Shown: positions 1 to 64,000 of the stretch, piece after piece
How positions within the stretch are numbered: the stretch's first letter is position 1
Layout of the letters: each line of letters begins with the position of its first letter
From: an uncultured Pseudomonadota bacterium
GTDB lineage: Bacteria; Myxococcota_A; Bradymonadia; Bradymonadales; Bradymonadaceae
Direction of reading: 5' to 3'
Assembly: GCA_913057905.1 (NCBI GenBank)
Contig: CAJXPB010000007.1
Location: forward strand, 57,807 to 121,806
DNA length: 64,000 nt
Program-made: the position numbers and the translations under genes
The notes under the pieces: generated by a model
Database searches by the model: none
Told to the model about the DNA's origin: nothing
What the model saw: the letters and a program-made list of their open reading frames with translations, nothing else

Positions 1-375
1 GCCGGCCTCGATATTCGCCCGACCCCAAGCGTACCGAACGAGATTGATCGCTTCGGTGGCTCCGCGCGTCCAGACGCAGCAGTCCGGATCCGGCGCGCCG
101 ATGAATTCGGCGACCTTCTCGCGGGCCGCCTCGAAGGCGTCGGTAGCTCGGCGACTCAGCGTATGCACCCCCCGGTGCACGTTGGAGTGTTCCCCGGACT
201 GGTACGCCGTCATGCGGTCGATGACCGACTGCGGTGACTGACTGCTGGCTGCATTGTCCAGATAGGACAGCGGTGACCCGCCGACCTCCTGGTCCAGGGC
301 CGGGAAATCTGCGCGGATCGCCTTCCAGCTACGCTGAGCGGCGTTCCCCACTCGACTTTCGGTGTCCACGGTCAT
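1..375 (-). CDS. sufS: cysteine desulfurase SufS, N-terminal 125 codons (gene runs off the left edge)
   Basis: Not in the ORF track because there is no stop in the window. Own translation from the ATG at 375-373: MTVDTESRVGNAAQRSWKAIRADFPALDQEVGGSPLSYLDNAASSQSPQSVIDRMTAYQSGEHSNVHRGVHTLSRRATDAFEAAREKVAEFIG... The YLDNAA.SQ.P and HSNVHRG.H.LS patterns match the SufS/CsdA N-terminus. The gene sits directly downstream of sufBCD. Confidence 0.85.
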   Translation of the reverse strand, partial: MTVDTESRVGNAAQRSWKAIRADFPALDQEVGGSPLSYLDNAASSQSPQSVIDRMTAYQSGEHSNVHRGVHTLSRRATDAFEAAREKVAEFIGAPDPDCCVWTRGATEAINLVRYAWGRANIEAG

Positions 376-408
376 GCTGGCTCCGAAGTTGAGGTCGAGG
401 GCGCCCGG

Positions 409-1749
409 TCAGGCACCCAACGACCGGGTCTGTGCTTGAATCGTCTCGGTGATGCGGTCTCGGACCGAGGCGACCGGAATCGTGTCGACGATCTCGGCGG
501 CAAACCCGAAGATGAGAAGCTCGCGGGCCTGGTCCTCGGTGAGACCTCTCGCCTGCAGGTAAAACAACTGTTCGGGCTCGAGCTGGCCGATGGTCGCCCC
601 GTGCGTGCACGAGACGTCATCGGCGAAGATCTCGAGCTGCGGCTTGGTGTTGACCTTGGCCTGCCGCGACAACGACAGGGTCCGGTTCAACTGATACGCA
701 TCGATCTTCTGGGCGTGCTGCTGCACGAAGATCTTGCCGTTGAAGACGGCGTGCGACTCGTCGTCGATGATCATCTTGTGCAACTGGTGACTGCCGGAAT
801 GACCCTGCCGGTGATCCATCACCGAGTGGGTATCCGACACCTGGTCGTCGCTGAGGATGGCCAGGCCGTCCAGAGTGCAATCGATCTCCTCGCCGTCGCC
901 CCGGCTGTGAACGTCGAAGCGAGAGAAGGTGGCGCCGTATGAGATGGTCCGGGAGTTGTAATTGGCCCCGTCGTCCATATCGATGGCTCGACGGTTCATG
1001 TGGTAGGCGCGGTCGCTGTCGCCCTGGACGACCACGTGATCGACGGTCGCTGACTCCTCGACGCAGACCTCGGTCAGGCAATTGTTGATGTAGGTCGACC
1101 CGTCGGCGCCGACGAAGTCTTCGACAACCGAGACCTTGCTTCCCCGGCCGGCCACGATCAGTGCCCGCGGCTGGACGGCGAACGACTCGTCGCCGCCGGT
1201 CACCACATTGAGCAACTGAACCGGGCCGTCGACCGCCGTATCCGGCGGCACGACGACGTAGCCGCCGTCGCGGAAGCCGGCCTGGTTGATCTGGGCGAAG
1301 TAGTCCTCGTCGAAGACGTCCGCCGCCGATCCGAGGTGTCCGTCGATCGACTCGAGGTCGGCTTCATCGGGCCCGGCGATGCGCCCGGCGTGGACGTCGT
1401 CCCCGAAGCCCTCGAGGCTCGAGAACGTCTCGCTGAAGGCGCCGTTGACGAAGACCAGCCGTCGGCCGTCGGCTTCATCGAAGGCCTTCGCATCGACGAG
1501 CTGTTGGACCTCGTCGTCCGACGGCGTCGGCGTCGAACCGATCTCTACATCGAGCATCGGCCGGAGCCGAAGAAACCGCCAGGCCTCGTCTTTGGCCCCG
1601 GGCACCCGGAGGGTCTCGAGCCGCTCGAGGGCGTCGGAGCGGAGCCGATGTCTACGTGTCGGCCCCTCCAGATCCTCGGTCCCGTCGAGCAGCGCCCGAA
1701 CGAACGATTCGCTTCTGTCCTGAAGATTCATCTGGCTTTCAGCACTCAT
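409..1749 (-). CDS. sufD: Fe-S cluster assembly protein SufD
   Basis: ORF 409..2130 trimmed to the ATG at 1749 ([16 protein letters not shown]...). This start overlaps the sufC stop by 4 nt (ATGA). The C-terminal block [35 protein letters not shown] is the SufB/SufD family signature. The gene lies between sufC and sufS. Confidence 0.9.
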
Positions 1750-2513
1750 GCGGCCCCCGTTGTTTCGATGTCGTCGGCCAACCAATCGTAGCCCTTCTCT
1801 TCGACCGTGACGGCGAGGTCTTTGTCGCCCGATTTCGCGATCCGGCCTCCGACCATCACGTGCACATGGTTGGGCTCGATGTATTCGAGCACCCGCTGAT
1901 AGTGGGTGACCATCACATACGCGTTGTCGTCGCCGGCCAGCGACTTGATGCCGTCGGCCACGGTGCGCAGCGCATCGATATCGAGCCCCGAATCGGTCTC
2001 GTCGAGCAGACCGAGCTTCGGCTCGAGCACGGCCATCTGAAGGATTTCGTTGCGCTTTTTCTCGCCGCCGGAGAATCCGACGTTGACGTTCCGGTCGAGG
2101 AAGTCCGGATCCATGTCGACGAGCTTGCACTTCTCGCGCACGAAGTCGTCGAACTGAAGCGGGTCGAGCGGCTGCTCACCGCGGGCCTCCTGGCGAGCAT
2201 TGTAGGCCTGCCGAAGCAGGACCGAGTTGGTGACACCCGGAACCTCGACAGGATACTGAAAGGCCATGAAGATCCCGTCTTGGGCCCGCTCGTCGGGCTC
2301 GTCCTCCAGGATGCTCTCTCCTTCAAAGAGGATGTCGCCCCGGGTGACTTCGTAGTCGGGATGGCCCGAGATGACCTTCGCCAGCGTACTCTTTCCGCTG
2401 CCGTTGGGACCCATAATGGCGTGGATCTGACCGGTATCGACCTTCAGGTCGATGCCCTTCAGGATCTCGGTCCCCTCGGCTTCGACATGCAGATTTTCTA
2501 TTTCTAACAACAT
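1746..2513 (-). CDS. sufC: Fe-S cluster assembly ATPase SufC
   Basis: 255 aa. Walker [13 protein letters not shown] signature [13 protein letters not shown], Walker [13 protein letters not shown]. Flanked by sufB and sufD. Confidence 0.97.
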
Positions 2514-2596
2514 AAGCGAACTCTCGTCTTGGGATTCGAAACAGGAATCTGTGTTCGGATCGGACGGCCCCGGCGGTCCCGGGGCCGATGCATCAG

Positions 2597-4033
<1,437 letters not shown>

Positions 4034-4113
4034 CTCTCACCTCTTGTGTCGTGATGGACACGAACGTTGTTCACGGCCGGGCCGGCGGCGACGCACACGG
4101 CCCGCAATGGGAT

Positions 4114-4581
4114 TCATCCCGCGCGTGATTGATTCAATTCGTCGAGATACTCTTCGACAGATTGTTCTTCGTCGTCGGTCAGCACGCTGAGGGGCACATT
4201 ATCGAGCGTGCGGACCAGAAATTTCGAAATATGACTCCAGACCGGCCGGATCGTACAGCAATCCGCGTGGGCGCAGGTCTCTCGCTGGCCGGTGTGGTTG
4301 TCACAAAAGTCTTCCAACTGCAAAACACCACCGAGGTGGCGAAACACATCTCCAAGGGAGATCTCCTCGGAGGACGCCTCCAGATAGTACCCCCCGTGCG
4401 CCCCGCGTTGGGCCCCGACCATGCCCCCGTCAGACAGGGTTCGCATGATCTTCTGGGCGTACGGAAGCGAGAGGCCCTCCCGTTCGGCGATCTCCCGAGC
4501 CGAAATCGGATCGTCCGGACCCCGCTCCGCAACCCGTAGCAGACACCGCAGTCCGTATTCTTCGAGCGCTGTGATCTTCAT
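4114..4581 (-). CDS. Rrf2-family transcriptional regulator (IscR/SufR-like), first gene of the suf operon
   Basis: ORF 4114..4635 trimmed to MKITALEEYGLRCLLRVAE..., the canonical Rrf2 wHTH start (ATG at 4581). It has a Cys-rich segment FCDNHTGQRETCAHADCC that could ligate an Fe-S cluster. The trimmed-off 5' part contains a perfect palindrome, listed as the next feature. Confidence 0.85.
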   Translation of the reverse strand: MKITALEEYGLRCLLRVAERGPDDPISAREIAEREGLSLPYAQKIMRTLSDGGMVGAQRGAHGGYYLEASSEEISLGDVFRHLGGVLQLEDFCDNHTGQRETCAHADCCTIRPVWSHISKFLVRTLDNVPLSVLTDDEEQSVEEYLDELNQSRAG

Positions 4582-4613
4582 GACTGCACCGTCGCTAACA
4601 GGAGACGTTTCGA

Positions 4614-4635
4614 ATGCATACTCAGAAGTATGCAT
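4614..4635. promoter_or_regulatory. candidate operator: perfect 9-bp inverted repeat ATGCATACT-caga-AGTATGCAT
   Basis: Read directly from the sequence. Lies 33 nt upstream of the Rrf2 ATG, in the divergent region between the suf operon and the REC-kinase gene. Confidence 0.4.
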
Positions 4636-4657
4636 TACCGCCTGCCCAATTCATTAC

Positions 4658-4671
4658 ATACTTTCAAGTAT
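4658..4671. promoter_or_regulatory. second, shorter operator-like palindrome ATACTT-tc-AAGTAT
   Basis: Shares the ATACT/AGTAT half-sites with the palindrome at 4614..4635. It is offset by 44 nt start to start (about four helical turns). Confidence 0.3.
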
Positions 4672-4890
4672 ACATTCAAGCCGGGTTCCGTCGCCGGGAA
4701 GCCGACAGGGCTGTGCGCCGGCAACGTACGGATTGGGCTGAGTTTGACAAGGGGGCGGCGGGCAAAGCCGCTTGCACGGGCTCACCCACCTGTCTAAACT
4801 ACGGTTTGCGTTCGGTGAAAATTCCTCACAGACCTCAAACAGCAGAGGCTTTGAATGTGACCCTACCGCTGAATTGACCGTACGGTTACG

Positions 4891-6228
4891 TTGCCCGTTT
4901 CGACCCTCCAGCCGACGAAAGATGCCTTGGTCACCGACTCGAGTCTGACAACCGATGCGGATGCCTCGACCCAGCGGACCTTTCTGGTCGTCGATGACGA
5001 ACCCGACATCCTGGACGCCATTCAGCGGATGTTTCGTCGCCAGTATCGGGTACTGACGGCGCAAAATGGCGCCGACGCCCTCGAGATCATCCAGTCCGAG
5101 GATGTGCAGGTCGTGATGACGGATCAGCGGATGCCCGAAATGACCGGCATCGAATTTCTGGCCCGGCTCCGGCGCAACCACCCCCAGATCGTCCGGGTGC
5201 TCTTCACCGGGTACAGCGACATCGACCACGTCATCGACGCCATCAACGAGGGGCATGTCTACCGGTACATCAGCAAGCCCTGGAAGCCGGCCGAGTTGAA
5301 GCTCTTCGTCGAACAGGCCTTCGAATACTACGAATCCGAGCGGGAACGGGATCGGCTGCTCAACGAACTCAAGGAGGCCAACAGACAACTCGAGCAAAAG
5401 AACACGCTGCTGAGTCGAACAAACGAGGAGCTCAAACAGCTCGACCGCATGAAGACCGTCTTCATGGAGGTCGTCAGCCATGAGTTGAATACACCGATCG
5501 CGATTACCCTCGGCTACGCCTTCCTGCTCCAGAAGGAACTGGCCGACGACCTCGACCCGGTGGCGCTCAAGGCCCTGCGTGGGATCGATTCGAGCGCCAA
5601 ACGCCTCAAAAGCATCTCGAACCGGATCTTCAAGATGATCTCCGAGGAGGGACCGGCCTCGAGCCTCGACCTCGAAACCATCGACTTGCGCGACTTCAGC
5701 AACGATCTGCGCGACCAGATCGAACCGTTTCTCGACAAACGCCAGCAGCATCTGGACGTCACGATCGGCGACGATTGTCCAACGATCCGAGCCGACCACG
5801 AGAAACTGTCCGACATCTGCGTCAATCTACTGATGAACGCCATCAAATTTTCGCGCGACGAACAGACGATCGATCTGACCTTTCGGGCCACCGACGACAA
5901 CTCCGTCGACATCGAGGTCCGAGATCGCGGAGTCGGAATCAGCGACGAAGACGTCTCTCAGATCTTCGATGCCTTCTTCAGCACCTTCGACTCCAAACAC
6001 CATTCCTCGGGGAGCTTTGAGTTCGAAAAGCGCGGAATCGGACTGGGGCTTCCGGTGGCCAAAAAGTTCGCCCAGATGCATGGCGGTGACATCGAGGTCC
6101 GGACCGAAGAGGGACAGGGCTCGACCTTCACCGTTCGACTTCCCATCGACCCCGACGACGTCGACGATCGCGCAGCTCAGATGCCGACGACCACCCTCCA
6201 GTTCGACTCCTACGTCGACGAGGACTAA
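4891..6228 (+). CDS. hybrid response-regulator receiver / histidine kinase (REC-HisKA-HATPase)
   Basis: 445 aa with a TTG start. REC domain (FLVVDDEPDILDAI...TDQRMPEMTG...SKPW), a coiled coil, H-box VSHELNTPIA, N-box LLMNAIKFS, and G-boxes DRGVGI and GIGLGL. Confidence 0.85.
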   Translation: MPVSTLQPTKDALVTDSSLTTDADASTQRTFLVVDDEPDILDAIQRMFRRQYRVLTAQNGADALEIIQSEDVQVVMTDQRMPEMTGIEFLARLRRNHPQIVRVLFTGYSDIDHVIDAINEGHVYRYISKPWKPAELKLFVEQAFEYYESERERDRLLNELKEANRQLEQKNTLLSRTNEELKQLDRMKTVFMEVVSHELNTPIAITLGYAFLLQKELADDLDPVALKALRGIDSSAKRLKSISNRIFKMISEEGPASSLDLETIDLRDFSNDLRDQIEPFLDKRQQHLDVTIGDDCPTIRADHEKLSDICVNLLMNAIKFSRDEQTIDLTFRATDDNSVDIEVRDRGVGISDEDVSQIFDAFFSTFDSKHHSSGSFEFEKRGIGLGLPVAKKFAQMHGGDIEVRTEEGQGSTFTVRLPIDPDDVDDRAAQMPTTTLQFDSYVDED

Positions 6229-6235
6229 AGGGCCC

Positions 6236-6997
6236 TTACTTATTCCCGCGCGCGAGCTCATCTCTCTCGACCTGTTCCCACAGCCAGGACTCATCGAGAC
6301 CGCCGACCTCGTCGGCCTCGACGGCCCGCCGGCATGCCCGCTGCTGTAGCTCGGCGTGGTCGACCGGCTCGAACGCCCCCTCCGTCCAGACCGTGCCGAC
6401 GAGATCCGTGCCCAGCAGATTCCCGCGGACCCGGTGGCACCACCCCCGGGGCGTCGCCTCTCGGACGATCCGTCCGAACGCGTCCGGCTCGATCCCGAAG
6501 AGAGCCGGCTCCAGGGCGAGTTCCGGCCGTTCGTCGATGACGGTCTGATTCAACGCCACCACGACTGCCCCGACCCGTGACCGAACAATGGCTTCGTCGG
6601 CCAGCCTACGGACGCGACGACGGCGATCCTCGTCGCCGGAGGGCACCTCCCCGTCGATCAGGGTTCCGATGGCCACAGTCAGATCGACGTCGGCCTCGGC
6701 TCGACACACCTCGTAGAGATCGCCGTTCAGGAACCTCATCTGCGGATGTCGCCGGCGCGCTTCGTCGATGGCGTCGTCTCTTCGATCGACCCCGATGTAC
6801 TCCGCATCTCGGCTCGTCCGCTTCATCCACGCTGCCAGTTCGCCGGTGCCACAGCCCAGATCGAGCACCCGATCGACGCGCGACCAATCCCACCCGGAGA
6901 GGACGTACTCGAACCGGGCAAACTGCTCGACCATCCGCCGCCAGCCCGACCGTTGTGCCGGCCCGGTGCCCCGTGACATCGCGTCATTGTAGTCCAT
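6236..6997 (-). CDS. class I SAM-dependent methyltransferase
   Basis: 253 aa. Motif I is VLDLGCGTGELA. Substrate unknown. Confidence 0.8.
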   Translation of the reverse strand: MDYNDAMSRGTGPAQRSGWRRMVEQFARFEYVLSGWDWSRVDRVLDLGCGTGELAAWMKRTSRDAEYIGVDRRDDAIDEARRRHPQMRFLNGDLYEVCRAEADVDLTVAIGTLIDGEVPSGDEDRRRRVRRLADEAIVRSRVGAVVVALNQTVIDERPELALEPALFGIEPDAFGRIVREATPRGWCHRVRGNLLGTDLVGTVWTEGAFEPVDHAELQQRACRRAVEADEVGGLDESWLWEQVERDELARGNK

Positions 6998-7120
6998 GGC
7001 TTATCCCGCTAAGTACCGAATTCGTCGCGCGACTATGGACCGGCGAGAATCTATGATAACCATCCGCCGGAGAAACTGAGCCCAACGAGTCCATCCTCGA
7101 CAGGTTTCCCAAAAAAGACC

Positions 7121-10100
7121 ATGCCCAAACGGACCGATATTGATTCGATTTGTATCCTTGGTTCCGGTCCGATTGTCATCGGACAAGCCTGCGAATTCGA
7201 TTACTCCGGCAGCCAGGCGATCCGATCGCTGAAGGAACACGGCTTCCGCGTGATCCTCGTCAATTCCAACCCGGCGACGATCATGACGGACCCCGAGTTC
7301 GCCGACGCCACCTACGTCGAACCACTGACCGCCGAATTCGTCGAACAGGTTCTCCAAGAAGAGCAACCCGATGCCCTGCTCCCGACGATGGGTGGCCAGA
7401 CCGGACTGAACCTGGCCGTCGAACTCGCCGAGAGCGGCGCCCTCGACCGACTGGACGTCGAACTCATCGGTGCCTCGCCGGAGGTCATCGACCGAGCCGA
7501 AAACCGACAGAAGTTCGGCTCGATCATGGACGATCTCGAGATCGACCAGCCCGCCTCCGGGATCGCCAACAACATGGAGGAGGCTTGGGAGCTTCTGGAG
7601 GATACCGGATTTCCGGCCATTCTTCGACCGAGCTTTACGATGGGTGGGGCCGGTGGAAACATCGCCTACAATCGAGATGAGTTCGAAGAATACGTCAAAT
7701 GGTCGCTGTCTCAGAGCCCGACCAGTTCCGTCCTCATCGATGAGAGTTTGATGGGATGGAAGGAGTTCGAGCTCGAGGTGATGCGCGACCGCAACGACAA
7801 CGCGGTCATCATCTGTAGTGTCGAGAACCTCGACCCGCTGGGCATCCACACCGGCGACTCGATCACGGTCTCTCCGATCCAGACCTTGGCCGACCGTGAG
7901 TATCAAGCGATGCGGGATGATGCCCTACGCATTATTCGCGCCATCGGCGTCGAGACCGGCGGGTGCAACATCCAGTTCGCCGTCGACCCCGAGACCGGCC
8001 GCCGCGTCGTCATCGAGATGAATCCCCGCGTCAGCCGTTCGTCGGCCCTGGCCAGCAAGGCGACCGGCTATCCGATCGCCAAGATCTCGGCGCTGCTGGG
8101 GGTCGGGTTTACCCTCGACGAGATCGCCAACGAGATCACCGGCGAGACCCAGGCGGCCTTCGAGCCGATGCTCGACTACGTCATCGTGAAGATGCCGCGG
8201 TTTGCCTTCGACAAATTCCCCGAGGCCGAACAGAAGCTGACGACCCAGATGAAGTCGGTCGGCGAAGCGATGGCCATCGGCCGCAATTTCCCGGAGGCAT
8301 TGCAGAAGGCGGTTCGAAGCCTCGAGATCGGCGAGAGCGGCTTTTCGCCGAAGTTGACCCCGCCGGAGGATGCCGAACCCGACGAGGTCGTCGAGTTCTT
8401 CCGGCCACACTTGATGGCCTCCCATCCCGAACGGCTGTGGCACGTCTTCGATGCCCTCCGACACGACGTCCCGGTACGAGAAATCTCCGAAGCCAGCGGT
8501 ATCGACCCCTGGTTTCTCGGCGAAATCAAGCGGATCGTCGATGTCGAGTCGAAGTTGGAGGCCCTTCAGGGCGAGACCGAACTCGATTCGCCCCCGGCGT
8601 CGAATCTGCTGAAACGCGCGAAACGACTCGGGCTGTCCGACCAGTCGATCGCACGCGTCACCGACCACACCGAGGACAAGCTCCTCGAAGATCGGCGCGA
8701 CGCGGGCATCCGACGGGTCTACAAACAGGTCGACACCTGCGCGGCCGAGTTCGAATCGGTCACCTCGTACTTTTACTCGTCGTACGACGGCGTCGAAAAC
8801 GAGACGACTCCCGACGACCGCGAGACGGTCATCATCCTGGGCAGCGGTCCAAACCGCATCGGCCAGGGAATCGAGTTCGACTACTGCGCCGTCCATGCGT
8901 CGCTGGCGCTCAGAGAGGCCGGCTATCGGACGGTCATGGTCAACTGCAACCCCGAGACCGTCAGCACCGACTACGACATCTCCGACCGGCTCTACTTCGA
9001 GCCGCTGACTTTCGAGACGGTGATGTCGATCGTCGACCAGGAAGACCCTTTGGGGGTCGTCCTTCAATTCGGCGGCCAGACCCCGCTTAAATTGGCCGAA
9101 AAACTCGACGATCACGGCGTCAACATCCTCGGAAGCGCCCACAACGCGATTGACCGCACCGAGGATCGCGGCGCGTTTAACGAGATCGTCGAGAAGCTGG
9201 ACCTGAATCAGCCCGAGGCGCGCTCGGCCACCACACTCGAGGAAGCCAAGCGGTGCGCCGAAGAACTCGGCTACCCCGTGATGGTGCGCCCCAGTTTCGT
9301 GCTCGGCGGCGTGGGCATGCAGATTTGCTACGAGGCCGACGATATCGAGTTCGTCTTCGAACGGGCGGCCTCAGAATCCGAGGGCAAGCCGGTTCTGATC
9401 GACAAGTTCCTCAACGATGCCGTCGAGGTCGACGTCGATTGCGTGGCCGACGGCGAAAACGCCGTCATCGGCGGGGTGATGGAACATATCGAAGAAGCGG
9501 GGGTCCACTCCGGCGACTCGGCCTGCGTGATTCCACCCTACGACCTTCCCGAATCGGTCCTCCGCGTCATTCGGGAGAAGACGCGGGCACTCGCCGACGA
9601 GCTCGACATCATCGGGTTGATGAATGTGCAGTTCGCCGTTCAGGACCGCACCGTCTACGTCCTGGAGGTCAACCCGAGGGCGAGCCGCACCATCCCGTTT
9701 GTCTCCAAGGCGATCGGTGAGCCTCTGACGCGCTACGCCGCACGGGCGATGGTCGGTGAATCGCTCCCGGAACAGGGGCTGACCGACGAACGCATTCCGC
9801 CCTACTTCTCGGTCAAAGAAGTCGTGTTTCCCTTCGACAAATTTGCCAACGTCGACACGATTCTGGGACCGGAGATGCACTCGACCGGCGAGGTCATGGG
9901 CATCTCGGAAGACTTCAACCTCGCCTTCTACAAGGCGCAGCTCGCCGCATCGAATGACCTGCCGGAGACCGGGACTGTCTTCATCAGCGTCAAGGACGCC
10001 GACAAGTGGTCGACCGTCCCGATCGCTCGCGGGCTCTCGGAGCTGGGCTGGGACATCGTCGCCACCAGGGGCACGGCCCACTATCTGGAACAAAACGGCC

Positions 10101-10375
10101 TGGAGGTCGAACCGATCAACAAGGTCAAAGAGGGACAGCCCCACATCGTCGATGCCATCATCAACGGCGAGATCGACCTGGTCATCAACACGACCATCGG
10201 CGCCCAGGCCATCCGCGACAGCCGCTCGATTCGCCGCGCCACGGTCAACGTCGGGATCCCCTACTTCATGACCGTCTCGGCCGCGCGGGCCGCCGTCGAA
10301 GCGATGCACGCCGCCCGCGAGCAGCAGCCCGGGGTGGCGTCGCTCCAGAAGTTGCACCGAGTCTTCGACGAATAA
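7121..10375 (+). CDS. carB: carbamoyl-phosphate synthase large subunit
   Basis: 1084 aa. Starts [33 protein letters not shown], contains two ATP-grasp halves and an MGS-like C-terminus. No carA lies upstream; the upstream gene is the divergent methyltransferase. Confidence 0.98.
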
Positions 10376-10434
10376 CCCCGTCGTCGACGGAGCGGAGAGA
10401 CGCGAAACATAAGTCGCTTCGGGCCCCCGACGGC

Positions 10435-10463
10435 TTGATGTTTCCGCCCTCGATGGCTATATT
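10435..10463 (+). promoter_or_regulatory. sigma70-type promoter candidate for greA (TTGATG-17 nt-TATATT)
   Basis: -35 at 10435..10440 and -10 at 10458..10463 with a 17-nt spacer. About 90 nt upstream of the greA ATG. Confidence 0.4.
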
Positions 10464-10551
10464 CGTAGGTCGTCAATTTCGCATTGCGGGTGGTTGCATC
10501 AGTCCCGTGTGGTTTCCGTAGACCCTGCAACCCAACGACAAGAGGTAGCAC

Positions 10552-11025
10552 ATGCCGCAGATTCCAATCACCCGAGAGGGCCTCGAGGATCTGAAAGCCG
10601 AGTTGAAGCAGCTCAAGAGCGAAGAACGCCCGAAGGTCGTCGAAGCGATCGAAGAGGCGCGCGCCCACGGCGATCTCAGTGAAAACGCCGAGTACGACGC
10701 CGCGAAGGAAGAGCAGGGATTCATCGAGGGTCGCATCCAGGAACTGGAGGCCCTGATTTCCCAGGCTCAGGTGATCAATCCCGCCGATCTGTCGGGTGAC
10801 AGGGTCAAGTTCGGCGCGACCGTGACCATCTACAACCTCGATACCGACGAAGAGAGTACGTACAAGATCGTCGGCAACGAAGAGGCCGACATCAAAGAAA
10901 ACAAGATCTCGTACTCGAGCCCGATCGCGCAGGCGCTGATCGGCAAAGAGGTCGCCGAGGAGGTCAACATCGAGACCCCCGGCGGGGACAAACTCGTCGA
11001 GATCATCCAGGTGGAATTTAAATAA
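10552..11025 (+). CDS. greA: transcription elongation factor GreA
   Basis: 157 aa. ITREGLEDLKAELKQLK...RPKVVEAIEEARAHGDLSENAEYDAAKEEQGFIEGRI is the GreA coiled-coil signature. Confidence 0.95.
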   Translation: MPQIPITREGLEDLKAELKQLKSEERPKVVEAIEEARAHGDLSENAEYDAAKEEQGFIEGRIQELEALISQAQVINPADLSGDRVKFGATVTIYNLDTDEESTYKIVGNEEADIKENKISYSSPIAQALIGKEVAEEVNIETPGGDKLVEIIQVEFK

Positions 11026-11042
11026 GCCCGAGGCTCAGACAC

Positions 11043-11096
11043 AAAAAAAAGCCGGCGCCGGAGTCTTCTCACTCCGGCGCCGGCTTTCTGTTTTTC
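11043..11096. terminator. bidirectional intrinsic terminator between greA (+) and lon (-)
   Basis: Perfect 15-bp stem AGCCGGCGCCGGAGT / ACTCCGGCGCCGGCT (11050..11064 and 11071..11085) with a 6-nt loop. Flanked by an A8 run on one side and TTCTGTTTTT on the other. Confidence 0.75.
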
Positions 11097-11104
11097 GGGG
11101 ACCA

Positions 11105-13540
11105 TCATTCCGCGACTTCTTCGCTCTCCTTGGCCTTGACCCGAAGCGTCGTCAGGTCGAAGCGCTCGGAGACGTCGGCCTCGAAGACGAGAGCCGGGAG
11201 TTCACTGACATGTTCCACAAAGTGGAATGTCATGTCCTCCTGGATGTCGTCGGAGACATCGATCAGGTCCTTTTCGTTGCGCTTCGGCAGGATCACGTGG
11301 GTGATCTCGCTGCGGTGAGCGGCCAGGACCTTCTCTTTGATTCCGCCGACGGGCAGGATGTTTCCGCGAAGCGTGATTTCGCCGGTCATCGCGATGTCGC
11401 TTCGCACCTCGAGGTCGGTGAGCAGGCTCAGAAGGGAGACGAACATCGTGATGCCGGCCGACGGCCCATCCTTGGGGATGGAGCCGGCGGGCACGTGGAT
11501 GTGGACGTCGTGGTCCTTCATGATCTGCTTTTCGATGTCGAAGGCGTCGGTGTGCGAGCGGATGTAACTGAGCGCAGCGCGTACCGACTCCTTCATGACG
11601 TCGCCGAGTTGACCCGTCAGGACCAACTCGCCCTTTCCGGGCATGCGGGTCGACTCGATGAACAGGAGCTCCCCGCCGGCGGCCGTCCAGGCGAGCCCGG
11701 TGGAAACGCCCGGTTGGGCAGTGCGTTCGGCGACCTCGCGCTGGAACTTCACCGGTCCGAGGTAGTCGATGAGGTCCTCATTATCGCAGGTCAATGCCAT
11801 GTCATCGCGCTCTTCGGGCTCGGCCTCGGCGACCTTCACCGCCACGCCGCGACAGACGTCCGCGATGCGACGTTCCAGATTTCGGACGCCCGCCTCACGC
11901 GTGTAATTACGGATGATTCCATCCAGCGCATCGTCGGTGATCTCGAGTTGGCCATCCTGAAGGCCATTCTCTTCGCGCTGTTTGGGAATCAGGTAGTCCC
12001 GGGCGATGTGACGCTTGTCGTAGACCGTGTAACCGGGGATCTCGATGACATCCATTCGGTCGCGTAACGGCGCCGAAATCGGGTCCAGGAGGTTCCCCGT
12101 CGCGATGAACAGGACATTCGACAGATCGACGGGAATCTCGACGTAGTGGTCCGAGAACGTGTCGTTTTGTTCCGGGTCCAGGACTTCGAGCAACGCCGAC
12201 GACGGGTCGCCACGGAAATCCTGGCCGACCTTGTCGATCTCGTCGAGCATGAAGACGGGGTTGTTGGTACCCGCCTTCCGAAGTCCCTGGACGATGCGGC
12301 CCGGCAGTGCACCGACGTAGGTGCGACGGTGGCCGCGGATCTCGGATTCGTCGTGGATGCCGCCCAGACTGACACGGACGAATTCGCGCCCCAGGGCACG
12401 GGCCACGCTCCGTCCGAGACTCGTCTTTCCGACGCCCGGAGGCCCGATCAGACACAGGATCGGCCCGCGCATGTCTTCCTTGAGCTGTCGGACGGCCAGA
12501 AACTCGATGATGCGCTCTTTGACCTTCTCGAGGTCGTAGTGATCCTCGTCGAGGATTTCACGCGCCCGGTCGATGTCGAGCTTGTCTTCGGTCTGCTCGT
12601 TCCAGGGGATGTCGACCAGGGTCTCGACGTAGGTGCGGGTCACACCGTATTCGCTGGAGGCCGGCTGCATGCGTCGCAACCTCGAGAGCTGCTTTTTGCA
12701 GGTCTCTTCGACCTCTTCGGGCAGGTCCGCCTCCTCGACCTTGTCGGCGAGATCGTCGAGATCACCGCCCTCGCCTTCCAACTCGCCGAGCTGCTCTTTG
12801 ATCGCCTTGAGCTGCTGGCGCAGGTAGTATTCCCGCTGGTTCTTATCGATCTCTTCTTTGATCTGATTCTGGATCTTGTCGCTGACACGCAGCACTTCGA
12901 GCTGGCGGGCCAGCATCGTCACCACGGTCTCCAGGCGATCCTTGAGCTCGAGGGTCGTCAGGATCTCCTGTTTTTCTTCGGTCTCGATGTCCATGTTCGC
13001 GGCGACAAAGTCACACAGTTGGCCGGGGTCGGTGACCCCTTCGACCATCTGGGTCGCCTCTTTGGGCATCTCGGGGATGAATTTGACCACCTGCTTGGCG
13101 GTGCTCTTCAGATTCATGAAGAGCGCTTCGATCTCGACTTCATCCTCCGAGGAGACATCCTCTTCGGGCTCCAGCACCTCGAAGTCCCCTTCGAAATAAG
13201 GAGTCTCCTGATGCATCTCCTGGAGCTTGATCCGTTTTTGCCCCTGAATGATGACGCTGTAATTATCCTCGGCGATCTTCACGACCTTCAACACGCGCGC
13301 CAGCGTGCCGACGGTGTACATATCGTCGACCGTCGGGTCGTCGATGTCGGCGTCGCGCTGGGTGAGGATCGCGATCGGGCGGTCTTCGGACTCCGCCTCG
13401 CGGATGAGTTCCACACTCTTGGGTCGCCCAACGGCAATCGGGACGACGACCTGCGGAAACAACACCGTGTTGCGCAGGGGCAACACCGGCAACGTTTGAT
13501 GACCGCTCAGGTCTAGGATCTCGTCTTCGTAGTCTGCCAT
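11105..13540 (-). CDS. lon: ATP-dependent Lon protease
   Basis: 811 aa. Lon N-domain, Walker A GPPGVGKTSLG, and the catalytic serine motif PKDGPSAGITM. Confidence 0.97.
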   Translation of the reverse strand: MADYEDEILDLSGHQTLPVLPLRNTVLFPQVVVPIAVGRPKSVELIREAESEDRPIAILTQRDADIDDPTVDDMYTVGTLARVLKVVKIAEDNYSVIIQGQKRIKLQEMHQETPYFEGDFEVLEPEEDVSSEDEVEIEALFMNLKSTAKQVVKFIPEMPKEATQMVEGVTDPGQLCDFVAANMDIETEEKQEILTTLELKDRLETVVTMLARQLEVLRVSDKIQNQIKEEIDKNQREYYLRQQLKAIKEQLGELEGEGGDLDDLADKVEEADLPEEVEETCKKQLSRLRRMQPASSEYGVTRTYVETLVDIPWNEQTEDKLDIDRAREILDEDHYDLEKVKERIIEFLAVRQLKEDMRGPILCLIGPPGVGKTSLGRSVARALGREFVRVSLGGIHDESEIRGHRRTYVGALPGRIVQGLRKAGTNNPVFMLDEIDKVGQDFRGDPSSALLEVLDPEQNDTFSDHYVEIPVDLSNVLFIATGNLLDPISAPLRDRMDVIEIPGYTVYDKRHIARDYLIPKQREENGLQDGQLEITDDALDGIIRNYTREAGVRNLERRIADVCRGVAVKVAEAEPEERDDMALTCDNEDLIDYLGPVKFQREVAERTAQPGVSTGLAWTAAGGELLFIESTRMPGKGELVLTGQLGDVMKESVRAALSYIRSHTDAFDIEKQIMKDHDVHIHVPAGSIPKDGPSAGITMFVSLLSLLTDLEVRSDIAMTGEITLRGNILPVGGIKEKVLAAHRSEITHVILPKRNEKDLIDVSDDIQEDMTFHFVEHVSELPALVFEADVSERFDLTTLRVKAKESEEVAE

Positions 13541-13843
13541 AAATGATTCCCGTCAACTGAAAATGGTCGGGCTGGACGAGTCGACGTGGCGCACGTCGCA
13601 GGTACCGATCCGACGTCCGCGCGACGATTCCAGCCGTTCGAGCAAGCCTTTCGTATGTCCGTTTGGGTTTGGTGGCAAATGCATCAATTGCCAACGGAAC
13701 AAACATTGGAACGAATGAGCCGCCGACAAGGTTTTGTCTTCAAAAGTCTCGCGTGGGCCTCCCGGTTCGTTGCTACACCGGCGCCTGCACGCTACGGTAC
13801 CGAGGCGGCGATTCGTCCCCCGAGACCCTCCGAGTCATCGTCG

Positions 13844-14749
13844 ATGAATGACCACGACAACGGACTCCTCAGCCGTCTGCAGGGCTGGGCCTCACAGACC
13901 GCCAGCTCCATTCAGGATCGAGCACGCGAAGCGGTCGGCGAGCAGATCCGCCGCCGCATCACCCGTCACATGGAGGAGCTATCGGAGCGACTGGCAGAAC
14001 CGGAAAACGTCGAGGCTCTGCAGTCCTCGCTGCGACGATTCGCGAATCTATCGTACACGCTCGGGTTTGCCTTCGACCCGCAGGCTCGCCAGCTCTTCGA
14101 ATTTCTGGACTGGGCCGAGTCTCGCTGGGGCCGCCAGCGCGTCCTGCTGGCGATCCAGGAACACAACCCTTTGACGACCGATGAATTCATCGAGTTCTTC
14201 GATCAGGTCCTGCAGAATCCGACGGCCGAACCGGACCCCGCCGTCGTCGAAGCCTTCGAGACGGTCGGCCGAAGAGAACTCCTCTCGCTGCTGGTCTTAC
14301 TCGGATACCCGGAGGGCGGAGCGACGGTCTGGGACGAAACCGAGGGTCCTCCGCCGCTGGATCGGCTCGTCGAGGCCTTCGAGACCTCCGACGCCCCGTT
14401 TCGATTCCAGGACCTCGGCCGCCGAGCACGGGGCAACGCACAGAAGCACTCGCCGGACTCTCGCGAAGCCGCGAACCGCCAGAAGACCCATCGAACTCAA
14501 GACCCGGAAGAGAGCCTTCTCGGCTCGCAGATGCGTCAGCTCGTACGCCGCTCCGAGAGTGCCATCGGCCAGACCGTCAGCCGTATGCTCGATGCTGACG
14601 TTCGATTCGTGACCGTCAGTTTCGTGATGGCCGTACAGGCCTACTTCACTCGCCTGGCCATCGATACCCTTCCCGAGGTCGTCGCCAACGATCGCCAGAG
14701 GCCGGACGACACCGATCGGTCCGACGACTCGGATGTCGTCGACGTGTAG
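13844..14749 (+). CDS. hypothetical protein (no family recognised)
   Basis: The ORF is open from 13586. Codons in 13586..13843 are rich in A/T third positions (caa, ttt, gtt, cat, aaa...), unlike the GC3-rich body. I therefore start at the ATG at 13844 (MNDHDNGLLSRLQGW...). Confidence 0.6.
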   Translation: MNDHDNGLLSRLQGWASQTASSIQDRAREAVGEQIRRRITRHMEELSERLAEPENVEALQSSLRRFANLSYTLGFAFDPQARQLFEFLDWAESRWGRQRVLLAIQEHNPLTTDEFIEFFDQVLQNPTAEPDPAVVEAFETVGRRELLSLLVLLGYPEGGATVWDETEGPPPLDRLVEAFETSDAPFRFQDLGRRARGNAQKHSPDSREAANRQKTHRTQDPEESLLGSQMRQLVRRSESAIGQTVSRMLDADVRFVTVSFVMAVQAYFTRLAIDTLPEVVANDRQRPDDTDRSDDSDVVDV

Positions 14750-14764
14750 AGTCGTTCGACGCGC

Positions 14765-14902
14765 TTACCCGAAGGCGTATCGGACGACGATCACCCCGAT
14801 GACGAGCAGCGCCATGATGGCGACGACAGCGTACAGAAACCGCCGCCCCTGCGCAGTCGATTCGCTGTCATCCTTTTTCTTCTTTCGGCGTCGCCGGGCC
14901 AT
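14765..14902 (-). CDS. small (45 aa) putative membrane protein, absent from the ORF track
   Basis: Own translation: MARRRRKKKKDDSESTAQGRRFLYAVVAIMALLVIGVIVVRYAFG*. It has a basic N-terminus followed by one hydrophobic helix. There is no homology evidence. Confidence 0.35.
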   Translation of the reverse strand: MARRRRKKKKDDSESTAQGRRFLYAVVAIMALLVIGVIVVRYAFG

Positions 14903-15067
14903 AGATTCCCTCTCAGTGTCCACTTGCAGACGAATGACCATGCCGCACTATAGCGAAGACCGGCTCGAACCCGCAACATGCGCGTTCGAAGCTTGACGCC
15001 TCGCCGGCAGTCGCCCAGTTCGACACGGGCGTTCCATCTCCTCACCCTACAGACCCGTTTCGACACC

Positions 15068-16039
15068 ATGAAAGCCATTCAGGTCCAAGACGACGATGCC
15101 TACAGCCTCAACTGGGAGACCGCGCCCGATCCCGAATTCGACGACGACGAGGTGCTGATCGAGGTCAAAGCCACGGCCGTCAACCGAGCCGACCTTCTGC
15201 AGCGCCGCGGGAATTACCCGCCGCCCGAGGGGGCGTCTCCGATTCTCGGGCTCGAGGCAGCCGGCGAAGTGGCCGAGGTCGGCGCCGAGGTCGACGACTG
15301 GGAGCCGGGAGACCGCGTCTGCGCGCTGCTTCCCGGCGGCGGCTATGCCGAATACGCGTCGATCCCGGCGGACTTGTTGCTCGAGCTGCCCGATTCGATG
15401 TCCTTTCAAGAGGCCGCGGCCATCCCGGAGGTCTTTCTGACGGCGTATCTCAACGTCTTTTTGGAGGCCGAACAGACCGCCGGAGAGCAGGTTTTGCTGC
15501 ACGCCGGGGCCTCCGGCGTCGGCACCGCCGCCATCCAGCTCTGTCACCTCTTCGACTCGCCGGTGTATGCGACCGCCAGCGCCCCCAAGCTCGATTTCCT
15601 GGAAGAGATGGGCGTCGAGGCGGCCATCGACCGCAAAAACGACGACTTCGGCGAAAGAATCCCCGAGCTGACCGACGGCCGCGGGGTCGACATCATTCTC
15701 GACCCCGTCGGTGGCGGGTACATCGAGCGCGACATCGACGTCCTGGCCGACCAGGGCCGAATCGTCTTCATCGGAACCCTCGGAGGCAGCCGTGATACAC
15801 TGCCGATCAAAAAACTGATGATCGGCCGAAAACGTCTCATCGGCTCGGTGCTGCGCAGCCGATCGACCGAAGAGAAGATCGAACTGACGGCTGCGTTCCG
15901 TCAGAATGTCTGGCCCGCCTTCGCCGACGGGACGCTCGAACCGATCATCCACGAGACGTTTCCCGTCAGCCAGGCCCAGAAGGCCCATGACCTCCTCCAC
16001 TCAAACGACACCATTGGAAAGGTCGTGCTGACGGTGTGA
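15068..16039 (+). CDS. NAD(P)H:quinone oxidoreductase (zinc-independent MDR family)
   Basis: ORF 14978..16039 trimmed to MKAIQVQDDD... (ATG at 15068). Nucleotide-binding motif HAGASGVGTAAIQL. The overall pattern is Qor/PIG3-like. Confidence 0.88.
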   Translation: MKAIQVQDDDAYSLNWETAPDPEFDDDEVLIEVKATAVNRADLLQRRGNYPPPEGASPILGLEAAGEVAEVGAEVDDWEPGDRVCALLPGGGYAEYASIPADLLLELPDSMSFQEAAAIPEVFLTAYLNVFLEAEQTAGEQVLLHAGASGVGTAAIQLCHLFDSPVYATASAPKLDFLEEMGVEAAIDRKNDDFGERIPELTDGRGVDIILDPVGGGYIERDIDVLADQGRIVFIGTLGGSRDTLPIKKLMIGRKRLIGSVLRSRSTEEKIELTAAFRQNVWPAFADGTLEPIIHETFPVSQAQKAHDLLHSNDTIGKVVLTV

Positions 16040-16129
16040 ACGCTGGAAACCTGCGCGCGTGTATGGCATACAATCGCGGGAAACGAACACCTTCTCCGCA
16101 GCGACATTGACCTTCAGGAGTACTGATCG

Positions 16130-16984
16130 ATGAGTGACATTGAAACGATAGGCGTGGTCGGCGCCGGACAGATGGGTTCCGGCATCGCCCAGGTTGCAGC
16201 TCAGGCCGAGTTCGACGTCATCCTCTCCGATATCGAAGAGGATGCCCTCGACGAGGGGCTCTCCACGATCCGTGGGAGCCTGGACAAATTCGTCGAGCGC
16301 GAGAAACTCTCAGCCGACGAGCGCGACGCGACCCTCGATCGGATTGAAACGACGACCGAACTGTCGGATCACGCGGCCGCCGATCTGGTCATAGAAGCTG
16401 TCGTCGAAAACGAGGACGTCAAAAAAGACATCTTCGAGACACTCGATGCGCACGTCGACGACTCGACGATCCTCGCCTCGAACACCTCGAGCATCTCGAT
16501 CACCAGCCTCGGTTCGGTCGTCTCACGGCCGGATCGGTTCATCGGCATGCATTTCATGAACCCGGTGCCGCTGATGAGCCTGGTCGAAATCATCCGTAGT
16601 CTGGCGACCTCCGATGAGACGCTCGAGACCGTCGAATCGGTCGCCCAGAAGATGGGTAAAGAAGTCGTCGAGGCCTCCGACTACCCCGGATTCATCGTCA
16701 ACCGAATTCTGATGCCGATGATCAATGAAGCGGCATACGCGCTGATGGAGGGTGTGGCCAGCGCCGAGGACATCGACGACGCCATGGAACTGGGGACCAA
16801 TCAGCCGATGGGCCCTCTGACCCTGGCCGATTTCATCGGCCTCGATACCTGTCTGTCGATTCTCGAGGTCCTGCACGATGACCTCGGCGACCCCAAATAC
16901 CGCCCCTGCCCGCTGCTTCGGAAGCACGTCGAGGCCGGCTGGCTGGGTAAAAAGACCGCACAGGGCTTCTACGACTACAACTGA
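16130..16984 (+). CDS. 3-hydroxybutyryl-CoA (3-hydroxyacyl-CoA) dehydrogenase
   Basis: 284 aa. Rossmann motif [16 protein letters not shown], plus the [15 protein letters not shown] block. Confidence 0.93.
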
Positions 16985-17029
16985 CCGCGCCCGCTCGAGC
17001 TGTGAATCTACCTGGAGCCTCCAAAGACC

Positions 17030-17812
17030 ATGAGCGACTACCAGACGATCGAAGTCACCCACGACGGACCGCGCTCGACCATACAGGTGCAGCGGCCCGA
17101 CAAACTCAACGCCCTCAACACCACCGTGCTCGAAGAACTCGAGGCGGCGGCGCTGGATCTTCAGACTCGTGACGGCCTTCGGGTCGTCGTCGTCGAGGGC
17201 GAAGGGCGAGCCTTTGTCGCCGGGGCGGACATCGCGTCGATGGCCGAGATGTCGGCCGAACAAGGCCGCGCGTTTCTTCGCCAGGGCCACGACACGATGA
17301 ACGCCATCGAGTCGATCCCCGTCCCGACCGTCGCCGCCGTCGACGGATTCGCCCTGGGAGGCGGCCTGGAGCTCGCCATCGCCTGCGACCTGATCGTCGC
17401 CTCCGACCGTGCAGCCTTCGGCGCCCCGGAGGTCAAGCTCGGCATCATTCCCGGCTTTGGCGGAACCCAGCGACTGAGGCGGATGATCGGCGCTCACCGC
17501 GCCCGTCACCTCGTCTTTACCGGCGAACGAATCGATGCGGAGACGGCCGCCGACTATGGGCTGGTCCTCGAGGTTGTCGACGCCGATGACTTCAGCGGGC
17601 ACATCGATTCCCTGGCGAGCTCGATCGAGTCGCGCGGCCCCCTCGCCTTGAAGGCCGCAAAACGAGTCATGCACCAGGGTCAAGATCTCGACCTCGACGA
17701 AGGCCTCTCGGCCGAAAGACAGGCGTTTGCAGACCTCTTCGAGACCGAGGATCGTCTCAAAGGTATGGAGGCGTTCCTGGACCGTCGAGACCCGAACTTC
17801 AACGGCGAATGA
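17030..17812 (+). CDS. enoyl-CoA hydratase (crotonase family)
   Basis: 260 aa. Oxyanion-hole segments FVAGADI and GGGLELAIACD. Confidence 0.93.
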   Translation: MSDYQTIEVTHDGPRSTIQVQRPDKLNALNTTVLEELEAAALDLQTRDGLRVVVVEGEGRAFVAGADIASMAEMSAEQGRAFLRQGHDTMNAIESIPVPTVAAVDGFALGGGLELAIACDLIVASDRAAFGAPEVKLGIIPGFGGTQRLRRMIGAHRARHLVFTGERIDAETAADYGLVLEVVDADDFSGHIDSLASSIESRGPLALKAAKRVMHQGQDLDLDEGLSAERQAFADLFETEDRLKGMEAFLDRRDPNFNGE

Positions 17813-17827
17813 CACCGGATTGAACCC

Positions 17828-18277
17828 ATGAGCGAGACACAGACTAAACAATCCGACGCCTCGCCCCCGGAGACGACCCACCGCGTTTTGATCGGCAAGG
17901 TGGGTCTCGATGGGCACGATCGAGGTGCCAAGGTCATCGCTCGAGCACTCCGCGACGCAGGTTTTGAGGTCATCTATACCGGCCTGCATCAGACGCCGGA
18001 GGCCGTCGCCGCCACCGCCGTCCAGGAGGATGTCGACGGGGTCGGCATCTCGATCCTCTCGGGTGCTCACAACACACTGGTCCCCGAGATCATCGAAGCT
18101 CTGGAGGAACGAGGCGCGGACGACATCTTCGTCTTCGCCGGCGGCATCATTCCCGAAGACGACATCGCGACACTCAAGGATCAGGGCGTGCGAGCGGTCT
18201 TTACCCCGGGCACGCCGACCCGCGAAGTGATCGATTTCGTCCGGGATGCCTGCCGCGAACAGGCAGACAACCGATAA
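17828..18277 (+). CDS. stand-alone cobalamin-binding domain protein (acyl-CoA mutase small subunit)
   Basis: 149 aa. [34 protein letters not shown] carries the DxHxxG B12-binding motif found in methylmalonyl/isobutyryl-CoA mutase C-terminal domains. Confidence 0.9.
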
Positions 18278-18301
18278 CTCCCTCGCCATCACGGAACACC
18301 C

Positions 18302-19453
18302 ATGGAATTCGAACTCGATGAACAACAGAAACTGATCCGAAACACCGTTCGGGACTTTGCCAAGACCCACATCAAGCCCCATGCCGAGGAGTGGGACGAA
18401 AAAGAGGAGTTCCCCCGGGAGCTCTTCTCGAAACTCGGCGACCTGGGCATCATGGGCGTCACCATCCCCGAGAAATACGGTGGAGCCGGTCTCGACTACG
18501 TCTCCTACGCTATCGCCATCGAGGAGCTCGCTCGATACGACGGGTCCGCGGCCCTCACGGTTGCCAGCCACAATTCCCTTGGTTCCGGGCATATCTATCT
18601 GGCCGGCAACGAGGCACAGAAAGAAAAATACCTGCCGAAGTTGGCCCGTGGCGAAGAGTTGGCCGCCTGGGGATTGACCGAGCCAGGCAGCGGTTCCGAT
18701 GCCTCGGGTATGTTGACCAAGGCCGAACGCAACGGCGACTCCTGGATCATCAACGGGGCGAAGACCTTCATTACCCAGGGAAGTGCCGGCGAAGTCGCGG
18801 TGATTCTCGCCTCCACGAGCCCGGAAAAGAGACAAAAGGGCATCACCGCGTTTATTCTCGAAAAGGACATGCCCGGCTACTCGGTGAGCCGAAAGATCCG
18901 CAAGATGGGAATGCGGGCCTCCGATACCGTCGAACTGCGGTTCGACGATGTCGAGGTTCCCGATGAAAATCGACTCGGCGAGGTCGACCGAGGCTTCATC
19001 GACACCCTCAAGATCCTCGATCGCGGCCGCATCAGCATTGCCGCCATGAGTGTCGGACTCGCCCGTGGAGCTCTCGAAGAGTCCATCGATTACGCCCAGG
19101 AGCGTGAACAGTTCGGCAACCCCATCTCGGACTTTCAGGCCATCAAGTTCAAGTTGGCCGACATGGCCACCGAGATCGACGCGGCCCGGCTGCTGACGAT
19201 GCGCGCCGCGACCATGGCGGACCGATCCAAAGAGACGGGACGCCGGTTCACGAAAGAATCGGCCATGGCCAAGCTGTACGCCTCGGAGGCCGCCATGCGG
19301 GCCACCGAAGAAGGCATCCAGATTCACGGCGGCTACGGGTACACCCGCGAGTATCCCGTCGAGCGGTACTTCCGTGACGCCAAGCTCGGTACCATCGGAG
19401 AAGGCACCAGCGAGATTCAGCGCCTGGTCATCGCCCGACAGCTCCTGGATTAG
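18302..19453 (+). CDS. acyl-CoA dehydrogenase (short-chain/butyryl type)
   Basis: 383 aa. C-terminal block [34 protein letters not shown]. Confidence 0.95.
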
Positions 19454-19455
19454 CC

Positions 19456-20403
19456 GTGAGCACAACCCTGGCTGCCGACATACTCGACGGCGACGTTCGT
19501 TCGGCGAGCCGACTCATGCGTTGGCTCGACGACGGACGTCCCGAGGCTAGAGCCGAACTCGATGCGCTCTATCCCCACACCGGCAATGCGTACTTTATCG
19601 GCATCACCGGTCACCCGGGATCCGGCAAGTCCACCCTCGTCGATGCGTTCATCCGCCTGTGCCGGGAACGTGACCTGACCGTCGCCTGTATCGCCGTCGA
19701 TCCCTCGAGCCCCTTCTCGGGCGGGGCCATTCTCGGGGATCGCGTACGCATGAATCGACACGCCCTGGATGACGGCGTCTTCATCCGCTCCGTCGCCACC
19801 CGGGGCAATCTCGGCGGCCTCTCCCGCTCGACCCCGGCGTCCGTCCAGGTCATGGATGCCATGGGGTTCGACATCGTCCTGATCGAGACCGTCGGCGTCG
19901 GACAGGACGAGATAGACATCGTACGACTCGCCGACACGAATGTCGTCGTCATGGTTCCCGGCCTCGGTGACGATATCCAGGCGACCAAAGCGGGCGTCAT
20001 GGAGATCGCCGACATCTTTGCGGTCAACAAGTCCGACCTCGACGGGGCCGACCGCGTCGTCCGCGAAATCAAGACGATGCTGTCGATGAATGAGTCGGCC
20101 GACGACGAGGACGCCTGGATTCCCTCGGTGCTCAAGACCGTGGCAACCCACCAAGAGGGCCTTGAGCCCCTCTTCGAAGCCGTCGAAGCCCATCGGGACT
20201 GGCTTCAAGCACACCGGTCGGACCGAGATCGAGATCGACAGCGCATCGAACAACTCGTACGACTCGTCATCTCCGGAGAGTTCGACGCCCGGATCGGCCG
20301 ACTTCTCGGGACCGATACCTGGAAGAGCCACCTGGAGGCCGTTCTCGACCGAACCGAGACGCCGTACGAAGCGGCCGACGCCCTCTTCGACGAAATCTTC
20401 TAA
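19456..20403 (+). CDS. meaB: mutase-associated G-protein chaperone MeaB/ArgK
   Basis: 315 aa with a GTG start. Walker A GHPGSGKST, switch region IETVGVGQ, and NKxD as VNKSDL. Confidence 0.92.
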   Translation: MSTTLAADILDGDVRSASRLMRWLDDGRPEARAELDALYPHTGNAYFIGITGHPGSGKSTLVDAFIRLCRERDLTVACIAVDPSSPFSGGAILGDRVRMNRHALDDGVFIRSVATRGNLGGLSRSTPASVQVMDAMGFDIVLIETVGVGQDEIDIVRLADTNVVVMVPGLGDDIQATKAGVMEIADIFAVNKSDLDGADRVVREIKTMLSMNESADDEDAWIPSVLKTVATHQEGLEPLFEAVEAHRDWLQAHRSDRDRDRQRIEQLVRLVISGEFDARIGRLLGTDTWKSHLEAVLDRTETPYEAADALFDEIF

Positions 20404-20441
20404 AAAAAAACCCCGGCTGGTTCTCCCAGCCGGGGCTTCTT
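20402..20441. terminator. bidirectional intrinsic terminator (meaB / lipoprotein L1)
   Basis: Perfect 10-bp stem CCCCGGCTGG / CCAGCCGGGG (20411..20420 and 20426..20435) with a 5-nt loop. Preceded by an A9 run, which reads as U9 for the minus-strand gene, and followed by CTTCTT. Confidence 0.7.
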
Positions 20442-20471
20442 GCTGCTGTGATCTGTCGTCATCCGCCGGAT

Positions 20472-21416
20472 TCAAAATCCGGGAGACAACGTCGAGTCGA
20501 CCGCCGGTCGGTGAGCCTCCACTTGGATGTCCTGAGACAATGACGAGGGGCCGAGGCCCTTTTCGTCGATCGTGTTGGTTACGTCGATGGTCTGGACGTC
20601 ATCCTCCCCGGGCTTTACGGAGGGCTCTTCCTCCTGCTCCGAATCTTCGGCCTCGACGACGGCGTCGCTGATCGGCTCGATGAGGTCCATGCCCCAGTCT
20701 CCGATATCGACCTCGACTTCCAGCGACTGCTGGCCCTCCTCGAGGTTCACCTGGTCCAAGGTCAACAGCAGGGGCACGTCACTGGCGTAGGTAAAGGGCG
20801 TCCAGTCGCTGGCCGCCATCAAATCATCTTCCGACATCTCCTCGTACTGCGTCTCGGGCTGCATCGGATGAGGAATAGGATCACCATCTTCTGCACTCCC
20901 ATCAGCACTGGACGACCAGGACTCGGCCGCCTGACTGTTGATAAATCCGTCGAGCTGGAAGGAATAAGGATAACTGCTCGGCGGCGACTCGCCGGAATCC
21001 GAGGAACCGGTATCCATCGCCGATGCTCCGAACTCCCCGGAAATTGGCTCGAGTCGAAGCGTCACATCAAAGGTCCCCGACTCCGGCAGCTCAAAGGAAG
21101 AGGCGTCGACGTACCGTTCGCCTTGTTTGACGTCGACGTCAACTGTTATCGGCTCCGCATTCGTATAAGCGATGCGGCGGCCGTCCTCCTCGACGGGATC
21201 CAGGCGAATCTCGGAGACGGTGAACCCGAGATCAGTAACCGTGAAACCCGACGGCAGTTTGTCGAAGCCGGTCAGATGAAAGGTCGGCTGGACCTCGACC
21301 GGCTCCGAATCCGTCCGCGATGGATTCCCGTCCCCCGGGAGCGTCTCCGCACAGCCCGCGGCCATCAAGGCCACGAGACTGACGGCAGTGAGTATGTCTC
21401 TATATAGTCGGTGCAC
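20472..21416 (-). CDS. acidic lipoprotein L1, unknown family (paralog of 25429..26253)
   Basis: 314 aa, GTG start with GAGGA 5 nt upstream. Signal peptide plus lipobox LMAAGC. Shares LRLEP, F.LDG.I, PIP.P, D.(G/N)DW...LI(E/D)PI and QT(I/V)DVT.T.D blocks with L2. Starts 24 nt after the stop of the bEBP gene. Confidence 0.75.
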   Translation of the reverse strand: MHRLYRDILTAVSLVALMAAGCAETLPGDGNPSRTDSEPVEVQPTFHLTGFDKLPSGFTVTDLGFTVSEIRLDPVEEDGRRIAYTNAEPITVDVDVKQGERYVDASSFELPESGTFDVTLRLEPISGEFGASAMDTGSSDSGESPPSSYPYSFQLDGFINSQAAESWSSSADGSAEDGDPIPHPMQPETQYEEMSEDDLMAASDWTPFTYASDVPLLLTLDQVNLEEGQQSLEVEVDIGDWGMDLIEPISDAVVEAEDSEQEEEPSVKPGEDDVQTIDVTNTIDEKGLGPSSLSQDIQVEAHRPAVDSTLSPGF

Positions 21417-21440
21417 GGGTGTCCTCGCCGTGTGCTTCGA

Positions 21441-24400
21441 TTAACTGACTAATTTCTTCTTCAAGGCCTTCAGATCTTCATCGCCATTGACGATTTGACT
21501 CAGTCTCGGGCGAGTCATCTGAAGGATCTCCGCCGCCCGGGTGATATTGCCCCCGGTCTTGGTCAATGCCCGACGGATCGACTCAAACTCGATGTGTTCC
21601 TTTATCTCGGAGACCGAGAGACCCTCGTCGATGATCTCCTCGATGAGCGCTTCCCTTGGATCGCCGATCTCGACGATATCCGCACCCTCTTCTCCGGACT
21701 CGCCCGTCGATTCATCCTCGATGGCGAACTCCTCCAGCGGTCGGTGAAACTCGACGTCAGGCAGGTCCATGTCGACCTCCCCTTCGCTGAAGAAGTCTCT
21801 AAACTCTTGGATGTGTTCGATCTCAACGGTTGGGCCGTCGACGAACAAGAGGACGCTGCGAACGAAGTTTTGCAGCTCCCGGATGTTCCCGGGCCAACTG
21901 TACGCCGCCAAAAATTCGAGGGCCTGTTCCGAGAACGCCTTCGGCTCCCGGTCGGCAAACTTCTCTGCAAAGTGATGGACCAGAAGAGGGATGTCGGCCC
22001 GTCGCTCGCGCAGTGGGGGAAGGTCGAGCACGACACCCTTGAGCCGATAGTACAGGTCGAGTCGGAAGGTACCCTCGTCGACCATCGTCTCGAGGTCGCG
22101 ATTGGTGGCACACACGACCCGGACGTCGACTTCCCGGGTCTCGTTGCCGCCGACGCGCTCAAATTCGCCCTCTTGCAGAACGCGCAACAGCGCCACCTGG
22201 GCCTTCTGCGAGATCTCGCCAATCTCGTCGAGGAAGATGATACCCCCGTCGGCTTTCTCGAACCGGCCGGTGGTCTGCTTGACCGCACCGGTGAAGGCGC
22301 CCTTCTCGTGGCCGAACAACTCACTGAGTAGCAGGTTGTCGACAAACGCCCCGCAATTGACCTTCACGAAGGGCATCTCGCCCGAGCTATTGGCCTGTTG
22401 ATGGATGGCCTCGGCGACAAGCTCCTTACCGGTCCCCGACTCGCCTTGGATTAGAACCGGCGATTCGCTGTCGGCAATCTGTTCGACGCGTCGAAACAGC
22501 CGCAACAGCCGTTCGTCCTGTCCGACGATGTCGTCGAACTGGGACCGCCAGCGCCGAAATGCCGCGTCGGAGCGCCAGTCGGTATCCCCAGCCGAATCCA
22601 ACGGTTTCTCGTCGTCGGTCTCGGCCGCCCCGTCATCCACATAGTCATCGAGTTCCGAAGGAATCTGTCCCTGGAGACGATGGACGATATTGATAAGACG
22701 ACGGTGAAGCGGATTCTCGAAGAAGCTGTCTCGGTATTCCTGGGGGACGTTGCTTCCTCGCCTCTGTATGTCGGCGAGCCACTTTTCTGCGACCGATTCG
22801 GCCTCTTGGGTTCGCCCCGTCTTTTCGAGGCCGCGGATCTGGGCGAGCGCACCCTGGAGTGCATCGTCCGGCATGGACTGGTCCTGCATCGCCTCGACCG
22901 ATTCGCGCCCCCTCCGAACAGCCTCTTCCCACTGCTCCCGGGCCACGGCAATATGGGCCCTCCCCACGCTGACGATTCCGTCGAGCACGTCCCCGTCCGC
23001 AGTGTTGTCACGGTCGGCGAATCTCGCGGCGAGTTTCTCGGCCTCTTCGACCTGGCCGAGTTGTGCGTGGGCGATGATCGACCGAGCGACCGCCCGGTTC
23101 GCCGGCCCACGTGATGGTGTATTCTCGTGGGTATCGGTCCAGGCGCGGGTCGATTCGAGCATATCCCCGTATTCGCCGCGCGCCAGGTGGACCATCACCA
23201 TCAGCACCCGCGGCAGTGACCCCAGATAGGTCTGTTCGTCGACGTCCTGCCGGGACTGGAGGTGGTGAGCAATTTTTTCAACCGAGTCGAGCGCACCCAT
23301 GTCCCGGAAGAGCGTGCCGAGGTTATAGGCGGCGACCCCGTAGGACCAACGGTCGCCGGATTGTTGGGCGGCGCGCATGGCATCCCGGTAGCGCTCCATC
23401 GCCGAATCGTATTCGTCGACTCGCTGGAGGGCCATGCCCAGGTTCAGAATCGGCTCGGCGCGGGGCATCCCGTTTGGCATCCCCGAGCGGTCAATGACGT
23501 CACGAAGCCGTGAGATGCCCTTCTGGTATTGGCTCTCCTGAAGGTCACAGACGGCCAAGTTGACCTCGGCGCGGAGTTCTTCGACCTCCCAGCCCCACTG
23601 CCGGGCGACATTCAGATTCCGTTCGTAGATGGGTCGTGCGGCATCGATATTGCCGCCCATGATCTCGACCTTGCCGAGCATATTCTTGGCCCGGACGTCG
23701 AGTTTTTCAGTGGTTCGCTCATCGAGAGAATCGCCCTGCTCCTCGATTACCTCGAGTGATGCCTCGGCCTCTCGCCGTGCGCCATCCTGATCCCCGAGTT
23801 TGTAGTGGGCGTCGGCGATACCCAGGCGAGCTCGAAGTCGAGTCTCCGCAGAGGGCTTATGCTCTGAGATAGCCTCCTCGTACGTCTCAACCGCGCGATC
23901 GAAGTCATCGCTCTCGACGAGGAGGTCGCCCCGTTCAACGGTCAATCGAGCGGCCTCGGAGTGTTCGGCCTTTTCGATCAGTTCCCGGTTGGCCTCCAGT
24001 GCGGACTCGTACTCCCCAAGGCCTTCGTAGATATCGACCAGAAAGGCCAAGATTTCGCGTCTCTCGTCGCCGGACGGGCACATCGGCAGAATGCGCTCGA
24101 ACAGTTCCCGGGCATCGTGCAGGGCATGGCGACTGTGCATGCGTCGGGCCGCCCGCATTCCGTATTCAAACCCGGCTTCCTCGTCGCCCGCCGCCAAGAA
24201 GTGGCGAGCGATGAAGGCCTCATCGAGACCGGCACCGTGGTGAGCTCGCGTGCTCGCCTCGGCCAGCACACGATGGATCCGTCGGGCGTGAGATTCGTCA
24301 AGATGGGAGCGTACGGACCGGGCAAACCCGGCATCTTCGAGTTGCAGGGTTACGCATCCATCGCCGATCGAGCGACGCACAAAGCCTGCGTCGCGGAGCT

Positions 24401-25328
24401 GGCGCATCAGTCGGCCCGCAGAATCGGACATCTCAAGGCGGTCGATGGCCCGCTCCAACACGTCGACCGGAATCGCCTGCTCGGCGACGGCCAGAAGCTG
24501 CACGACTCGCTGCTTGGGTTCGTCGAGGTCGCGGTATCGATGCTCCCACAAATTCGTACAATCCGTCGGCAGCTCGTCCATCAATACATCGAGCTGAGTC
24601 GGATTGCCCTCGGTGGATGCCAAAAACCGGTCGACGACGTCTTCCCTGGATAAGAACGCTTTGACCGATTGTCGCGCAGCGTCTGTCAGGTCGATGACGT
24701 CGGCGAGCTCTTCGTTGACGCCGAAGGGTGTCTCGCGGCCGACCTGGCCAACCACAGCTACACACCCGCGCACGGAGTCAAAGGCGTCGAGGCCGCCGCC
24801 GAATTCTTCGAAGGGGCCGTGCAGGTATTCCCGGACGAATCGTCCCAGAATGGAGCGTTCCGTCTCTGAGAGTTGTTCGGGATGAACCACCAGCAACAGA
24901 GCCGGTCGCACCTGACTGAGCCGCTCCCAGAGCATACAGGCCGACGACTCAAACGACGAGGCGTCGACGGAGCCTTCGTCGTCTTGGCCGCCCACATTTC
25001 GAGAGGTCGCGATGAATTCGGCGAGTCCCTCGGTCTGCTCATCCAGCGAAGCGTGTTGCTCGACGCGGCCCACGTACGTCGACACGACCTCTCGGAACGT
25101 GGTGCCATCGCCGATTCCACCGGTGGGGTCGAGCACGAGCAATTCGGTATCGCGCTCGGTCACCGCATTGCGCAGGTCCCCGACATGCTCACCGATGGCG
25201 CCGCCTCCGGCCCCGATCAGATGAACAAGTCGACCCGCGTGTTCATCGGAACACAATTCATCGGCCAACGCATCGGGGTCCCACCCAACCACCTCGTCGC
25301 TGTCGGACTTCGGACTCGGTTCGGTCAT
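21441..25328 (-). CDS. giant sigma54-dependent activator (bEBP-1): degenerate STAND-like N-domain + TPR array + AAA+ sigma54-interaction domain + Fis-type HTH
   Basis: ORF 21441..25349 trimmed to the ATG at 25328 (MTEPSPKSD...), which aligns with the paralog's start. Walker [15 protein letters not shown] encoded at 22284..22301, Walker B IIFLDEI, WPGNIRELQN, and a C-terminal [23 protein letters not shown]. There is no receiver domain. Confidence 0.9.
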   Translation of the reverse strand: MTEPSPKSDSDEVVGWDPDALADELCSDEHAGRLVHLIGAGGGAIGEHVGDLRNAVTERDTELLVLDPTGGIGDGTTFREVVSTYVGRVEQHASLDEQTEGLAEFIATSRNVGGQDDEGSVDASSFESSACMLWERLSQVRPALLLVVHPEQLSETERSILGRFVREYLHGPFEEFGGGLDAFDSVRGCVAVVGQVGRETPFGVNEELADVIDLTDAARQSVKAFLSREDVVDRFLASTEGNPTQLDVLMDELPTDCTNLWEHRYRDLDEPKQRVVQLLAVAEQAIPVDVLERAIDRLEMSDSAGRLMRQLRDAGFVRRSIGDGCVTLQLEDAGFARSVRSHLDESHARRIHRVLAEASTRAHHGAGLDEAFIARHFLAAGDEEAGFEYGMRAARRMHSRHALHDARELFERILPMCPSGDERREILAFLVDIYEGLGEYESALEANRELIEKAEHSEAARLTVERGDLLVESDDFDRAVETYEEAISEHKPSAETRLRARLGIADAHYKLGDQDGARREAEASLEVIEEQGDSLDERTTEKLDVRAKNMLGKVEIMGGNIDAARPIYERNLNVARQWGWEVEELRAEVNLAVCDLQESQYQKGISRLRDVIDRSGMPNGMPRAEPILNLGMALQRVDEYDSAMERYRDAMRAAQQSGDRWSYGVAAYNLGTLFRDMGALDSVEKIAHHLQSRQDVDEQTYLGSLPRVLMVMVHLARGEYGDMLESTRAWTDTHENTPSRGPANRAVARSIIAHAQLGQVEEAEKLAARFADRDNTADGDVLDGIVSVGRAHIAVAREQWEEAVRRGRESVEAMQDQSMPDDALQGALAQIRGLEKTGRTQEAESVAEKWLADIQRRGSNVPQEYRDSFFENPLHRRLINIVHRLQGQIPSELDDYVDDGAAETDDEKPLDSAGDTDWRSDAAFRRWRSQFDDIVGQDERLLRLFRRVEQIADSESPVLIQGESGTGKELVAEAIHQQANSSGEMPFVKVNCGAFVDNLLLSELFGHEKGAFTGAVKQTTGRFEKADGGIIFLDEIGEISQKAQVALLRVLQEGEFERVGGNETREVDVRVVCATNRDLETMVDEGTFRLDLYYRLKGVVLDLPPLRERRADIPLLVHHFAEKFADREPKAFSEQALEFLAAYSWPGNIRELQNFVRSVLLFVDGPTVEIEHIQEFRDFFSEGEVDMDLPDVEFHRPLEEFAIEDESTGESGEEGADIVEIGDPREALIEEIIDEGLSVSEIKEHIEFESIRRALTKTGGNITRAAEILQMTRPRLSQIVNGDEDLKALKKKLVS

Positions 25329-25428
25329 GGATCCTCGATTCGGCCACAAGAGTGCCTAATACCTAATAGATGAGGATAGGCATTGTGAGTGCTGGATCAA
25401 ACGCACGGGGTCACGGCGTTGTCGTAGA

Positions 25429-26253
25429 TCACCGCATCCGAAGCGTTCGCACCCGCACGTCTCCAGCGAGTGACTGATAGCCGCGGCCTGTCGAATCGAG
25501 GGTCTGCGTGACGTCCACGGTTTGGGGAGCGTCGGTCTGATCATCGTCTTTCGCTCGCGCCCGAACCAGTCGGGTAATCGGGTCGATCAGCTCCTCGGCC
25601 CAGTCGTTGACGTCGAGTGCGAAGCTCAGCACCCGACGGTCCTGGGCCAATTCCACGCGGTCCATGCGGTACGTTACCGCTTTCTGGCTCTCGTATTCGA
25701 ATGCAACCCAGGATTGCTGCTCCGACGACTCGGAGGTCTCGTCGTCATCGGGGTGGAACGGGTCCGGTATCGGATTGCCGCCGTCTTGGTAGGGGTCGTT
25801 CGAATCGAGGGCCTCGGCGATCTCCGGGCTGATCAAGCCATCGAGCCGAAACGTGTATTTGTCCTGCTCGCCCGCCGGCTCGAGACGCAACTCCACGGCA
25901 TAATCGCCGGGTTCGGGCACGGAAAACTCGGCCCCCTGCCGAACCAGCTCCCCCTGTTGCATATCAAACTCGACCCGAAACGGATCGTCGACGACGATGG
26001 ACTCGCTGCCATCGGCGGGAATCAACGTGATTTGAGCGACGCTGAACCCGAGCCGCTTCAGTTGAAGCGCCTCCGGAATCTGTCCGGTTCCCTCGACGGC
26101 GAACTCGGGCACCACGGTGAGTGCCGTGGAGTTCGACCGCACCGAGTCCGGCCCAGAACTGTCAGGGGTCGTCGTGTCGGCGCATCCGGTCGCAACCCCT
26201 ACGAGCCCCGCCACTACGACTGCCAAACACGTGTCTGTCCAATCTATCCTCAC
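25429..26253 (-). CDS. acidic lipoprotein L2, unknown family (paralog of 20472..21416)
   Basis: 274 aa with a GTG start. Lipobox GVATGC. Starts 25 nt after the stop of bEBP-2. Shared motif blocks are listed under L1. Confidence 0.75.
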   Translation of the reverse strand: MRIDWTDTCLAVVVAGLVGVATGCADTTTPDSSGPDSVRSNSTALTVVPEFAVEGTGQIPEALQLKRLGFSVAQITLIPADGSESIVVDDPFRVEFDMQQGELVRQGAEFSVPEPGDYAVELRLEPAGEQDKYTFRLDGLISPEIAEALDSNDPYQDGGNPIPDPFHPDDDETSESSEQQSWVAFEYESQKAVTYRMDRVELAQDRRVLSFALDVNDWAEELIDPITRLVRARAKDDDQTDAPQTVDVTQTLDSTGRGYQSLAGDVRVRTLRMR

Positions 26254-26278
26254 GTCAAACCTCGTTCGAGTATCCCGC

Positions 26279-29200
26279 TTAGCCGACCAATTCTTCCTTC
26301 AACGCAACCAACTCGTCATTCCCGTTGACGATCTGGCTGAGCCGCGGACGCGTCATCTGCAATATTTCGGCAGCGCGCGTGATGTTGCCCTCGGTCTCGA
26401 TCAATGCTCGGCGGATCGACTTGTGCTCGATCCGTTTCTTCATGTCCGAGATCGACATTCTGTCCGCGACGATCTCTTCGACCAGCGCATCCTGCACCTC
26501 GTCGAAGGAGTTCGGCCCGCCCCATCCGGGCTGAATGACGTCGCTGAAGTCGTCGACCTCGGGATTGTAGTCGATATCCGGCGCTTCTAATTCGACATCT
26601 CCATCTTCGAAGAAGTCGTCGAACTCCCGGATGTGGTCCATTGTGACGGTATCGCCGTCGACAAACAAGAGCACACTGCGCACGAAGTTCTGGAGCTCAC
26701 GGACGTTGCCCGGCCAATTGTACGAGGCGAGAAACTCTCGGGCCTCGCGGTCAAAGTCGACGGCCTCGCCCTCGGCAAACCGGTCCGTGAAGTGTCGCAG
26801 AAGTCGGGGAATGTCCCCTCGGCGGTCCCGAAGCGGGGGCAGCTCCAGGACGACTCCCTTGAGCCGGAAATACAGATCCCGGCGAAATTGCCCCTGTTCA
26901 ACCAGCCGCTCGAGGTCCTGTGACGTCGCAGCGACGACCCGTACGTCGGCCGAATAGGTCTCCGTTCCCCCGAGTCGTTCGTAGTTGCCGTCCTGCAGCA
27001 ATCGCAGCAGTGCGACCTGTCCCTTCGGCGAAATGGCATCGATCTCATCGAGAAACAGCGTCCCTCCGTCGGCAGCGACCACGCGGCCCTCTTTCGAACG
27101 GGCGGCCCCGGTGAAGGCCCCTTTCTCGTGTCCGAAGAGTTCGCTGAACAACAAGTTCTCGCCGTAGGCGCCGCAATTGACCCGCACCAGATCGGCGTTC
27201 GATCGCTGGTCTGCCCCGTGGCGGTGAATCGCCCGCGCCACGAGCTCTTTGCCCGTGCCGCTCTCGCCCTCGATGAGTACGGGCGAACGGCTTTCGGCGA
27301 CCTGATCGATTCGGCGGAGCACCCGGATGAGCCGATCATCCTCTCCCACGATCTCGGCGTAGCGAGCCCGCCAGGCCCGATATTCTTCATCCGAGGGGAC
27401 CTCCGGTTGCTGTTCGTGACCGTCGGTCTCTGTCTGAGCCCCGTCGTCGTCAAAGACCCAACCGGAGACATCTTCGGGAACGTCGCCCTTCAGCGAACGG
27501 TAGGTCTCAAGAAGCTGCCGGTGACGGTGGACGCGGTAGTATCGGGGCCGAAACGACTCAGGAACCTGTTCGGCCCTGCGCTGCAGTTCGCTGAAGGCCC
27601 GACTGGCCACCGATTCGGCCTCCGATTCGCGATCCAACTCGACGAGGCCCCGAATACGGGCGAGTGTGCCGACGAGCGCATGGCGGAAGAACCCCTCCTG
27701 TTCGAGCGTCTCGGCAGCGCGTTTGCCCTGAGCGATCGCCTCGTTCCAGTCCTGGTCTTCGACCGCGAGTTTCGCCAGCGCAGCTTCTCGCCAGCCGCGC
27801 GCTACCTCGGCATCGGCCCGTTCGGAATCGGTCTCGAGGGACTCGAGGGCCCGGCGAGCGGCCTCGAGTTGACCGAGCTCCACGTGGGCCACCGGGGTCG
27901 ACGCCGCGGCGAAGAACGCGGGTCCTTCGGCGGCTCCGCTTTGGTTCGAGTCGATCCATTCGGTCGTAATCTCGAGCATCTCGGCGAAGTCGCCGCGATC
28001 CATGTGCATGTTGGCGCTGAGGCCGCGCGGCAGCGATCCCAGGTAGTCGTGGCGATCTTCTCGAGATTGCTGGGCTTCGAGGTGATTCGATATCGCCTCG
28101 AGCCGGTCCCAGGCCCCGAGATCCTGATACAGGGTACCCAGGTTGTAGGCCGTGACTCCGTAGACGCGCTCGTCTCCGATCTGTCGGGCAACTCGAAGGG
28201 CCTCCTGGTAGCGCTCCAGCGCTTCGCTGTACTCGTTTTTACGCTGCAGGGCCATCCCGAGGTTGAGCAGAAGTTGAGGCTGCGGCATGCCATCGGTCCC
28301 GGCAGACCTCGATCGCACCTCTTCGAAGATCGCGATCGCCTGGTCGTAGTTGCCCTCCTGCATATGGCAGATCGCCAGGTTCTTGTCGGCTCGGTCGACC
28401 TCACGACTCCAGTTCCACTCCTCGGCGATCCGGCGGTTGGTCTCGAACAGCGAGCGGGCATCTTCGGCCCTCGAACCCATGACCTCGACCTTCCCGATCT
28501 GGTTTCGGGCGCGAATCGCCAGACGATCCGCCGCGGATTCGTCGATATTCAGCCGGCCGTCGGCGTCGCCACCGGCGTCGGCTGTCACCGCGAGCACATC
28601 CTCCGCGTGGGCCCGTGCGTCGTCGTACCGGCCGCGGTTGTAGTCGACGTCCGCGAGACCGAGCTTCGCCTTTGCCCAAAGCTCCGAAGTGGATTCGACG
28701 GTATCGAAGATCCCGGCAAACAGATCGGCGGCCTCCTCGAGGCGGCCGCGCTTTGTCAGAATCTGGGCGCGACGGATGTCGACACGCGCCCGGTCGGCGT
28801 CGCTGGCGGCCGCATTCCTGAGCTCCCCGCACGTCTCCATGGCCCGGTTCAACTCTCCGAGGCCCTCGTAGGTGTCGACGAGATACTCATGGATCTCGCG
28901 GCGCGAGTCCTCGTCGGGGGCATACTCCAGCAGTGACTCGAACAACCCTCGAGCCTCTTCGAGCGCATGGTGACTGTGGAGGCGTCGGGCCGCTCGCCGA
29001 CCGAACTCAAAGCCCCGCTCCCCCGCTCCAGCCGCCAGGAAATGCTTGGCGACAAACTGGTCACCGAGCTGGTTCAAATGGTGAGAGTCCGCCGCTGTCT
29101 CGGCGAGGGCCCGATGGAGGGGTTCACGAATATGCGCTTCCATCCGCTGAACCAGTGCATCCCCGAAGCCCGGGTCTTCGAGTTGAACGGTCACACAATC

Positions 29201-30172
29201 CGACTGGACCGAGCGGCTCAAGAACCCTTCGGAGCTGAGATCTTGGATCGCAGCCGAGGCCGAGCCGCCTTCGACACGTCTGTATGCATCCTGCAAAATA
29301 TCGACGGGCACGGCGATATCCGCGATGGCCAGAAGATCAACGACGACCTGCCGTTCGGCGGGGAGCTGTCGATACCGAAATTCCCAGAAATTGGTGCAGT
29401 CGTCGGGCATCGCCTCCATCAGGACATCGAGACGGCCCGGGTCTCCGCCCGTCGTCGAGACGAATCGGTCCACGACCTCCTGCTGAGTCAGGTACGACCG
29501 AACGGTGCTGCGCGCCGCACCGGAGAGATCCACGACATCGACGACGTCCTCGTCGATATCGAGGTTCGGGGGCCTGCCGGCATCACCGACGAGCGCAACG
29601 CAGCCGCGGAACTCTTTTGAGGTCGAGGCATCGGGCGCGAGCTCCAGAACCGGATCGCGCAGATGTTCCGACACAAACCGTTCGAGTGCCGAACGCTCGC
29701 TGATGCTGCACTCCCCGGCGTTGACGACCATCAATACCGCCGGCCGGTGGGTCGACAGGCGCTCCCACAGCCGGCCCATCGAGGATTCGAAGTACCGGGC
29801 TTCGACCACATCGTCCGACTGCTCTTCGGCCGTGTCCCGCGAGGTCGACAGAAATTCCGCAAGCTGGCGAGACTCCGAGTCCAGTGACGTGTGCTGAGAG
29901 ACCCGTCGTACGTAGGCAGTCGCGACATCACGGAAGGTGGTCCCATCTCCGACCCCACCCGTCGGATCGAGCACGAGAAGCTCGACGCCGCGGCGAGTCA
30001 TACTCGCTCGAAGTTCGCCCAGGCGGCGCTGGATCGCCCCGCGTCCCATGCCACGCACGTCGACTACCCGCCCGGCGTGCTTGTCATCGCAGAGAACCTC
30101 CGCAAGGCCGGAGGGATCCCAGTCTTTTTGGGACGACTCGTCGTTGGATTGCTCAGTCTGGGTCGATTCCAT
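26279..30172 (-). CDS. giant sigma54-dependent activator (bEBP-2), paralog of 21441..25328
   Basis: ORF 26279..30187 (TTG) trimmed to the ATG at 30172 ([10 protein letters not shown]...). Walker [15 protein letters not shown] encoded at 27104..27121, [10 protein letters not shown], and a C-terminal [22 protein letters not shown]. It aligns with bEBP-1 from the N-terminus ([19 protein letters not shown] vs GWDPDALADELCSDEHAGR) to the C-terminus. Confidence 0.9.
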
Positions 30173-30352
30173 TCGAAAACCTTCCAATCCCTGTTGAACG
30201 GTGCATGGTGGCTGATGCCGCAGCTCCCGCCCCCGCTTCGAGGGGGACCGATCCTCCGGGACCGAAGAGATGCGCTCACCCAGCCATCTTATGTATGAAC
30301 GTAACGAACCTTACGCATGGTTTCAACGTTGAGGCCCGCGTGCGTAATCCAT

Positions 30353-30368
30353 CGGGACGGTGTTTGCT
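30353..30368 (+). promoter_or_regulatory. sigma54 (-24/-12) promoter candidate: cGGgACG-gtgt-TTGCT
   Basis: Compared with the consensus TGGCACG-N4-TTGCW. The GG (30354-55) and GC (30366-67) have the required 10-nt spacing, and the -12 TTGCT is perfect. There are two mismatches in the -24 box. It lies 70 nt upstream of the ATG at 30438 and is divergent from bEBP-2. Confidence 0.5.
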
Positions 30369-30437
30369 CTTTAGACCGTCGAAATTTTCTGATAGCTGAT
30401 TGTTGGAACGCTTTATCCCTCTCTCCCCGGAGAACCC

Positions 30438-31130
30438 ATGCGACGCTTTTTCGTATTGGCGACTGTCTTCGCAGTCACCCTCGCTGCCGGATGCGGTTGG
30501 TTGAAGGACGACATCGAAGATCTGACCACCGTCGATATCTCGGCGGAAATCCCCGCCGAGTTCCCCGTCGACGCCTCCGAGGCCTGCAGTACGGCCATCG
30601 AGGGGATCGACAGTTGCGACCAGGGAGGCACCGCCCCTGCACCGATGCGGATCGAACTCGATCCGATCGAGTTCGACCTGAACGTCGATGTCGTCGAGGC
30701 TACCGGGAAGTCCAGACTCGGCGACGCCGTCGACCGGCTCGAGAGCGTCACGATCACGAGTATCGACTGGGAGGTCCGGGACAATTCCCTCTCGTTCAAT
30801 TTGCCCGAAACGTCCCTGTACGTCGGAGAGTTCGATGCCGAATCTCGCAACCACGAATCGGCTTTCTCGGTAGCCAAGATTCCCTCGGTTCCGGCGGAGA
30901 CCGACGATTCCGGGACGTCTCAGGTCTCAGACGAAGACCAGTCCAAACTGAGCGATCTGCTGATCGGCGACGACAAAGAGACCGACGAAAAGCTCAAGTT
31001 GTCCGTGATTCCATATACCGTCCCGCGTATCGAGCAGGGACAGGACGTGCCGCCCAACGGCAGCGCCACCATCGACGTGACCATCAACGCCGAATTCGTG
31101 GCCACGCCCAAGTCGGTCGTCTCCAACTGA
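30438..31130 (+). CDS. lipoprotein, unknown family
   Basis: 230 aa. Starts MRRFFVLATVFAVTLAAGC (lipobox), with GGAG 6 nt upstream of the ATG. The mature part is acidic and has no recognisable motif. Confidence 0.7.
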   Translation: MRRFFVLATVFAVTLAAGCGWLKDDIEDLTTVDISAEIPAEFPVDASEACSTAIEGIDSCDQGGTAPAPMRIELDPIEFDLNVDVVEATGKSRLGDAVDRLESVTITSIDWEVRDNSLSFNLPETSLYVGEFDAESRNHESAFSVAKIPSVPAETDDSGTSQVSDEDQSKLSDLLIGDDKETDEKLKLSVIPYTVPRIEQGQDVPPNGSATIDVTINAEFVATPKSVVSN

Positions 31131-31221
31131 GCCAAACCGAAATATATAGCCGGCGAGCGCCGTTCACGAGTGCGACCTCTTCGCCCTATCGCCTCCCGAA
31201 CTGATTTTGAATCCGAGCCAT

Positions 31222-32157
31222 ATGAATCGACTGGTATCAAATCACTCCCTATCGCTGTCGCTGCTGATTGTCGCCGCCGTCGGACTGTATTCCAGTGTCG
31301 CCCTCGCCGAAGACGCCGGCGACCAGCCCGAAAAAGCGGCCGAGCCGAAACAGGCCGAGTCGACGGGCGATGCCGGGACTGCAGACCAACCCAAGTCGGA
31401 TCGAGCCGCCGGTGCCCAGGAATCGTCGGAGACCGAGTCAGATGGAAATGGCTCCGACAGAATTCTGGTCGATTACACCGGCCGACTCCAGGACCAGAGC
31501 GGATCGCCGATCAGCGGCGTGTTTCACTTTGAGTTCAACCTCTACTCCGACAGCAAGTCCGCCGAACCCCTCTGGACGGAGACCCGATACGTCGCCGTCG
31601 TCGACGGCAGCTACACGTTACCCCTCGGACAGAATGTGAAACTGCAACGAGAACACATCGCCGGGCCCCGCTGGATCGGTGTCGAATTGGTCGGCGAGGG
31701 AGAGATTCTTCGAGATAAACTGTCGATCAAAGAGACGAGTCCCGACGATGAGGCCGATGGAGACGGAGCGGTCTCTGAGAAGACGAAACGTTGGCTCGAC
31801 CGAGCGGCCAACAACAGCGACATGACCTTTGCCGAGGTCGCCAAGCGCGCTGTCTTCGCCGACCGCGCCGACCGCGCGGAGACGGCCCAGAAGGTCGGCT
31901 CGCTGACGGCCGAGGAGATCGAGCGGCTCTCAAATCTTTCGATGGAGCGCCTCGGAGAACACATCGCCGACCCCGAAGCCCACGGGGCCACCGGTCGCAC
32001 GCTGGGCGACGAAACACGCGTGCTTGACCAGGTGGGCGGCTCGGGCGGTGCGAGTTACCGTACCGAATGTCCGCCGGGGTTCGTGGTCACCGGGATTAAG
32101 GGGGGCGCGGGCGACATGCTCGACAGCATCGCCCTCATCTGCCGCCGCCTACAGTAA
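31222..32157 (+). CDS. secreted protein, unknown family, with a Cys-bracketed C-terminal motif
   Basis: ORF from the TTG at 31207. I prefer the ATG at 31222 (MNRLVSNHSLSLSLLIVAAVGLYSSVALAEDAGD, a signal peptide). The C-terminus is ...YRTECPPGFVVTGIKGGAGDMLDSIALICRRLQ. Confidence 0.65.
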   Translation: MNRLVSNHSLSLSLLIVAAVGLYSSVALAEDAGDQPEKAAEPKQAESTGDAGTADQPKSDRAAGAQESSETESDGNGSDRILVDYTGRLQDQSGSPISGVFHFEFNLYSDSKSAEPLWTETRYVAVVDGSYTLPLGQNVKLQREHIAGPRWIGVELVGEGEILRDKLSIKETSPDDEADGDGAVSEKTKRWLDRAANNSDMTFAEVAKRAVFADRADRAETAQKVGSLTAEEIERLSNLSMERLGEHIADPEAHGATGRTLGDETRVLDQVGGSGGASYRTECPPGFVVTGIKGGAGDMLDSIALICRRLQ

Positions 32158-32182
32158 CGACCACTCACGTGGAGTTTCCGAG

Positions 32183-33016
32183 ATGGGATCTTTGAGCCGC
32201 GCAGCGCGAGTAATCTTGGTATCGGCTTGCCTGCTGGTTCTCAGCGGCATCTACGGCTGCGACTCAAAGGTCCGAGGCCCCTCCCAGAGCCCGGGCACCA
32301 CCGACACGGACCGAAAGGCCGAGCAGACCGCTGCCGCCGAAGAACCCGCGGCCCCTTCCGCGCCGACGGCCCCCTCGGCCTCGGCTCTGGATGACTTCAC
32401 CGACCACCTGTCCGGACAGGGCCCGCTGGTGGCGACAATCGACACCACCGAGGGTTCGATTCGCTGCCGGCTCTTCGAGGACCGCACCCCCATCACCGTC
32501 GCGAATTTCGTCGGGCTGGCTCGCGGGGAGATCACCTGGGCCGATCCCACCGATGGAGATGTCGTCCGCGGGAAGCCCTTCTACGACGGGGTCGAATTCC
32601 ACCGCGTCATTCCCGAATTTGTTATCCAGGCGGGCGACCGCACGGGCACTGGAAAGCACGGCCCCGGATACACGATCCCCGACGAATTCGACCCATCCTT
32701 GCGGTTCGAAGTCCCCGGCGTTCTCGGGATGGCCAATCGCGGGCCCGATACCGGCGGAAGTCAGTTCTTCATCACCGAAAAGCCGCTGCCGCACCTGAAT
32801 GACCGTCACACGGTCTTCGGCATCTGCCGGGATCTGGACACCGTCCGACAAATCGCCCGAACGCCGGCCGGACCGGACAATCATCCCGAAAACGCCGTCC
32901 TGATTCGACGTATCACCTTCGAGCGCAGCAGCTTTTCGCGGGATCTGCCTCCAGAGGGCGACCGGGAGGGTGCCGAGCCGCTGGAGTTGCCCAACGGCGA
33001 CGAAAGCAGCGGCTGA
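32183..33016 (+). CDS. cyclophilin-type peptidyl-prolyl cis-trans isomerase, lipoprotein
   Basis: ORF 32024..33016 trimmed to MGSLSRAARVILVSACLLVLSGIYGC (lipobox; ATG at 32183). Cyclophilin blocks FHRVIPEFVIQAGD and GMANRGPDTGGSQFFIT. Confidence 0.92.
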   Translation: MGSLSRAARVILVSACLLVLSGIYGCDSKVRGPSQSPGTTDTDRKAEQTAAAEEPAAPSAPTAPSASALDDFTDHLSGQGPLVATIDTTEGSIRCRLFEDRTPITVANFVGLARGEITWADPTDGDVVRGKPFYDGVEFHRVIPEFVIQAGDRTGTGKHGPGYTIPDEFDPSLRFEVPGVLGMANRGPDTGGSQFFITEKPLPHLNDRHTVFGICRDLDTVRQIARTPAGPDNHPENAVLIRRITFERSSFSRDLPPEGDREGAEPLELPNGDESSG

Positions 33017-33025
33017 CGTGCGCTG

Positions 33026-33607
33026 TCAGTCCGCCTCCGACGCCTCTTCAGATTCGTCGGCACCCGCGTCGGATGGCTCCTCGTCTTCGCTGTCGGCGTC
33101 TTCTCCATCGGGCTCTTCTCCCGACGGCCCTTTTACACTGAACTTTCCCGAAGCCTTCGGCTGAACCGCATCCTTATTCGGGATAAACCGCAGCTCCACC
33201 CGGGCTTCGAGCGACAGTTTCGTCAACATCTCCGCGAGTTCCTCGCTGAAGTCCATGTGCTCGAGGAAATCCCGAATTTCCTTTGAGACGATGCGCAGGA
33301 TCTCGCGCTTCAGCGAGTCGGCATGCTTGACAAACGATCCCGCCGCCTCGCGGGTCAGTTGACGCTCCTCCAATGCAGTTCGGATCTTCTCCTCGCGATC
33401 CGCCCATCCGTCGACGCCGGCCGCCAGGGCCCTGCGGACCACGTCCGGCAAGACCCCCTCCAGCGCCTTCAACAGGCGCGAGACCTGCTCGGGGTCCTCC
33501 AGTTCGTCCCAGCCTTCGGCCTCGAATTCGGCTTCCTCGATGACTTCTCGGGCCGACCGTTTTTGTGACCGACCCTCCGCTGACTCGTCGTTGTCATCGC
33601 CGCTCAA
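33026..33607 (-). CDS. hypothetical acidic protein
   Basis: 193 aa. The TTG start is preceded by AGGAGG 6 nt upstream. Both termini are strongly acidic and the core looks helical. No family recognised. Confidence 0.6.
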   Translation of the reverse strand: MSGDDNDESAEGRSQKRSAREVIEEAEFEAEGWDELEDPEQVSRLLKALEGVLPDVVRRALAAGVDGWADREEKIRTALEERQLTREAAGSFVKHADSLKREILRIVSKEIRDFLEHMDFSEELAEMLTKLSLEARVELRFIPNKDAVQPKASGKFSVKGPSGEEPDGEDADSEDEEPSDAGADESEEASEAD

Positions 33608-33675
33608 TGTTGCCTCCTTTGCTCACTGGAACCACCCGGACTCCGTCGGCCCTCACCCTCGTCGGTGAAGGTGGG

Positions 33676-36202
<2,527 letters not shown>

Positions 36203-36309
36203 GATTTGTCTCCTCGAATCGAAGCAATTCAGCGGCACGTTGCCTACACCTCACCCGCCCGGGTGTCAACGCCGAGCCCGTTTCCGCCGACGAGGACGGA
36301 CGGTCGCTC

Positions 36310-37476
36310 TCACCCGGTCGATTCCGCCGGCGGGATGTGCCACCGGCCCACCCGGTAGGCGCGGCCCCCCGGAATCTTCTCGACGACGCCGTTGAGCTCG
36401 AGCTCCAGCAACGTCGACTGCAATTGAGCCGGTTTCCAGTCGCATCGATCTTCGATCTCACTGACCTGTATCGACCGCCCATCCTGCGACTGGACACTCG
36501 CCAGGCATTCATTTGCAAGCCGCCGTGCATCGTCGGACAAACCGTCGGGAAGCGACCTCGTCTGCCGGCTCGGCCCGGAGTCGACGCCCATCCAGGCCAA
36601 CACATCATGAGGACCACGGACGGCCTGGGCCCCCTCGACGATCAACTGCAGACAGCCCGCGGCGAGCGTCTCGTCCAACCCGCCTGCCAGCGCACAGATG
36701 GGGCGACCGAGTGCCTTGGAGGCCTCAGCCGTCAACATCGTTCCGCTGTCGAGATCGCCTCGAACCACGAAGGTCGCGTCCCCCAGGGCTGCAATGAGCC
36801 GGTTCCGGCGCGGGAAATGGTGTGGCCGTGCGCTGGTGCCCAGCGGATACTCGGAGACGAGCCAACCGGCACGTGCGACGCGGTTAAACGTATCGGCGTT
36901 GCGCCGTGGCGTGGGATGATCGACGCCACAGGGCAACACCGAAATCGTGGGACGGCCGACCTCCAGACTCGCGTCGTGGGCCGCCACATCGACACCCAGC
37001 GCCCCCCCGCTGACAATGAGTATTCCTGCCTCGGCCAGCCGCGAGACGATCGAGCGGGTCCGCCGTACGTCCGCCACACCCACCGAACGGGATCCGACGA
37101 CCGACAATGTCTCTTCGACGTCCCAGAATCCCTGCGGCCCGACCACGTACAGAAACACAGGCGGATCATCCAGTATGGCCAATCGATCCGGGTAGCCGGG
37201 ATCGTCCCGGTGGACGATCCGTCCGCCCTCCGGGAGGGTGTCGAGCTCTCGTCGATACAGCGACTCCGGTGACGGGCCGTTGCAGATGTGGTGCTCGACT
37301 CGCTTGGCGGCCGCAGAGCCCAGGGGAAGAGAATTGAAAATCCTCGCCAGCGCCGAAGGGTCGAGGCCCCACAATCTCGATGCACCCCCATGGTCTTCCA
37401 ATCGATGAAGTGTCTGCGGGCCGACGCCCTGGATGCTCCAGAGAACCCATTGCGCCGAACGTTCTCGCGGTGTCAT
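36310..37476 (-). CDS. dprA: DNA-processing protein DprA (Smf)
   Basis: ORF 36310..37620 trimmed to the ATG at 37476 (MTPRERSAQWVLWSIQGVGPQTLHRL), because the longer form would overlap the PP2C gene. Rossmann-like core SGGALGVDVAAH and a C-terminal wHTH-like tail. Confidence 0.88.
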   Translation of the reverse strand: MTPRERSAQWVLWSIQGVGPQTLHRLEDHGGASRLWGLDPSALARIFNSLPLGSAAAKRVEHHICNGPSPESLYRRELDTLPEGGRIVHRDDPGYPDRLAILDDPPVFLYVVGPQGFWDVEETLSVVGSRSVGVADVRRTRSIVSRLAEAGILIVSGGALGVDVAAHDASLEVGRPTISVLPCGVDHPTPRRNADTFNRVARAGWLVSEYPLGTSARPHHFPRRNRLIAALGDATFVVRGDLDSGTMLTAEASKALGRPICALAGGLDETLAAGCLQLIVEGAQAVRGPHDVLAWMGVDSGPSRQTRSLPDGLSDDARRLANECLASVQSQDGRSIQVSEIEDRCDWKPAQLQSTLLELELNGVVEKIPGGRAYRVGRWHIPPAESTG

Positions 37477-37558
37477 ATCCCCTCCCGGATTCGGTGTACA
37501 CTCACCTACTGTTTTCGCCGGGATCCGGGATTCTGTTGCGGAGATAACGCGATGCGGG

Positions 37559-38407
37559 TCAGCCAGCCGGCGTGGCGTGGGCGAGGACGACAGTGATATT
37601 GTCCTCTCCGCCGTTTGCATTGGCCCGCTCGACCATCGATTCGCAGAGGTCGCCGAGCGGTTGGCCTTCCGATAGCGACCGGTCGATCATCGCGGCGAGC
37701 CGTTCCGTGGGGATCATATCGGTCAACCCATCGGAGCAGAGCAAAAAGACGTCGTCGGGCCGAAGCTCACCGTCGGTCGTCGCAACCTCGACATCCTCTC
37801 CGAGACCGCAGGCCCGGGTGATGACGTTTTTGTACGGAAAGAACTCGACCTGATCATCCGACAGGATGCCCATCTCGAGGTATTCGTTCGCCAAAGAATG
37901 GTCGTCGGTGACCTGCTCAAGGGCGCCGTCACGAAATCGGTAGACCCGCGAGTCTCCGATGTACCCGAGATAGACGCGGTCGTAGGTAAAGTAAGCCGAG
38001 ACGATGGTCGTCCCCATCCCGCGGTACAATTCGTTCCGGGAGGCCGATTCGAACACCGCCGTATTCGCGGCCTGGATCGCGTCGGCCAGCCGGCGCTCAT
38101 ACGGGTCTTCGTCGCTCTGAAGATCCAGCTCGTCGGCGGGGTGGTCTCGGTAGTATTCGACCATCGTCTTGATCGCCAACGCGCTGGCGACCTCCCCGGA
38201 GCGATGTCCTCCCATCCCGTCGGCGACGATGCAGAGAGCCTCGTCGTTTTGCGACAGGAAGAAGTCATCTTCGTTGTGGTCCCGGGCCCGGCCCACGTCC
38301 GTCATCCCGACGCACTCCAACGTCAGATGATTCAGACCGGTGGTGACAGCGTCCACCGCAGTGGCTTGTTTCATGTCAAATACCGCCGTCTGGCTACAAT
38401 TGTTCAT
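37559..38407 (-). CDS. PP2C-family Ser/Thr protein phosphatase
   Basis: 282 aa. Motifs [30 protein letters not shown] and GGEDNITVV. The M12 start at 38374 is also possible. Confidence 0.9.
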
Positions 38408-38541
38408 CGTCGTCCGTCGTCTCCGGCCGCCTCATACCCCTTTGCCCCGTCCCGGCGGAACGGAAACGACCGTCGTAAGTTACCTAACAATGGTAGCACG
38501 GTGCCGCAGATGCACCAAACACCGGATTCCCGGATTGTCGG

Positions 38542-40359
38542 TCACGGCTCACCGACGCGCTGACCACTCCAGCGTCCGGTGACTTCGGCCGCCTCCGCCC
38601 TTCCCTCGCCGGCGGCCACATCGACGCGTCCGCTCCAGCGCCCCATCTCCAGCCGGTCGACTCGGCCGTCGGAATCGGTCTCGATCGCCGTGGCGTGCCC
38701 GCCGACCGAGACACCCGTCTCCCAGGCCAACTGTTCGAGCAGCAGGTCTGCCGTTCCAAAGAGTCCCTGGACGGCCGAGTCACAGGTCTGGGCGATGTCT
38801 TCGCGATACAGACATCGACCCAGCGCACAGACCCGTCCGTCGGCTCCGGTCACCGAGCGCGCCAACCCGTCGCAACGCAACCAATATCCGAAGGCCTCGG
38901 CCAGAGAACGCGCCTCTCCCCCCGTCAGCGCCGGCAGAATCGTCTCATTGAGCAGAAGCGTGATGAGTCGTCCGTAGCGCAGGGGGATGCCGTGCTGCTG
39001 GACCTCCAGACGGTCGTAGCCGGTCAATCGTCCCGACCAGGTGGAACTCAAGAGTCCGAGTCCGGCGATCTCGCCGGAGGGATCGGCGACCATCGGGATC
39101 GCGGCGCACGCCCGCTTGCGTCGTGCTGGCGAGCCCGCGCTCGCATCGGATCGGCACGCATCGAGATACCCGTCGTCGCAGAGGCCCCTCCAGTAGAGCG
39201 TAATCCCGAGCCAGTTGTCCCTTCCCCGAAGCGAGTAGCCCGACTGGGGTCCTGTAATCGAGGTCTCGCTGTGGACGGTCAGTCGAGCAACCACGTCGCG
39301 AAGGTCGCGGCCCGCCTCCCTGATTCGGCACATCGCACCATTGTTCTGGATGGCACGATCGATCAGCGATTGAAATTCCCGGTCGAGCCCGGTCTGCTCC
39401 AGGAAGAAATCGAGACTGCCGCCTACGACCCCACCCACCAGATACTTCACCAGCGAGACGATTTCTTCGTAGAGTGCCCGCCCGGGCTCGTGAAAGAGGT
39501 TCAACACCCGCAAAATCTGTTCTCCGACGGCGCCCGACTCCTCGACGGCAGCCGAGAAGTCCCAGTGAGACGTGGTCGCGTACACGCCGTCGACAGTCAT
39601 CGGAAGCATCGCCAGGACGATATCGCGGTTCGTCAGTACCCCCGAGGTCACGCGCACATCGTCGATGCATCCGCTGGCAGCGATCTGGCCGTGCTCCCCA
39701 CGGGCGACAGCGGCGGCCACGAGCTCTTCGTCGACCGGGAGTGAATCGAACCTGGCGACGGTCCCGGGAGCGTCGAAACGCTCGCGCCGCAGAATCTCAC
39801 CTTGACTCGCCGGGGCCGCGTAGGGTCGGAACCCGGCACAGCTCAGGTCATCGGCCCGATGGAGCCGCACATCGACATCCGTCAGTTCCGTGACAGATGA
39901 AGCCCCGTGGGTGATGTCGATTTCGAGGGCGCCCGTCGGAGCCGGATTCACCTGGAACGTCAGGTGAAGAGGCTCGGCTAGAGGGTGGCTGACCACCACC
40001 GTCAAGGTGCCGGGCCGGCCTCCAGCCCGGAGGCCGACTTCAGCTCGTCCGGTATCGTCCGTGCGCGTGCGCCGGGCCGTCATCTGCCCCTCTGCAGTTC
40101 CCTCCTGGACCCGGAATGTGACCTCCGCTCCGACCGACCCCGCTCCGAGGTCCGAATCCACCAGCACGACCGAGACGGTCGAGACGTCTCCGACCTGCAG
40201 AGTCGGCGAACTTCCCGTCGCATCGACCAGCCAGTAGCGACTCACCTCGTCGGGCGGATCCGGCTGCTGGAGTTCAACCGGATCCTCGACGCAGCCAAAC
40301 CCGAACGACGCGCACATGATCGTGACGACATACCAACGGCTCAGATATCCCCGTTTCAT
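38542..40359 (-). CDS. large lipoprotein with an N-terminal Ig-like (Big-type) segment; C-terminal ~400 aa unknown
   Basis: ORF trimmed to MKRGYLSRWYVVTIMCASFGFGC (lipobox; ATG at 40359). The segment VSVVLVDSDLGAGSVGAEVTFRVQEGTAEGQMTARRTRTDDTGRAEVGLRAGGRPGTLTVVVSH resembles bacterial Ig-like domains. Confidence 0.7.
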   Translation of the reverse strand: MKRGYLSRWYVVTIMCASFGFGCVEDPVELQQPDPPDEVSRYWLVDATGSSPTLQVGDVSTVSVVLVDSDLGAGSVGAEVTFRVQEGTAEGQMTARRTRTDDTGRAEVGLRAGGRPGTLTVVVSHPLAEPLHLTFQVNPAPTGALEIDITHGASSVTELTDVDVRLHRADDLSCAGFRPYAAPASQGEILRRERFDAPGTVARFDSLPVDEELVAAAVARGEHGQIAASGCIDDVRVTSGVLTNRDIVLAMLPMTVDGVYATTSHWDFSAAVEESGAVGEQILRVLNLFHEPGRALYEEIVSLVKYLVGGVVGGSLDFFLEQTGLDREFQSLIDRAIQNNGAMCRIREAGRDLRDVVARLTVHSETSITGPQSGYSLRGRDNWLGITLYWRGLCDDGYLDACRSDASAGSPARRKRACAAIPMVADPSGEIAGLGLLSSTWSGRLTGYDRLEVQQHGIPLRYGRLITLLLNETILPALTGGEARSLAEAFGYWLRCDGLARSVTGADGRVCALGRCLYREDIAQTCDSAVQGLFGTADLLLEQLAWETGVSVGGHATAIETDSDGRVDRLEMGRWSGRVDVAAGEGRAEAAEVTGRWSGQRVGEP

Positions 40360-40402
40360 CGCTCCCCCCTGAGAACACGAATTCGCTTTATGTGAACGTC
40401 CG

Positions 40403-40431
40403 ATGATACCCCCGGTCCATCGGGGATGCAA
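40403..40431 (-). promoter_or_regulatory. sigma70-type promoter candidate (TTGCAT-17 nt-TATCAT) for 38542..40359
   Basis: On the minus strand the -35 is at 40431..40426 and the -10 at 40408..40403. Lies downstream of the terminator at 40460..40493. Confidence 0.35.
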
Positions 40432-40459
40432 GTGGAAATTCAACCCTCGACGGGACCAC

Positions 40460-40493
40460 AAAAAAATCCCGGAGCCCAAAGGACTCCGGGATT
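40460..40493 (-). terminator. intrinsic terminator of 40519..41109
   Basis: Minus-strand reading is AATCCCGGAG-tcctttggg-CTCCGGGATT followed by T7 (the A run at 40460..40466 on the plus strand). Confidence 0.75.
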
Positions 40494-40518
40494 AAAGCTG
40501 TCGTGCGGAACGCCGCCG

Positions 40519-41109
40519 TCAGTTTCCGAGCTCCTGATCCGGTGAAAGAACACCGATCGTGACGAATGTGCCGACGGTCACCACCGACACACCGACGATC
40601 GTGCCGACGGTCTTCCAGGTGCTGAATTCACGGACCTTGGCGCCCTTGATGTCTTCAAGTCTCTCCAGCTTGTCGTACTCAGGCGAGACGAGCTGCTGCT
40701 CACTCATCATGAAGTTGAAGGGTGTGACCCGAAACTTCTCGCCATTCGTCTTGACGACCTGAATGGCATTGTTGGTCGACACCGGCACAGCCGTGCATCC
40801 GGGTTTGGCTTTGGCACCCTTCGATGTCGCGTCGCTCTTGGCCTTCTCGCCGTCGGCCATGGTGTCGCCGCTGTCCTGGGCGTTTCCCTCGTCGGACTTC
40901 GCCGCCGTTTCTTCGCCATCTGCGGCGGATTCGGAGGCGGTTTTGGCGGATGCGCAGTCGCCTTGAACCGTCACAACTTCTTTGATTTCGACTCCACTCT
41001 CCAGTTTCTCGAGCTCATCCTTGGAGATGAAGTAGGAGTTGTAACATCCCGCCTGCATGAATGCGGCGATGGTTATTGCAGCAACGAGCCGGTTTACTGT
41101 CGATGTCAT
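40519..41109 (-). CDS. lipoprotein with a C-terminal hydrophobic helix, unknown family
   Basis: ORF 40519..41541 trimmed to MTSTVNRLVAAITIAAFMQAGC (lipobox; ATG at 41109). The central part is acidic and lysine-rich. The C-terminal segment TVGTIVGVSVVTVGTFVTIGVL looks like a transmembrane helix. Confidence 0.6.
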   Translation of the reverse strand: MTSTVNRLVAAITIAAFMQAGCYNSYFISKDELEKLESGVEIKEVVTVQGDCASAKTASESAADGEETAAKSDEGNAQDSGDTMADGEKAKSDATSKGAKAKPGCTAVPVSTNNAIQVVKTNGEKFRVTPFNFMMSEQQLVSPEYDKLERLEDIKGAKVREFSTWKTVGTIVGVSVVTVGTFVTIGVLSPDQELGN

Positions 41110-41356
41110 GGGCTGTCCTCTAAACGGTATCCACTCGACCGTACGAGTCGAATTCCAATCGTTCGGCGACAAGACATTAAGGAAACAGAGTCCGACGCGC
41201 AACCGCCAATTCGTGGGCCGGATCGCCGGCCGGCTCTCGGCGTCTCGACCCGTGGTGGTTGCTTGAGGAAACGCGAAAGCTCGTCCACTCTCCGAGATCG
41301 TCCCGCTCGCCCCGAACGATCCGGATATGGCCTCAACTTCAGGAGAGACGACGGAC

Positions 41357-42025
41357 ATGCGAATCTTCCCGACCGGCGTCTCCGGAGCCGTACCGCTTGT
41401 CGCCGTTTCACTGGTATTGCTGTCGATGCCGGCGTCGGCTGCCGATCCACCCGACGCGGGATCGGAGTACAACGGCGCATTTCTGGAACCCTCGGTTCGT
41501 GGTGCCTTCGTGATCGGCCCGCAATGGAGGGGCTGGGCCATCGATGCCGGGATCCGCCAGGCCTTTCCGCTTTCACTGGCCGACGTACGTCTCTCTTATC
41601 GATTCGACCGTCTCGAACCGCGCGACGACGCGGGGCCGACCGCGCGTGCCATCGGCCCACTCAAGACCCACGGAGTCCGCGCTCACCTCGCCATTCATCC
41701 GCTGTATATCTTCACCTTCCGAAGTGACGGGCTCGGCTACCTGGCGAGTTCTGTGTTTGTGGAGTTCGGCCTGGGGCTCGACGTTCACACCTTCAAGCGT
41801 GCCGCCGACGATCTGCGCCGCAATTCTCGGTTTGGATGGTCGGTCGGCGCCGGATTCGACGTTCCTCTCATGGATCCGGACCGTGGCGCCGCCCCCTGGC
41901 TGAACATCGTCTACAGGTTTTCTCGCCGCTCGGTACACCCGGGGGCACTCGGCCCGACGCAGCCACTCAGGACCCACACCATTTTTGCCGGCCTGGGCTG
42001 GCGGATAAATGGCGCCATTTTCTGA
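41357..42025 (+). CDS. outer-membrane beta-barrel protein (small, OmpA/OmpW-like barrel)
   Basis: ATG at 41357 with AGGAGAG 10 nt upstream. Signal peptide ...LLSMPASAADPP, alternating beta-strand pattern, and a terminal aromatic residue (...GLGWRINGAIF). Confidence 0.65.
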   Translation: MRIFPTGVSGAVPLVAVSLVLLSMPASAADPPDAGSEYNGAFLEPSVRGAFVIGPQWRGWAIDAGIRQAFPLSLADVRLSYRFDRLEPRDDAGPTARAIGPLKTHGVRAHLAIHPLYIFTFRSDGLGYLASSVFVEFGLGLDVHTFKRAADDLRRNSRFGWSVGAGFDVPLMDPDRGAAPWLNIVYRFSRRSVHPGALGPTQPLRTHTIFAGLGWRINGAIF

Positions 42026-42028
42026 CAC

Positions 42029-43117
42029 TCAATCCCTCAGATAGCGATCCACCGCCCGCCGGTGCTCCGCGTAGGTCGTCGAAAAATGGTGTCGCCCGCT
42101 CCCGTCGCGTTTGGCCACATAGAACAGCAGATCCTCGGCTCCCGAAGCCTGCGAGGGATTTAGCGCGGCACGCAGACTCGCTCGACCGGGATTTGCGATG
42201 GGACCCGGCGGAAGACCGTCGTGTGTGTAGGTCGAATAGCGATTCTGCGGGTCCTTGCAGTGCGACGGCCGCGGCACCTCATCGTAGGTGTCCGGTCCGT
42301 ACACGCAGGTCGGATCGGTCTGCAACCGCATCGACGAATCGAGCCGATTGTAGATGACCTTGGCGACCTTCGGGCGCTCGGGGTCGACCGAGGTCTCGAC
42401 CTCGACGATACTCGCCAGGGTCACAAAGTCATGGCGCTCAAACCCGTATTGCTCTTCCAAGCGGTCCAACTGCTCGCCCGACTCCCGGGATATGTCGCTC
42501 CAGACGTCCCGCCATGTCGAAAACATACGATCGACGACCGTCTCGGCGGAGACATCCTCGCGGAAGCGGTACGTGTCCGGAAAGAGATAGCCTTCGAATG
42601 ACTCGTGGTCGCCGAGGCCCGCATCTTTCAGCGATGCGCGGTTCGTTGCCGCCTCCAGAAACTCGGACCGCTCGACGAGCCCCTCGGCCTCCACGTGGTC
42701 GGCCATGTGAAAGATCGTCCACCCCTCGACGAAGGTGATGCGCACGTCCCGGGGCTGTCCACCGCTGCGCAGTGCGTCGGCCACATCTCGCCAGCGCATC
42801 GGTCCCTCAAGAATAAAACTGCCGGCGTGGACCTCGGCCGGAAGGTCATTTAGCCGGGCCCAGACTCGGAAGGTCGCCGCATCCGAGACGACGCCGGCGG
42901 ACTCCAGTCGGCCGACGATCTCATTCCAGCCGGCCCCATTCGGAATCAGAAACTCCGTGGTCTCTCCTCTCTCGAGGACGACCCGTGTGGTCGCCGACCG
43001 GTAGTGAAGACCCATGGCGGCCAGGACGATAATCAGGACAACTCCCACACCCTGTGCAACTCGTATGGAGACGGTCTTCAACCCGAAGCCTCCCTTCCCC
43101 GAACGTGCGTGGTTCAA
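42029..43117 (-). CDS. mltG: endolytic murein transglycosylase MltG (YceG family)
   Basis: 362 aa. The TTG start overlaps the ruvX stop. N-terminal TM helix, then LASIVEVET, VIYNRL, LQTDPT and YSTYTHDGLPPGPIANPG blocks. Confidence 0.92.
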   Translation of the reverse strand: MNHARSGKGGFGLKTVSIRVAQGVGVVLIIVLAAMGLHYRSATTRVVLERGETTEFLIPNGAGWNEIVGRLESAGVVSDAATFRVWARLNDLPAEVHAGSFILEGPMRWRDVADALRSGGQPRDVRITFVEGWTIFHMADHVEAEGLVERSEFLEAATNRASLKDAGLGDHESFEGYLFPDTYRFREDVSAETVVDRMFSTWRDVWSDISRESGEQLDRLEEQYGFERHDFVTLASIVEVETSVDPERPKVAKVIYNRLDSSMRLQTDPTCVYGPDTYDEVPRPSHCKDPQNRYSTYTHDGLPPGPIANPGRASLRAALNPSQASGAEDLLFYVAKRDGSGRHHFSTTYAEHRRAVDRYLRD

Positions 43118-43545
43118 CTCTCTAGCGAATCGAGGTAGTTCTGCAGAATCTTCGCGGCAGCGACTCTGTCGATGACCGGCCGGCGCTTGCGTCGGGACAT
43201 ATCGGCGTCGATGAGCACCTGCTCGGCTCCCTGAGACGTCATTCGCTCATCCCATCGCTCGATCGGGATCTCGAGGTCCCTCTCTTCGAGGGCCGTCCGC
43301 AGCGCCGATTCGAATCGGCGGACCATGTCGACGGACCGGCCTTCGGTTCCGTCGAGTCGCAGGGGCCATCCGACGACCAGGGCGTCGACATCTCGCGCCT
43401 CGATGCGCTCGACGATCGTGGCGGCCATCTCCGACCACGATGCATCTTCGAGCGTCTCCAGCGGCGAAGCGACCGAGGCGTTGACGTCCGACACCGCCAG
43501 CCCCACACGTTTATGGCCTACATCGATCCCAAGGTACGTCGTCAT
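43114..43545 (-). CDS. ruvX: Holliday-junction resolvase-like nuclease RuvX (YqgF)
   Basis: ORF trimmed to MTTYLGIDVGHKRVGLAVSD (ATG at 43545). Contains the ...DERMTS... motif. Confidence 0.92.
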   Translation of the reverse strand: MTTYLGIDVGHKRVGLAVSDVNASVASPLETLEDASWSEMAATIVERIEARDVDALVVGWPLRLDGTEGRSVDMVRRFESALRTALEERDLEIPIERWDERMTSQGAEQVLIDADMSRRKRRPVIDRVAAAKILQNYLDSLES

Positions 43546-43552
43546 GGTCGAC

Positions 43553-44821
43553 TCACGGTTCGATGACTTCTTTCCCGTACATATACGGCTGGAGGGCGTC
43601 GGGAATGGAGATCGAGCCGTCGGCATTCTGGTTGTTCTCTATCAGTGGAATCAGAATCCGCGGGCTCGCCACCATGGTGTTGTTCAGGGTGTAGCAGTAG
43701 CGGGTGTCGCCGTCGTCGCCGCGAAACCGAATATTGGAGCGACGAGCCTGAAAGTCATAGAGGCTCGAGCAGGAGTGTGTCTCACAGTAATTATCGCGCG
43801 ACGGCATCCAGGTCTCGATCTCGTTTTTCAACACCTGGCCCTGCCCGGTTTCGCCGGTGCAGGCGATAGCCACCCTGTGGGGAAGCTCGAGGGCCTGCAT
43901 CAGATCCTCGGCGTTGCCCAGGAGCCTTCGGTGGAGCTCGCGCGAGGCCTCGGCGTCGTCCTCGGCAATGATCACCTGCTCGACCTTTTTGAACTGGTGG
44001 ACTCGATAAACGCCGCGGGTGTCGGCGCCCGCGCTGCCGGCTTCCCGTCGAAAACAGGAGGATTCGGCGGCCATCGTAATGGGGAGTTCATCCCGGTCGA
44101 TGATCTCGTCGGCTCGGGTGCTGACCAGCGTAACCTCGCTGGTGCCGACCAACCATTTGTCGTCGCGCTCGATGTGGTACGAATCCTCACGTCCATAGGG
44201 AAACCATCCGCTTCCCTTCAGCGCGCTCTCGTTGACGATCACCGGACCGGACACGGGCTCGAATCCATCGTCGACCAGCATGTCCATCGCCAGTCGGCAC
44301 ACCGCCTGCTCGAGCATCGCCCCGGCGCCCTTCAATAGATAGGCGCGCGATCCGGCGAATTTGATAGCCCGCTCCTTGTCGATGATATCGAGCAGCTCAC
44401 CGAGTTCTTCGTGGTCACGGGGTTCGAAATCAAAGTCCGGCGGCTCGCCGTACGTCCGAACCACCTCGTTGTCCGGTTCGTCGTCGCCGACCGGCACCTC
44501 GTCGAGGGGTACGCTGGGCACGGCCAGCATCAGCTCCCTGTACTCCTCCTGAATGTCCTTGAGTTCCGACTCGACCTCGGCGACCTCCTCTTTGAGGTCC
44601 CGGCCCTCCTCGATCAGATCGGGCCGCTCTTCGTCGGAGGCCTGGGGGATGGCGTCGGCGATTTCGTTCCGGCGCTCGCGGATCGTTTCGCTCTCGTGGA
44701 TGAGCGTGCGTCGGCGCTCGTCGAGCTCCAACAGGCGATCGACGTCGATGTCGAAGTTTTTGTGCTCGGCAGCGCGTTGCACCTGGTCGGCGTGCTCGCG
44801 GATGTAATCAATATCCAGCAT
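43553..44821 (-). CDS. serS: seryl-tRNA synthetase
   Basis: ORF trimmed to MLDIDYIREHADQV (ATG at 44821). N-terminal coiled coil, then class II motifs FRREAGS and TLNNTMVASPR. Confidence 0.96.
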   Translation of the reverse strand: MLDIDYIREHADQVQRAAEHKNFDIDVDRLLELDERRRTLIHESETIRERRNEIADAIPQASDEERPDLIEEGRDLKEEVAEVESELKDIQEEYRELMLAVPSVPLDEVPVGDDEPDNEVVRTYGEPPDFDFEPRDHEELGELLDIIDKERAIKFAGSRAYLLKGAGAMLEQAVCRLAMDMLVDDGFEPVSGPVIVNESALKGSGWFPYGREDSYHIERDDKWLVGTSEVTLVSTRADEIIDRDELPITMAAESSCFRREAGSAGADTRGVYRVHQFKKVEQVIIAEDDAEASRELHRRLLGNAEDLMQALELPHRVAIACTGETGQGQVLKNEIETWMPSRDNYCETHSCSSLYDFQARRSNIRFRGDDGDTRYCYTLNNTMVASPRILIPLIENNQNADGSISIPDALQPYMYGKEVIEP

Positions 44822-45020
44822 CGGTCCTGAGGGATGAAAGTCGTCTCTGAGTCGGGTCGACAGACCGTCTCTATCACGTCCCTCGGTCGAAACACAATTT
44901 CGGGCACCATCGTCCGAAGGATCCCGGTCGAACCCGCGTAAACCCGGGCTTGCCGACCCGGCCACCAAGTGTTACCCACGCGCCGAATTCACGCGCGATC
45001 CATCCCCACCGAGGTCCCCC

Positions 45021-45677
45021 ATGAAATTCTTTATCGACACGGCTGATATCGACGAAGTCCGCAAGGCTGCGGACATCGGCATTCTCGACGGCGTGACCAC
45101 CAATCCGTCGCTCGTGGCCGACTCGGGACGCAAGCTCAAGGACGTCGTTCTCGACATTTGTGAAATTGTTGACGGCCCTGTCAGTGTTGAAGTTACTGCG
45201 ACCGATCGCGAGGGGATGCTCGAAGAAGCTCGCGAGTTCGCGACATGGGCCGACAACACGGTCATCAAAGTGCCTCTGACCCCGGCCGGCTTGAGCGCGT
45301 GTCATACGCTCGCCGGCGAGGGGATCGACTGTAACGTGACCCTCTGTTTCTCGGCCAACCAGGCATTATTGGCGGCTCGAGCGGGCGCTCGGTTCATCAG
45401 TCCGTTCATCGGCCGGCTCGACGACATCGGCCAGCGCGGCATGGGCCTCATCGAAGATATCGTTCAGATGTATTCGAATTACGATTACATCGACACCGAG
45501 GTCCTCGCCGCATCGATTCGTCACCCGCGTCACGTCACGGAGTCGGCACTGGCCGGTGCCGATGTCGCCACGATTCCGGCCGACGTCATCGATCAGTTGT
45601 TTCAACATCCCAAGACGGACCAGGGTCTGCAAAAGTTCCTGGACGACTGGAACGCTTCTGAGGCAAACTCCGGATAA
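45021..45677 (+). CDS. short-form transaldolase / fructose-6-phosphate aldolase
   Basis: 218 aa. Starts [16 protein letters not shown]. The Schiff-base lysine context is [13 protein letters not shown]. Confidence 0.93.
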
Positions 45678-45718
45678 TCCGGACACCGCCTCACCACGAT
45701 TGACTGCCGGAGGTTCAC

Positions 45719-46270
45719 GTGATCGCCAAACTGACACTTCTCTTCACCGTCGTCACTGTCGTCGAGCTGACGATCCTGATCCCGATTGGGCAGGCGCTCG
45801 GCACGTTGCCCACGGTCGCCCTCGTTCTGGGCACGGCCGTGGTCGGTGGGACCCTCGCCAAACAGCAGGGACTCGCCATCTGGCGACGCATTCAGCAGCA
45901 ACTCGCCAACGGGCAACTCCCCAGCGATTCGCTGCTCGACGGTCTGGCGGTCATCGTGGCCGGCGCGTTTCTGATGACCCCGGGAGTCCTGACCGACGTG
46001 GCCGGCATCTCGCTGCTGATTCCCGTGCTCCGTTCGCCGCTCAAGGCGTGGCTCAAGACCCACGTCCAGGACATGCTCGACGGGTCGTCGGTGACCTTCA
46101 TCGAGAGCCGCAGTTTCTCATCGACCAACTTTGAAAACCCCTATGACTCCGAGCGAAGCCATCAGAATTCCAGAAAGGACGACGTGATCGACGTGCCGTC
46201 GTCTGAGGCGCGCAACGACGGGTCCGACGGAAGCGAGGATTCTCCGATTGAACTCCCCGCTTCGAGTTAA
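45719..46270 (+). CDS. fxsA: FxsA-family inner-membrane protein
   Basis: 183 aa with a GTG start. VVELTILIPIGQALG...LLDGLAVIVAGAFLMTPGVLTDVAGISLLIPVLR matches the FxsA pattern. Confidence 0.8.
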   Translation: MIAKLTLLFTVVTVVELTILIPIGQALGTLPTVALVLGTAVVGGTLAKQQGLAIWRRIQQQLANGQLPSDSLLDGLAVIVAGAFLMTPGVLTDVAGISLLIPVLRSPLKAWLKTHVQDMLDGSSVTFIESRSFSSTNFENPYDSERSHQNSRKDDVIDVPSSEARNDGSDGSEDSPIELPASS

Positions 46271-46308
46271 TTTGCCATTCTGTTTTTCCAAACTGCCGAG
46301 TAACACTC

Positions 46309-46947
46309 ATGCTGGTTGACCTACACGCAAAGTCCTCGATCTCCGAGGGAACAGACGTCTCGATCGACGCGGTCCTCGACCGAGCGGCCGACGAAGGCCT
46401 CGACGGGGTCGCATTTTGCGAGACCCTTTCGACGACGTACTGCGACGAAGTCCTGGAGCGTGCCTCCGAGCACGATGTCGATGTCTTTATCGGCGTCGAG
46501 ATTCCGACCGACACGGGCATTCTCCTTGGGTTTACGCCCTCGATCGATCATTTCTACCGGGCCGAATTCTGGCGGCGCTATACCGATTCGATGCGTCCCT
46601 CGCCCGAAGCGATCATCGACCTGTTCGACGAGCAGGATGGCGCGATCGTCGCCGCTCGCCCCTACGACCGAAACGCGTCCTTCGTGATGGGGGACCACAT
46701 TTTCGAACTCGAGGGGCTCAGCGGGGTCGAAGTCCTGAACTCCCGCGTCTCGCGGACCCACAATGATTTCGCCGTCGAGGCGGCCGCCTACATGGGTGCT
46801 CCCACCGTCGGCGGCAGCGATCCGTCGGATTCGGTCGACGCCGTCGGCGAGTCGGCCACGTACTTCGATGGAGATATCGGCACCCAGGGCCAACTCGTCG
46901 AAGCGCTCCGCCAGGGGGATTTCTGGGCGGTCGAACTCAACGAATGA
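46309..46947 (+). CDS. PHP-domain-like protein with a degenerate N-terminal metal motif
   Basis: 212 aa. It has MLVDLHAKSSISEGT where PHP proteins have DLHxHS..SDG, and later FCETLS where TDH is usual. The assignment rests on overall pattern only. Confidence 0.6.
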   Translation: MLVDLHAKSSISEGTDVSIDAVLDRAADEGLDGVAFCETLSTTYCDEVLERASEHDVDVFIGVEIPTDTGILLGFTPSIDHFYRAEFWRRYTDSMRPSPEAIIDLFDEQDGAIVAARPYDRNASFVMGDHIFELEGLSGVEVLNSRVSRTHNDFAVEAAAYMGAPTVGGSDPSDSVDAVGESATYFDGDIGTQGQLVEALRQGDFWAVELNE

Positions 46948-46960
46948 ACCGACACGGCGG

Positions 46961-47863
46961 CTAAGCCTCTTCGCGCAATCGATTCTCTACAGTCTCCAAC
47001 GAGGGAATCGACCCGCGCGAGCCGATTTGAGCACAGGAGAGGCCCGCCGCCAGGTTGGCCACCCGAATCTGGCGTTCCAGGGGCCAACCCCGCGCCACGC
47101 CATAGGCGAAGGCGCCCAGAAAGATGTCGCCCGACCCGGTGTCCTCGACGATATCCACGGGATACGCTGGAATCCAGAGGAGCTCTTCTTGGGTCTCGAC
47201 GGCGCCGACAGCCCCTTCGTCTCCGAGCGTCAGCACCACCGTATCCGGGCCCGCCTCCAGCAGAGCCCGGGTTGCGCCATCCAACTCACCGAGCCCGGTC
47301 CAGCGACTGGCAAATCGCTCCGACGCCACAAGATAGTCGGCGCGTTCGACCAACTCCGAGTGGTCCGAATCCAGATGATGGGCGTCCAAGAGGACCGGAG
47401 CTCCGCTCTCATTGGCCCGCTTGGCCAGTGTGATCTGGGCTGCCGGCTCCATGCCGTCGAGCACCAGGAGGTCCGACGAATCGACCCGTACGTCCGAGGC
47501 CTCCGCGGGGGTGAGGGCTGTTGTATTCCCGCGTGAAAAAAGGGTTCGGTGGTCTCCCGTGCCCCTCTCGAGCGCGACGAAGCGAAACTGACTGACCGCA
47601 CCAGCCTCCCGTACCAAAAAGGTCGTGTCGACACCTTCACCCGAGAGCGTACCTTCGATGGCGTCGGCGCGTGCGTCGTCTCCAACTTTCCCGAAGAATC
47701 GCGCCTGGCCGCCCCATCGAGCCACGACGACGACCGCGGTCGCCGCCGTCCCGCCGCCCTGAACGCTGAAGGCCTTCATCTCGGTTTCTTTGCCCGGCTC
47801 CGGAAACCGGCCGACGATCCCGAAATGATCCAATGTGCAGTGTCCGGTTCCCAACACGCTCAT
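46961..47863 (-). CDS. PfkB-family carbohydrate/nucleoside kinase
   Basis: 300 aa. GGGTAATAVV near the N-terminus and PfkB signature 2 as DTGSGDIFLGAF. Confidence 0.85.
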   Translation of the reverse strand: MSVLGTGHCTLDHFGIVGRFPEPGKETEMKAFSVQGGGTAATAVVVVARWGGQARFFGKVGDDARADAIEGTLSGEGVDTTFLVREAGAVSQFRFVALERGTGDHRTLFSRGNTTALTPAEASDVRVDSSDLLVLDGMEPAAQITLAKRANESGAPVLLDAHHLDSDHSELVERADYLVASERFASRWTGLGELDGATRALLEAGPDTVVLTLGDEGAVGAVETQEELLWIPAYPVDIVEDTGSGDIFLGAFAYGVARGWPLERQIRVANLAAGLSCAQIGSRGSIPSLETVENRLREEA

Positions 47864-48027
47864 TACGACACCTCCAGATGTACCGGAACGACGACTGTAT
47901 ATTCACGAGTATGTTAGAATAGTCGTATCGAAAGCGGCGTCAATCTGGACGTCCTCCCCGGGCCTGCCGTAGAATGGACTGTACACACCTCTCCACTCGC
48001 GCCCCTTCGCCGGGGCCGGAGCCGCCT

Positions 48028-49734
48028 ATGAGTAATGAACCGATCGACCGACAGACGCTGGACGAGTCACTGGCGCGTCTGACCGAACACTCCCAACGAT
48101 GGGCCACTCTCTCGATCGAACGTCGCCTCGAGCTTGCGCGTGCCTTTCGGGATCGAACCCACGAGACGGCGCCCGCCCAGGTCCGCAGCGCCCTCGATGC
48201 AAAACGCCTCTCCCCGGATGATCCACAGTCGGCCGAGGAATGGCTCGCCGGACCGATGATTTCGCTGCGATACATGCGGATGCTCATCGAAACCCTCGAG
48301 GAGATCCGCGAGCACGGCCATCCACAATGCTCGGTCGGCGACCTGCAACGGCGCGCCGGCGGCCAGGTCGTCGCCGAGGTCATTCCGCATGACCTCTGGG
48401 ATCGCCTGCTGTACAACGGGTTCCGCGCCGAGGTCTGGATGGAACCGGAGGTCGACGCCGAGGAGGTCTGCGCGTCGATGGGGCAGTTTTACCGTCGCGA
48501 CCAGCCGGAAGGTGCCGTCGAGCTGATCCTGGGCGCCGGAAACGTCGCGAGCATCGGGCCCCTGGACGCGATCTCGAAACTCTTCGTCGAGGGCCGGGTC
48601 TGTCTGATCAAGGTCAACCCGGTCAACGCATACCTCGAACCATTCTGGCGGGAGCGGTTCCGACCGTTCATCGAAGAGGGATTTGTCGACATCGTGACCG
48701 GCGGCGCCGACGTCGGCAGTTATCTGTGTGGCCACGAGCACGTCGACCACATCCACATCACCGGCTCCGACAAGACCCACGATGCCATCGTCTTCGGCTC
48801 CGACGATGAAGCCACTCGCCGAAAGGCCGAAAACGACCCGGTTCTGGACAAGCCGATCACCTCTGAACTCGGCAACATCAGTCCCGTGGTCGTCGTCCCC
48901 GGCCCGTGGAAGGAGCGAGACATCGACTTCCACGCCCAAAACCTGGCCACCCAACTGGCCAACAATGCCGGCTTCAACTGCAACGCCGTGCGAGCCATCG
49001 TCCGGCCGGAGGGATGGGGCATCGGAGCGAGTCTCGTCGACCGGACCCTCGAATATCTGGACGAAATCGGCACCCGATACGCGTATTATCCGGGTGCCGA
49101 GGATCGATACAACAACTTTCTGGAGTCCCACGACCGCGTCGACACCGTCGGAACGCCCGACGAAGGGGAGCTGCCCTGGGCCGTCCTCAGAGACGTCGAT
49201 CCCGACTCCGACCATCCGGCCTTCCACGAAGAGGCCTTCTGCGGGGTGACCGCCGAGACACTGCTGGACGCAGAGACACCGGCGGACTTCCTTCGCCGGG
49301 CCGTCCGTTTCTGCAACGAACGTCTGTGGGGGACCCTGAACGCCTGCCTTCTGGTCCACCCGGAAACCCGACGGCACCTCGGCGAGACCCTCGAAGCGGC
49401 CATCGCCGATCTGCGGTACGGCACCGTGGCTATCAACCACTGGCCGGCCATCGGCTACGGACTCGGCGTCACACCCTGGGGGGCCTATCCGGGCAGCTCC
49501 CTGGACGACATCCAGTCCGGCCGGGGATGGGTTCACAATGCGCACATGTACGCTCATCCGCAAAAGTCCGTGGTACGCGGCCCGTTCCACGTCACCCCTA
49601 CGCCGCCCTGGTTTGTCACCAACGACGCGGCCCACGACATCATCCCGCAACTCATCGACTTCGAGGCGGGACCGTCACTTCGTCGGCTCGGTTCCGTCCT
49701 GTGGCCGACGCTTTTGAACGAAATTCGATCCTGA
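48028..49734 (+). CDS. aldehyde dehydrogenase family protein
   Basis: ORF 47974..49734 trimmed to the ATG at 48028 (MSNEPIDRQ...). Has ELGNISPVVVVPG (ELGGxxP-type) and a catalytic-Cys context NAGFNCNAVR. Confidence 0.82.
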   Translation: MSNEPIDRQTLDESLARLTEHSQRWATLSIERRLELARAFRDRTHETAPAQVRSALDAKRLSPDDPQSAEEWLAGPMISLRYMRMLIETLEEIREHGHPQCSVGDLQRRAGGQVVAEVIPHDLWDRLLYNGFRAEVWMEPEVDAEEVCASMGQFYRRDQPEGAVELILGAGNVASIGPLDAISKLFVEGRVCLIKVNPVNAYLEPFWRERFRPFIEEGFVDIVTGGADVGSYLCGHEHVDHIHITGSDKTHDAIVFGSDDEATRRKAENDPVLDKPITSELGNISPVVVVPGPWKERDIDFHAQNLATQLANNAGFNCNAVRAIVRPEGWGIGASLVDRTLEYLDEIGTRYAYYPGAEDRYNNFLESHDRVDTVGTPDEGELPWAVLRDVDPDSDHPAFHEEAFCGVTAETLLDAETPADFLRRAVRFCNERLWGTLNACLLVHPETRRHLGETLEAAIADLRYGTVAINHWPAIGYGLGVTPWGAYPGSSLDDIQSGRGWVHNAHMYAHPQKSVVRGPFHVTPTPPWFVTNDAAHDIIPQLIDFEAGPSLRRLGSVLWPTLLNEIRS

Positions 49735-49749
49735 CCGTCGAGGTTCATC

Positions 49750-50118
49750 GTGACATCACAAGAGTCGCCCGACGATCCGCAGCACCCCCCGACCTTGCGC
49801 GTCCTCCAGACGGCGGTCGACGACTGGATTACGCAGTGGGACGAAGGCTACTGGCCGCCGCTGGCAAATCTCGCCAGACTCACCGAGGAGGTCGGTGAGC
49901 TCGCCCGACTGCTCAATCGAGCATACGGCCCCAAGGTCGCCAAGGACGCGCCGGAGCCCGATACCCGGGAGGCCATTCGCGACGAGATCGGTGATATCCT
50001 CTTCGTCGTCATCACCCTGGCCAACGACCTGGACATCGACCTGGGGGCGACGCTGATCGAGACCCTCGAAAAGTACGAGGTCCGCGATGCCGACCGCTGG
50101 ACACCCCGGAATGATTAG
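49750..50118 (+). CDS. MazG-like nucleotide pyrophosphohydrolase domain protein
   Basis: 122 aa with a GTG start. EEVGELARLL...EIGDILFVVITLANDLDIDL corresponds to the EExxE/ExxD helices. Its stop overlaps the convergent ABC gene's stop (TTAG). Confidence 0.82.
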   Translation: MTSQESPDDPQHPPTLRVLQTAVDDWITQWDEGYWPPLANLARLTEEVGELARLLNRAYGPKVAKDAPEPDTREAIRDEIGDILFVVITLANDLDIDLGATLIETLEKYEVRDADRWTPRND

Positions 50119-51818
50119 CCCGCATCGGACCCCAGCGAATCCGGTTTGATGGACTCGGTGGCCCCGACTTGAGACGCAAAGATGAAGTGCTGGACGTCGT
50201 CGTTGTCCGACTCGAGCAGCGAGGCCGGCGGCCCCTCGGCGATGATCTCGCCCTTCGAAAGCATGGCCACATGGTCGGCGATCCGGAACGTCAATGACAT
50301 GTCGTGGCTGATGACCAGGCTCGTCACATCGAAGCGCTCCTGGACCTCTCGGATCATCTCTTCGACCTGACGAGTCATCATCGGGTCTTGCCCGGTCGTC
50401 GGCTCGTCGTAGATGATCAATTTCGGCTCGGTGATCAGGGCTCGAGCCAGCGAGACCCGTTTCTGCTGTCCGCTCGAAATCTCGCTCGGATTGCGCTTTC
50501 GCAGGTCGGCGATGTCGAGCTTCTCCAGAATCTCTTCGACCCGCTCCATCGCCTCGTCCCGGCTCGCAAGCTGGCGTTCGATCAGGGGAAACGCCACATT
50601 TTCCTCGACGTTCATCGAATCGAACAACGCAGCATGCTGAAAGAGCATGCCGATCTCGGTTCGCAGCTCCCGGAGCTGCCGTTCCGACAGGGTCGACAGG
50701 TCGCGACCCAGCACCTCCACCGACCCGCTGTCGGGCTCCATCAGGCCCAGCAGGTGTTTCATCAACACACTCTTGCCCTCCCCGCTGGCGCCGATGAGCA
50801 CCGTGATCTTGTTGAATGGCGCCCGGAGCGACGCCTTCTTCAAGACCTCGTTCGACCCGAAGGTCTTGTCGAGGTCATCGACAACCACGGCGAACTCGGC
50901 TCCTTCGGTCTGATCGATGTCGGACGCACTGTCGACCGCGATGTCGTCCTTGCGCACGCCCCGCACCAGAGACTTGATATTCGGATCCTCGTTCTCGCGG
51001 ATGGCCGCCGGGCTGTCGTGGGAGATAATGCGCCCGCCGTGCAGCACCGCGATGGTGTCGGCGAGCCGAAAGGTCGAGGCCATGTCGTGGCTGATGATCA
51101 CGCTCGTGAGCTGGTAACGGTCGACGGCGTCTTCGATCATCTCGTCGACAAACTCCATCATCACCGGGTCGAGGCCGGTGGTCGGCTCGTCGAACAATAC
51201 GACCTCCGGATTCGTCACCAGCGCCCGGGCCAGGCTGACCCGTTTTTTCATTCCGCCGGAGAGGGTGGCGGGAAACTGCTGCAGAGCGTGCTCGAGGCCG
51301 AGTTCGCTCAGCAACCCGGTGGCACGCTCCTCGGCCTCTTCGATCGACATCGCCGAGTTTTCGATGAGCGGAAAGGCCACGTTCTCGAGGGTCGTCATCG
51401 AATCGAAGAGCGCGTAATTCTGGAAGAGCGTGCCGATCCGTTTGCGCGCCCTGACCAGCTCCGGCTGCGACATCTCCGTGACCGGTTCGCCGAACAGAAA
51501 CACCTCGCCTTTGTCGGGCAGGTGCAGTCCGTTCATGTGACGGATGAGCACCGACTTACCCGAACCCGATGCCCCGATGATGACCGTGATATCGCCGGGT
51601 CGGATCGATAGAGACAGCCCGCGCAACACCTCCTCGCCTTCGAACGACTTGTGGACGTCGCGCAACTCGATGATCGGTTCGTCGGTGTCGATCGGAAAGG
51701 GATCGACATCGGGGACCAACAGATTGCTGCGATCGTGTTTGCTGTTCACATCTCTCTCCGTTCGATCAATGAGCCCCGGCCGTTCGGGGTGACACGCCCC
51801 GACGACTTGCGCTACCAT
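50115..51818 (-). CDS. ABC ATPase with two fused MlaF-like nucleotide-binding domains
   Basis: 567 aa. NBD1 has GASGSGKS, LSGGMKKRVSLARAL and VLFDEPTTGLD. NBD2 has GASGEGKS, ISSGQQKRVSLARAL and IIYDEPTTGQD. No permease gene is adjacent. Confidence 0.85.
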   Translation of the reverse strand: MVAQVVGACHPERPGLIDRTERDVNSKHDRSNLLVPDVDPFPIDTDEPIIELRDVHKSFEGEEVLRGLSLSIRPGDITVIIGASGSGKSVLIRHMNGLHLPDKGEVFLFGEPVTEMSQPELVRARKRIGTLFQNYALFDSMTTLENVAFPLIENSAMSIEEAEERATGLLSELGLEHALQQFPATLSGGMKKRVSLARALVTNPEVVLFDEPTTGLDPVMMEFVDEMIEDAVDRYQLTSVIISHDMASTFRLADTIAVLHGGRIISHDSPAAIRENEDPNIKSLVRGVRKDDIAVDSASDIDQTEGAEFAVVVDDLDKTFGSNEVLKKASLRAPFNKITVLIGASGEGKSVLMKHLLGLMEPDSGSVEVLGRDLSTLSERQLRELRTEIGMLFQHAALFDSMNVEENVAFPLIERQLASRDEAMERVEEILEKLDIADLRKRNPSEISSGQQKRVSLARALITEPKLIIYDEPTTGQDPMMTRQVEEMIREVQERFDVTSLVISHDMSLTFRIADHVAMLSKGEIIAEGPPASLLESDNDDVQHFIFASQVGATESIKPDSLGSDAG

Positions 51819-51865
51819 CCCGCTGGAACGACCGGACCTGCGATCAGACGATGGGTGAGCCTACA

Positions 51866-52201
51866 ATGTCCGACTCCGTGATCGAACCGATATCCGACAC
51901 CACCTTTGAGTCAGCGATCCTCAAGGCCGACAAGCCGGCGATCGTCGACTTCCACGCCTCATGGTGCGGCCCCTGCCGCGCCGTGCGTCCCGTCTACGAG
52001 GAACTCGGTGCGGAATTTGAGGATACATTGCTGATCACCTCGATCGACGTCGACGAAAACCCGCAGATCCCCACGAACTACGGTGTCAAATCGATCCCGA
52101 CCTTCATGCTATTCTACGAAGGTGAGGTCGTCGACCGCCTGGGCGGTGCCGTCCCGCGCACCGAACTGAGGACACTCTTCGAACGGGCTCTGGCCGTCTG
52201 A
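51866..52201 (+). CDS. trxA: thioredoxin
   Basis: ORF trimmed to MSDSVIEPISD (ATG at 51866). Active site WCGPC, plus ...GVKSIPTFMLF. Confidence 0.93.
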   Translation: MSDSVIEPISDTTFESAILKADKPAIVDFHASWCGPCRAVRPVYEELGAEFEDTLLITSIDVDENPQIPTNYGVKSIPTFMLFYEGEVVDRLGGAVPRTELRTLFERALAV

Positions 52202-52207
52202 TCCGAC

Positions 52208-53320
52208 TCAATGCAGCGGGCGGGCGCGCATGCTGACGTTCATCAGCAGACCGAGGGCGATGAAGGTCGTCAGCAGGCTGCTGCCCCCGTAGCTGAGAAG
52301 CGGCAGAGTCAGGCCCACCACGGGCACCAGCCCAGTCACCATTCCGATATTGACCAGCACATGCCAGAAGATGAACGCGGCGACCCCCACCCCGATATGC
52401 GCGCCGAATGTGTCCCGCGCCCGCCGCGAGATGGTCAGGGCTCGACCGATGAGTGCCCCGTAGAGTCCCAGTAGCAGGACCATCCCGGCAAATCCGTGTT
52501 CTTCGCCCCAGTTCGAGGCGATAAAGTCGTTTTCGTGCTCGGGCACAAACCCCTTCTGGATCTGAGTCCCTTCGCCGTGCCCCTTTCCCCAGACGCGCCC
52601 GGACCCAAACGCGATCACCGACTGCCGGACCTGCCAGGACGCCCCGTACCTGTCCTCGGTCAGATTTACGAATGCCTTGACCCGCTGGCGCTGGTAGTCG
52701 TGCATCCCCCAGGTCCAGCCGACCGGGACCGCCACCAGGGCCGCCAGACCGAGCGCCGCGATGCTGCTCCGATGTAGCCCCTCGAAGACGACCGAGGTCA
52801 TGAAAATAATGAGAATCACGAGCGACGTCCCCAGATCCGGCTGCTGGACGACCAGGAAGATCCCGGCGCCCACCAGCGAAAACGGCAGTACCAATTCTCG
52901 CAGTCGATACGGTTCCGCCTGTTCCCGGTCGTGAAAATACCGTGCCGCGACCAGGATTACCCCGATCTTTAGCAGCTCGGACGGCTGCATCAGAAAGAAG
53001 CCCAGATTCAGCCAGCGCTGTGACCCGTTGAGCTCGGTGCCGACCACCAACACGCCGACCAGAAGCAGCAACACACCGCCGTACAGCAGATACGCCCAAC
53101 GCTCGAAAACGCGGTAATCGAAGACGCACATCACGGTGACCACTCCGGTCCCCAACAGAAACCAGACCGTCTGGGTCAGATGCAGGTTGAAGCCGCCGCT
53201 GGCCTGCGACGCGCTCGACAGGTTCAGGATTCCGATGCCGGCGAGCGCCACCACGATGACGACCAGCGGCCAGTCGATCCGGCGAAGGAGGATTCTCCAT
53301 TTCGATGTGTTGGATCTCAT
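52208..53320 (-). CDS. rodA: SEDS peptidoglycan polymerase RodA
   Basis: 370 aa polytopic FtsW/RodA/SpoVE protein (QPSELLKI..., GLTLPLLSYGGSS). The start overlaps the mrdA stop by 4 nt. Confidence 0.94.
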   Translation of the reverse strand: MRSNTSKWRILLRRIDWPLVVIVVALAGIGILNLSSASQASGGFNLHLTQTVWFLLGTGVVTVMCVFDYRVFERWAYLLYGGVLLLLVGVLVVGTELNGSQRWLNLGFFLMQPSELLKIGVILVAARYFHDREQAEPYRLRELVLPFSLVGAGIFLVVQQPDLGTSLVILIIFMTSVVFEGLHRSSIAALGLAALVAVPVGWTWGMHDYQRQRVKAFVNLTEDRYGASWQVRQSVIAFGSGRVWGKGHGEGTQIQKGFVPEHENDFIASNWGEEHGFAGMVLLLGLYGALIGRALTISRRARDTFGAHIGVGVAAFIFWHVLVNIGMVTGLVPVVGLTLPLLSYGGSSLLTTFIALGLLMNVSMRARPLH

Positions 53321-55230
53321 GGCTCCTCCGGTCTGGGAGAGACTCCGTCGACCTTGCGCGCCAACGCGGCTTCATTCGACGGGTCAAAATACGTCTCCAT
53401 GATGTGTTTGACGACGGGGCCCGCCTCTTGCCCCCCGTGGCCGGCATGCTCCAGGAACACGGCCACGACGATCTCCGGATCCTCGGCGGGAGCGTACGCC
53501 GCAAACCACGCATGGTCCCGCAGTCGGAACACCTTGTTTCGGTTTTGTATACGAACCTCACCGATCGAGTGAACCTGCGCAGTGCCGGTCTTGCCCGCCA
53601 CGTCGATCTCTTCGAGCCGGGCGTCGTAGGCGGTGCCCTCCTCGCGGTTGACCGCCCTCCGCAGCCCGCGCCGAATCACATCCAGATGCGCATCCTCGAT
53701 GCTCAACTTCTTTCGAACCTTCGGCTCGACATCGTACAGGACCCGCCCCTCGCCGGTCTGAATCCGGTCGACGATCCGCGGATACCAGAGGGTCCCGCCG
53801 TTGGCGACGGCGCCGTAGGCGAGCGCCACCTGCAACGGCGTCGCCAGTGTGTTTCCCTGACCCAGCACGACGTTGAGGGCGAATCCGGGTTGATACCCGT
53901 TCGGGCTGTGGCGCCGGTGCCACTCCCGGGTCGGCACCCGACCCTTCGATTCCTGATTGATCGATACGCCGGTTCGCTGACCGAAGCCGAAACGAAACGC
54001 GTGTTCCGACAACGGCTCGAGGCCCATCTCGTCGGCGAGCTTGTAGAAGTAGACGTCACAGGAGTGCTGGAGGGCCTCGGCCATGTCGACCTCCCCGTGT
54101 CCACCCCATTTCCAGCACCGAAACCGACGGCCGCCGAATCGGTAGTATCCCGGACAGTCGACCTCCTCGTCGGGCGAGAACTTCGCACGATCCAGCCCGG
54201 CCCACGCACCCACGATCTTGAAGACCGATCCCGGAAAGTATGCGTTGACCGTCTTGTCCAACATCGGCTTGAAGGGGTCGTTGTCGGCCTCCATTTTTTC
54301 GTGCGATGCCAACTGGCCAGACCATGAATTCGGGTTGAAACTCGGTTTGCTGTACATCGCCAGAATCGAACCATCCGAGGGGTCGAGGGCCACGGCCCCG
54401 CCGGAGGGATATGACGACATCGCCCGATGGACGGCCAACTGAAGTCGAGCGTCGATATTCAGGACCAGATCCCGGCCGGGCATCGGCTCGACCTCGTGGA
54501 GCTGCCCGAGCATCATTCGCGTCTCCTCGGAGCCCTGCGAGATCCCCCGGGCATTCACGACCTGACGATCGATCCCGGGAGCCCCTCGAAGCACCCCTTC
54601 GTAGGCCTCCTCGAGTCCCATCCGCCCGATGTAGTCGCCGGGGCCGTAGCCGACGTCGCGCAGATTGCGCAACTCCTTCTGATTGACCTCGCCCATGAAC
54701 CCGACCAGATGCGCGACGATCTCATCGAGGGGATACACACGCTTGGCGTGCGAGTGGACCTCCACGCCGGGCAAGTACATCTTGTCGGTCTCAAGTGCTG
54801 CCACCTGTCCCCGGGTGATATCCGAACGGACCGTCAGATCACCGTCCTCATTGGCGATGCTGGAGCGCAGATCATCGACCCTCTGGTCGGTCAGGTTCAG
54901 ATGACGACGGAGGCGATCGACGACCTCCTCGACGTCGTGCTGCCTCAGGATGTGCGGAACAACGACGACGTCGTAGGCCGTGCGATTTCCCGCGAGTTTC
55001 ACGCCGTTGCGATCGAAGATGCGGCCCCGTGGAGGGTCCTCTTCGACGTTGCGGACGATATTCTGGGTGCTGACGCGGTGGTACGTCTCGCCCTGAAGGA
55101 TCTGCAGATACCAGAGCCTTCCGAGCAGCACCGCAAAGGCGACGGCGACGGCGATATACAGCCAGCGATACCGGCTGTCACCGGGTGTCCCGCCCGAGGA
55201 GTTTTGAGAAGAGAGGTTCATCGAGGCCAA
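53317..55230 (-). CDS. mrdA: penicillin-binding protein 2 (elongasome transpeptidase)
   Basis: 637 aa. N-terminal anchor, SxxK as PGSVFK, and KTG as GKTGTAQV. Lies between mreD and rodA. Confidence 0.95.
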   Translation of the reverse strand: MASMNLSSQNSSGGTPGDSRYRWLYIAVAVAFAVLLGRLWYLQILQGETYHRVSTQNIVRNVEEDPPRGRIFDRNGVKLAGNRTAYDVVVVPHILRQHDVEEVVDRLRRHLNLTDQRVDDLRSSIANEDGDLTVRSDITRGQVAALETDKMYLPGVEVHSHAKRVYPLDEIVAHLVGFMGEVNQKELRNLRDVGYGPGDYIGRMGLEEAYEGVLRGAPGIDRQVVNARGISQGSEETRMMLGQLHEVEPMPGRDLVLNIDARLQLAVHRAMSSYPSGGAVALDPSDGSILAMYSKPSFNPNSWSGQLASHEKMEADNDPFKPMLDKTVNAYFPGSVFKIVGAWAGLDRAKFSPDEEVDCPGYYRFGGRRFRCWKWGGHGEVDMAEALQHSCDVYFYKLADEMGLEPLSEHAFRFGFGQRTGVSINQESKGRVPTREWHRRHSPNGYQPGFALNVVLGQGNTLATPLQVALAYGAVANGGTLWYPRIVDRIQTGEGRVLYDVEPKVRKKLSIEDAHLDVIRRGLRRAVNREEGTAYDARLEEIDVAGKTGTAQVHSIGEVRIQNRNKVFRLRDHAWFAAYAPAEDPEIVVAVFLEHAGHGGQEAGPVVKHIMETYFDPSNEAALARKVDGVSPRPEEP

Positions 55231-55233
55231 ATG

Positions 55234-55749
55234 TCAGGACCACGCGCCGGGCGCCGAAGCCCCGGTTCGCTCAAACAGTGAATCGAGCCAGCCCATACAT
55301 GCTCCGCCGACGGCCAAGAACACCGCCAACCCCGCCAGCCCGGGAATCGATTCTGCGACAATCGCTAGGCTGATGTCACTTCTGGGCATCACCAGCGTCG
55401 CTGACAGCCAGATCGCCAGGGGATACAGAGAGCCGAGGACGGTGCCGACGATGACCTGAGTCGGGCCCCAGCGCTTGGGGAGTCGGTTGCGCACCGTCCC
55501 GACGGCCAGAAAGACAGCGACGACCCCGACCGCCGCAAGGCCTCCCGGGACCCCCGAGATCCATTCGATCGGAATCAGCAATGCGCCCATGATCCCGGCC
55601 CCGACGATAAATGGCCGACGCGCACCGACCAAGACCGCCATCCCGACTCCCGACATGAGACCGCCCACGGTCCATCCCGTCGCCGCCAGCAACGCCGACT
55701 CCAGCGTGATCATCGCCACCCCGAATACCCATGTCAGCCACGGTGGCAT
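55234..55749 (-). CDS. mreD: rod shape-determining protein MreD
   Basis: 171 aa and very hydrophobic. Called from its position between mreC and mrdA. Confidence 0.85.
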   Translation of the reverse strand: MPPWLTWVFGVAMITLESALLAATGWTVGGLMSGVGMAVLVGARRPFIVGAGIMGALLIPIEWISGVPGGLAAVGVVAVFLAVGTVRNRLPKRWGPTQVIVGTVLGSLYPLAIWLSATLVMPRSDISLAIVAESIPGLAGLAVFLAVGGACMGWLDSLFERTGASAPGAWS

Positions 55750-55755
55750 GCTACC

Positions 55756-56592
55756 TCACTTTGTACCCGTGATGACGAAGACCTCTTCGATACGCGAGTA
55801 GTCGACCGACGGCTCTAGCCTCGCCTTCTGAAACAGACCCCGTTCCCGCTGCGTGACCGAGTCGACGGTCCCGACAACAAGCTCCGGCGGAAAGATCCCG
55901 CCCATGCCGCTGGTCACCATCACGTCGCCTTCGCGGACCCTGTCATTTCGTCTCAAATAACTGATCTCGGCCAAATAATCCTCCGCATGGCCGAGCCCCT
56001 TGACCACCCCATGGGCGCGGCTGCGTTGACTGATGACATCGATCCGGCTGCGGGGATCGGAGACGAGTACCACGTCGGCGAACGAACCGTAGGTGCGGTG
56101 AATCTGGCCGACCACGCCACCGGCCACGACGACTGGCATGCGCGGCTTCAGAGCGGCGTCGGTCTTTAACTTGAGCGTCAGAATGCGGAAATACGGGGAG
56201 ACGTCGCGAGCGACGATACGGGCCGGGGCGAGCTCGTATTCGTTGTGTCGACGTTTGAAGCCAACGAGTTTCCGAAGCCGCGCGTTCTCTTGAAGCACGC
56301 CGATCAACCGGGCCTTTTCCTCGCGAAGCCGGTCGACCTCCTCGCGCAATCGTTCGTTCTCTCGAACGAGATCCGCATCGGAGAAGATATCGAGATACCC
56401 TCCGATGCCAGCCAATGCCCCATGCTCACCGGTCTGGATCCAGGCGAGTCCCGACCGCAGCCACGCCCCCGGCGAGGTCGGCTGGTCTTCGCCGATTCCA
56501 CGGCCGCCGGCGACGGCGACCAGCGCCAACACCAGAGCCACCAACGCCCCGGTGGCGATCAAGCCTCTGTACGAACCGAATCGGTCCAACAT
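55756..56592 (-). CDS. mreC: rod shape-determining protein MreC
   Basis: 278 aa. TM helix, coiled coil (ENERLREEVDRLREEKARL), then beta domains (...VVTSGMGGIFP). Confidence 0.93.
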   Translation of the reverse strand: MLDRFGSYRGLIATGALVALVLALVAVAGGRGIGEDQPTSPGAWLRSGLAWIQTGEHGALAGIGGYLDIFSDADLVRENERLREEVDRLREEKARLIGVLQENARLRKLVGFKRRHNEYELAPARIVARDVSPYFRILTLKLKTDAALKPRMPVVVAGGVVGQIHRTYGSFADVVLVSDPRSRIDVISQRSRAHGVVKGLGHAEDYLAEISYLRRNDRVREGDVMVTSGMGGIFPPELVVGTVDSVTQRERGLFQKARLEPSVDYSRIEEVFVITGTK

Positions 56593-56608
56593 GTCGATGG
56601 ATCTTCAC

Positions 56609-57709
<1,101 letters not shown>

Positions 57710-58057
57710 TCAACTGCGAGTGTGAATGCCGAAGCGCGGGTCTGTCAGGGCGCTTCGACAGGCGCGCACTATTCCCCAATTCCTCCCGTCAGATCAACCA
57801 TCAAACGCATCGCCATTCACCGGAGCTTTCCCGGAACACCTTGAGCATGGCGCGAAACCGTCCCGCCGGCAAGCCTCACCGACGATCTCTGGCGGGTCGC
57901 ACTCCGTTGGCCGCTTGCATTGCCCCATTCGGCGGGATAATGTAGGCCGCCATTTATTGACCTTCGGGCCCACCCGAAGATAGCCGGTGTATTCGCCGGG
58001 CTGTCAGGGGCCTTCAACCGACCGAATCAACCAACTGGCCGACGGAGCCACGCACCC

Positions 58058-59953
58058 ATGCTCGAAAAAGTTCGTGCCTCGATGCAGAGCGGCGCCACCT
58101 ACTTGCTGGTCGCCGGTCTGACCGTCATCTTCATGTTCTTCTTCGGCATGCCCAGCCGCGGATGTTCCGGAGGTGCCAACGTTCGCCAGAACATGTTCCT
58201 GGCAAACGTCGGCGACGATGACGTCTACACCACCGACGTCGACCTCATCTTCAACCGCGTCTACGGCAATCAACGCAACACAGACGACTCGAACTACGAG
58301 CAACGTCGGGCGAGCGCCCTACGCGCCGCGGTGTTGATTCACCTGTTCGCCGACCGGGCTCGCGAGGAAGGCCTCCGCGTCGGCGAAAAGGAGTTCCAAG
58401 AATTCATGAAGAGCACCGTCCGGAACATGGAATTCCGGTACGCCTACGGCCGTGAGGGCTCGTGGTCGGGCCCCTATTACAAGGCGTACGTGCAAAACCG
58501 CATGGGCTCGACACCCACGAAATACGAGAGATTCAAGCGCGAGGAGCTGCTCGCACGAAAGTACCTCGCCACACAGGCGGCCCAGGTCGCGATCAATCCT
58601 GCCGAGCTCTCGTTCCAGAACAAGGTCGACAACACCCAGCTAAACCTCGAGTTTGTGGAGCTGACTCCCGGGGAACTCCAGAAACACGTCGAGGTCGACG
58701 CCGATGCGGTCTCGACGTTCGCTGATAACAACGCGGAACGCATCAAGAAGTACTACGAAGACAACCAGGACAAATACTCCACACCGGCCGAGTACAGGGT
58801 ACGCCGCGTCTACATCGTCAAGCCCGACGACACGGAGGGCGAAGAGAGCGATCAGTCCGCCCAGAAGCGCTGGGCTGAAGCGCAGAAGCGCGTCCTGGAC
58901 GATGGCGAAGCGGTCGCCGACGTCGCCGCCGAGCTCGGCGAGCCATTCCAGAAGGAGAACAAAGGCCTGATGGACTGGTCCGAAGCCGGCAACATGGACG
59001 AATCGATCGCTTCGGCGGTCGAAGACGCCAACGTTGGCGACGTCAAGAAAGTCGAGACCGACTACGCCTACATGCTCGTCAAACTCGAGGATAAGCGCCC
59101 GTCGACGTCGACTCCCCTCTCCGAGGCAACCGACGAGATCGCCGAAACCTTGCTCAAAGAGGACCGCGTCCAATCGATTCTCGACGACGTCACGTCCAAA
59201 CTCCTGAGCGCGGCCAATTCGAACGATTCCCTGCAGGCGGCCCTCAAATCCGTGACTTCCACGGATGAAGAGACCGACGAACAGAAAAACGCAGCCCTCT
59301 GGAAGAGCCTCGACGTGCAGACGACCGGCAATTTCGCGCTCAAGGGGCGCGATGGGGGTCAATTCGCCGCACAACTCCGACAGATGGGTCTGAGCGGCGG
59401 CGGCGGCTCATGGTCAAAGATTCCCAAGATCGGTGACAGCAAACCGCTGGCTGTCATGGCCTACAAGGAGCTGTCCTCCGACAATCCCATTGCCGATAAG
59501 GTCTTCGATGTCGAAGGGTCCAAGTACATCGTGGGACTCAAAAACCGCAGCGAACCCTCCGAGGACGGCGTCGACACCCAGACCCTCGAAGAGATGGAGT
59601 CCAAGCGAACCGATCAGGTCGTCGGCAAATGGAAAGAAGTCTTCGTCGACGGTGACTGGCGCATGACCTGGCCGCGCCCGCCGGTCAAGTTTGGCAACTG
59701 GATCGAAGCCCAGCTCGCCGAAGCGGTCGACAACGAAAGCGTCACCTTCAACGAGGCCTCCCCAGTCGCTTCCATCCTCGCCGCCGAATTCTCGGCGGCC
59801 GGCAGCGCCATGGCCCCGAAGGGTGGAAAGCAAAAACAGATCGAGTCGATCAAAAAGAAGATCCAACAGCAGATGAAAGGCGGCGGCTCGCCGATGCCCA
59901 AGCAAAAGCAGAAAGGCGGTGAGGAGAGCGGCGACTCGGAGAAGTCCGAATAG
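58058..59953 (+). CDS. PpiD/SurA-like periplasmic chaperone (parvulin-type PPIase family)
   Basis: 631 aa. N-terminal TM helix (YLLVAGLTVIFMFFFG), a SurA-N-like helical region, a parvulin-like segment around YRVRRVYIVKPDD...GDVKKVETDYAYMLVKLEDKR, and a Lys/Gly-rich tail. Confidence 0.78.
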   Translation: MLEKVRASMQSGATYLLVAGLTVIFMFFFGMPSRGCSGGANVRQNMFLANVGDDDVYTTDVDLIFNRVYGNQRNTDDSNYEQRRASALRAAVLIHLFADRAREEGLRVGEKEFQEFMKSTVRNMEFRYAYGREGSWSGPYYKAYVQNRMGSTPTKYERFKREELLARKYLATQAAQVAINPAELSFQNKVDNTQLNLEFVELTPGELQKHVEVDADAVSTFADNNAERIKKYYEDNQDKYSTPAEYRVRRVYIVKPDDTEGEESDQSAQKRWAEAQKRVLDDGEAVADVAAELGEPFQKENKGLMDWSEAGNMDESIASAVEDANVGDVKKVETDYAYMLVKLEDKRPSTSTPLSEATDEIAETLLKEDRVQSILDDVTSKLLSAANSNDSLQAALKSVTSTDEETDEQKNAALWKSLDVQTTGNFALKGRDGGQFAAQLRQMGLSGGGGSWSKIPKIGDSKPLAVMAYKELSSDNPIADKVFDVEGSKYIVGLKNRSEPSEDGVDTQTLEEMESKRTDQVVGKWKEVFVDGDWRMTWPRPPVKFGNWIEAQLAEAVDNESVTFNEASPVASILAAEFSAAGSAMAPKGGKQKQIESIKKKIQQQMKGGGSPMPKQKQKGGEESGDSEKSE

Positions 59954-59983
59954 CCGGTATCTCCCTGTCTCCCGATGAAAGAA

Positions 59984-60019
59984 CGCGGCCGGATGATCCG
60001 AGAGGTCATCCGGCCGCGT
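59984..60019. terminator. hairpin between the convergent ppiD-like and sqr genes
   Basis: 13-bp stem CGCGGCCGGATGA / TCATCCGGCCGCG (59984..59996 and 60007..60019). The U tract is weak (TGTTCGCTT). Confidence 0.5.
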
Positions 60020-60025
60020 GTTCGC

Positions 60026-61213
60026 TTACATCCTCCCCCTGAGCATCCCGTTCCAGTACATCTCCGGCAGCCCGTACTTCTTGAGCGCGTACATGCTGTA
60101 GCGCTCCTGGGCCTGGTCGAACGGAAAGCTCTCGTCGGGATTCCCGTCGTAGTCGAATTCACACAGAATCAACCGGCCGTACCCGGTCACCAACGGGCAT
60201 GAGGCGTAGCCGTTGTACTTCGCCCCCAGGGCGTCTCCTCGCATCTCTGAGAGCAGGTTCTCCACCGTCACGGGGACTTCCTTTCGCACGGCCGCCCCGG
60301 TCTTCGAGGTCGGCAGACTGCTGCAGTCACCCAGCGAAAAGATATTCGGGTACTCGACATGCTGCGTGGTGTACTTGTCGACGTCGACCCAGCCGTCTTC
60401 ATTGGCGATCGGACTCTCCTTGATGAAGTCGGGCGGGCCCTGCGGCGGCGTGACATGGATCATCTCGTAGTCGATGACCAACTGATCACCCCCTTCGATT
60501 TGCTCGAAGATCGCCTTCTTCTCCTCGGGCACGATCTCGACCAGGTCGACGCTGTAGTGCGTCTCGATGTCCCGCTCTTCGACGAGTTTCGACAGCGGGC
60601 GCGCATACGTCTCAACCCCGAAGATCCCGCCGGTCGCCGCCGCGTACACGACGTTGGACTGGTCTCGAATGCCCTGCTTGCGCATCCAGTGGTCGGCCAA
60701 CCACATGATCTTCTGAGGCGCGCCGGCGCATTTGATGGCCGTGTTCGGGAACGTAAAGACCGCATTGCCTTGCTTGAAGTGGCGTAGCGCATCCCAGGTC
60801 GAGTCGACGGTCTCGTACGAGTAGTTGCTGGCGATCCCATGGCTACCGACGTTACCGGCCAGGCCCTTGACCTGATCCCAATTCAACTGAATGCCGGCAG
60901 CCACGACCAGATAATCGTAAGTGTAGCGGTTTCCCGCGTCGGTCACGACCGCATTTTCCTCGGGCTGAAACTCGGAGGCTGCCTCCTGGATCCACTCCGC
61001 ACCGTCGGGAATGAATTCCGCCTCCTCGCGCCGCGAGATTTCCTTGTCAAAGACCCCGCCCCCGACGAGCGTCCAGATCGGCTGATAGTAGTGGTCTTCG
61101 GACGGTTCGATGATCCCGACATCCAATGGATCATCGAGATCGCGAAGTCGAGAGGCTACCGAGAGACCGGCAGATCCGCCGCCGATGATGAGCACTTGGT
61201 GATGATTCGACAT
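60026..61213 (-). CDS. sqr: type II sulfide:quinone oxidoreductase (SQRDL-like flavoprotein)
   Basis: 395 aa. FAD motif VLIIGGGSAGLSVA. The two redox-Cys contexts are IKCAGAPQKIMWLADHW and GDCSSLPTSKTGAAV, as in type II SQR. Confidence 0.88.
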   Translation of the reverse strand: MSNHHQVLIIGGGSAGLSVASRLRDLDDPLDVGIIEPSEDHYYQPIWTLVGGGVFDKEISRREEAEFIPDGAEWIQEAASEFQPEENAVVTDAGNRYTYDYLVVAAGIQLNWDQVKGLAGNVGSHGIASNYSYETVDSTWDALRHFKQGNAVFTFPNTAIKCAGAPQKIMWLADHWMRKQGIRDQSNVVYAAATGGIFGVETYARPLSKLVEERDIETHYSVDLVEIVPEEKKAIFEQIEGGDQLVIDYEMIHVTPPQGPPDFIKESPIANEDGWVDVDKYTTQHVEYPNIFSLGDCSSLPTSKTGAAVRKEVPVTVENLLSEMRGDALGAKYNGYASCPLVTGYGRLILCEFDYDGNPDESFPFDQAQERYSMYALKKYGLPEMYWNGMLRGRM

Positions 61214-61243
61214 GATACGCTCCTTTTGATCAGAATTCGACGA

Positions 61244-61966
61244 TTACTCGGCGGCCGAGTCGGTGAGTTGACCAGCCGGGGCTCCCTCTTCTTTCCCTTC
61301 CAGAAGCCGTCCAAACTCGCTTCCAAAGCGGATGGCGAAATTGATGCTGCGACGCACCTCGGTACGCCGCGACGCCCGCATCAGGTCGAAAAGCCCGGAG
61401 GTCTCCGGGCCCTCCCGGCCTACTTCGGCCATCGCCTCTCCCATCGTTCCGACCATCTTTACAGTATCGCCCTCAAAGACCCCCGATTCGATCAGAGCGT
61501 GGAAATGTTTGTCCTGCACGAGTTTCAGTAGCTTCTCGGCCGTCAACGCCATTGATTCAGTCAATTCCTCGACATCGATGCCCCGCTGGGCGGCCTCGGC
61601 GACCATCGAATCGAAGACATCGACGACCATCGCGATCGAACCGGGCAACTGATCGAGCATCTGGATCGTCTCTTCGATCCGATCCGACCGATCCAACGCC
61701 AGTTGCAAGGTCTCGAGGACCTGCGGCTCGGTTAGCTTCACCAGCACGGGAAGCAGGGCATTGACGCGGTCGTCGACGCTGGCGCCCCGCTCTTCGGCCC
61801 GTCGCGCGAAATCATCGGCCACGTTGGTGAATGTAGCGACGGCATCGGGCGCCTGGTCGAGTACCTCGACAACCCGGTCGAGTTTGTCTTCAATGCGCTC
61901 CATCCGCTGCTCGAGCGCCTCCAGGCGCTCGTCAGCAGAGGAGGCATCGGCGAGTGAGGAGACCAT
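61244..61966 (-). CDS. helical protein with an internal duplication, possibly DUF1641-like; co-transcribed with sqr
   Basis: 240 aa with GGAGG 8 nt upstream. It has two similar halves (VEVLDQAPDAVATFTNVADDFARRAEERGASVDD vs IQMLDQLPGSIAMVVDVFDSMVAEAAQRGIDVEE). The DUF1641 assignment is from memory of sqr/NADH-dehydrogenase neighbourhoods and has not been searched. Confidence 0.65.
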   Translation of the reverse strand: MVSSLADASSADERLEALEQRMERIEDKLDRVVEVLDQAPDAVATFTNVADDFARRAEERGASVDDRVNALLPVLVKLTEPQVLETLQLALDRSDRIEETIQMLDQLPGSIAMVVDVFDSMVAEAAQRGIDVEELTESMALTAEKLLKLVQDKHFHALIESGVFEGDTVKMVGTMGEAMAEVGREGPETSGLFDLMRASRRTEVRRSINFAIRFGSEFGRLLEGKEEGAPAGQLTDSAAE

Positions 61967-62368
61967 CAGAAACCTCCGGTAGCTTCAGGGAACAAGTCAC
62001 ACTTCTCGGCTGCACCCGATCTAACCTGCAATTCCCTTACCAGCCCGGCTCATGCCCCGGTTCGCGGGATTCCCGGAAGGTTGAGACGCGCAGATGTTGC
62101 AGATGAAACACCGCGTTGAAACGAAGTGAGATGGAGCGGCGTGTGGGGGATATCTAGCCGACTGGAGATTCCGACACGGTCTCTGGTTGGTCTGCGAACG
62201 TTGGTCACCCCGGTCTCCCTCGACGCCCTGAACCACAGGGCGACTCGGTCGAACCGGGCGATCACGCGGCGTGTCGCGCCTGCGGCACGCCGCCGCGGGA
62301 TAGGCAAAGGCATTGAGGATGCCGTAAGCGTCCGCCCACCCACGCCACAGAGAGGGTGGGAGGGAGGA

Positions 62369-62394
62369 TAGGACATCGGAATGGGGATGCGGAC
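62369..62394. repeat. 26-nt direct repeat copy 1: TAGGACATCGGAATGGGGATGCGGAC
   Basis: Identical to 62437..62462, with a 68-nt period. It is also the reverse complement, with one mismatch over 20 nt, of 62582..62601. Confidence 0.9.
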
Positions 62395-62436
62395 TGCAGC
62401 AAACCGACATCCACGTTCTTCACGTCAGAGAGAAAG

Positions 62437-62462
62437 TAGGACATCGGAATGGGGATGCGGAC
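62437..62462. repeat. 26-nt direct repeat copy 2 (forms one arm of the long hairpin)
   Basis: Identical to 62369..62394. Confidence 0.9.
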
Positions 62463-62601
62463 CGAGGGCTGGCGAGCTGAGTTTGTGTTTGCTCTAAGTC
62501 GTGAAACGTAGGCGTACCCGGAGGGTACGTCGAGGCTTCACGACAACGAGCAAACCGACCTCAGCCGCCAGACCGACGGGAGCATCCCCATGCCGATGTC
62601 C
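62439..62601 (-). other. 163-nt rod-like imperfect inverted repeat directly downstream of tRNA-Gly (candidate structured RNA, oversized terminator or MITE-like element)
   Basis: Stems read from the sequence: 62439-58/62582-601 (20 bp, 1 mismatch); a 10x10 internal loop; 62469-81/62560-71 (12 bp plus a bulge); 62488-94/62548-54 (7 bp); 62498-505/62537-44 (8 bp); 62513-19/62523-29 (7 bp, 3-nt loop). The structure is certain; its function is unknown. Confidence 0.7.
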
Positions 62602-62606
62602 AAAAA

Positions 62607-62679
<73 letters not shown>

Positions 62680-62690
62680 GAGCCACCCTG

Positions 62691-62719
62691 TAAATAATCG
62701 GTGGCGACCCCCGTGTCAA
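62691..62719 (-). promoter_or_regulatory. sigma70-type promoter for tRNA-Gly (TTGACA-17 nt-TATTTA)
   Basis: On the minus strand the -35 TTGACA is at 62719..62714 and the -10 TATTTA at 62696..62691. The -10 ends 12 nt before the mature tRNA 5' end. Confidence 0.55.
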
Positions 62720-62726
62720 GGGCGTC

Positions 62727-63215
62727 TCATTCCTGTTGCGGTTGGTCTTGTTTCTGGTTGTTCTGGTCCCGCTGGATCGAGCGAAAGTCCAGTTTATTCA
62801 GTTGTTCCTCGGGGATTTCGACCTTTTCGATCTCGAGGTTGTCCTGAGCTCGAATCGCTTTCAGATCCTCGGGATTGACGGTCGGCCTCGAATGTTTGGG
62901 CGACCCGTCGCCCGGTTTCGCGGTGTTGATGCCGCTGTCGGACGATGCGGTCTTGTTGTCGCGGTCCATGCGCACGACCTCGACTTCGGTAGGAGTCTCC
63001 TTGGGCTCTTTCGCCTCCGTGGACTCTTCGTCCTTCGAAGGCGAATCATCCCTGGCCGTCGGGGTCGGTTTCTGGGTCTCCGACTCCTTGTAGGAGTCAA
63101 ACTGGACCTTTTCGGATTCGGATTCAGGGACTGAATCCGAGCCACCCGAGGCGATCAGATACGCGCCTCCTGCGGCGACCACGGCAACGACAACTGCAGC
63201 AATGAACTTGTTCAT
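62727..63215 (-). CDS. hypothetical membrane-anchored low-complexity protein
   Basis: 162 aa. N-terminal helix MNKFIAAVVVAVVAAGGAYLIA, then a Ser/Glu/Lys/Pro/Thr-rich region and a Gln-rich tail. The gene is visibly less GC-rich than its neighbours. Confidence 0.6.
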   Translation of the reverse strand: MNKFIAAVVVAVVAAGGAYLIASGGSDSVPESESEKVQFDSYKESETQKPTPTARDDSPSKDEESTEAKEPKETPTEVEVVRMDRDNKTASSDSGINTAKPGDGSPKHSRPTVNPEDLKAIRAQDNLEIEKVEIPEEQLNKLDFRSIQRDQNNQKQDQPQQE

Positions 63216-63252
63216 AGAACGTCTCTTCGGTGTTCAACACACAAACAGGACG

Positions 63253-63280
63253 GCCCGCCCCGGCGTGCGCCGGGGCGGGC
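63253..63280 (-). terminator. dnaK terminator hairpin
   Basis: 13-bp stem GCCCGCCCCGGCG / CGCCGGGGCGGGC. On the minus strand it is followed by CGTCCTGTTTGTGTGTT. Confidence 0.55.
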
Positions 63281-63293
63281 ATCCGTATTCAGC

Positions 63294-64000
63294 TCAGTTT
63301 GCTTCTTCGAAGTCGGCATCGATGACGTCGTCGTCATCGTCGTCGGAGTCGGACTCGTCGCCTCCGGCCTCGCCGGGGGTCGGTCCACCCGCACCGGGGC
63401 CGGCCGCTCCGGGGCCAGCAGCACCGGGTCCGGCCGCTCCAGGTCCGGCGGCGCCGGGACCTGCTGCTCCGGGGCCAGCAGCGCCAGGACCGCCGGCGGC
63501 GTCGCCGTACATCTCCTGGGTGATGCTGTGCAGCGTCTCCTCGAGGTCCTCCATCAGGTCCTCGAGTTCATCGTGGCGGTGCTCCTCGACCGCTTCGTCG
63601 AGGGCGTCGACCTTCTCCTCGATTTTCTCGCGATCTTCGTCGGAGAGATTCTCTCCGTGCTCGTCGATGAAGCGTCGGCCGGAGTGGGCGGTCGCATCGG
63701 CCTCGTTGCGAAGCTCGATGCGCTCCTTTTTCTTCTTGTCTTCCTCACGGTGTTTTTCGGCCTCGTCGACCAGGTCTTCGATCTCCTCTTCGGAGAGACC
63801 GGAGGACGCCTCGATGCGTATCTCCTGCTTCTTCCCGGTCGCTTTGTCCTCGGCCGAGACGTTCAGGATGCCGTTGGCGTCGATGTCGAAGGTGACCTCG
63901 ATCTGAGGCGTGCCACGCGGCGCCGGCGGGATACCTTCCAGGTTGAACTTGCCGATGGTCTTGTTGTCCTCGGCCATCGGACGTTCGCCCTGAAGCACAT
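63294..64000 (-). CDS. dnaK: molecular chaperone DnaK, C-terminal part (gene runs off the right edge)
   Basis: ...[62 protein letters not shown]... is the Hsp70 substrate-binding-domain signature. The tail is ...[13 protein letters not shown]. The M at 63998 in the ORF track is not the true start. Confidence 0.96.

Follow-up and report, generated by a model that had tools for sequence, protein, structure and literature searches.

The window (the whole 64,000-nucleotide stretch of DNA that was analysed) carries two consecutive gene pairs on its minus strand, as a first-pass annotation had proposed, each made up of a large regulator gene (R) followed directly by a lipoprotein gene (L). All four open reading frames were recovered:

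26279-30172, minus strand: R1, 1297-aa predicted sigma-54 enhancer-binding protein (EBP), from Pfam matches, AF2/Foldseek and identity with R2
25429-26253, minus strand: L1, 274-aa predicted lipoprotein, from its translation, AF2 model and family alignment
21441-25328, minus strand: R2, 1295-aa paralogue of R1 that shares its architecture and has an identical HTH recognition segment
20472-21416, minus strand: L2, 314-aa paralogue of L1, predicted lipoprotein with lipobox AAGC

The open reading frame tool stretched both regulators to upstream TTG codons (30187 for R1, 25349 for R2). The preferred starts are the ATG codons at 30172 (Shine-Dalgarno GGAAGG) and 25328 (Shine-Dalgarno GAGGA), from which the proteins have the lengths given above and match public-database entries (public protein P0007 is 100% identical to R2). 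The regulator stop and the lipoprotein GTG are separated by 25 nt in R1-L1 and 24 nt in R2-L2, with a GAGG Shine-Dalgarno 6 to 7 nt ahead of the GTG in both L1 and L2, which upholds the operon-like layout claimed at first pass. A search of the 350 nt upstream of every L gene returned no sigma-54 promoter. As L is always the next gene after R and lacks a separate promoter, both proteins are predicted to be made together, each pair being a putative bicistronic operon in which L is co-transcribed with R.

Within R1 (minus strand throughout), the following parts were distinguished:

29033-30172 (aa 1-380): pseudo-STAND NOD
30029-30052: degenerate P-loop of the NOD, G41-M-G-R-G-A-I-Q48, without GK[ST], placed by the AF2 model between strand 36-40 and the next helix
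27473-29032 (aa ~381-900): TPR array
26618-27358 (aa ~939-1185): sigma-54 AAA+ domain and lid
27245-27268: intact Walker A GESGTGKE of the sigma-54 AAA+ domain, from the sequence, with its columns invariant in the family alignment
27104-27121: GAFTGA sigma-54 contact loop, from the sequence and family alignment
26282-26452 (aa ~1241-1297): Fis-type HTH

R matched the Pfam families Sigma54_activat, AAA_lid_14, TPR_12 and HTH_8, with scores for R1 and R2 of 210.3 and 226.6 bits for PF00158 (cut-off 20.2), 70 and 76 bits for AAA_lid_14, and 24.1 and 29.5 bits for the Fis-type HTH (PF02954; cut-off 22); a match to TPR_MalT was weak. The GAFTGA loop and an intact Walker B of the sigma-54 AAA+ domain (LFLDEI / IFLDEI) are present in both R1 and R2. 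With its AAA+ domain, Walker A/B, GAFTGA loop and Fis-type HTH, R is by sequence a sigma-54 EBP. Against the NCBIfam EBP equivalogs (NifA, NtrC, RtcR, PspF, NorR and others) R fell under every curated cut-off, the best match being NifA (307 and 347 bits; cut-off 529), with matches limited to the AAA+/HTH part. The AF2 model of R1 aa 1-381 (pLDDT 75) gave Dark, CED-4 and Apaf-1 as top Foldseek matches (E = 4 × 10−6 to 1 × 10−4, probability 1.0) with TM-scores that were low (0.24 to 0.38), as expected with multi-domain models. On this model, the N-terminus of R has a STAND/NB-ARC NOD fold (P-loop NBD, helical domain and winged helix). The NOD P-loop (GMGRGAIQ or variants) has no conserved Lys or Ser/Thr in any of the 12 aligned family members, and the Walker B strand terminates in N or H, not Asp, in all 12. 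The NOD region had no Pfam STAND or AAA_16 match, and its profile had no PDB sequence match. Judged from these motifs, the STAND module is predicted to be a pseudo-NTPase, with Walker A and B degenerate family-wide; the earlier description of R as a STAND/TPR-sigma54 activator therefore stands for the architecture (Pfam, Foldseek) and fails for working STAND NTPase motifs. No transmembrane segment was predicted in R, which is soluble and cytoplasmic by prediction.

R shares with NtrC, NifA, PspF and other bacterial EBPs (bEBPs) the AAA+ domain (Walker A/B, GAFTGA), the AAA lid and the C-terminal Fis-type HTH, and N-terminal gating of ring assembly is presumed for R likewise. Where bEBPs use receiver, GAF, PAS, V4R or PRD domains, R has about 900 aa of pseudo-STAND NOD and TPR array, and it differs from them further in being invariably partnered with an exported lipoprotein gene that is predicted to be co-transcribed. 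Among the papers listed in a literature search, none that mentions "bEBP" also mentions "tetratricopeptide". With MalT/LAL-type STAND regulators, R has in common the succession of NOD, TPR/SUPR-like sensor array and DNA-binding output. However, that output would be sigma-54 remodelling in R rather than the LuxR-type recruitment of MalT/LAL, and whereas ATP binding by the MalT NOD drives oligomerisation, the NOD motifs of R are degenerate, so that oligomerisation and energy use would have to come from its sigma-54 AAA+ domain.

Two features of L1 (minus strand) were located:

26182-26184: lipobox Cys24
25759-25773: invariant P161-x-P-x-P165 loop

The lipobox ends in VATG-C24 in L1 and MAAG-C in L2, and a lipobox regular expression fitted most of ~130 L family representatives; beyond the lipobox, the signal peptide is not conserved. 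The invariant columns in a 67-member alignment were C24, P113, G116, G139, P161, P163 and W218, the invariant loop having the consensus [DE]-G-x-P-[IV]-P-x-P and being otherwise disordered in the model. In the divergent L variants of relatives L010 and L011 the proline motif is triplicated (DGDP[IV]P[ML]PA, three times). The AF2 model of L1, built from only 8 sequences, has a beta-sandwich core (core pLDDT 80 to 93), and Foldseek returned nothing significant for it (best E = 6.5 × 10−3, generic beta-sandwiches, TM ≤0.27). No Pfam family recurred across the 67 members (at most 2 members per family, E = 0.056 or weaker), the lowest E-value in the L family (2 × 10−4, JSRP) belonging to one member only; L had no match in NCBIfam or PADLOC, and the best PDB match of its profile had E = 0.12. 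The claim that the lipoprotein family was unrecognised was thus borne out: L represents, by its sequence, an undescribed family of lipobox lipoproteins and is a predicted SPase II substrate. The label "acidic" was correct as to its low pI but not as a distinguishing trait, since a pI of 4.0 to 4.8 is shared by R and by the proteins encoded nearby.

The proposed co-occurrence of regulator and lipoprotein was retained in relatives: L lay directly 3' of R at 15 of 15 junctions examined (11 contig sets, with one ocean [TARA] contig and further metagenome contigs among them), down to 22% identity in L and 30% in R. Where the starts are settled, R-L spacing lay between a 17-nt overlap and a 25-nt gap, the start and stop codons overlapping in the most divergent members; at two others of these junctions the called L starts were 52 to 75 nt downstream. 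The pair was intact where the flanks differ wholly (L010, L011, L015 and L019), and neither an L gene nor an R-type N-terminal domain was found at 80 control loci of generic sigma-54 EBPs (598 kb). The R-L link is thus real and conserved, and has so far been found only in Bradymonadales-like Myxococcota.

BLASTP aligned R1 and R2 from end to end (47% identity, E = 0), and L1 and L2 share 31% identity (E = 6 × 10−37); every regulator motif quoted in the first-pass annotation was found, and the shared lipoprotein blocks occurred in the order it gave. Nucleotide identity at codon positions 1, 2 and 3 was 63, 70 and 37% for the R pair and 53, 60 and 35% for the L pair, and only 42 to 44% of identical residues used the same codon. 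Such saturation of synonymous sites indicates an old duplication under purifying selection and not an assembly artefact, in agreement with the earlier reading. The R and L trees were congruent, so both genes were copied together, once the lineage had separated from single-pair relatives, which occupy the same chromosomal position as the tandem copies; the whole pair was doubled once, in tandem, and both copies have been retained since. In a second MAG, two R genes lie dispersed, and each is accompanied by an L of its own. Compared with the close relative L001, pair 1 of the window was more conserved than pair 2 (R: 93 versus 82%; L: 89 versus 85%), whereas compared with L004/L005 it was less conserved (R: 77 versus 83%; L: 58 versus 83%). 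This pair-specific rate covariation could equally stem from local recombination.

The following elements lie around the two pairs:

25373-25400, minus strand: candidate sigma-70-type promoter for R2-L2, in the spacer between L1 and R2, proposed from conservation
20402-20435, bidirectional: intrinsic terminator closing R2-L2 and the convergent meaB operon
30300-30315, no strand assigned: palindrome CGTAA-N6-TTACG upstream of R1, candidate R binding site (UAS)
30353-30368, plus strand: sigma-54-like promoter element CGGGACGGTGTTTGCT, oriented towards the divergent envelope operon, weak candidate
30438-33016, plus strand: divergent envelope operon of three genes, a possible local target putatively linked to R
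30438-31130, plus strand: 230-aa lipoprotein (signal peptide/lipobox in translation)
31207-32157, plus strand: 316-aa secreted protein (signal peptide in translation)
32183-33016, plus strand: lipoprotein cyclophilin PPIase (Pro_isomerase Pfam match)

The R2-L2 candidate promoter consists of a -35 TTGATC (25395-25400), a 16-nt spacer and a -10 TATCCT (25373-25378). It scores below the threshold of a consensus scanner; in four lineages the -35 keeps TTGA and the -10 keeps its T, A and last T without change, and the spacer sequence diverges. The terminator combines a 10-bp stem, in which 9 pairs are G-C, with a T9 run after it on the minus strand, and no comparable terminator was found in the L1-R2 interval. 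Long-range synteny of the locus with meaB and acyl-CoA genes is conserved and probably not functional. The palindrome is the only occurrence of GTAA-N5-8-TTAC in the 64-kb window; it is identical in L001 and has R-upstream counterparts in L010 (GTAA-N7-TTAC) and L011 (one mismatch). Element CGGGACGGTGTTTGCT is 37 nt away from the palindrome, precedes ATG 30438 by about 70 nt and is one of only two window matches scoring at least 10/12 (shuffles give 5.8); the evidence for it is weak because its -12 GC is TC in L001. Both L001 and the single-pair relative L008 have the same three envelope genes next to R. The distant L010/L011 clade has a canonical sigma-54 promoter (CGGCACG-N4-TTGCA) 73 to 128 nt upstream of R, which forms, with the palindrome, the best-conserved blocks of otherwise divergent R-upstream DNA. 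Searches ahead of R1 and R2 in the window, and ahead of R in L001, L008, L012, L013 and L015, yielded no sigma-54 promoter.

The first-pass proposal of an envelope-linked signalling unit is kept as a hypothesis, and L as a putative cell-surface lipoprotein. The most likely reading, to be held tentatively, is that L is the obligate envelope partner of R, an accessory or "sentinel" lipoprotein that feeds back on it. The pseudo-STAND/TPR region would keep the AAA+ domain off, as do the N-terminal domains of other EBPs and MalT-type sensor domains, until a protein or peptide ligand bound the TPR array; a hexamer would then assemble and sigma-54 promoters would be activated, with the R-L operon in this lineage driven from a sigma-70-type promoter. 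Feedback on R might run via an unexported or mislocalised form of L itself, or via an unlinked membrane protein. The module encodes no membrane-spanning transducer, and with R lacking a transmembrane segment and L exported, the route of L-to-R signalling is hypothetical. In NlpE-CpxAR, RcsF-Rcs, LpqB-MtrAB, CseA-SigE/CseBC and ZraP-ZraSR, an exported protein tied to a regulator reports envelope state, and the LpqB and CseA genes sit inside the operon of the regulator. R-L resembles these systems in linking an exported lipoprotein or periplasmic protein to a transcription regulator; unlike them, it encodes neither a membrane-spanning sensor kinase nor an anti-sigma factor, and R has no receiver domain.

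A simpler but less probable reading is that R positively autoregulates its own operon through a sigma-54 promoter, L being the constant structural or effector product of the regulon, active in the envelope and without influence on R. Many EBPs regulate adjacent genes locally, L lacks a separate promoter, and the conserved upstream blocks of L010 and L011 fit this reading; the lack of a sigma-54 promoter ahead of R in the window and the five relatives listed above speaks against it. Pair 2 instead carries the phylogenetically conserved sigma-70-type promoter, which suggests that L is more than just a sigma-54 target, and overlapping stop and start codons together with strict 1:1 pairing fit interacting partners more than a regulator and its target.

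It is improbable that L, either whole or in part (for instance the PxPxP loop), is an exported ligand of the TPR sensor, whether by RRNPP logic (a secreted propeptide gene immediately downstream) or by FlgM-sigma28 or T3SS TPR chaperone-substrate logic, with a cytoplasmic EBP reading lipoprotein export. The order of TPR regulator and then exported protein, and the invariant proline motif in an otherwise disordered loop, triplicated in L010/L011, are consistent with such a circuit, but L is a folded lipoprotein of 270 to 310 aa and no short propeptide, the module has no linked peptide importer (Opp-type included) or processing protease, and to our knowledge there is no example in Gram-negative bacteria or among sigma-54 EBPs. 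An RRNPP-type TPR quorum-sensing regulator as such was rejected: gene order is similar, but L is a folded lipoprotein of 274 to 314 aa and R a sigma-54 EBP. We also give little credence to a self-contained surveillance circuit without a membrane sensor, in which the TPR array of R would bind its own co-translated L. If true, R would bind the L precursor or PxPxP loop and report lipoprotein export or trafficking, a sigma-54 counterpart of FlgM/sigma-28 or NlpE "sentinel lipoprotein" logic, duplicated here into two channels with common DNA sites. That L is an unrelated envelope gene fixed early beside R and kept by operon inertia is likewise improbable: the conserved meaB and acyl-CoA synteny offers a precedent, but the pair stays intact amid wholly different flanks, duplicates and disperses as a unit, has overlapping codons in its most divergent members, and L never stood beside another EBP at the 80 control loci.

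The DNA-recognition helix is identical in R1 and R2, which may therefore use common binding sites or assemble into mixed rings. HrpR/HrpS of Pseudomonas syringae are tandem paralogous EBPs that act together and lack regulatory domains. Tandem paralogous EBPs acting together are also described in PMC10084136 (RedR1/RedR2, Aromatoleum). The genes for R1 and R2 are likewise in tandem, but in contrast to HrpR/HrpS each protein retains a 900-aa sensor and a lipoprotein of its own. The R1 orthologue of one lineage has lost both GAFTGA and Walker B, which would fit an asymmetric partner.

All four minus-strand ORFs that the first-pass annotation had arranged as two tandem pairs, each a large sigma-54 activator (R) followed directly by a lipoprotein gene (L), were recovered where it had placed them:

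26279-30172, minus strand, R1, ORF of 1297 aa
25429-26253, minus strand, L1, ORF of 274 aa
21441-25328, minus strand, R2, ORF of 1295 aa
20472-21416, minus strand, L2, ORF of 314 aa

Called mechanically, the ORFs of R1 and R2 begin further upstream at TTG (30187 and 25349, respectively); the ATG starts chosen for the regulators in the first-pass annotation are backed by ribosome-binding sites (GGAAGG and GAGGA) and by lengths that match public collections. Distances from regulator stop to lipoprotein GTG were as claimed (R1-L1: 25 nt; R2-L2: 24 nt), with GAGG lying 6 to 7 nt 5′ of each GTG. The regulators are alike from end to end (47% identity, E = 0) and the lipoproteins are related (31% identity, E = 6 × 10−37), as had been proposed, and every motif quoted for either was located in the sequences. 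At third codon positions the two copies of R share just 37% identity and those of L 35%, so the duplication is ancient and genuine rather than an artefact and has been maintained by purifying selection, in line with the earlier reading. The label “acidic lipoprotein” is correct for L but not distinctive, as R and the neighboring proteins also have a pI of 4.0 to 4.8. Every protein checked in the window was strongly acidic, within this same range, which suggests a salt-adapted proteome. Two more minus-strand ORFs considered as downstream operon members (16523-19465, 980 aa; 19450-20475, 341 aa) were rejected as antisense shadows, the real genes lying on the plus strand: hbd (3-hydroxyacyl-CoA dehydrogenase), crotonase (enoyl-CoA hydratase), a gene for a B12-binding mutase subunit, one for acyl-CoA dehydrogenase, and meaB. 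All of them run convergent to L2.

The order R then L was conserved at 15 of 15 junctions across 11 contig sets, upholding the predicted synteny. An L-family gene lies directly 3′ of the R homologue in close relatives (loci L001 and L003 to L007), in loci L008 and L009 (36 to 44% R identity) and in L010/L014, L011 and L013 (31 to 40% R identity). Distant L proteins keep the same arrangement: P0098 (22% identical to L1) starts 10 nt after a 1327-aa TPR/sigma-54 protein, P0024 starts 15 nt after an R fragment, and P0138 and P0127 (the latter from a TARA ocean contig) overlap the R C-terminus by 17 and 4 nt, respectively. Flanking genes are wholly different in L010, L011, L015 and L019, R-L alone being constant. 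As a control, 80 generic sigma-54 activator (EBP) loci (598 kb) contained no L gene and no R-type N-terminus; these loci came from a metagenome scan with the R C-terminal alignment, whose generic motifs returned generic EBPs only. When the R N-terminal alignment was used for the metagenome scan instead, there were no hits, and a scan of GTDB species representatives gave 3 loci only. Taxon labels available for carriers were Bradymonadaceae, Bradymonadales and Myxococcota. Two dispersed pairs on separate contigs (L013 and L014) of the uncultured Bradymonadales MAG CAZRLK01 indicate paralogous expansion of the pair beyond the tandem case of the window; the R gene of L013 is also divergent from a lipoprotein gene. 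As judged from gene order, the pairing is strict, 1:1 and ancient. A literature search found no description of the R-L module.

Neighbor-joining trees of R and L were congruent, with R1 and R2, and likewise L1 and L2, forming sister clades, and the single pairs of L008 and L016 falling outside. Loci L008, L016 and L017 carry a single pair at the position occupied in the window, convergent on meaB and acyl-CoA genes, and that of L008 is additionally divergent from the same cyclophilin operon as in the window. The congruent trees, together with single pairs at the same position, indicate that R and L were duplicated together, as a tandem copy at the original locus, and the L-meaB position marks its ancestral chromosomal site. 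The convergent adjacency of L and meaB (20403-20472 in the window; also L008, L016 and L017) has been kept though L is only ∼23% identical between members. Both copies were retained in all sampled members of the clade, with L1 identity down to 56%. Evolutionary rates differ by pair, R and L varying together, which is compatible with co-evolution and equally with local recombination.

Pfam matches in R1 and R2 comprised Sigma54_activat (210 and 227 bits, respectively), AAA_lid_14 and HTH_8, with several TPR families spanning approximately aa 400 to 900. Walker A (GESGTGKE), Walker B and GAFTGA of the sigma-54 AAA+ domain are all intact, and by domain content R is a bona fide bEBP; it reached none of the named NCBIfam EBP cut-offs. 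The first ∼380 aa had no Pfam match and no PDB sequence match. An AlphaFold2 model of this N-terminal region (10-sequence alignment, pLDDT 75) matched Dark, CED-4 and Apaf-1, then ORC and RFC, in Foldseek (E = 4 × 10−6 to 1 × 10−4, probability 1.0). The STAND label given to the regulator at first pass is therefore valid as a fold, in the form of an NB-ARC/STAND-type nucleotide-binding region (NOD). Its P-loop, which follows strand 36-40 in R1, reads GMGRGAIQ, without Lys or Ser/Thr, and its Walker B strand terminates in H or N, not Asp. Since these defects are common to 12 of 12 aligned family members, the NOD is best described as a pseudo-NTPase, STAND-like by fold but failing on its nucleotide-binding motifs, and the sigma-54 AAA+ domain is predicted to be the sole competent ATPase in R. 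No hydrophobic segment fits a membrane span in R (a hydropathy peak in R1 is absent from R2). From its sequence, R is a cytoplasmic protein whose sigma-54 motor is functional and whose NOD is dead. If confirmed, this would be a new input architecture for sigma-54 activators, a STAND/TPR module without nucleotide binding fused to a working AAA+ motor.

The N-terminus of L is a signal peptide ending in a lipobox, which identifies it, from sequence, as an exported lipoprotein. Searched exhaustively with a profile, 1.84 billion representative proteins yielded 132 L-family clusters at E ≤ 1 × 10−3 and 95 at E ≤ 1 × 10−10, nearly all of 250 to 310 aa, acidic and with a lipobox. The family became visible because the search was exhaustive; word-indexed searches missed most of it, returning 6 close relatives with L1 alone and 8 with a 67-sequence profile. 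The lipobox Cys, P113, G116, G139, P161, P163 and W218 do not vary among 67 members, and a loop [DE]-G-x-P-[IV]-P-x-P is conserved. In the AlphaFold2 model (8 sequences, core pLDDT 80 to 93) L is a beta-sandwich, with PxPxP inside a disordered acidic insertion that is followed by a C-terminal helix. The lipoproteins that follow R in L010 (13911-14594) and L011 (13830-14645) keep just the C-terminal half of the fold and carry the proline motif in triplicate (DGDP[IV]P[ML]PA x3), which suggests that the functional core of L proteins is this motif. The lipoproteins had not been recognized at first pass, and L indeed belongs to no described family: Pfam gave no recurrent match across 67 members, NCBIfam and PADLOC gave none (nor did PADLOC indicate defence-system membership), a PDB profile search was empty, and the best Foldseek match of the model (E = 6.5 × 10−3) was a generic beta-sandwich resemblance with nothing significant. 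Likeness to MbnP and a Bacteroides adhesin had a probability of 0.95 but a TM of about 0.25, and was likewise judged generic. Public names for these proteins are “hypothetical protein” or none. If confirmed, L would be a new unannotated lipoprotein family of ∼130 clusters (50% identity level) whose strict genetic linkage to a regulator makes it a handle on envelope or predation-related signaling in the little-studied predatory Bradymonadales.

The 350 nt upstream of each L gene contained no sigma-54 promoter-like element, so L is, as far as promoter elements indicate, read from the R transcript, R and L being co-transcribed; the idea of a sigma-54 promoter within the 3′-terminal part of R was rejected. 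The elements located around the pairs were:

20402-20435, strong terminator after L2, none comparable after L1
30300-30315, palindrome CGTAA-N6-TTACG, identical in L001
30353-30368, sigma-54-like element, 37 nt from the palindrome, facing the divergent operon
30438-33016, plus strand, divergent envelope operon (230-aa lipoprotein, 316-aa secreted protein, lipoprotein cyclophilin PPIase)

The L1-R2 spacer holds a sigma-70-like candidate promoter (TTGAnn, 16-nt spacer, TAnnnT). Four lineages have identical diagnostic bases but differ in the spacer sequence; given this conservation, pair 2 appears to have its own promoter, independent of sigma-54. A match to GG-N10-GC that lies 13 nt ahead of the R2 ATG was discarded, as its transcript would lack the Shine-Dalgarno sequence and the site has a poor −12 element. 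Overlapping the candidate −10 of the R2 promoter is an inverted repeat, GCCTA-N11-TAGGC (25345-25381, minus strand), kept in L001 and L004 and absent from L003; its right arm is partly duplicated in the window (TTAGGTATTAGGC), and an operator or a hairpin in the 5′ RNA are possible roles for it. The region upstream of R1 showed no credible sigma-54 promoter oriented toward that gene.

These data bear on whether L is an obligate partner of R or, as the main rival explanation holds, its autoregulated output. In favor of the latter, the distant loci L010 and L011 have a canonical CGGCACG-N4-TTGCA 73 and 128 nt before R, the best-conserved block of a poorly conserved spacer, with a (T/C)GTAA-N7-TTAC-like palindrome ∼45 nt upstream of it. 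We consider it more likely that L is a partner rather than a target only, because most lineages have very short gaps or overlapping stop and start codons, R and L move and duplicate together, and the operon in the window lineage is apparently not sigma-54-driven. As a partner, L would serve in the envelope as an accessory or sentinel protein, and its state there would in turn influence R, where the NOD-TPR region would gate AAA+ ring assembly and a ligand bound at the TPR array would lift that gate. The return path from L to R could run via L precursor or mislocalized L, or via an unlinked membrane protein; the module encodes no membrane transducer, and topology is the weak point of the partner model. 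In sensor logic the module resembles MalT-type STAND regulators; its genetic logic is like that of the regulator/accessory-lipoprotein systems LpqB-MtrAB, CseA, NlpE-Cpx and ZraP-ZraSR, and its tandem EBP paralogues have a parallel in HrpR/HrpS. The evidence of conservation is strong, and the module is proposed to be an EBP with pseudo-STAND/TPR input and an obligate lipoprotein partner. For now, R-L is best described as a conserved gene pair with good support, which does not amount to a new type of system.

The palindrome at 30300-30315 is comparable to that of L010 and L011 and is the single occurrence of GTAA-N5-8-TTAC in the 64-kb window. When at least 10 of 12 consensus positions must match, the window has fewer GG-N10-GC sites than expected (2 versus 5.8 in shuffles), and the element at 30353-30368 is one of the two. 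Because this element faces the divergent operon, 37 nt from the palindrome, the operon is a plausible local target of R; support is weak, since the −12 GC is TC in L001 and L008 has nothing comparable. The operon is kept beside R in L001 and L008, a link absent from other lineages. Its 230-aa lipoprotein is not homologous to L. The presence of a cyclophilin beside a family with an invariant PxPxP loop is suggestive.

A recognition segment of the C-terminal DNA-binding HTH is identical in R1 and R2, making shared binding sites or mixed R1/R2 rings possible. If confirmed, a tandem duplicate with identical DNA-reading heads and, in one lineage, a degenerating R1 motor would be a natural experiment on EBP paralogues diverging or starting to cooperate. 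In the R1 orthologue P0013 (L005, 153-3920), GAFPGA replaces GAFTGA and the Walker B is LFLEGV in place of LFLDEI; the AAA+ domain of R2 in the same lineage (contig L004) is still 92% identical to that of the window. The substitutions in P0013 suggest that R1 may be losing its motor function and becoming a regulatory paralogue.

Follow-up and report, generated by a model that had tools for sequence, protein, structure and literature searches.

The window, i.e. the 64,000-nucleotide stretch of DNA analysed here, encodes two giant sigma-54 activators, bEBP-1 and bEBP-2. By analogy with known regulators, they are probably gated by a pseudo-NTPase STAND NOD joined to a TPR array, of AAA_16/MalT-like descent, with the assembly of the ring controlled without nucleotide.

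The two ORFs, at 21441-25349 and 26279-30187 on the minus strand, are intact on translation. bEBP-1 (21441..25328, minus strand) has 1295 residues and consists of a degenerate NOD, a TPR array, a sigma-54 AAA+ domain and HTH_8; bEBP-2 (26279..30172, minus strand) is a paralog of 1297 residues with a matching architecture and 47% identity. Because the ATG starts lie at 25328 and 30172, the segments 24429-25328 and 29273-30172 are codons 1-300, and the equivalent region of bEBP-2 is where the original prediction placed it, at about 29273-30172. The strings that it quoted, GAGGGAIGEH (residues 39-48), ALLLVVHPEQLSETER (143-158) and TEGNPTQLDVLMDELP (239-254), are present in the translations, as are those that it quoted for bEBP-2.

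Pfam identifies Sigma54_activat in both proteins with 226.6 and 210.3 bits (cut-off 20.2), AAA_lid_14 with 75.9 and 70.0 bits (cut-off 27) and a C-terminal, Fis-type HTH_8 with 29.5 and 24.1 bits (cut-off 22). The AAA+ domain and its lid cover residues 934-1175 of bEBP-1 (21804..22529, minus strand) and 26624..27352 (minus strand) in bEBP-2, and the HTH_8 DNA-binding motif covers residues 1245-1274 of bEBP-1 (21507..21596, minus strand). The GAFTGA sigma-54 contact loop, the Walker A/B motifs of the AAA+ domain (FLDEIGE/FLDEIDA, with FLDEIGE in bEBP-1) and the sensor residues are intact in both paralogs. The TPR sensor array, homologous across the family, is located at residues 376-900 of bEBP-1 (22629..24203, minus strand), with matches to TPR_12, TPR_14, TPR_16 and TPR_19. 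In both paralogs the TPR families extend from about residue 420 to 700, TPR_12 scores 68.5 and 69.6 bits, and bEBP-2 also has a weak TPR_MalT match. This is the order originally predicted, a TPR-like array followed by the canonical bEBP ATPase and HTH, and Pfam agrees with the prediction that REC, GAF, PAS and V4R domains are absent from bEBP-1 and bEBP-2. No transmembrane segment is predicted. According to their sequences, the two are cytoplasmic sigma-54 enhancer-binding proteins, with their function predicted.

Residues 1-400 of both paralogs have no Pfam matches. AAA_16 does not reach its gathering score on the N-terminus, and its only alignment, below the cut-off, is to the sigma-54 domain; among the families expected from the original prediction, TPR, Sigma54_activat and HTH_8 were found, and AAA_16 on the N-terminus was not. 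With phmmer and with a profile, the N-terminus gives only a weak match to the RFC1 lid among PDB sequences, and the solved STAND proteins are not reached by sequence. By hhalign, the degenerate group aligns with the P-loop-intact group over 347 columns, residues 28-380, with a probability of 99.94% and an E-value of 4.7e-37. This comparison puts GAGGGAIG and GMGRGAIQ onto the Walker A motif and LLVVHPEQLS onto Walker B. The AF2 models (pLDDT 68 and 76) contain a beta-alpha-beta core, a helical bundle and a winged helix, i.e. an NBD-HD-WHD arrangement matching STAND structures. The best Foldseek matches are 6MFV (the TPR-STAND protein PH0952), Apaf-1, CED-4 and Dark, followed by ORC/Cdc6, with a probability of 1.0 and E-values of ~1e-5. 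The global TM-scores against STAND structures are low, 0.25-0.30, because the domain orientations differ and the model confidence is low at residues 172-186 and 200-260. The resemblance to P-loop NTPases, as judged from the alignments, is not due to chance. The proposal of the original prediction that the N-terminus is an AAA_16-like STAND NOD is supported by homology to the AAA_16-bearing relatives and by the modelled fold.

In bEBP-1 the degenerate NOD, with its NBD, helical domain and winged helix, is assigned by hhalign, AF2 and Foldseek to residues ~28-375 (24204..25247, minus strand); in bEBP-2 alignment and hhalign place it at 29048..30091 (minus strand). The helical-domain motif TEGNPTQLDVLMDELP of bEBP-1 (24567..24614, minus strand) is the counterpart of the STAND GxP or AAA+ lid motif. 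Its earlier comparison with the GGNP motif holds, as hhalign aligns it with atGGnPsaLeqLL of the intact relatives; a profile also matches it weakly to TRGDIRQ, the lid motif of RFC1. The winged-helix domain of bEBP-1 (residues 270-345; 24294..24521, minus strand), delimited with AF2 and Foldseek, is formed by three helices and a beta hairpin in the AF2 secondary structure, with a pLDDT of 81-92, and matches ArsR/MarR winged helices locally in Foldseek.

In an alignment of 56 sequences both loops of the nucleotide site fall on the GPAGVGKS/T and hhhhHDLHxAD columns of Pfam AAA_16 relatives. The Walker A remnant of bEBP-1, GAGGGAIG (residues 39-46; 25191..25214, minus strand), is in register with GPAGVGKS/T and has an isoleucine at the lysine position and a glycine at the Ser/Thr position. 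According to the alignment, GMGRGAIQ (residues 41-48; 30029..30052, minus strand) is the bEBP-2 remnant, and GxxxxGK[ST] is absent from these columns in both. The Walker B remnant of bEBP-1, ALLLVVHPEQLS (residues 143-154; 24867..24902, minus strand), is in register with VILLHDLHRAD and has a histidine at the aspartate position; in both paralogs neither hhhhD(D/E) nor the lineage form hhhhDLHxAD is present in these columns, which in bEBP-1 hold LLLVVHPEQLS. The alignment with intact relatives confirms what had been noticed earlier, a Walker A without Lys-Ser/Thr and a hydrophobic strand in place of Walker B, with the Asp gone. The majority of the degenerate clade has G-[VLIM]-[ST]-x-x-Q as this loop, and the glycine-rich form is peculiar to the two paralogs of the window. 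Because Walker A and Walker B are both lost, the NOD is classified as a pseudo-NTPase. At the sequence level, this loss argues against a nucleotide-dependent switch between closed and open forms with multimerisation.

An exhaustive profile search with residues 1-375 as query found 79 cluster representatives (50% identity), i.e. the family contains at least 79 clusters. Among these, 54 are longer than 1,100 residues, and all 54 have the sigma-54 AAA+ domain, 49 of them with an exact GAFTGA. GxxGxGK[ST] is retained in twelve distant members. Seven tested P-loop-intact members match AAA_16 with 60-101 bits (E 1e-16 to 1e-28) and also match TPR_MalT, Sigma54_activat and HTH_8; the P-loop-intact proteins with the architecture AAA_16-TPR-Sigma54_activat-HTH_8 are P0045, P0057, P0064, P0066, P0068, P0076 and P0079. 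Over the family the AAA_16 score declines stepwise, from 60-101 to 45-63 and 33-42 bits and then to none. In a midpoint-rooted, unbootstrapped NJ tree three grades (both motifs intact, no Walker A, neither motif) correspond to three clades, and the window paralogs are found in the last. Since deeper branches retain an intact P-loop, the fusion is old and the dead site alone is clade-specific.

The original prediction could not place this architecture among the described bEBP classes. No named or characterised class with a STAND-TPR-sigma-54 design was found in the searched literature or in NCBIfam, but with this many clusters the architecture is not unique to the window. The design is old and conserved, and absent from the searched literature. 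Homology searches with the N-terminal 400 residues or with an 18-sequence N-terminal alignment gave no matches; only a full-length query and the exhaustive search recovered the family. A genome-contig scan found no locus with the alignment of the two paralogs and one locus, in a Bradymonadaceae MAG, with a six-sequence alignment, and a metagenome-contig scan found none. The Bradymonadaceae genome is the sole taxonomically labelled relative in the analysis, and the family offers access to sigma-54 regulation in its lineage. Gene conversion between the paralogs was considered for a divergent tract of bEBP-1 and rejected, the cross-paralog nucleotide identity being only 66-69%.

Like the MalT/LAL activators (E. 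coli MalT; AAA_16, TPR_MalT and GerE), the window proteins have a TPR/SUPR sensor behind a NOD of the AAA_16 type, transcription output would be governed by the NOD and the sensor, and the P-loop-intact relatives match AAA_16 and TPR_MalT. However, the output in the window is a sigma-54 AAA+ domain with HTH_8, while that of MalT is a LuxR/GerE HTH working with sigma-70 RNA polymerase, and MalT needs ATP whereas the NODs of the window proteins have dead Walker A and B motifs. The MalT-specific equivalog does not match, and Pfam finds no LuxR-type (GerE) HTH in bEBP-1 or bEBP-2, where the HTH is HTH_8. PH0952 from Pyrococcus horikoshii (6MFV) shares the NBD-HD-WHD NOD and the TPR sensor and is the best Foldseek match of the improved model (E 1.5e-5, probability 1.0), at 11% sequence identity and a global TM-score of 0.28 to the window NOD. 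Its architecture further includes an arm, and its double autoinhibition is documented (PMC6468293); unlike the window NOD, PH0952 holds ADP in an intact site, and its effector is ArsR-like and N-terminal. The large SARP AfsR of Streptomyces (SARP-NOD-TPR) is likewise a transcription activator with a NOD and TPR, and its effector domain is inhibited by both (PMC10936776). The AfsR effector (OmpR-type and BTAD) is N-terminal, ATP binding relieves its inhibition, and it works with sigma-HrdB RNA polymerase, whereas the window effector is C-terminal and sigma-54-specific and the NOD appears to lack canonical ATP binding. Neither Trans_reg_C nor BTAD is matched by bEBP-1 or bEBP-2 in Pfam.

Sigma54_activat, GAFTGA and HTH_8 are shared with the classical bEBPs under negative N-terminal control (NtrC1, DctD, XylR, NorR, PspF and NifA types). 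NifA and NtrC score best in NCBIfam, and the similarity covers the AAA+ domain and the C-terminal HTH region; all equivalog matches are far under their cut-offs and none extends into the N-terminal 900 residues. In contrast to these bEBPs, the window sensor is not REC, GAF, PAS, V4R, PRD or FHA, comprises ~920 residues and appears to be derived from an oligomerising ATPase. Reviews and surveys list receiver, GAF, PAS, V4R, PRD/PTS or no regulatory domains for bEBPs (e.g. PMC3162934). The STAND plus TPR sensor is outside that list, yet it characterises a family of giant activators of considerable size, in whose degenerate branch the current profile libraries label TPR and Sigma54_activat alone. 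The seven P-loop-intact proteins named above and P0088 are full-length homologues with equal domain order and size. GxxGxGK[ST] and hhhhDLHxAD, missing from the window proteins, are retained in these relatives, which Pfam AAA_16 recognises, and P0088 has an additional N-terminal Ser/Thr kinase and GAF domain. None of these relatives is characterised in the searched literature.

The mechanism that we favour draws on analogy with STAND proteins and with negatively regulated bEBPs. The regulatory module would consist of the NOD (NBD, helical domain, winged helix) and a TPR sensor of ~500 residues, and would keep the AAA+ domain from assembling. A ligand or protein bound to the TPR array would free the AAA+ domain. 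The nucleotide exchange that licenses oligomerisation in canonical STAND proteins would no longer be needed, since ATP-dependent ring assembly is provided by the fused sigma-54 AAA+ domain. The active hexamer would then remodel sigma-54 RNA polymerase at promoters, probably of cell-envelope genes. In PH0952/MalT (PMC6468293) and in AfsR (PMC10936776), NOD and TPR are documented to autoinhibit an effector.

Alternatively, the dead NOD-TPR could be a positive assembly platform, where partner-induced oligomers, possibly of bEBP-1 and bEBP-2, activate the AAA+ domains by an apoptosome-like induced proximity. We consider this unlikely. STAND NODs are oligomerisation domains (PMC6468293), active apoptosome chains are among the Foldseek matches, and a co-oriented paralog pair is kept in the window, in the near-identical contig L002 and in L007, with no terminator-like site between the two bEBP-lipoA gene pairs in these three. 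However, most relatives (L001, L004, L008) have a single copy, therefore hetero-oligomers are not a general mechanism, and canonical STAND oligomerisation needs the ATP-bound open form, which would be unavailable to a dead NOD. It appears quite improbable that the NOD is still a nucleotide switch, with ATP, ADP or another nucleotide in a non-canonical pocket and gating by a MalT/AfsR-like exchange. The window paralogs do keep a glycine-rich loop at the P-loop position, and the fold, the GxP-like and the WHD His positions are retained, but the Walker A Lys and Ser/Thr and the Walker B Asp are all substituted and the N-terminal AAA_16 signal is absent. Further, the loop of the degenerate clade is neither glycine-rich nor conserved, therefore selection maintains no nucleotide-binding loop in that clade. 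A decaying relic without regulatory role, in activators that are constitutive or otherwise controlled, would agree with the missing catalytic motifs and with a region that Pfam does not recognise, but is strongly disfavoured and hardly credible: the degenerate NOD is under purifying selection (dN/dS ~0.13, with 0.138 for bEBP-1 and 0.124 for bEBP-2 against the L002 orthologs, a range of 0.12-0.14 that is similar in the TPR array), it keeps its length and secondary structure throughout a deep clade at 24-50% identity, and it is 47.5% identical between the paralogs, above the 41.5% of the TPR region.

The family has two different ATP-driven oligomerisation machines per chain, one of which is lost stepwise. 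It therefore lends itself naturally to asking which part the nucleotide switch plays in STAND signalling and by what means the assembly of the bEBP ring can be gated. As a tentative extension by analogy, the whole old clade might signal by a nucleotide-free STAND, a ligand-gated pseudo-NTPase scaffold that licenses the AAA+ ring. The grades would then record how a polypeptide with two redundant ATP-dependent oligomerisation engines retired one of them, and the lipoprotein would belong to the same envelope-sensing circuit.

This lipoprotein is encoded directly after each activator. lipoA-1 (20472..21416, minus strand; lipobox AAGC) starts 24 nt after bEBP-1, and its paralog lipoA-2 (25429..26253, minus strand), an orphan acidic lipoprotein with lipobox ATGC, starts 25 nt after bEBP-2. 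A lipoA homologue is found 3' of 10 out of 10 family genes with a readable 3' flank, at a gap of 9-33 nt; the partnership of the bEBP genes with a downstream lipoprotein gene is obligatory. The lipoproteins have no match in Pfam, NCBIfam or PDB. The minus-strand ORFs 16523-19465 and 19450-20475 were rejected as members of the operon, being shadow ORFs antisense to plus-strand acyl-CoA and MeaB genes.

The -24/-12 sigma-54 promoter pattern TGGCAC-N5-TTGCW, with 2 mismatches, has 12 matches in the window against 15.6 expected, i.e. no enrichment. Candidates at 30353-30368 (plus strand), before lipoD, and at 25357-25343 (minus strand), before bEBP-1, are not counted as targets; both are common to the near-identical L002 only and absent in L001, L004, L007 and L008. 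The surroundings of the operon yielded no conserved sigma-54 promoter or enhancer, and the window contains no rpoN.

The divergent gene lipoD (30438..31130, plus strand) encodes another orphan lipoprotein, and it adjoins the bEBP also in L001, L002 and L004. It is followed, in a conserved context, by genes for a 316-residue protein without Pfam match and a cyclophilin PPIase (31207..33016, plus strand). The true start of the PPIase is probably downstream of 32024, where the ORF begins.

The gene for bEBP-1, one of the two paralogous giant sigma-54 activators in the window, has 1295 codons and runs along the minus strand from its ATG at 25328 to its stop at 21441; the region under study is its 5' end. 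Its twin bEBP-2 (30172..26279, minus strand) has 1297 codons. The two proteins are 47% identical over the full length. Identity is highest in the sigma-54 domain (63.7%), lower in residues 16-375 (47.5%) and lowest in the TPR region (41.5%). Both are acidic, with a pI of about 4.7, and have no predicted transmembrane segments. Translation recovered all the peptide strings quoted in the original prediction in their places. In Pfam, both proteins match TPR families at residues ~420-700, followed above the cut-off by Sigma54_activat (227 bits in bEBP-1, 210 in bEBP-2), AAA_lid_14 and HTH_8; the Pfam scan gives no match in residues 1-400 and no REC, GAF, PAS or V4R domain in either protein. This is the domain order originally proposed, i.e. 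a TPR array leading into a bEBP ATPase and HTH without a usual sensor domain. All NCBIfam matches fall far under the equivalog cut-offs, and none lies in the N-terminal 900 residues.

To place the N-terminus, we searched a profile of both sequences (residues 1-375) exhaustively with HMMER against 1.8 billion representatives. The search returned 79 proteins, 44 of them with E < 1e-10. All of the 54 proteins longer than 1,100 residues have a sigma-54 AAA+ match at residues ~810-1,040, the exact GAFTGA motif is found in 49 of them, and most share the TPR region. Twelve of the family's more distant members match GxxGxGK[ST] perfectly, at residues 5-78. Seven of these twelve were scanned with Pfam, and all seven match AAA_16 (E 1e-16 to 1e-28) as well as TPR_12, TPR_MalT, Sigma54_activat, AAA_lid_14 and HTH_8. 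When 56 N-termini of the family are aligned with MAFFT, GAGGGAIG and GMGRGAIQ of the window proteins sit exactly in the GPAGVGKS/T columns, with Ile at the Lys position and Gly or Gln at the Ser/Thr position. Likewise, LLLVVHPEQLS and its bEBP-2 counterpart sit in the VILLHDLHRAD columns, where the Walker B Asp is His or Asn. We also compared the profile of 23 degenerate N-termini with that of 11 intact ones in hhalign, which gave a probability of 99.94% and an E-value of 4.7e-37 over 347 aligned columns (residues 28-380). In this comparison the TEGNPTQLDVLM motif, read earlier as the counterpart of GGNP, aligns with atGGnPsaLeqLL of the intact relatives. The proposed AAA_16-type STAND N-terminus, with a dead P-loop and a replaced Walker B, is thus borne out.

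Structure prediction, also suggested earlier, points the same way. We modelled the N-terminal STAND-type module (NOD) with AlphaFold2 from the two paralogs (model 1, pLDDT 68) and from nine family members (model 2, pLDDT 76). In both models a beta-alpha-beta core of five strands is joined by a helical bundle and a winged helix. Against the PDB, the top Foldseek matches are CED-4 and Apaf-1 (E 4e-6) for model 1, whereas model 2 matches PH0952 (6MFV, a STAND whose sensor is of the TPR type), Apaf-1, CED-4 and Dark; ORC/Cdc6 and plant NLRs come next. The global TM-scores to STAND structures are low, 0.25-0.30, so the fold evidence is supportive but not sufficient alone; we attribute the low scores to differing inter-domain angles and low-confidence loops in the models. 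The homology evidence is the stronger line.

The window proteins have every bEBP feature that can be tested in sequence. They lack the Walker A, Walker B and Pfam AAA_16 features of STAND NTPases, though homologous to AAA_16/MalT-type STANDs, and are therefore properly named STAND-derived pseudo-NTPases, not STAND NTPases. Unlike LAL/MalT proteins they have no GerE HTH, and unlike SARPs no BTAD. The original prediction could not place this architecture among bEBP classes. In the literature covered by our search no STAND- or AAA_16-TPR bEBP class is described, no NCBIfam model names the family, and the scheme of Francke et al. is limited to RR, other signal domains, none and PTS types (PMC3162934). 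However, the AAA_16-TPR-sigma-54 fusion is widespread in sequence databases, so the architecture is unstudied rather than unseen. One family protein, P0088 (locus L006, 6001-12138; 2,045 residues), combines Pkinase, AAA_16, TPR, GAF, Sigma54_activat and HTH_8, i.e. a Ser/Thr-kinase-headed form of the design.

The nucleotide site shows three grades of loss. Walker A and B are intact in 12 representatives, plus three reading GVGKG; Walker A is lost and hhhhDLHxAD kept in 11; both are lost in 28 and in the two window proteins. The AAA_16 scores drop in step, from 60-101 to 45-63 and 33-42 bits and then to no N-terminal match. When the full-length proteins are placed in an NJ tree with midpoint rooting, each grade forms a clade of its own, and the window proteins lie deep within the doubly degenerate one. 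As its branches carry no support values, it is reasonable, though not demonstrated, to read each motif loss as a single event. Only the window paralogs and their nearest relatives have a loop that looks glycine-rich; the degenerate clade has the consensus G-[VLIM]-[ST]-x-x-Q and thus no conserved phosphate-binding loop.

Each window protein is thus cytoplasmic and joins a STAND-derived pseudo-NTPase NOD and a long TPR sensor to a complete sigma-54 ATPase and an HTH. We hold the identity of these parts with high confidence; the direction of control by the NOD-TPR module is much less certain. In bEBPs, assembly of the AAA+ hexamer is usually controlled by the N-terminal domain, as in NtrC1, DctD, XylR and NorR. 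In the most economical model, the NOD-TPR module would be a ligand-gated intramolecular inhibitor or scaffold controlling ring assembly. Fusion to a second ATP-dependent oligomeriser would have made the STAND nucleotide step redundant, leading to its stepwise loss. On balance we think this model probable. In STANDs the sensor and arm hold the NOD closed until an inducer binds, and nucleotide exchange then permits multimerisation (PMC6468293), while in AfsR the transcription-activating domain is inhibited by the NOD and TPR domains (PMC10936776). Rival readings are residual, non-canonical nucleotide binding by the NOD and positive assembly through induced proximity. A functionless relic is contradicted by selection: compared with the orthologs on the near-identical metagenome contig L002, the NOD has a dN/dS of 0.138 in bEBP-1 and 0.124 in bEBP-2. 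The TPR region has similar values (0.125 and 0.079), and those of the sigma-54 domain come close (0.053 and 0.102). Length, secondary structure and several motifs of the N-terminus (RLW..LS...PAVL, DP[IV]..L.PE, GGD..RL and a His in the helix that follows the winged helix) are kept across sequences of only 24-50% identity. Judged from these comparisons, the dead module has been preserved.

When the window is compared with L002, a tract with sharp limits stands out at ~21600-24600: nucleotide identity there is 62-85%, against 93-99% in the surrounding syntenic region. The tract covers bEBP-1 residues ~245-1240, starting in the helical domain, spanning the TPR array and reaching into the AAA+ domain, and is centred on the TPR sensor; its TPR part has a dS of 1.6 and a dN/dS of 0.125. 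Beside it, bEBP-2 and its ortholog have 97.8% protein identity. Gene conversion between the paralogs is ruled out by a cross-paralog nucleotide identity of only 66-69%. It looks like the bEBP-1 sensor was replaced by a divergent allele through recombination.

No target promoters were found in the window, where -24/-12 consensus matches are not enriched and rpoN is absent. Two candidate sites have GG-N10-GC and 8 of 10 consensus bases: CGGGACGGTGTTTGCT (30353-30368, plus strand), 70 nt before the lipoprotein gene lipoD, and AGGCACTCTTGTGGC (25357-25343, minus strand), 14 nt before the bEBP-1 ATG, too short for a normal leader. Both are conserved solely in the near-identical L002.

A minus-strand gene for an acidic, lipobox-bearing lipoprotein begins 24-25 nt after each bEBP gene: lipoA-1 (21416..20472) behind bEBP-1 and lipoA-2 (26253..25429) behind bEBP-2. 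Their products are 31% identical. The lipoA family (270-314 aa, acidic, lipobox) has no Pfam, NCBIfam or PDB match. The pairing is found in all ten family genes with a readable 3' flank, with gaps of 9-33 nt and bEBP identity as low as 39%: two each in the window, L002 and L007 (lipoprotein genes at 3946-4818 and 8857-9750), and one each in L001 (lipoprotein gene at 11745-12557), L003 (3219-4130), L004 (5979-6845) and L008 (4236-5129). The unit duplicated in tandem in the window is therefore bEBP plus lipoA. L003, a Bradymonadaceae MAG, is the sole taxonomically labelled relative locus. Upstream and divergent lies a plus-strand set (30438-33016) of lipoD (an orphan lipoprotein of 230 aa, 30438-31130), a 316-residue protein without Pfam match and a cyclophilin PPIase. 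lipoD and the cyclophilin also adjoin the bEBP in L001, L002 and L004, the 316-residue protein is also present in L002, and the set suggests a cell-envelope theme.

Between the lipoA-2 stop and the bEBP-1 start there is no terminator-like site, weak candidates being inside genes. A perfect 10-bp GC-rich hairpin, CCCCGGCTGG-TTCTC-CCAGCCGGGG (20411-20435), separates the converging genes for MeaB and lipoA-1 and is probably a strong bidirectional terminator closing the operon. The minus-strand ORFs at 16523-19465 (980 aa) and 19450-20475 (341 aa) were rejected as shadow ORFs; the genuine genes here run along the plus strand (16130-20403) and encode 3-hydroxyacyl-CoA dehydrogenase, enoyl-CoA hydratase, a B12-binding domain protein, acyl-CoA dehydrogenase and MeaB, a gene order also found in L002 and L007.

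Follow-up and report, generated by a model that had tools for sequence, protein, structure and literature searches.

Organization of the tRNA-Gly locus

The analyzed stretch of DNA, 64,000 nt long and referred to below as the window, carries on its minus strand a tRNA-Gly(GCC) gene followed by a T6 run and then by a long rod-like hairpin (Table 1); all three lie where a preliminary description of the sequence had placed them. The tRNA gene does not encode CCA and has a T as its discriminator base. Folded alone, the hairpin forms 62 pairs, its left and right terminal arms being paired with a single mismatch and its apex reading CGUACCC-UCC-GGGUACG. A 253-nt stretch that comprises the hairpin and the downstream repeat folds at -129.4 kcal/mol, compared with -76.1 +/- 4.6 kcal/mol for shuffled sequences (z = -11.5; none of 200 shuffles equaled it). 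The open reading frames that cover the hairpin are shadow ORFs only, and direct inspection of the sequence revealed no likeness of the basal stem GGACATCGGCATGGGGATGC to the 3' end of tRNA-Gly. The promoter previously suggested for the tRNA gene was called near-consensus, a wording that holds for the perfect -35 box (62714-62719) and the 17-nt spacer, but not for the -10 box TATTTA, which agrees with the consensus in three of six positions and, being weak, is the reason why a consensus scan made no promoter call.

Table 1. Features identified at the tRNA-Gly locus of the window, listed in the direction of the minus strand
Feature	Position	Strand	Basis
Promoter-like site 5' of tRNA-Gly: TTGACA, 17-nt spacer, TATTTA	62691..62719	-	sequence
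tRNA-Gly(GCC)	62607..62678	-	ARAGORN; Rfam RF00005, 68.3 bits
T6 run (discriminator + 5 T), T-rich trailer abutting the left end of the element	62602..62607	-	sequence
Full copy of the ~162-nt hairpin repeat (probably MITE-like), 163 nt	62439..62601	-	model R1: 154 bits, E = 2e-37; fold
Left terminal arm, 5' half of the basal stem, GGACATCGGCATGGGGATGC	62582..62601	-	inverted repeats I1, I3
Conserved, mostly unpaired motif CUCCCGUCG, lower internal loop, 5' side	62574..62582	-	columns of 59-copy alignment A3
Apical module: CCUCGACG, 6-bp stem with UCC loop, GCCUACG; best-conserved part of the family	62507..62535	-	found other copies
Conserved motif CCUCGGUCCG, lower internal loop, 3' side	62458..62467	-	alignment A3
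Right terminal arm, 3' half of the basal stem, GCATCCCCATTCCGATGTCC	62439..62458	-	inverted repeat I1
Pyrimidine run TACTTTCTCTCT after the element	62427..62438	-	sequence
Putative stump of a second, internally deleted copy	62369..62411	-	direct repeats D1, D3

Probable remnants of further copies

Beyond the hairpin, a 26-mer of its distal arm (62437-62462) is repeated exactly 68 nt further on (62369-62394; direct repeat D1), as noted before; the 20-mer core of this sequence has three occurrences against zero expected. The 10-mer repeat reported alongside it is likewise real and forms part of a 14-nt repeat (62398-62411 and 62549-62562, 93% identity). The mutually exclusive pairing envisaged for the proximal arm exists on paper, with the predicted fold of the 253-nt stretch joining this arm to the distal copy of the 26-mer. 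In the downstream repeat, a 5'-arm piece, GATGTCGGTTTGCT (62398-62411, 14 nt), is fused to the final 23-26 nt of the 3' arm (62369-62394), and the extra 26-mer is presumably what a second copy in tandem left behind after internal deletions. Other loci likewise have partial copies next to full ones (L047, the tRNA-Asn locus, L201, and L134). In the genome that carries the window, hereafter the source genome, a 5' half-copy sits between tRNA-Asn and a full copy; the related genome G010 has a nested or duplicated arrangement behind tRNA-Leu, a 3' half-copy after the copy behind tRNA-Arg, and a mini-copy of 48 nt at L134. At two independent loci, the 5' half-copy breaks off immediately ahead of CTCGACG, with a T-run and then a full copy behind it.

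Distribution of the repeat family

A BLAST search of the source genome with the element returned three more places, matched via the apex alone. All three are long hairpins of the same build, each directly after a T6-7 run, and they lie behind tRNA-Ala(CGC), behind the tmRNA gene and behind a detached 3' fragment of tRNA-Leu(CAA). A covariance model, R1, was derived from an alignment of eight copies, in which 30 of the 44 predicted pairs have compensated changes. With R1, the source genome yielded seven full and three partial copies; five of these ten start at most 9 nt from a tRNA-type 3' end (tRNA-Gly, tRNA-Ala, tmRNA, tRNA-Asn, and the old tRNA-Leu end), and a sixth lies 225 nt behind tRNA-Thr. 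In related genomes, the hairpin recurs behind tRNA-Thr, tRNA-Met, tRNA-Leu, and tRNA-Arg, as well as at sites that lack a tRNA gene. The copies are 155-168 bp long, apart from one of 183 bp that contains an insert.

Within the same bacterial family (Bradymonadales-like Myxococcota), R1 matches occur in 25 of 43 genomes and in 11 of 21 genera, with a distribution that is patchy by genus; carriers have from one to at least 60 copies per genome (R1, E <= 0.001), the counts being capped by how many candidates were scored and, in draft genomes, being lower bounds, and 18 of the 43 genomes have none. At least 41 copies were found in genome G022. Many copies are located at contig ends. Across the whole class, 28 of 113 genomes have R1 matches, and nearly all of them belong to this same family. 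A scan for the exact pattern across 185,579 species, each represented by one genome, returned 64 stretches, of which 60 are in records titled Bradymonadales, Bradymonadaceae, Persicimonas, Myxococcota, Myxococcales, or delta proteobacterium; the other four were rejected by R1. The preliminary description had named many dispersed copies as the sign of an ordinary repeat family rather than a dedicated RNA, and many dispersed copies are what the search produced.

In a search of the window against Rfam 15, the tRNA alone was matched, with nothing else up to E = 10, while five other copies of the element hit generic plant miRNA hairpin models only, far below threshold (56 bits vs. 168; 26 vs. 268). 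The element has no match in plasmid and phage collections, and the literature that we searched contains nothing on repeats of such kind in Bradymonadales or Myxococcota; the repeat family is apparently undescribed.

Conserved motifs and covariation of the fold

The family was characterized by a model-based alignment (A3) in which 18 genomes are represented by 59 copies. From the 5' side, its members are composed of a basal stem of 19-20 bp with subfamily-specific sequence, the motif CUCCCGUCG, a variable helix, the motif GGCUGAUUU pairing with AAAUCA, and more variable helices; these lead to an apex that consists of (C/A)UCGACG, a 6-bp stem with a 3-nt loop, and CGCCUGC, and the return arm has CUCGGUCCG immediately before the basal stem. 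At the DNA level, the subterminal motifs of the element are CTCCCGTCG and CTCGGTCCG, and the TCGACG and CGCCT of the apical module are nearly invariant, with a stem that covaries between AU/UA and GC/CG. The terminal arms of 19-20 bp have zero to two mismatches. These arms differ by subfamily and the internal loops are conserved, a pattern that speaks against a MITE, as MITEs usually have conserved termini rather than a conserved interior. We rejected the possibility that the variable basal stem was taken over from a host terminator, since it has a length of 19-20 bp in every copy and is enclosed by the target duplications. On visual inspection, a K-turn in the lower internal loop was dropped as well: neither strand offers a fitting GA/AG pattern and 3-nt bulge.

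Compensated changes are present in 42 of the 44 modeled pairs. In the alignment, 88.6% of cells are paired, compared with 31-45% when partners are slid by one to three columns, and none of 500 shuffles reaches any of five measures. The fold can also be followed at one orthologous locus, a comparison that had been proposed earlier as a check. Two genomes of different genera, G041 and G007, have copies behind tRNA-Arg(TCT) with the same junction (GTGC-TTCTT..TT-GATTC), the same distinctive variant of the apex, and the same downstream flank (GGTCTTTT.AATCG); the two copies therefore derive from a single ancestral insertion. Both copies keep the fold: the 11 differing pairs comprise eight that are compensated on both sides, one wobble, and two broken pairs. 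This compensated change reflects either selection on the hairpin in place or, at the DNA level, a correction between its two arms. An automated pair mapping for two paralogous copies of the source genome gave many 'broken' pairs, which we took as an alignment artefact, both copies folding fully.

The element is directional. R1 scores the window copy at 154 bits on the minus strand vs. 63.6 bits on the plus strand, with a similar gap in every other copy. The reverse-complement strand folds better in 58 of 58 distinct copies, by a mean of 16.5 kcal/mol. G-U and A-C combinations in the 44 modeled pairs (86 vs. 63) show no strand excess, and the better fold of the reverse strand is due to its purine-rich loops, not to the modeled pairs.

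Location behind tRNA genes and terminators

Fourteen of the 59 sampled copies start 3-15 nt past the 3' end of a tRNA or tmRNA, all of them in the orientation of the tRNA (14:0), and six more come after a terminator-like hairpin with a T-run. The recurrent junction is composed of a tRNA or terminator stem, T4-8, and then the left end of the element. In the source genome, tRNA genes frequently have a T3-5 trailer, including those with no element behind them. The compensated change at the orthologous site, taken with the 14:0 orientation, could indicate a function in the transcript and to that extent argues against plain parasitism. The young copies of G041 are not linked to tRNA genes. When 30 of the 56 tRNA loci of G022 were scanned with 1.5-kb flanks, copies appeared at one locus only, and one further copy of this genome lies 6 nt behind a tRNA gene; the element is no general tRNA accessory. 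Among dispersed copies, the upstream gene is co-oriented in 19 cases and opposed in 11. This absence of a strong bias relative to neighboring genes fits an insertion at the DNA level. The simplest reading of the tRNA linkage is a preference for A/T-rich targets combined with long survival in harmless trailers.

Marks of transposition

The complete genome G041 contains 11 near-identical copies of 160 bp with 19-bp inverted ends and the common end GATTCGTGTGTAAGAA, a search for which gave 23 matches vs. none in the control. Eleven copies, nine of G041 and two of G022, were tested for flanking direct repeats; 9-10 of them (at least eight of the G041 and one of the G022 copies) have perfect repeats of 6-7 bp, AT-rich and located just outside the inverted ends. 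Examples are AAGATT, AATTTT, AATCTT, ATGGTT, ATTGTT, ATAATT, ATGTTT, AATGTT, and ACCCTTG, and the repeats fit A-W-N-N-T-T; a 6-bp match at a fixed register is expected by chance in 1 of 4096 cases per copy. Read on the strand of the element, the duplications of young copies contain 37 T vs. 23 A, and this slight T-bias would also set the orientation of the element at a T-run. T is enriched in both flanks of the sampled copies, with 25-35 T among 57 at each of positions -1 to -6. At the window locus, the flanks (TTTTTT upstream vs. TACTTT downstream) agree at four of six positions and form no clean target duplication; the pyrimidine run TACTTTCTCTCT may represent a T-rich target duplication whose second copy has decayed.

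Prokaryotic MITEs are elements of approximately 50-500 bp, for which a related autonomous IS with the same ends supplies the transposase. In the complete genomes G041 and G022, we found no longer element with the same 15-16-nt ends that could represent a parent IS, and the stray ends present in 431 kb of loci are deletion derivatives rather than IS ends, with no adjoining transposase. The target duplications and the lack of a longer element with the same ends therefore point to a non-autonomous element. Filled and empty sites were compared for nine G041 insertions with the same-genus genome G019, where the coding flanks alone align and no alignment crosses the junction, and for the window locus with the tRNA-Gly locus of the same-genus genome G003, where the tRNA alone aligns; no pair could be aligned because the intergenic DNA has diverged too far. 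The orientation of the G041 copies showed no obvious pattern by position that would indicate a replication-strand bias.

Origin of the hairpin and alternative explanations

The family consists of small non-coding elements with terminal inverted repeats, with flanking direct repeats in the G041 and G022 copies, and with dispersed copies of varying number. We consider it likely that the window hairpin is a resident copy of a non-autonomous MITE-like hairpin repeat, approximately 160-165 bp in length, of Bradymonadales-like Myxococcota. Of the explanations offered by the preliminary description, a MITE/REP-type repeat family is the one borne out by the dispersed copies in the source genome and its relatives and by the target duplications. 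In the mechanism that we propose, a transposase acting in trans would make staggered cuts at A/T-rich hexamers, which in genomes of 60-65% GC would lie mainly in the T-tracts of terminators and in the U-rich trailers that follow CCA-less tRNA genes; copies in harmless sites would persist, and copies elsewhere would disappear. The source genome shows no young burst, and the old copies that survive there would for this reason be linked mostly to tRNA genes. The window copy would have inserted into the T-run behind tRNA-Gly(GCC). Compensated changes keep the rod fold of inserted copies, probably either through selection as RNA in read-through transcripts or through correction between the DNA arms, and a selected RNA rod would be a candidate barrier that separates the dnaK/tRNA-Gly unit from the sqr operon downstream. 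The hairpin may act as a terminator or insulator, and there is no need to assume a separate sRNA function.

A dedicated structured RNA would account for the locus in another way, as a stable species of about 160 nt that shares the transcript of the tRNA or has a promoter of its own and is freed by the tRNA-processing enzymes, with the other copies as gene duplicates. The strong covariation, the conserved unpaired motifs, the compensated change at the orthologous tRNA-Arg site, the uniform orientation behind tRNA genes (14:0), and the strand preference of the model (154 vs. 64 bits) would all suit such an RNA; however, we regard it as improbable, given that young copies with target duplications lie at unrelated AT-rich sites, gene ends included, that genera of one family range from zero to at least 60 copies with none in 18 of 43 genomes, that just two tRNA loci of G022 were seen with copies, and that the orthologous tRNA-Gly locus of a same-genus genome is without the element. 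Moreover, the strand co-transcribed with the tRNA would be the worse-folding one, and Rfam offers no match; the earlier suggestion of a 6S-like or other known sRNA found no backing in this search (RF00013 included), where only the tRNA was hit at E <= 10. Perfect target duplications of 6-7 bp, a hallmark of DDE-type transposases with their staggered double-strand cuts, and the position of young copies away from helices and tRNA genes also make quite improbable a different mode of mobility, in which the hairpin would travel as single-stranded DNA or RNA, have its loops read by a host single-copy enzyme as REPINs are read by RAYT, and aim at a helix with a T-run; single-strand HUH enzymes (IS200/IS605, RAYT) leave no target duplication. 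This mode would nonetheless explain why the conserved parts are internal loops and not termini, why the strands fold asymmetrically in 58 of 58 copies, why no IS with matching ends was found in G041 and G022, why the left end lies exactly against T-runs after a helix, and why at two independent loci a 5' half-copy ends before CTCGACG with a T-run and a full copy behind it. An actual REP/REPIN-RAYT system, where the RAYT gene is flanked by REPs, was rejected as an identity for the element, which is ~162 nt long with target duplications vs. units of 20-40 nt without them.

Least credible, to the point that we give it almost no weight, is the reading that the tRNA-Gly locus evolved an oversized terminator or a recombination (att) site of its own, unrelated to other sequences, as dozens of homologous copies exist elsewhere. 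The place directly behind a tRNA gene with a pyrimidine-rich run after it would agree with such an origin, tRNA 3' ends being classical integration sites, and the source genome does have one island at tRNA-Leu. That island, however, duplicated 55 nt of the tRNA itself and not the hairpin. An att site is recognized by a direct repeat of the tRNA 3' end that brackets the insert together with an integrase, and the window copy is flanked by neither an integrase nor a tRNA-end repeat; an att site or a tRNA-targeting integrative element was accordingly rejected, with no tRNA-Gly 3' repeat and no integrase-like ORF nearby, and we see no evidence for the recombination site once suggested here, the tRNA-Leu island repeat being a tRNA 3' end and not the hairpin. 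Intrinsic terminators have a GC-rich hairpin with a U-tract immediately after it. A scan of positions 61900-62900, which is blind to stems enclosing a long inner structure, called no terminator, and the tail UACUUUCUCUCU is no U-tract, so that the unusually large terminator of the preliminary description would be at most a side effect; in the relatives L055 and L057, U6-7 directly follows the stem.

A further reading goes beyond a MITE-like repeat and seems to us unlikely. It describes the element as a structure-constrained module in which a host factor reads the conserved asymmetric loops (CUCCCGUCG / CUCGGUCCG and the CUCGACG apex), which is placed one-way at a helix with a T-run behind tRNA, tmRNA, or terminator, and whose rod, as RNA or single-stranded DNA, is kept by selection. 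The rod would then be, for example, a transcription barrier or a processing signal, and the family would represent a new type of hairpin-recognizing mobile element or a domesticated regulatory repeat.

As a MITE-like repeat, the odd-looking locus is explained by ordinary biology, and a false sRNA or 6S-like candidate is removed. The interest, which is modest, lies in the unusual strictness of the fold conservation and in the preference for tRNA/terminator junctions; the family offers a natural case for asking why long hairpin repeats retain their fold after insertion and why they accumulate behind tRNA genes. For Bradymonadales, a predatory and little-studied lineage of Myxococcota, it is now defined by the model R1, consensus motifs, and a target preference, and it is useful as an annotation marker and for explaining assembly breaks.

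Comparison with known bacterial repeats

By its features, the family belongs with the prokaryotic MITEs, which are small elements with inverted ends, target duplications, AT-rich targets, and stable hairpin transcripts (PMC10969869), and it is nearest in style to ERIC and the Correia elements. Departures from the usual MITE are the conserved interior with variable ends, the one-way placement at T-runs, and the compensated evolution in place. ERIC/IRU sequences of Enterobacteriaceae and Vibrionaceae are ~127-bp imperfect palindromes classed as MITEs, with copy numbers of 30 to 711 that vary widely between related genera (PMC10969869). The Bradymonadales repeat resembles them as a non-coding, intergenic, whole-length imperfect palindrome of 100-200 bp with no known parent IS, a copy number that varies between related genera, and transcripts predicted to fold as long hairpins. 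Unlike ERIC, with which it has no sequence similarity and which comes from another phylum, it has AT-rich target duplications of 6-7 bp, is placed one-way behind tRNA/tmRNA genes and terminator T-runs, and is conserved in its internal loops and apex, not in its ends. The Correia elements of Neisseria are MITEs of 100-155 bp that likewise have terminal inverted repeats, a target duplication, a transcript hairpin, and dispersed intergenic copies able to affect their neighbors (PMC10969869); they differ in duplicating TA, in having promoters and an IHF site, and in their conserved ends of 26 bp, whereas the ends of the Bradymonadales repeat vary by subfamily with compensated changes.

REP/BIME/REPIN elements, which are mobilized by RAYT, a Y1 HUH transposase (PMC2817692), are comparable as extragenic palindromes without their own transposase that often occur as tandem or inverted doublets, persist at the 3' ends of transcription units, and form a diverging population of copies within a genome. 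REP units measure 20-40 nt and lack a target duplication, in contrast to the 160 nt and 6-7 bp duplications of the Bradymonadales repeat. SPRITE of Streptococcus pneumoniae is a repeat that resembles a rho-independent terminator (PMC3049150, PMC10969869). It is similarly a small dispersed repeat with a terminator-like look that may act as such, and elements of this kind cluster and insert into one another; there is no sequence relation, and the window copy is without a proper U-tract, whereas some of its relatives (L055 and L057) have one.

Element copies in and beside tRNA and tmRNA genes

The MITE-like hairpin element recurs in and beside tRNA and tmRNA genes of relatives (coordinates are collected in the table below). 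In G022, one of the complete relatives' genomes, the anticodon loop of a degenerate tRNA-Arg(TCT) duplicate (locus L198) holds a reverse-oriented element copy, whose removal would leave the 7-nt loop CUUUGGA, and a second, decayed copy follows the same duplicate. In the relative G010, a tmRNA or tRNA-Ser gene begins 2–6 nt from the left end of each of three copies (L106, L113, and L110), which are directed away from the adjoining gene. At L110 and L113, two or three head-to-head copies occupy the entire spacer between two tandem tRNA genes. The downstream tRNA promoters must be located within or beyond the elements. Several dispersed G010 copies (L112, L114, and L121) adjoin the ends of open reading frames; in some cases, the TGA within the element end (GACTCCTGAG) may supply the stop codon of the abutted frame.

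In the source genome, the intact tRNA-Leu(CAA) gene is followed, 5.56 kb downstream, by an exact second copy of its terminal 55 nt, the hallmark of island integration at a tRNA 3′ end. No obvious integrase was found among the ORFs of this putative island. The T6 run and a decayed hairpin-element copy are still present at the old, displaced tRNA 3′ end.

A second subfamily and other repeats

The source genome also carries a second element subfamily with the ends GAATGGGTGG and GAATCGCCGA. In this subfamily, the CCCGTCGCGAG motif is located on the 3′ arm, not on the 5′ arm, and the apex module is the one also present in the window copy. Tandem 21-nt units (n = 3–4) immediately follow the tmRNA-linked hairpin copy of this genome. 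In the complete genome G041, the copies at L086 and L091 lie in the same AAGATT site of a different repeated sequence, therefore this genome has a second repeat family that was struck twice by the element. Within the window, the C-terminal tail of DnaK contains approximately seven tandem GPGAA repeats followed by an acidic end.

Locations of element copies and associated repeats
Feature	Genome	Position	Remark
Element in pseudo-tRNA-Arg(TCT)	G022	L198 ~1590-1830 = C1 ~3708580-3708820	reverse orientation
Element copies by tRNA/tmRNA 5′ ends	G010	L106; L113 301-465; L110 709-872	
tRNA-Leu(CAA) 55-nt repeat	source	L003 ~1575-1630 = C1 ~294607-294661; C1:300195-300279	
Second-subfamily copies	source	C1:483095-483330; C2:77472-77634; C1:1434357-1434512; C11:29664-29825	
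21-nt tandem units GGGAACGTCGAGTGCCACTC	source	L004 1620-1700, contig C4	after tmRNA-linked element copy
Repeated sequence hit by element	G041	L086, L091, 60 nt upstream of element	...CTATTAAGGCAATTAAGATT, before it CGACCAC.GG.G....CC
DnaK GPGAA repeats	source	window 63400-63520	- strand
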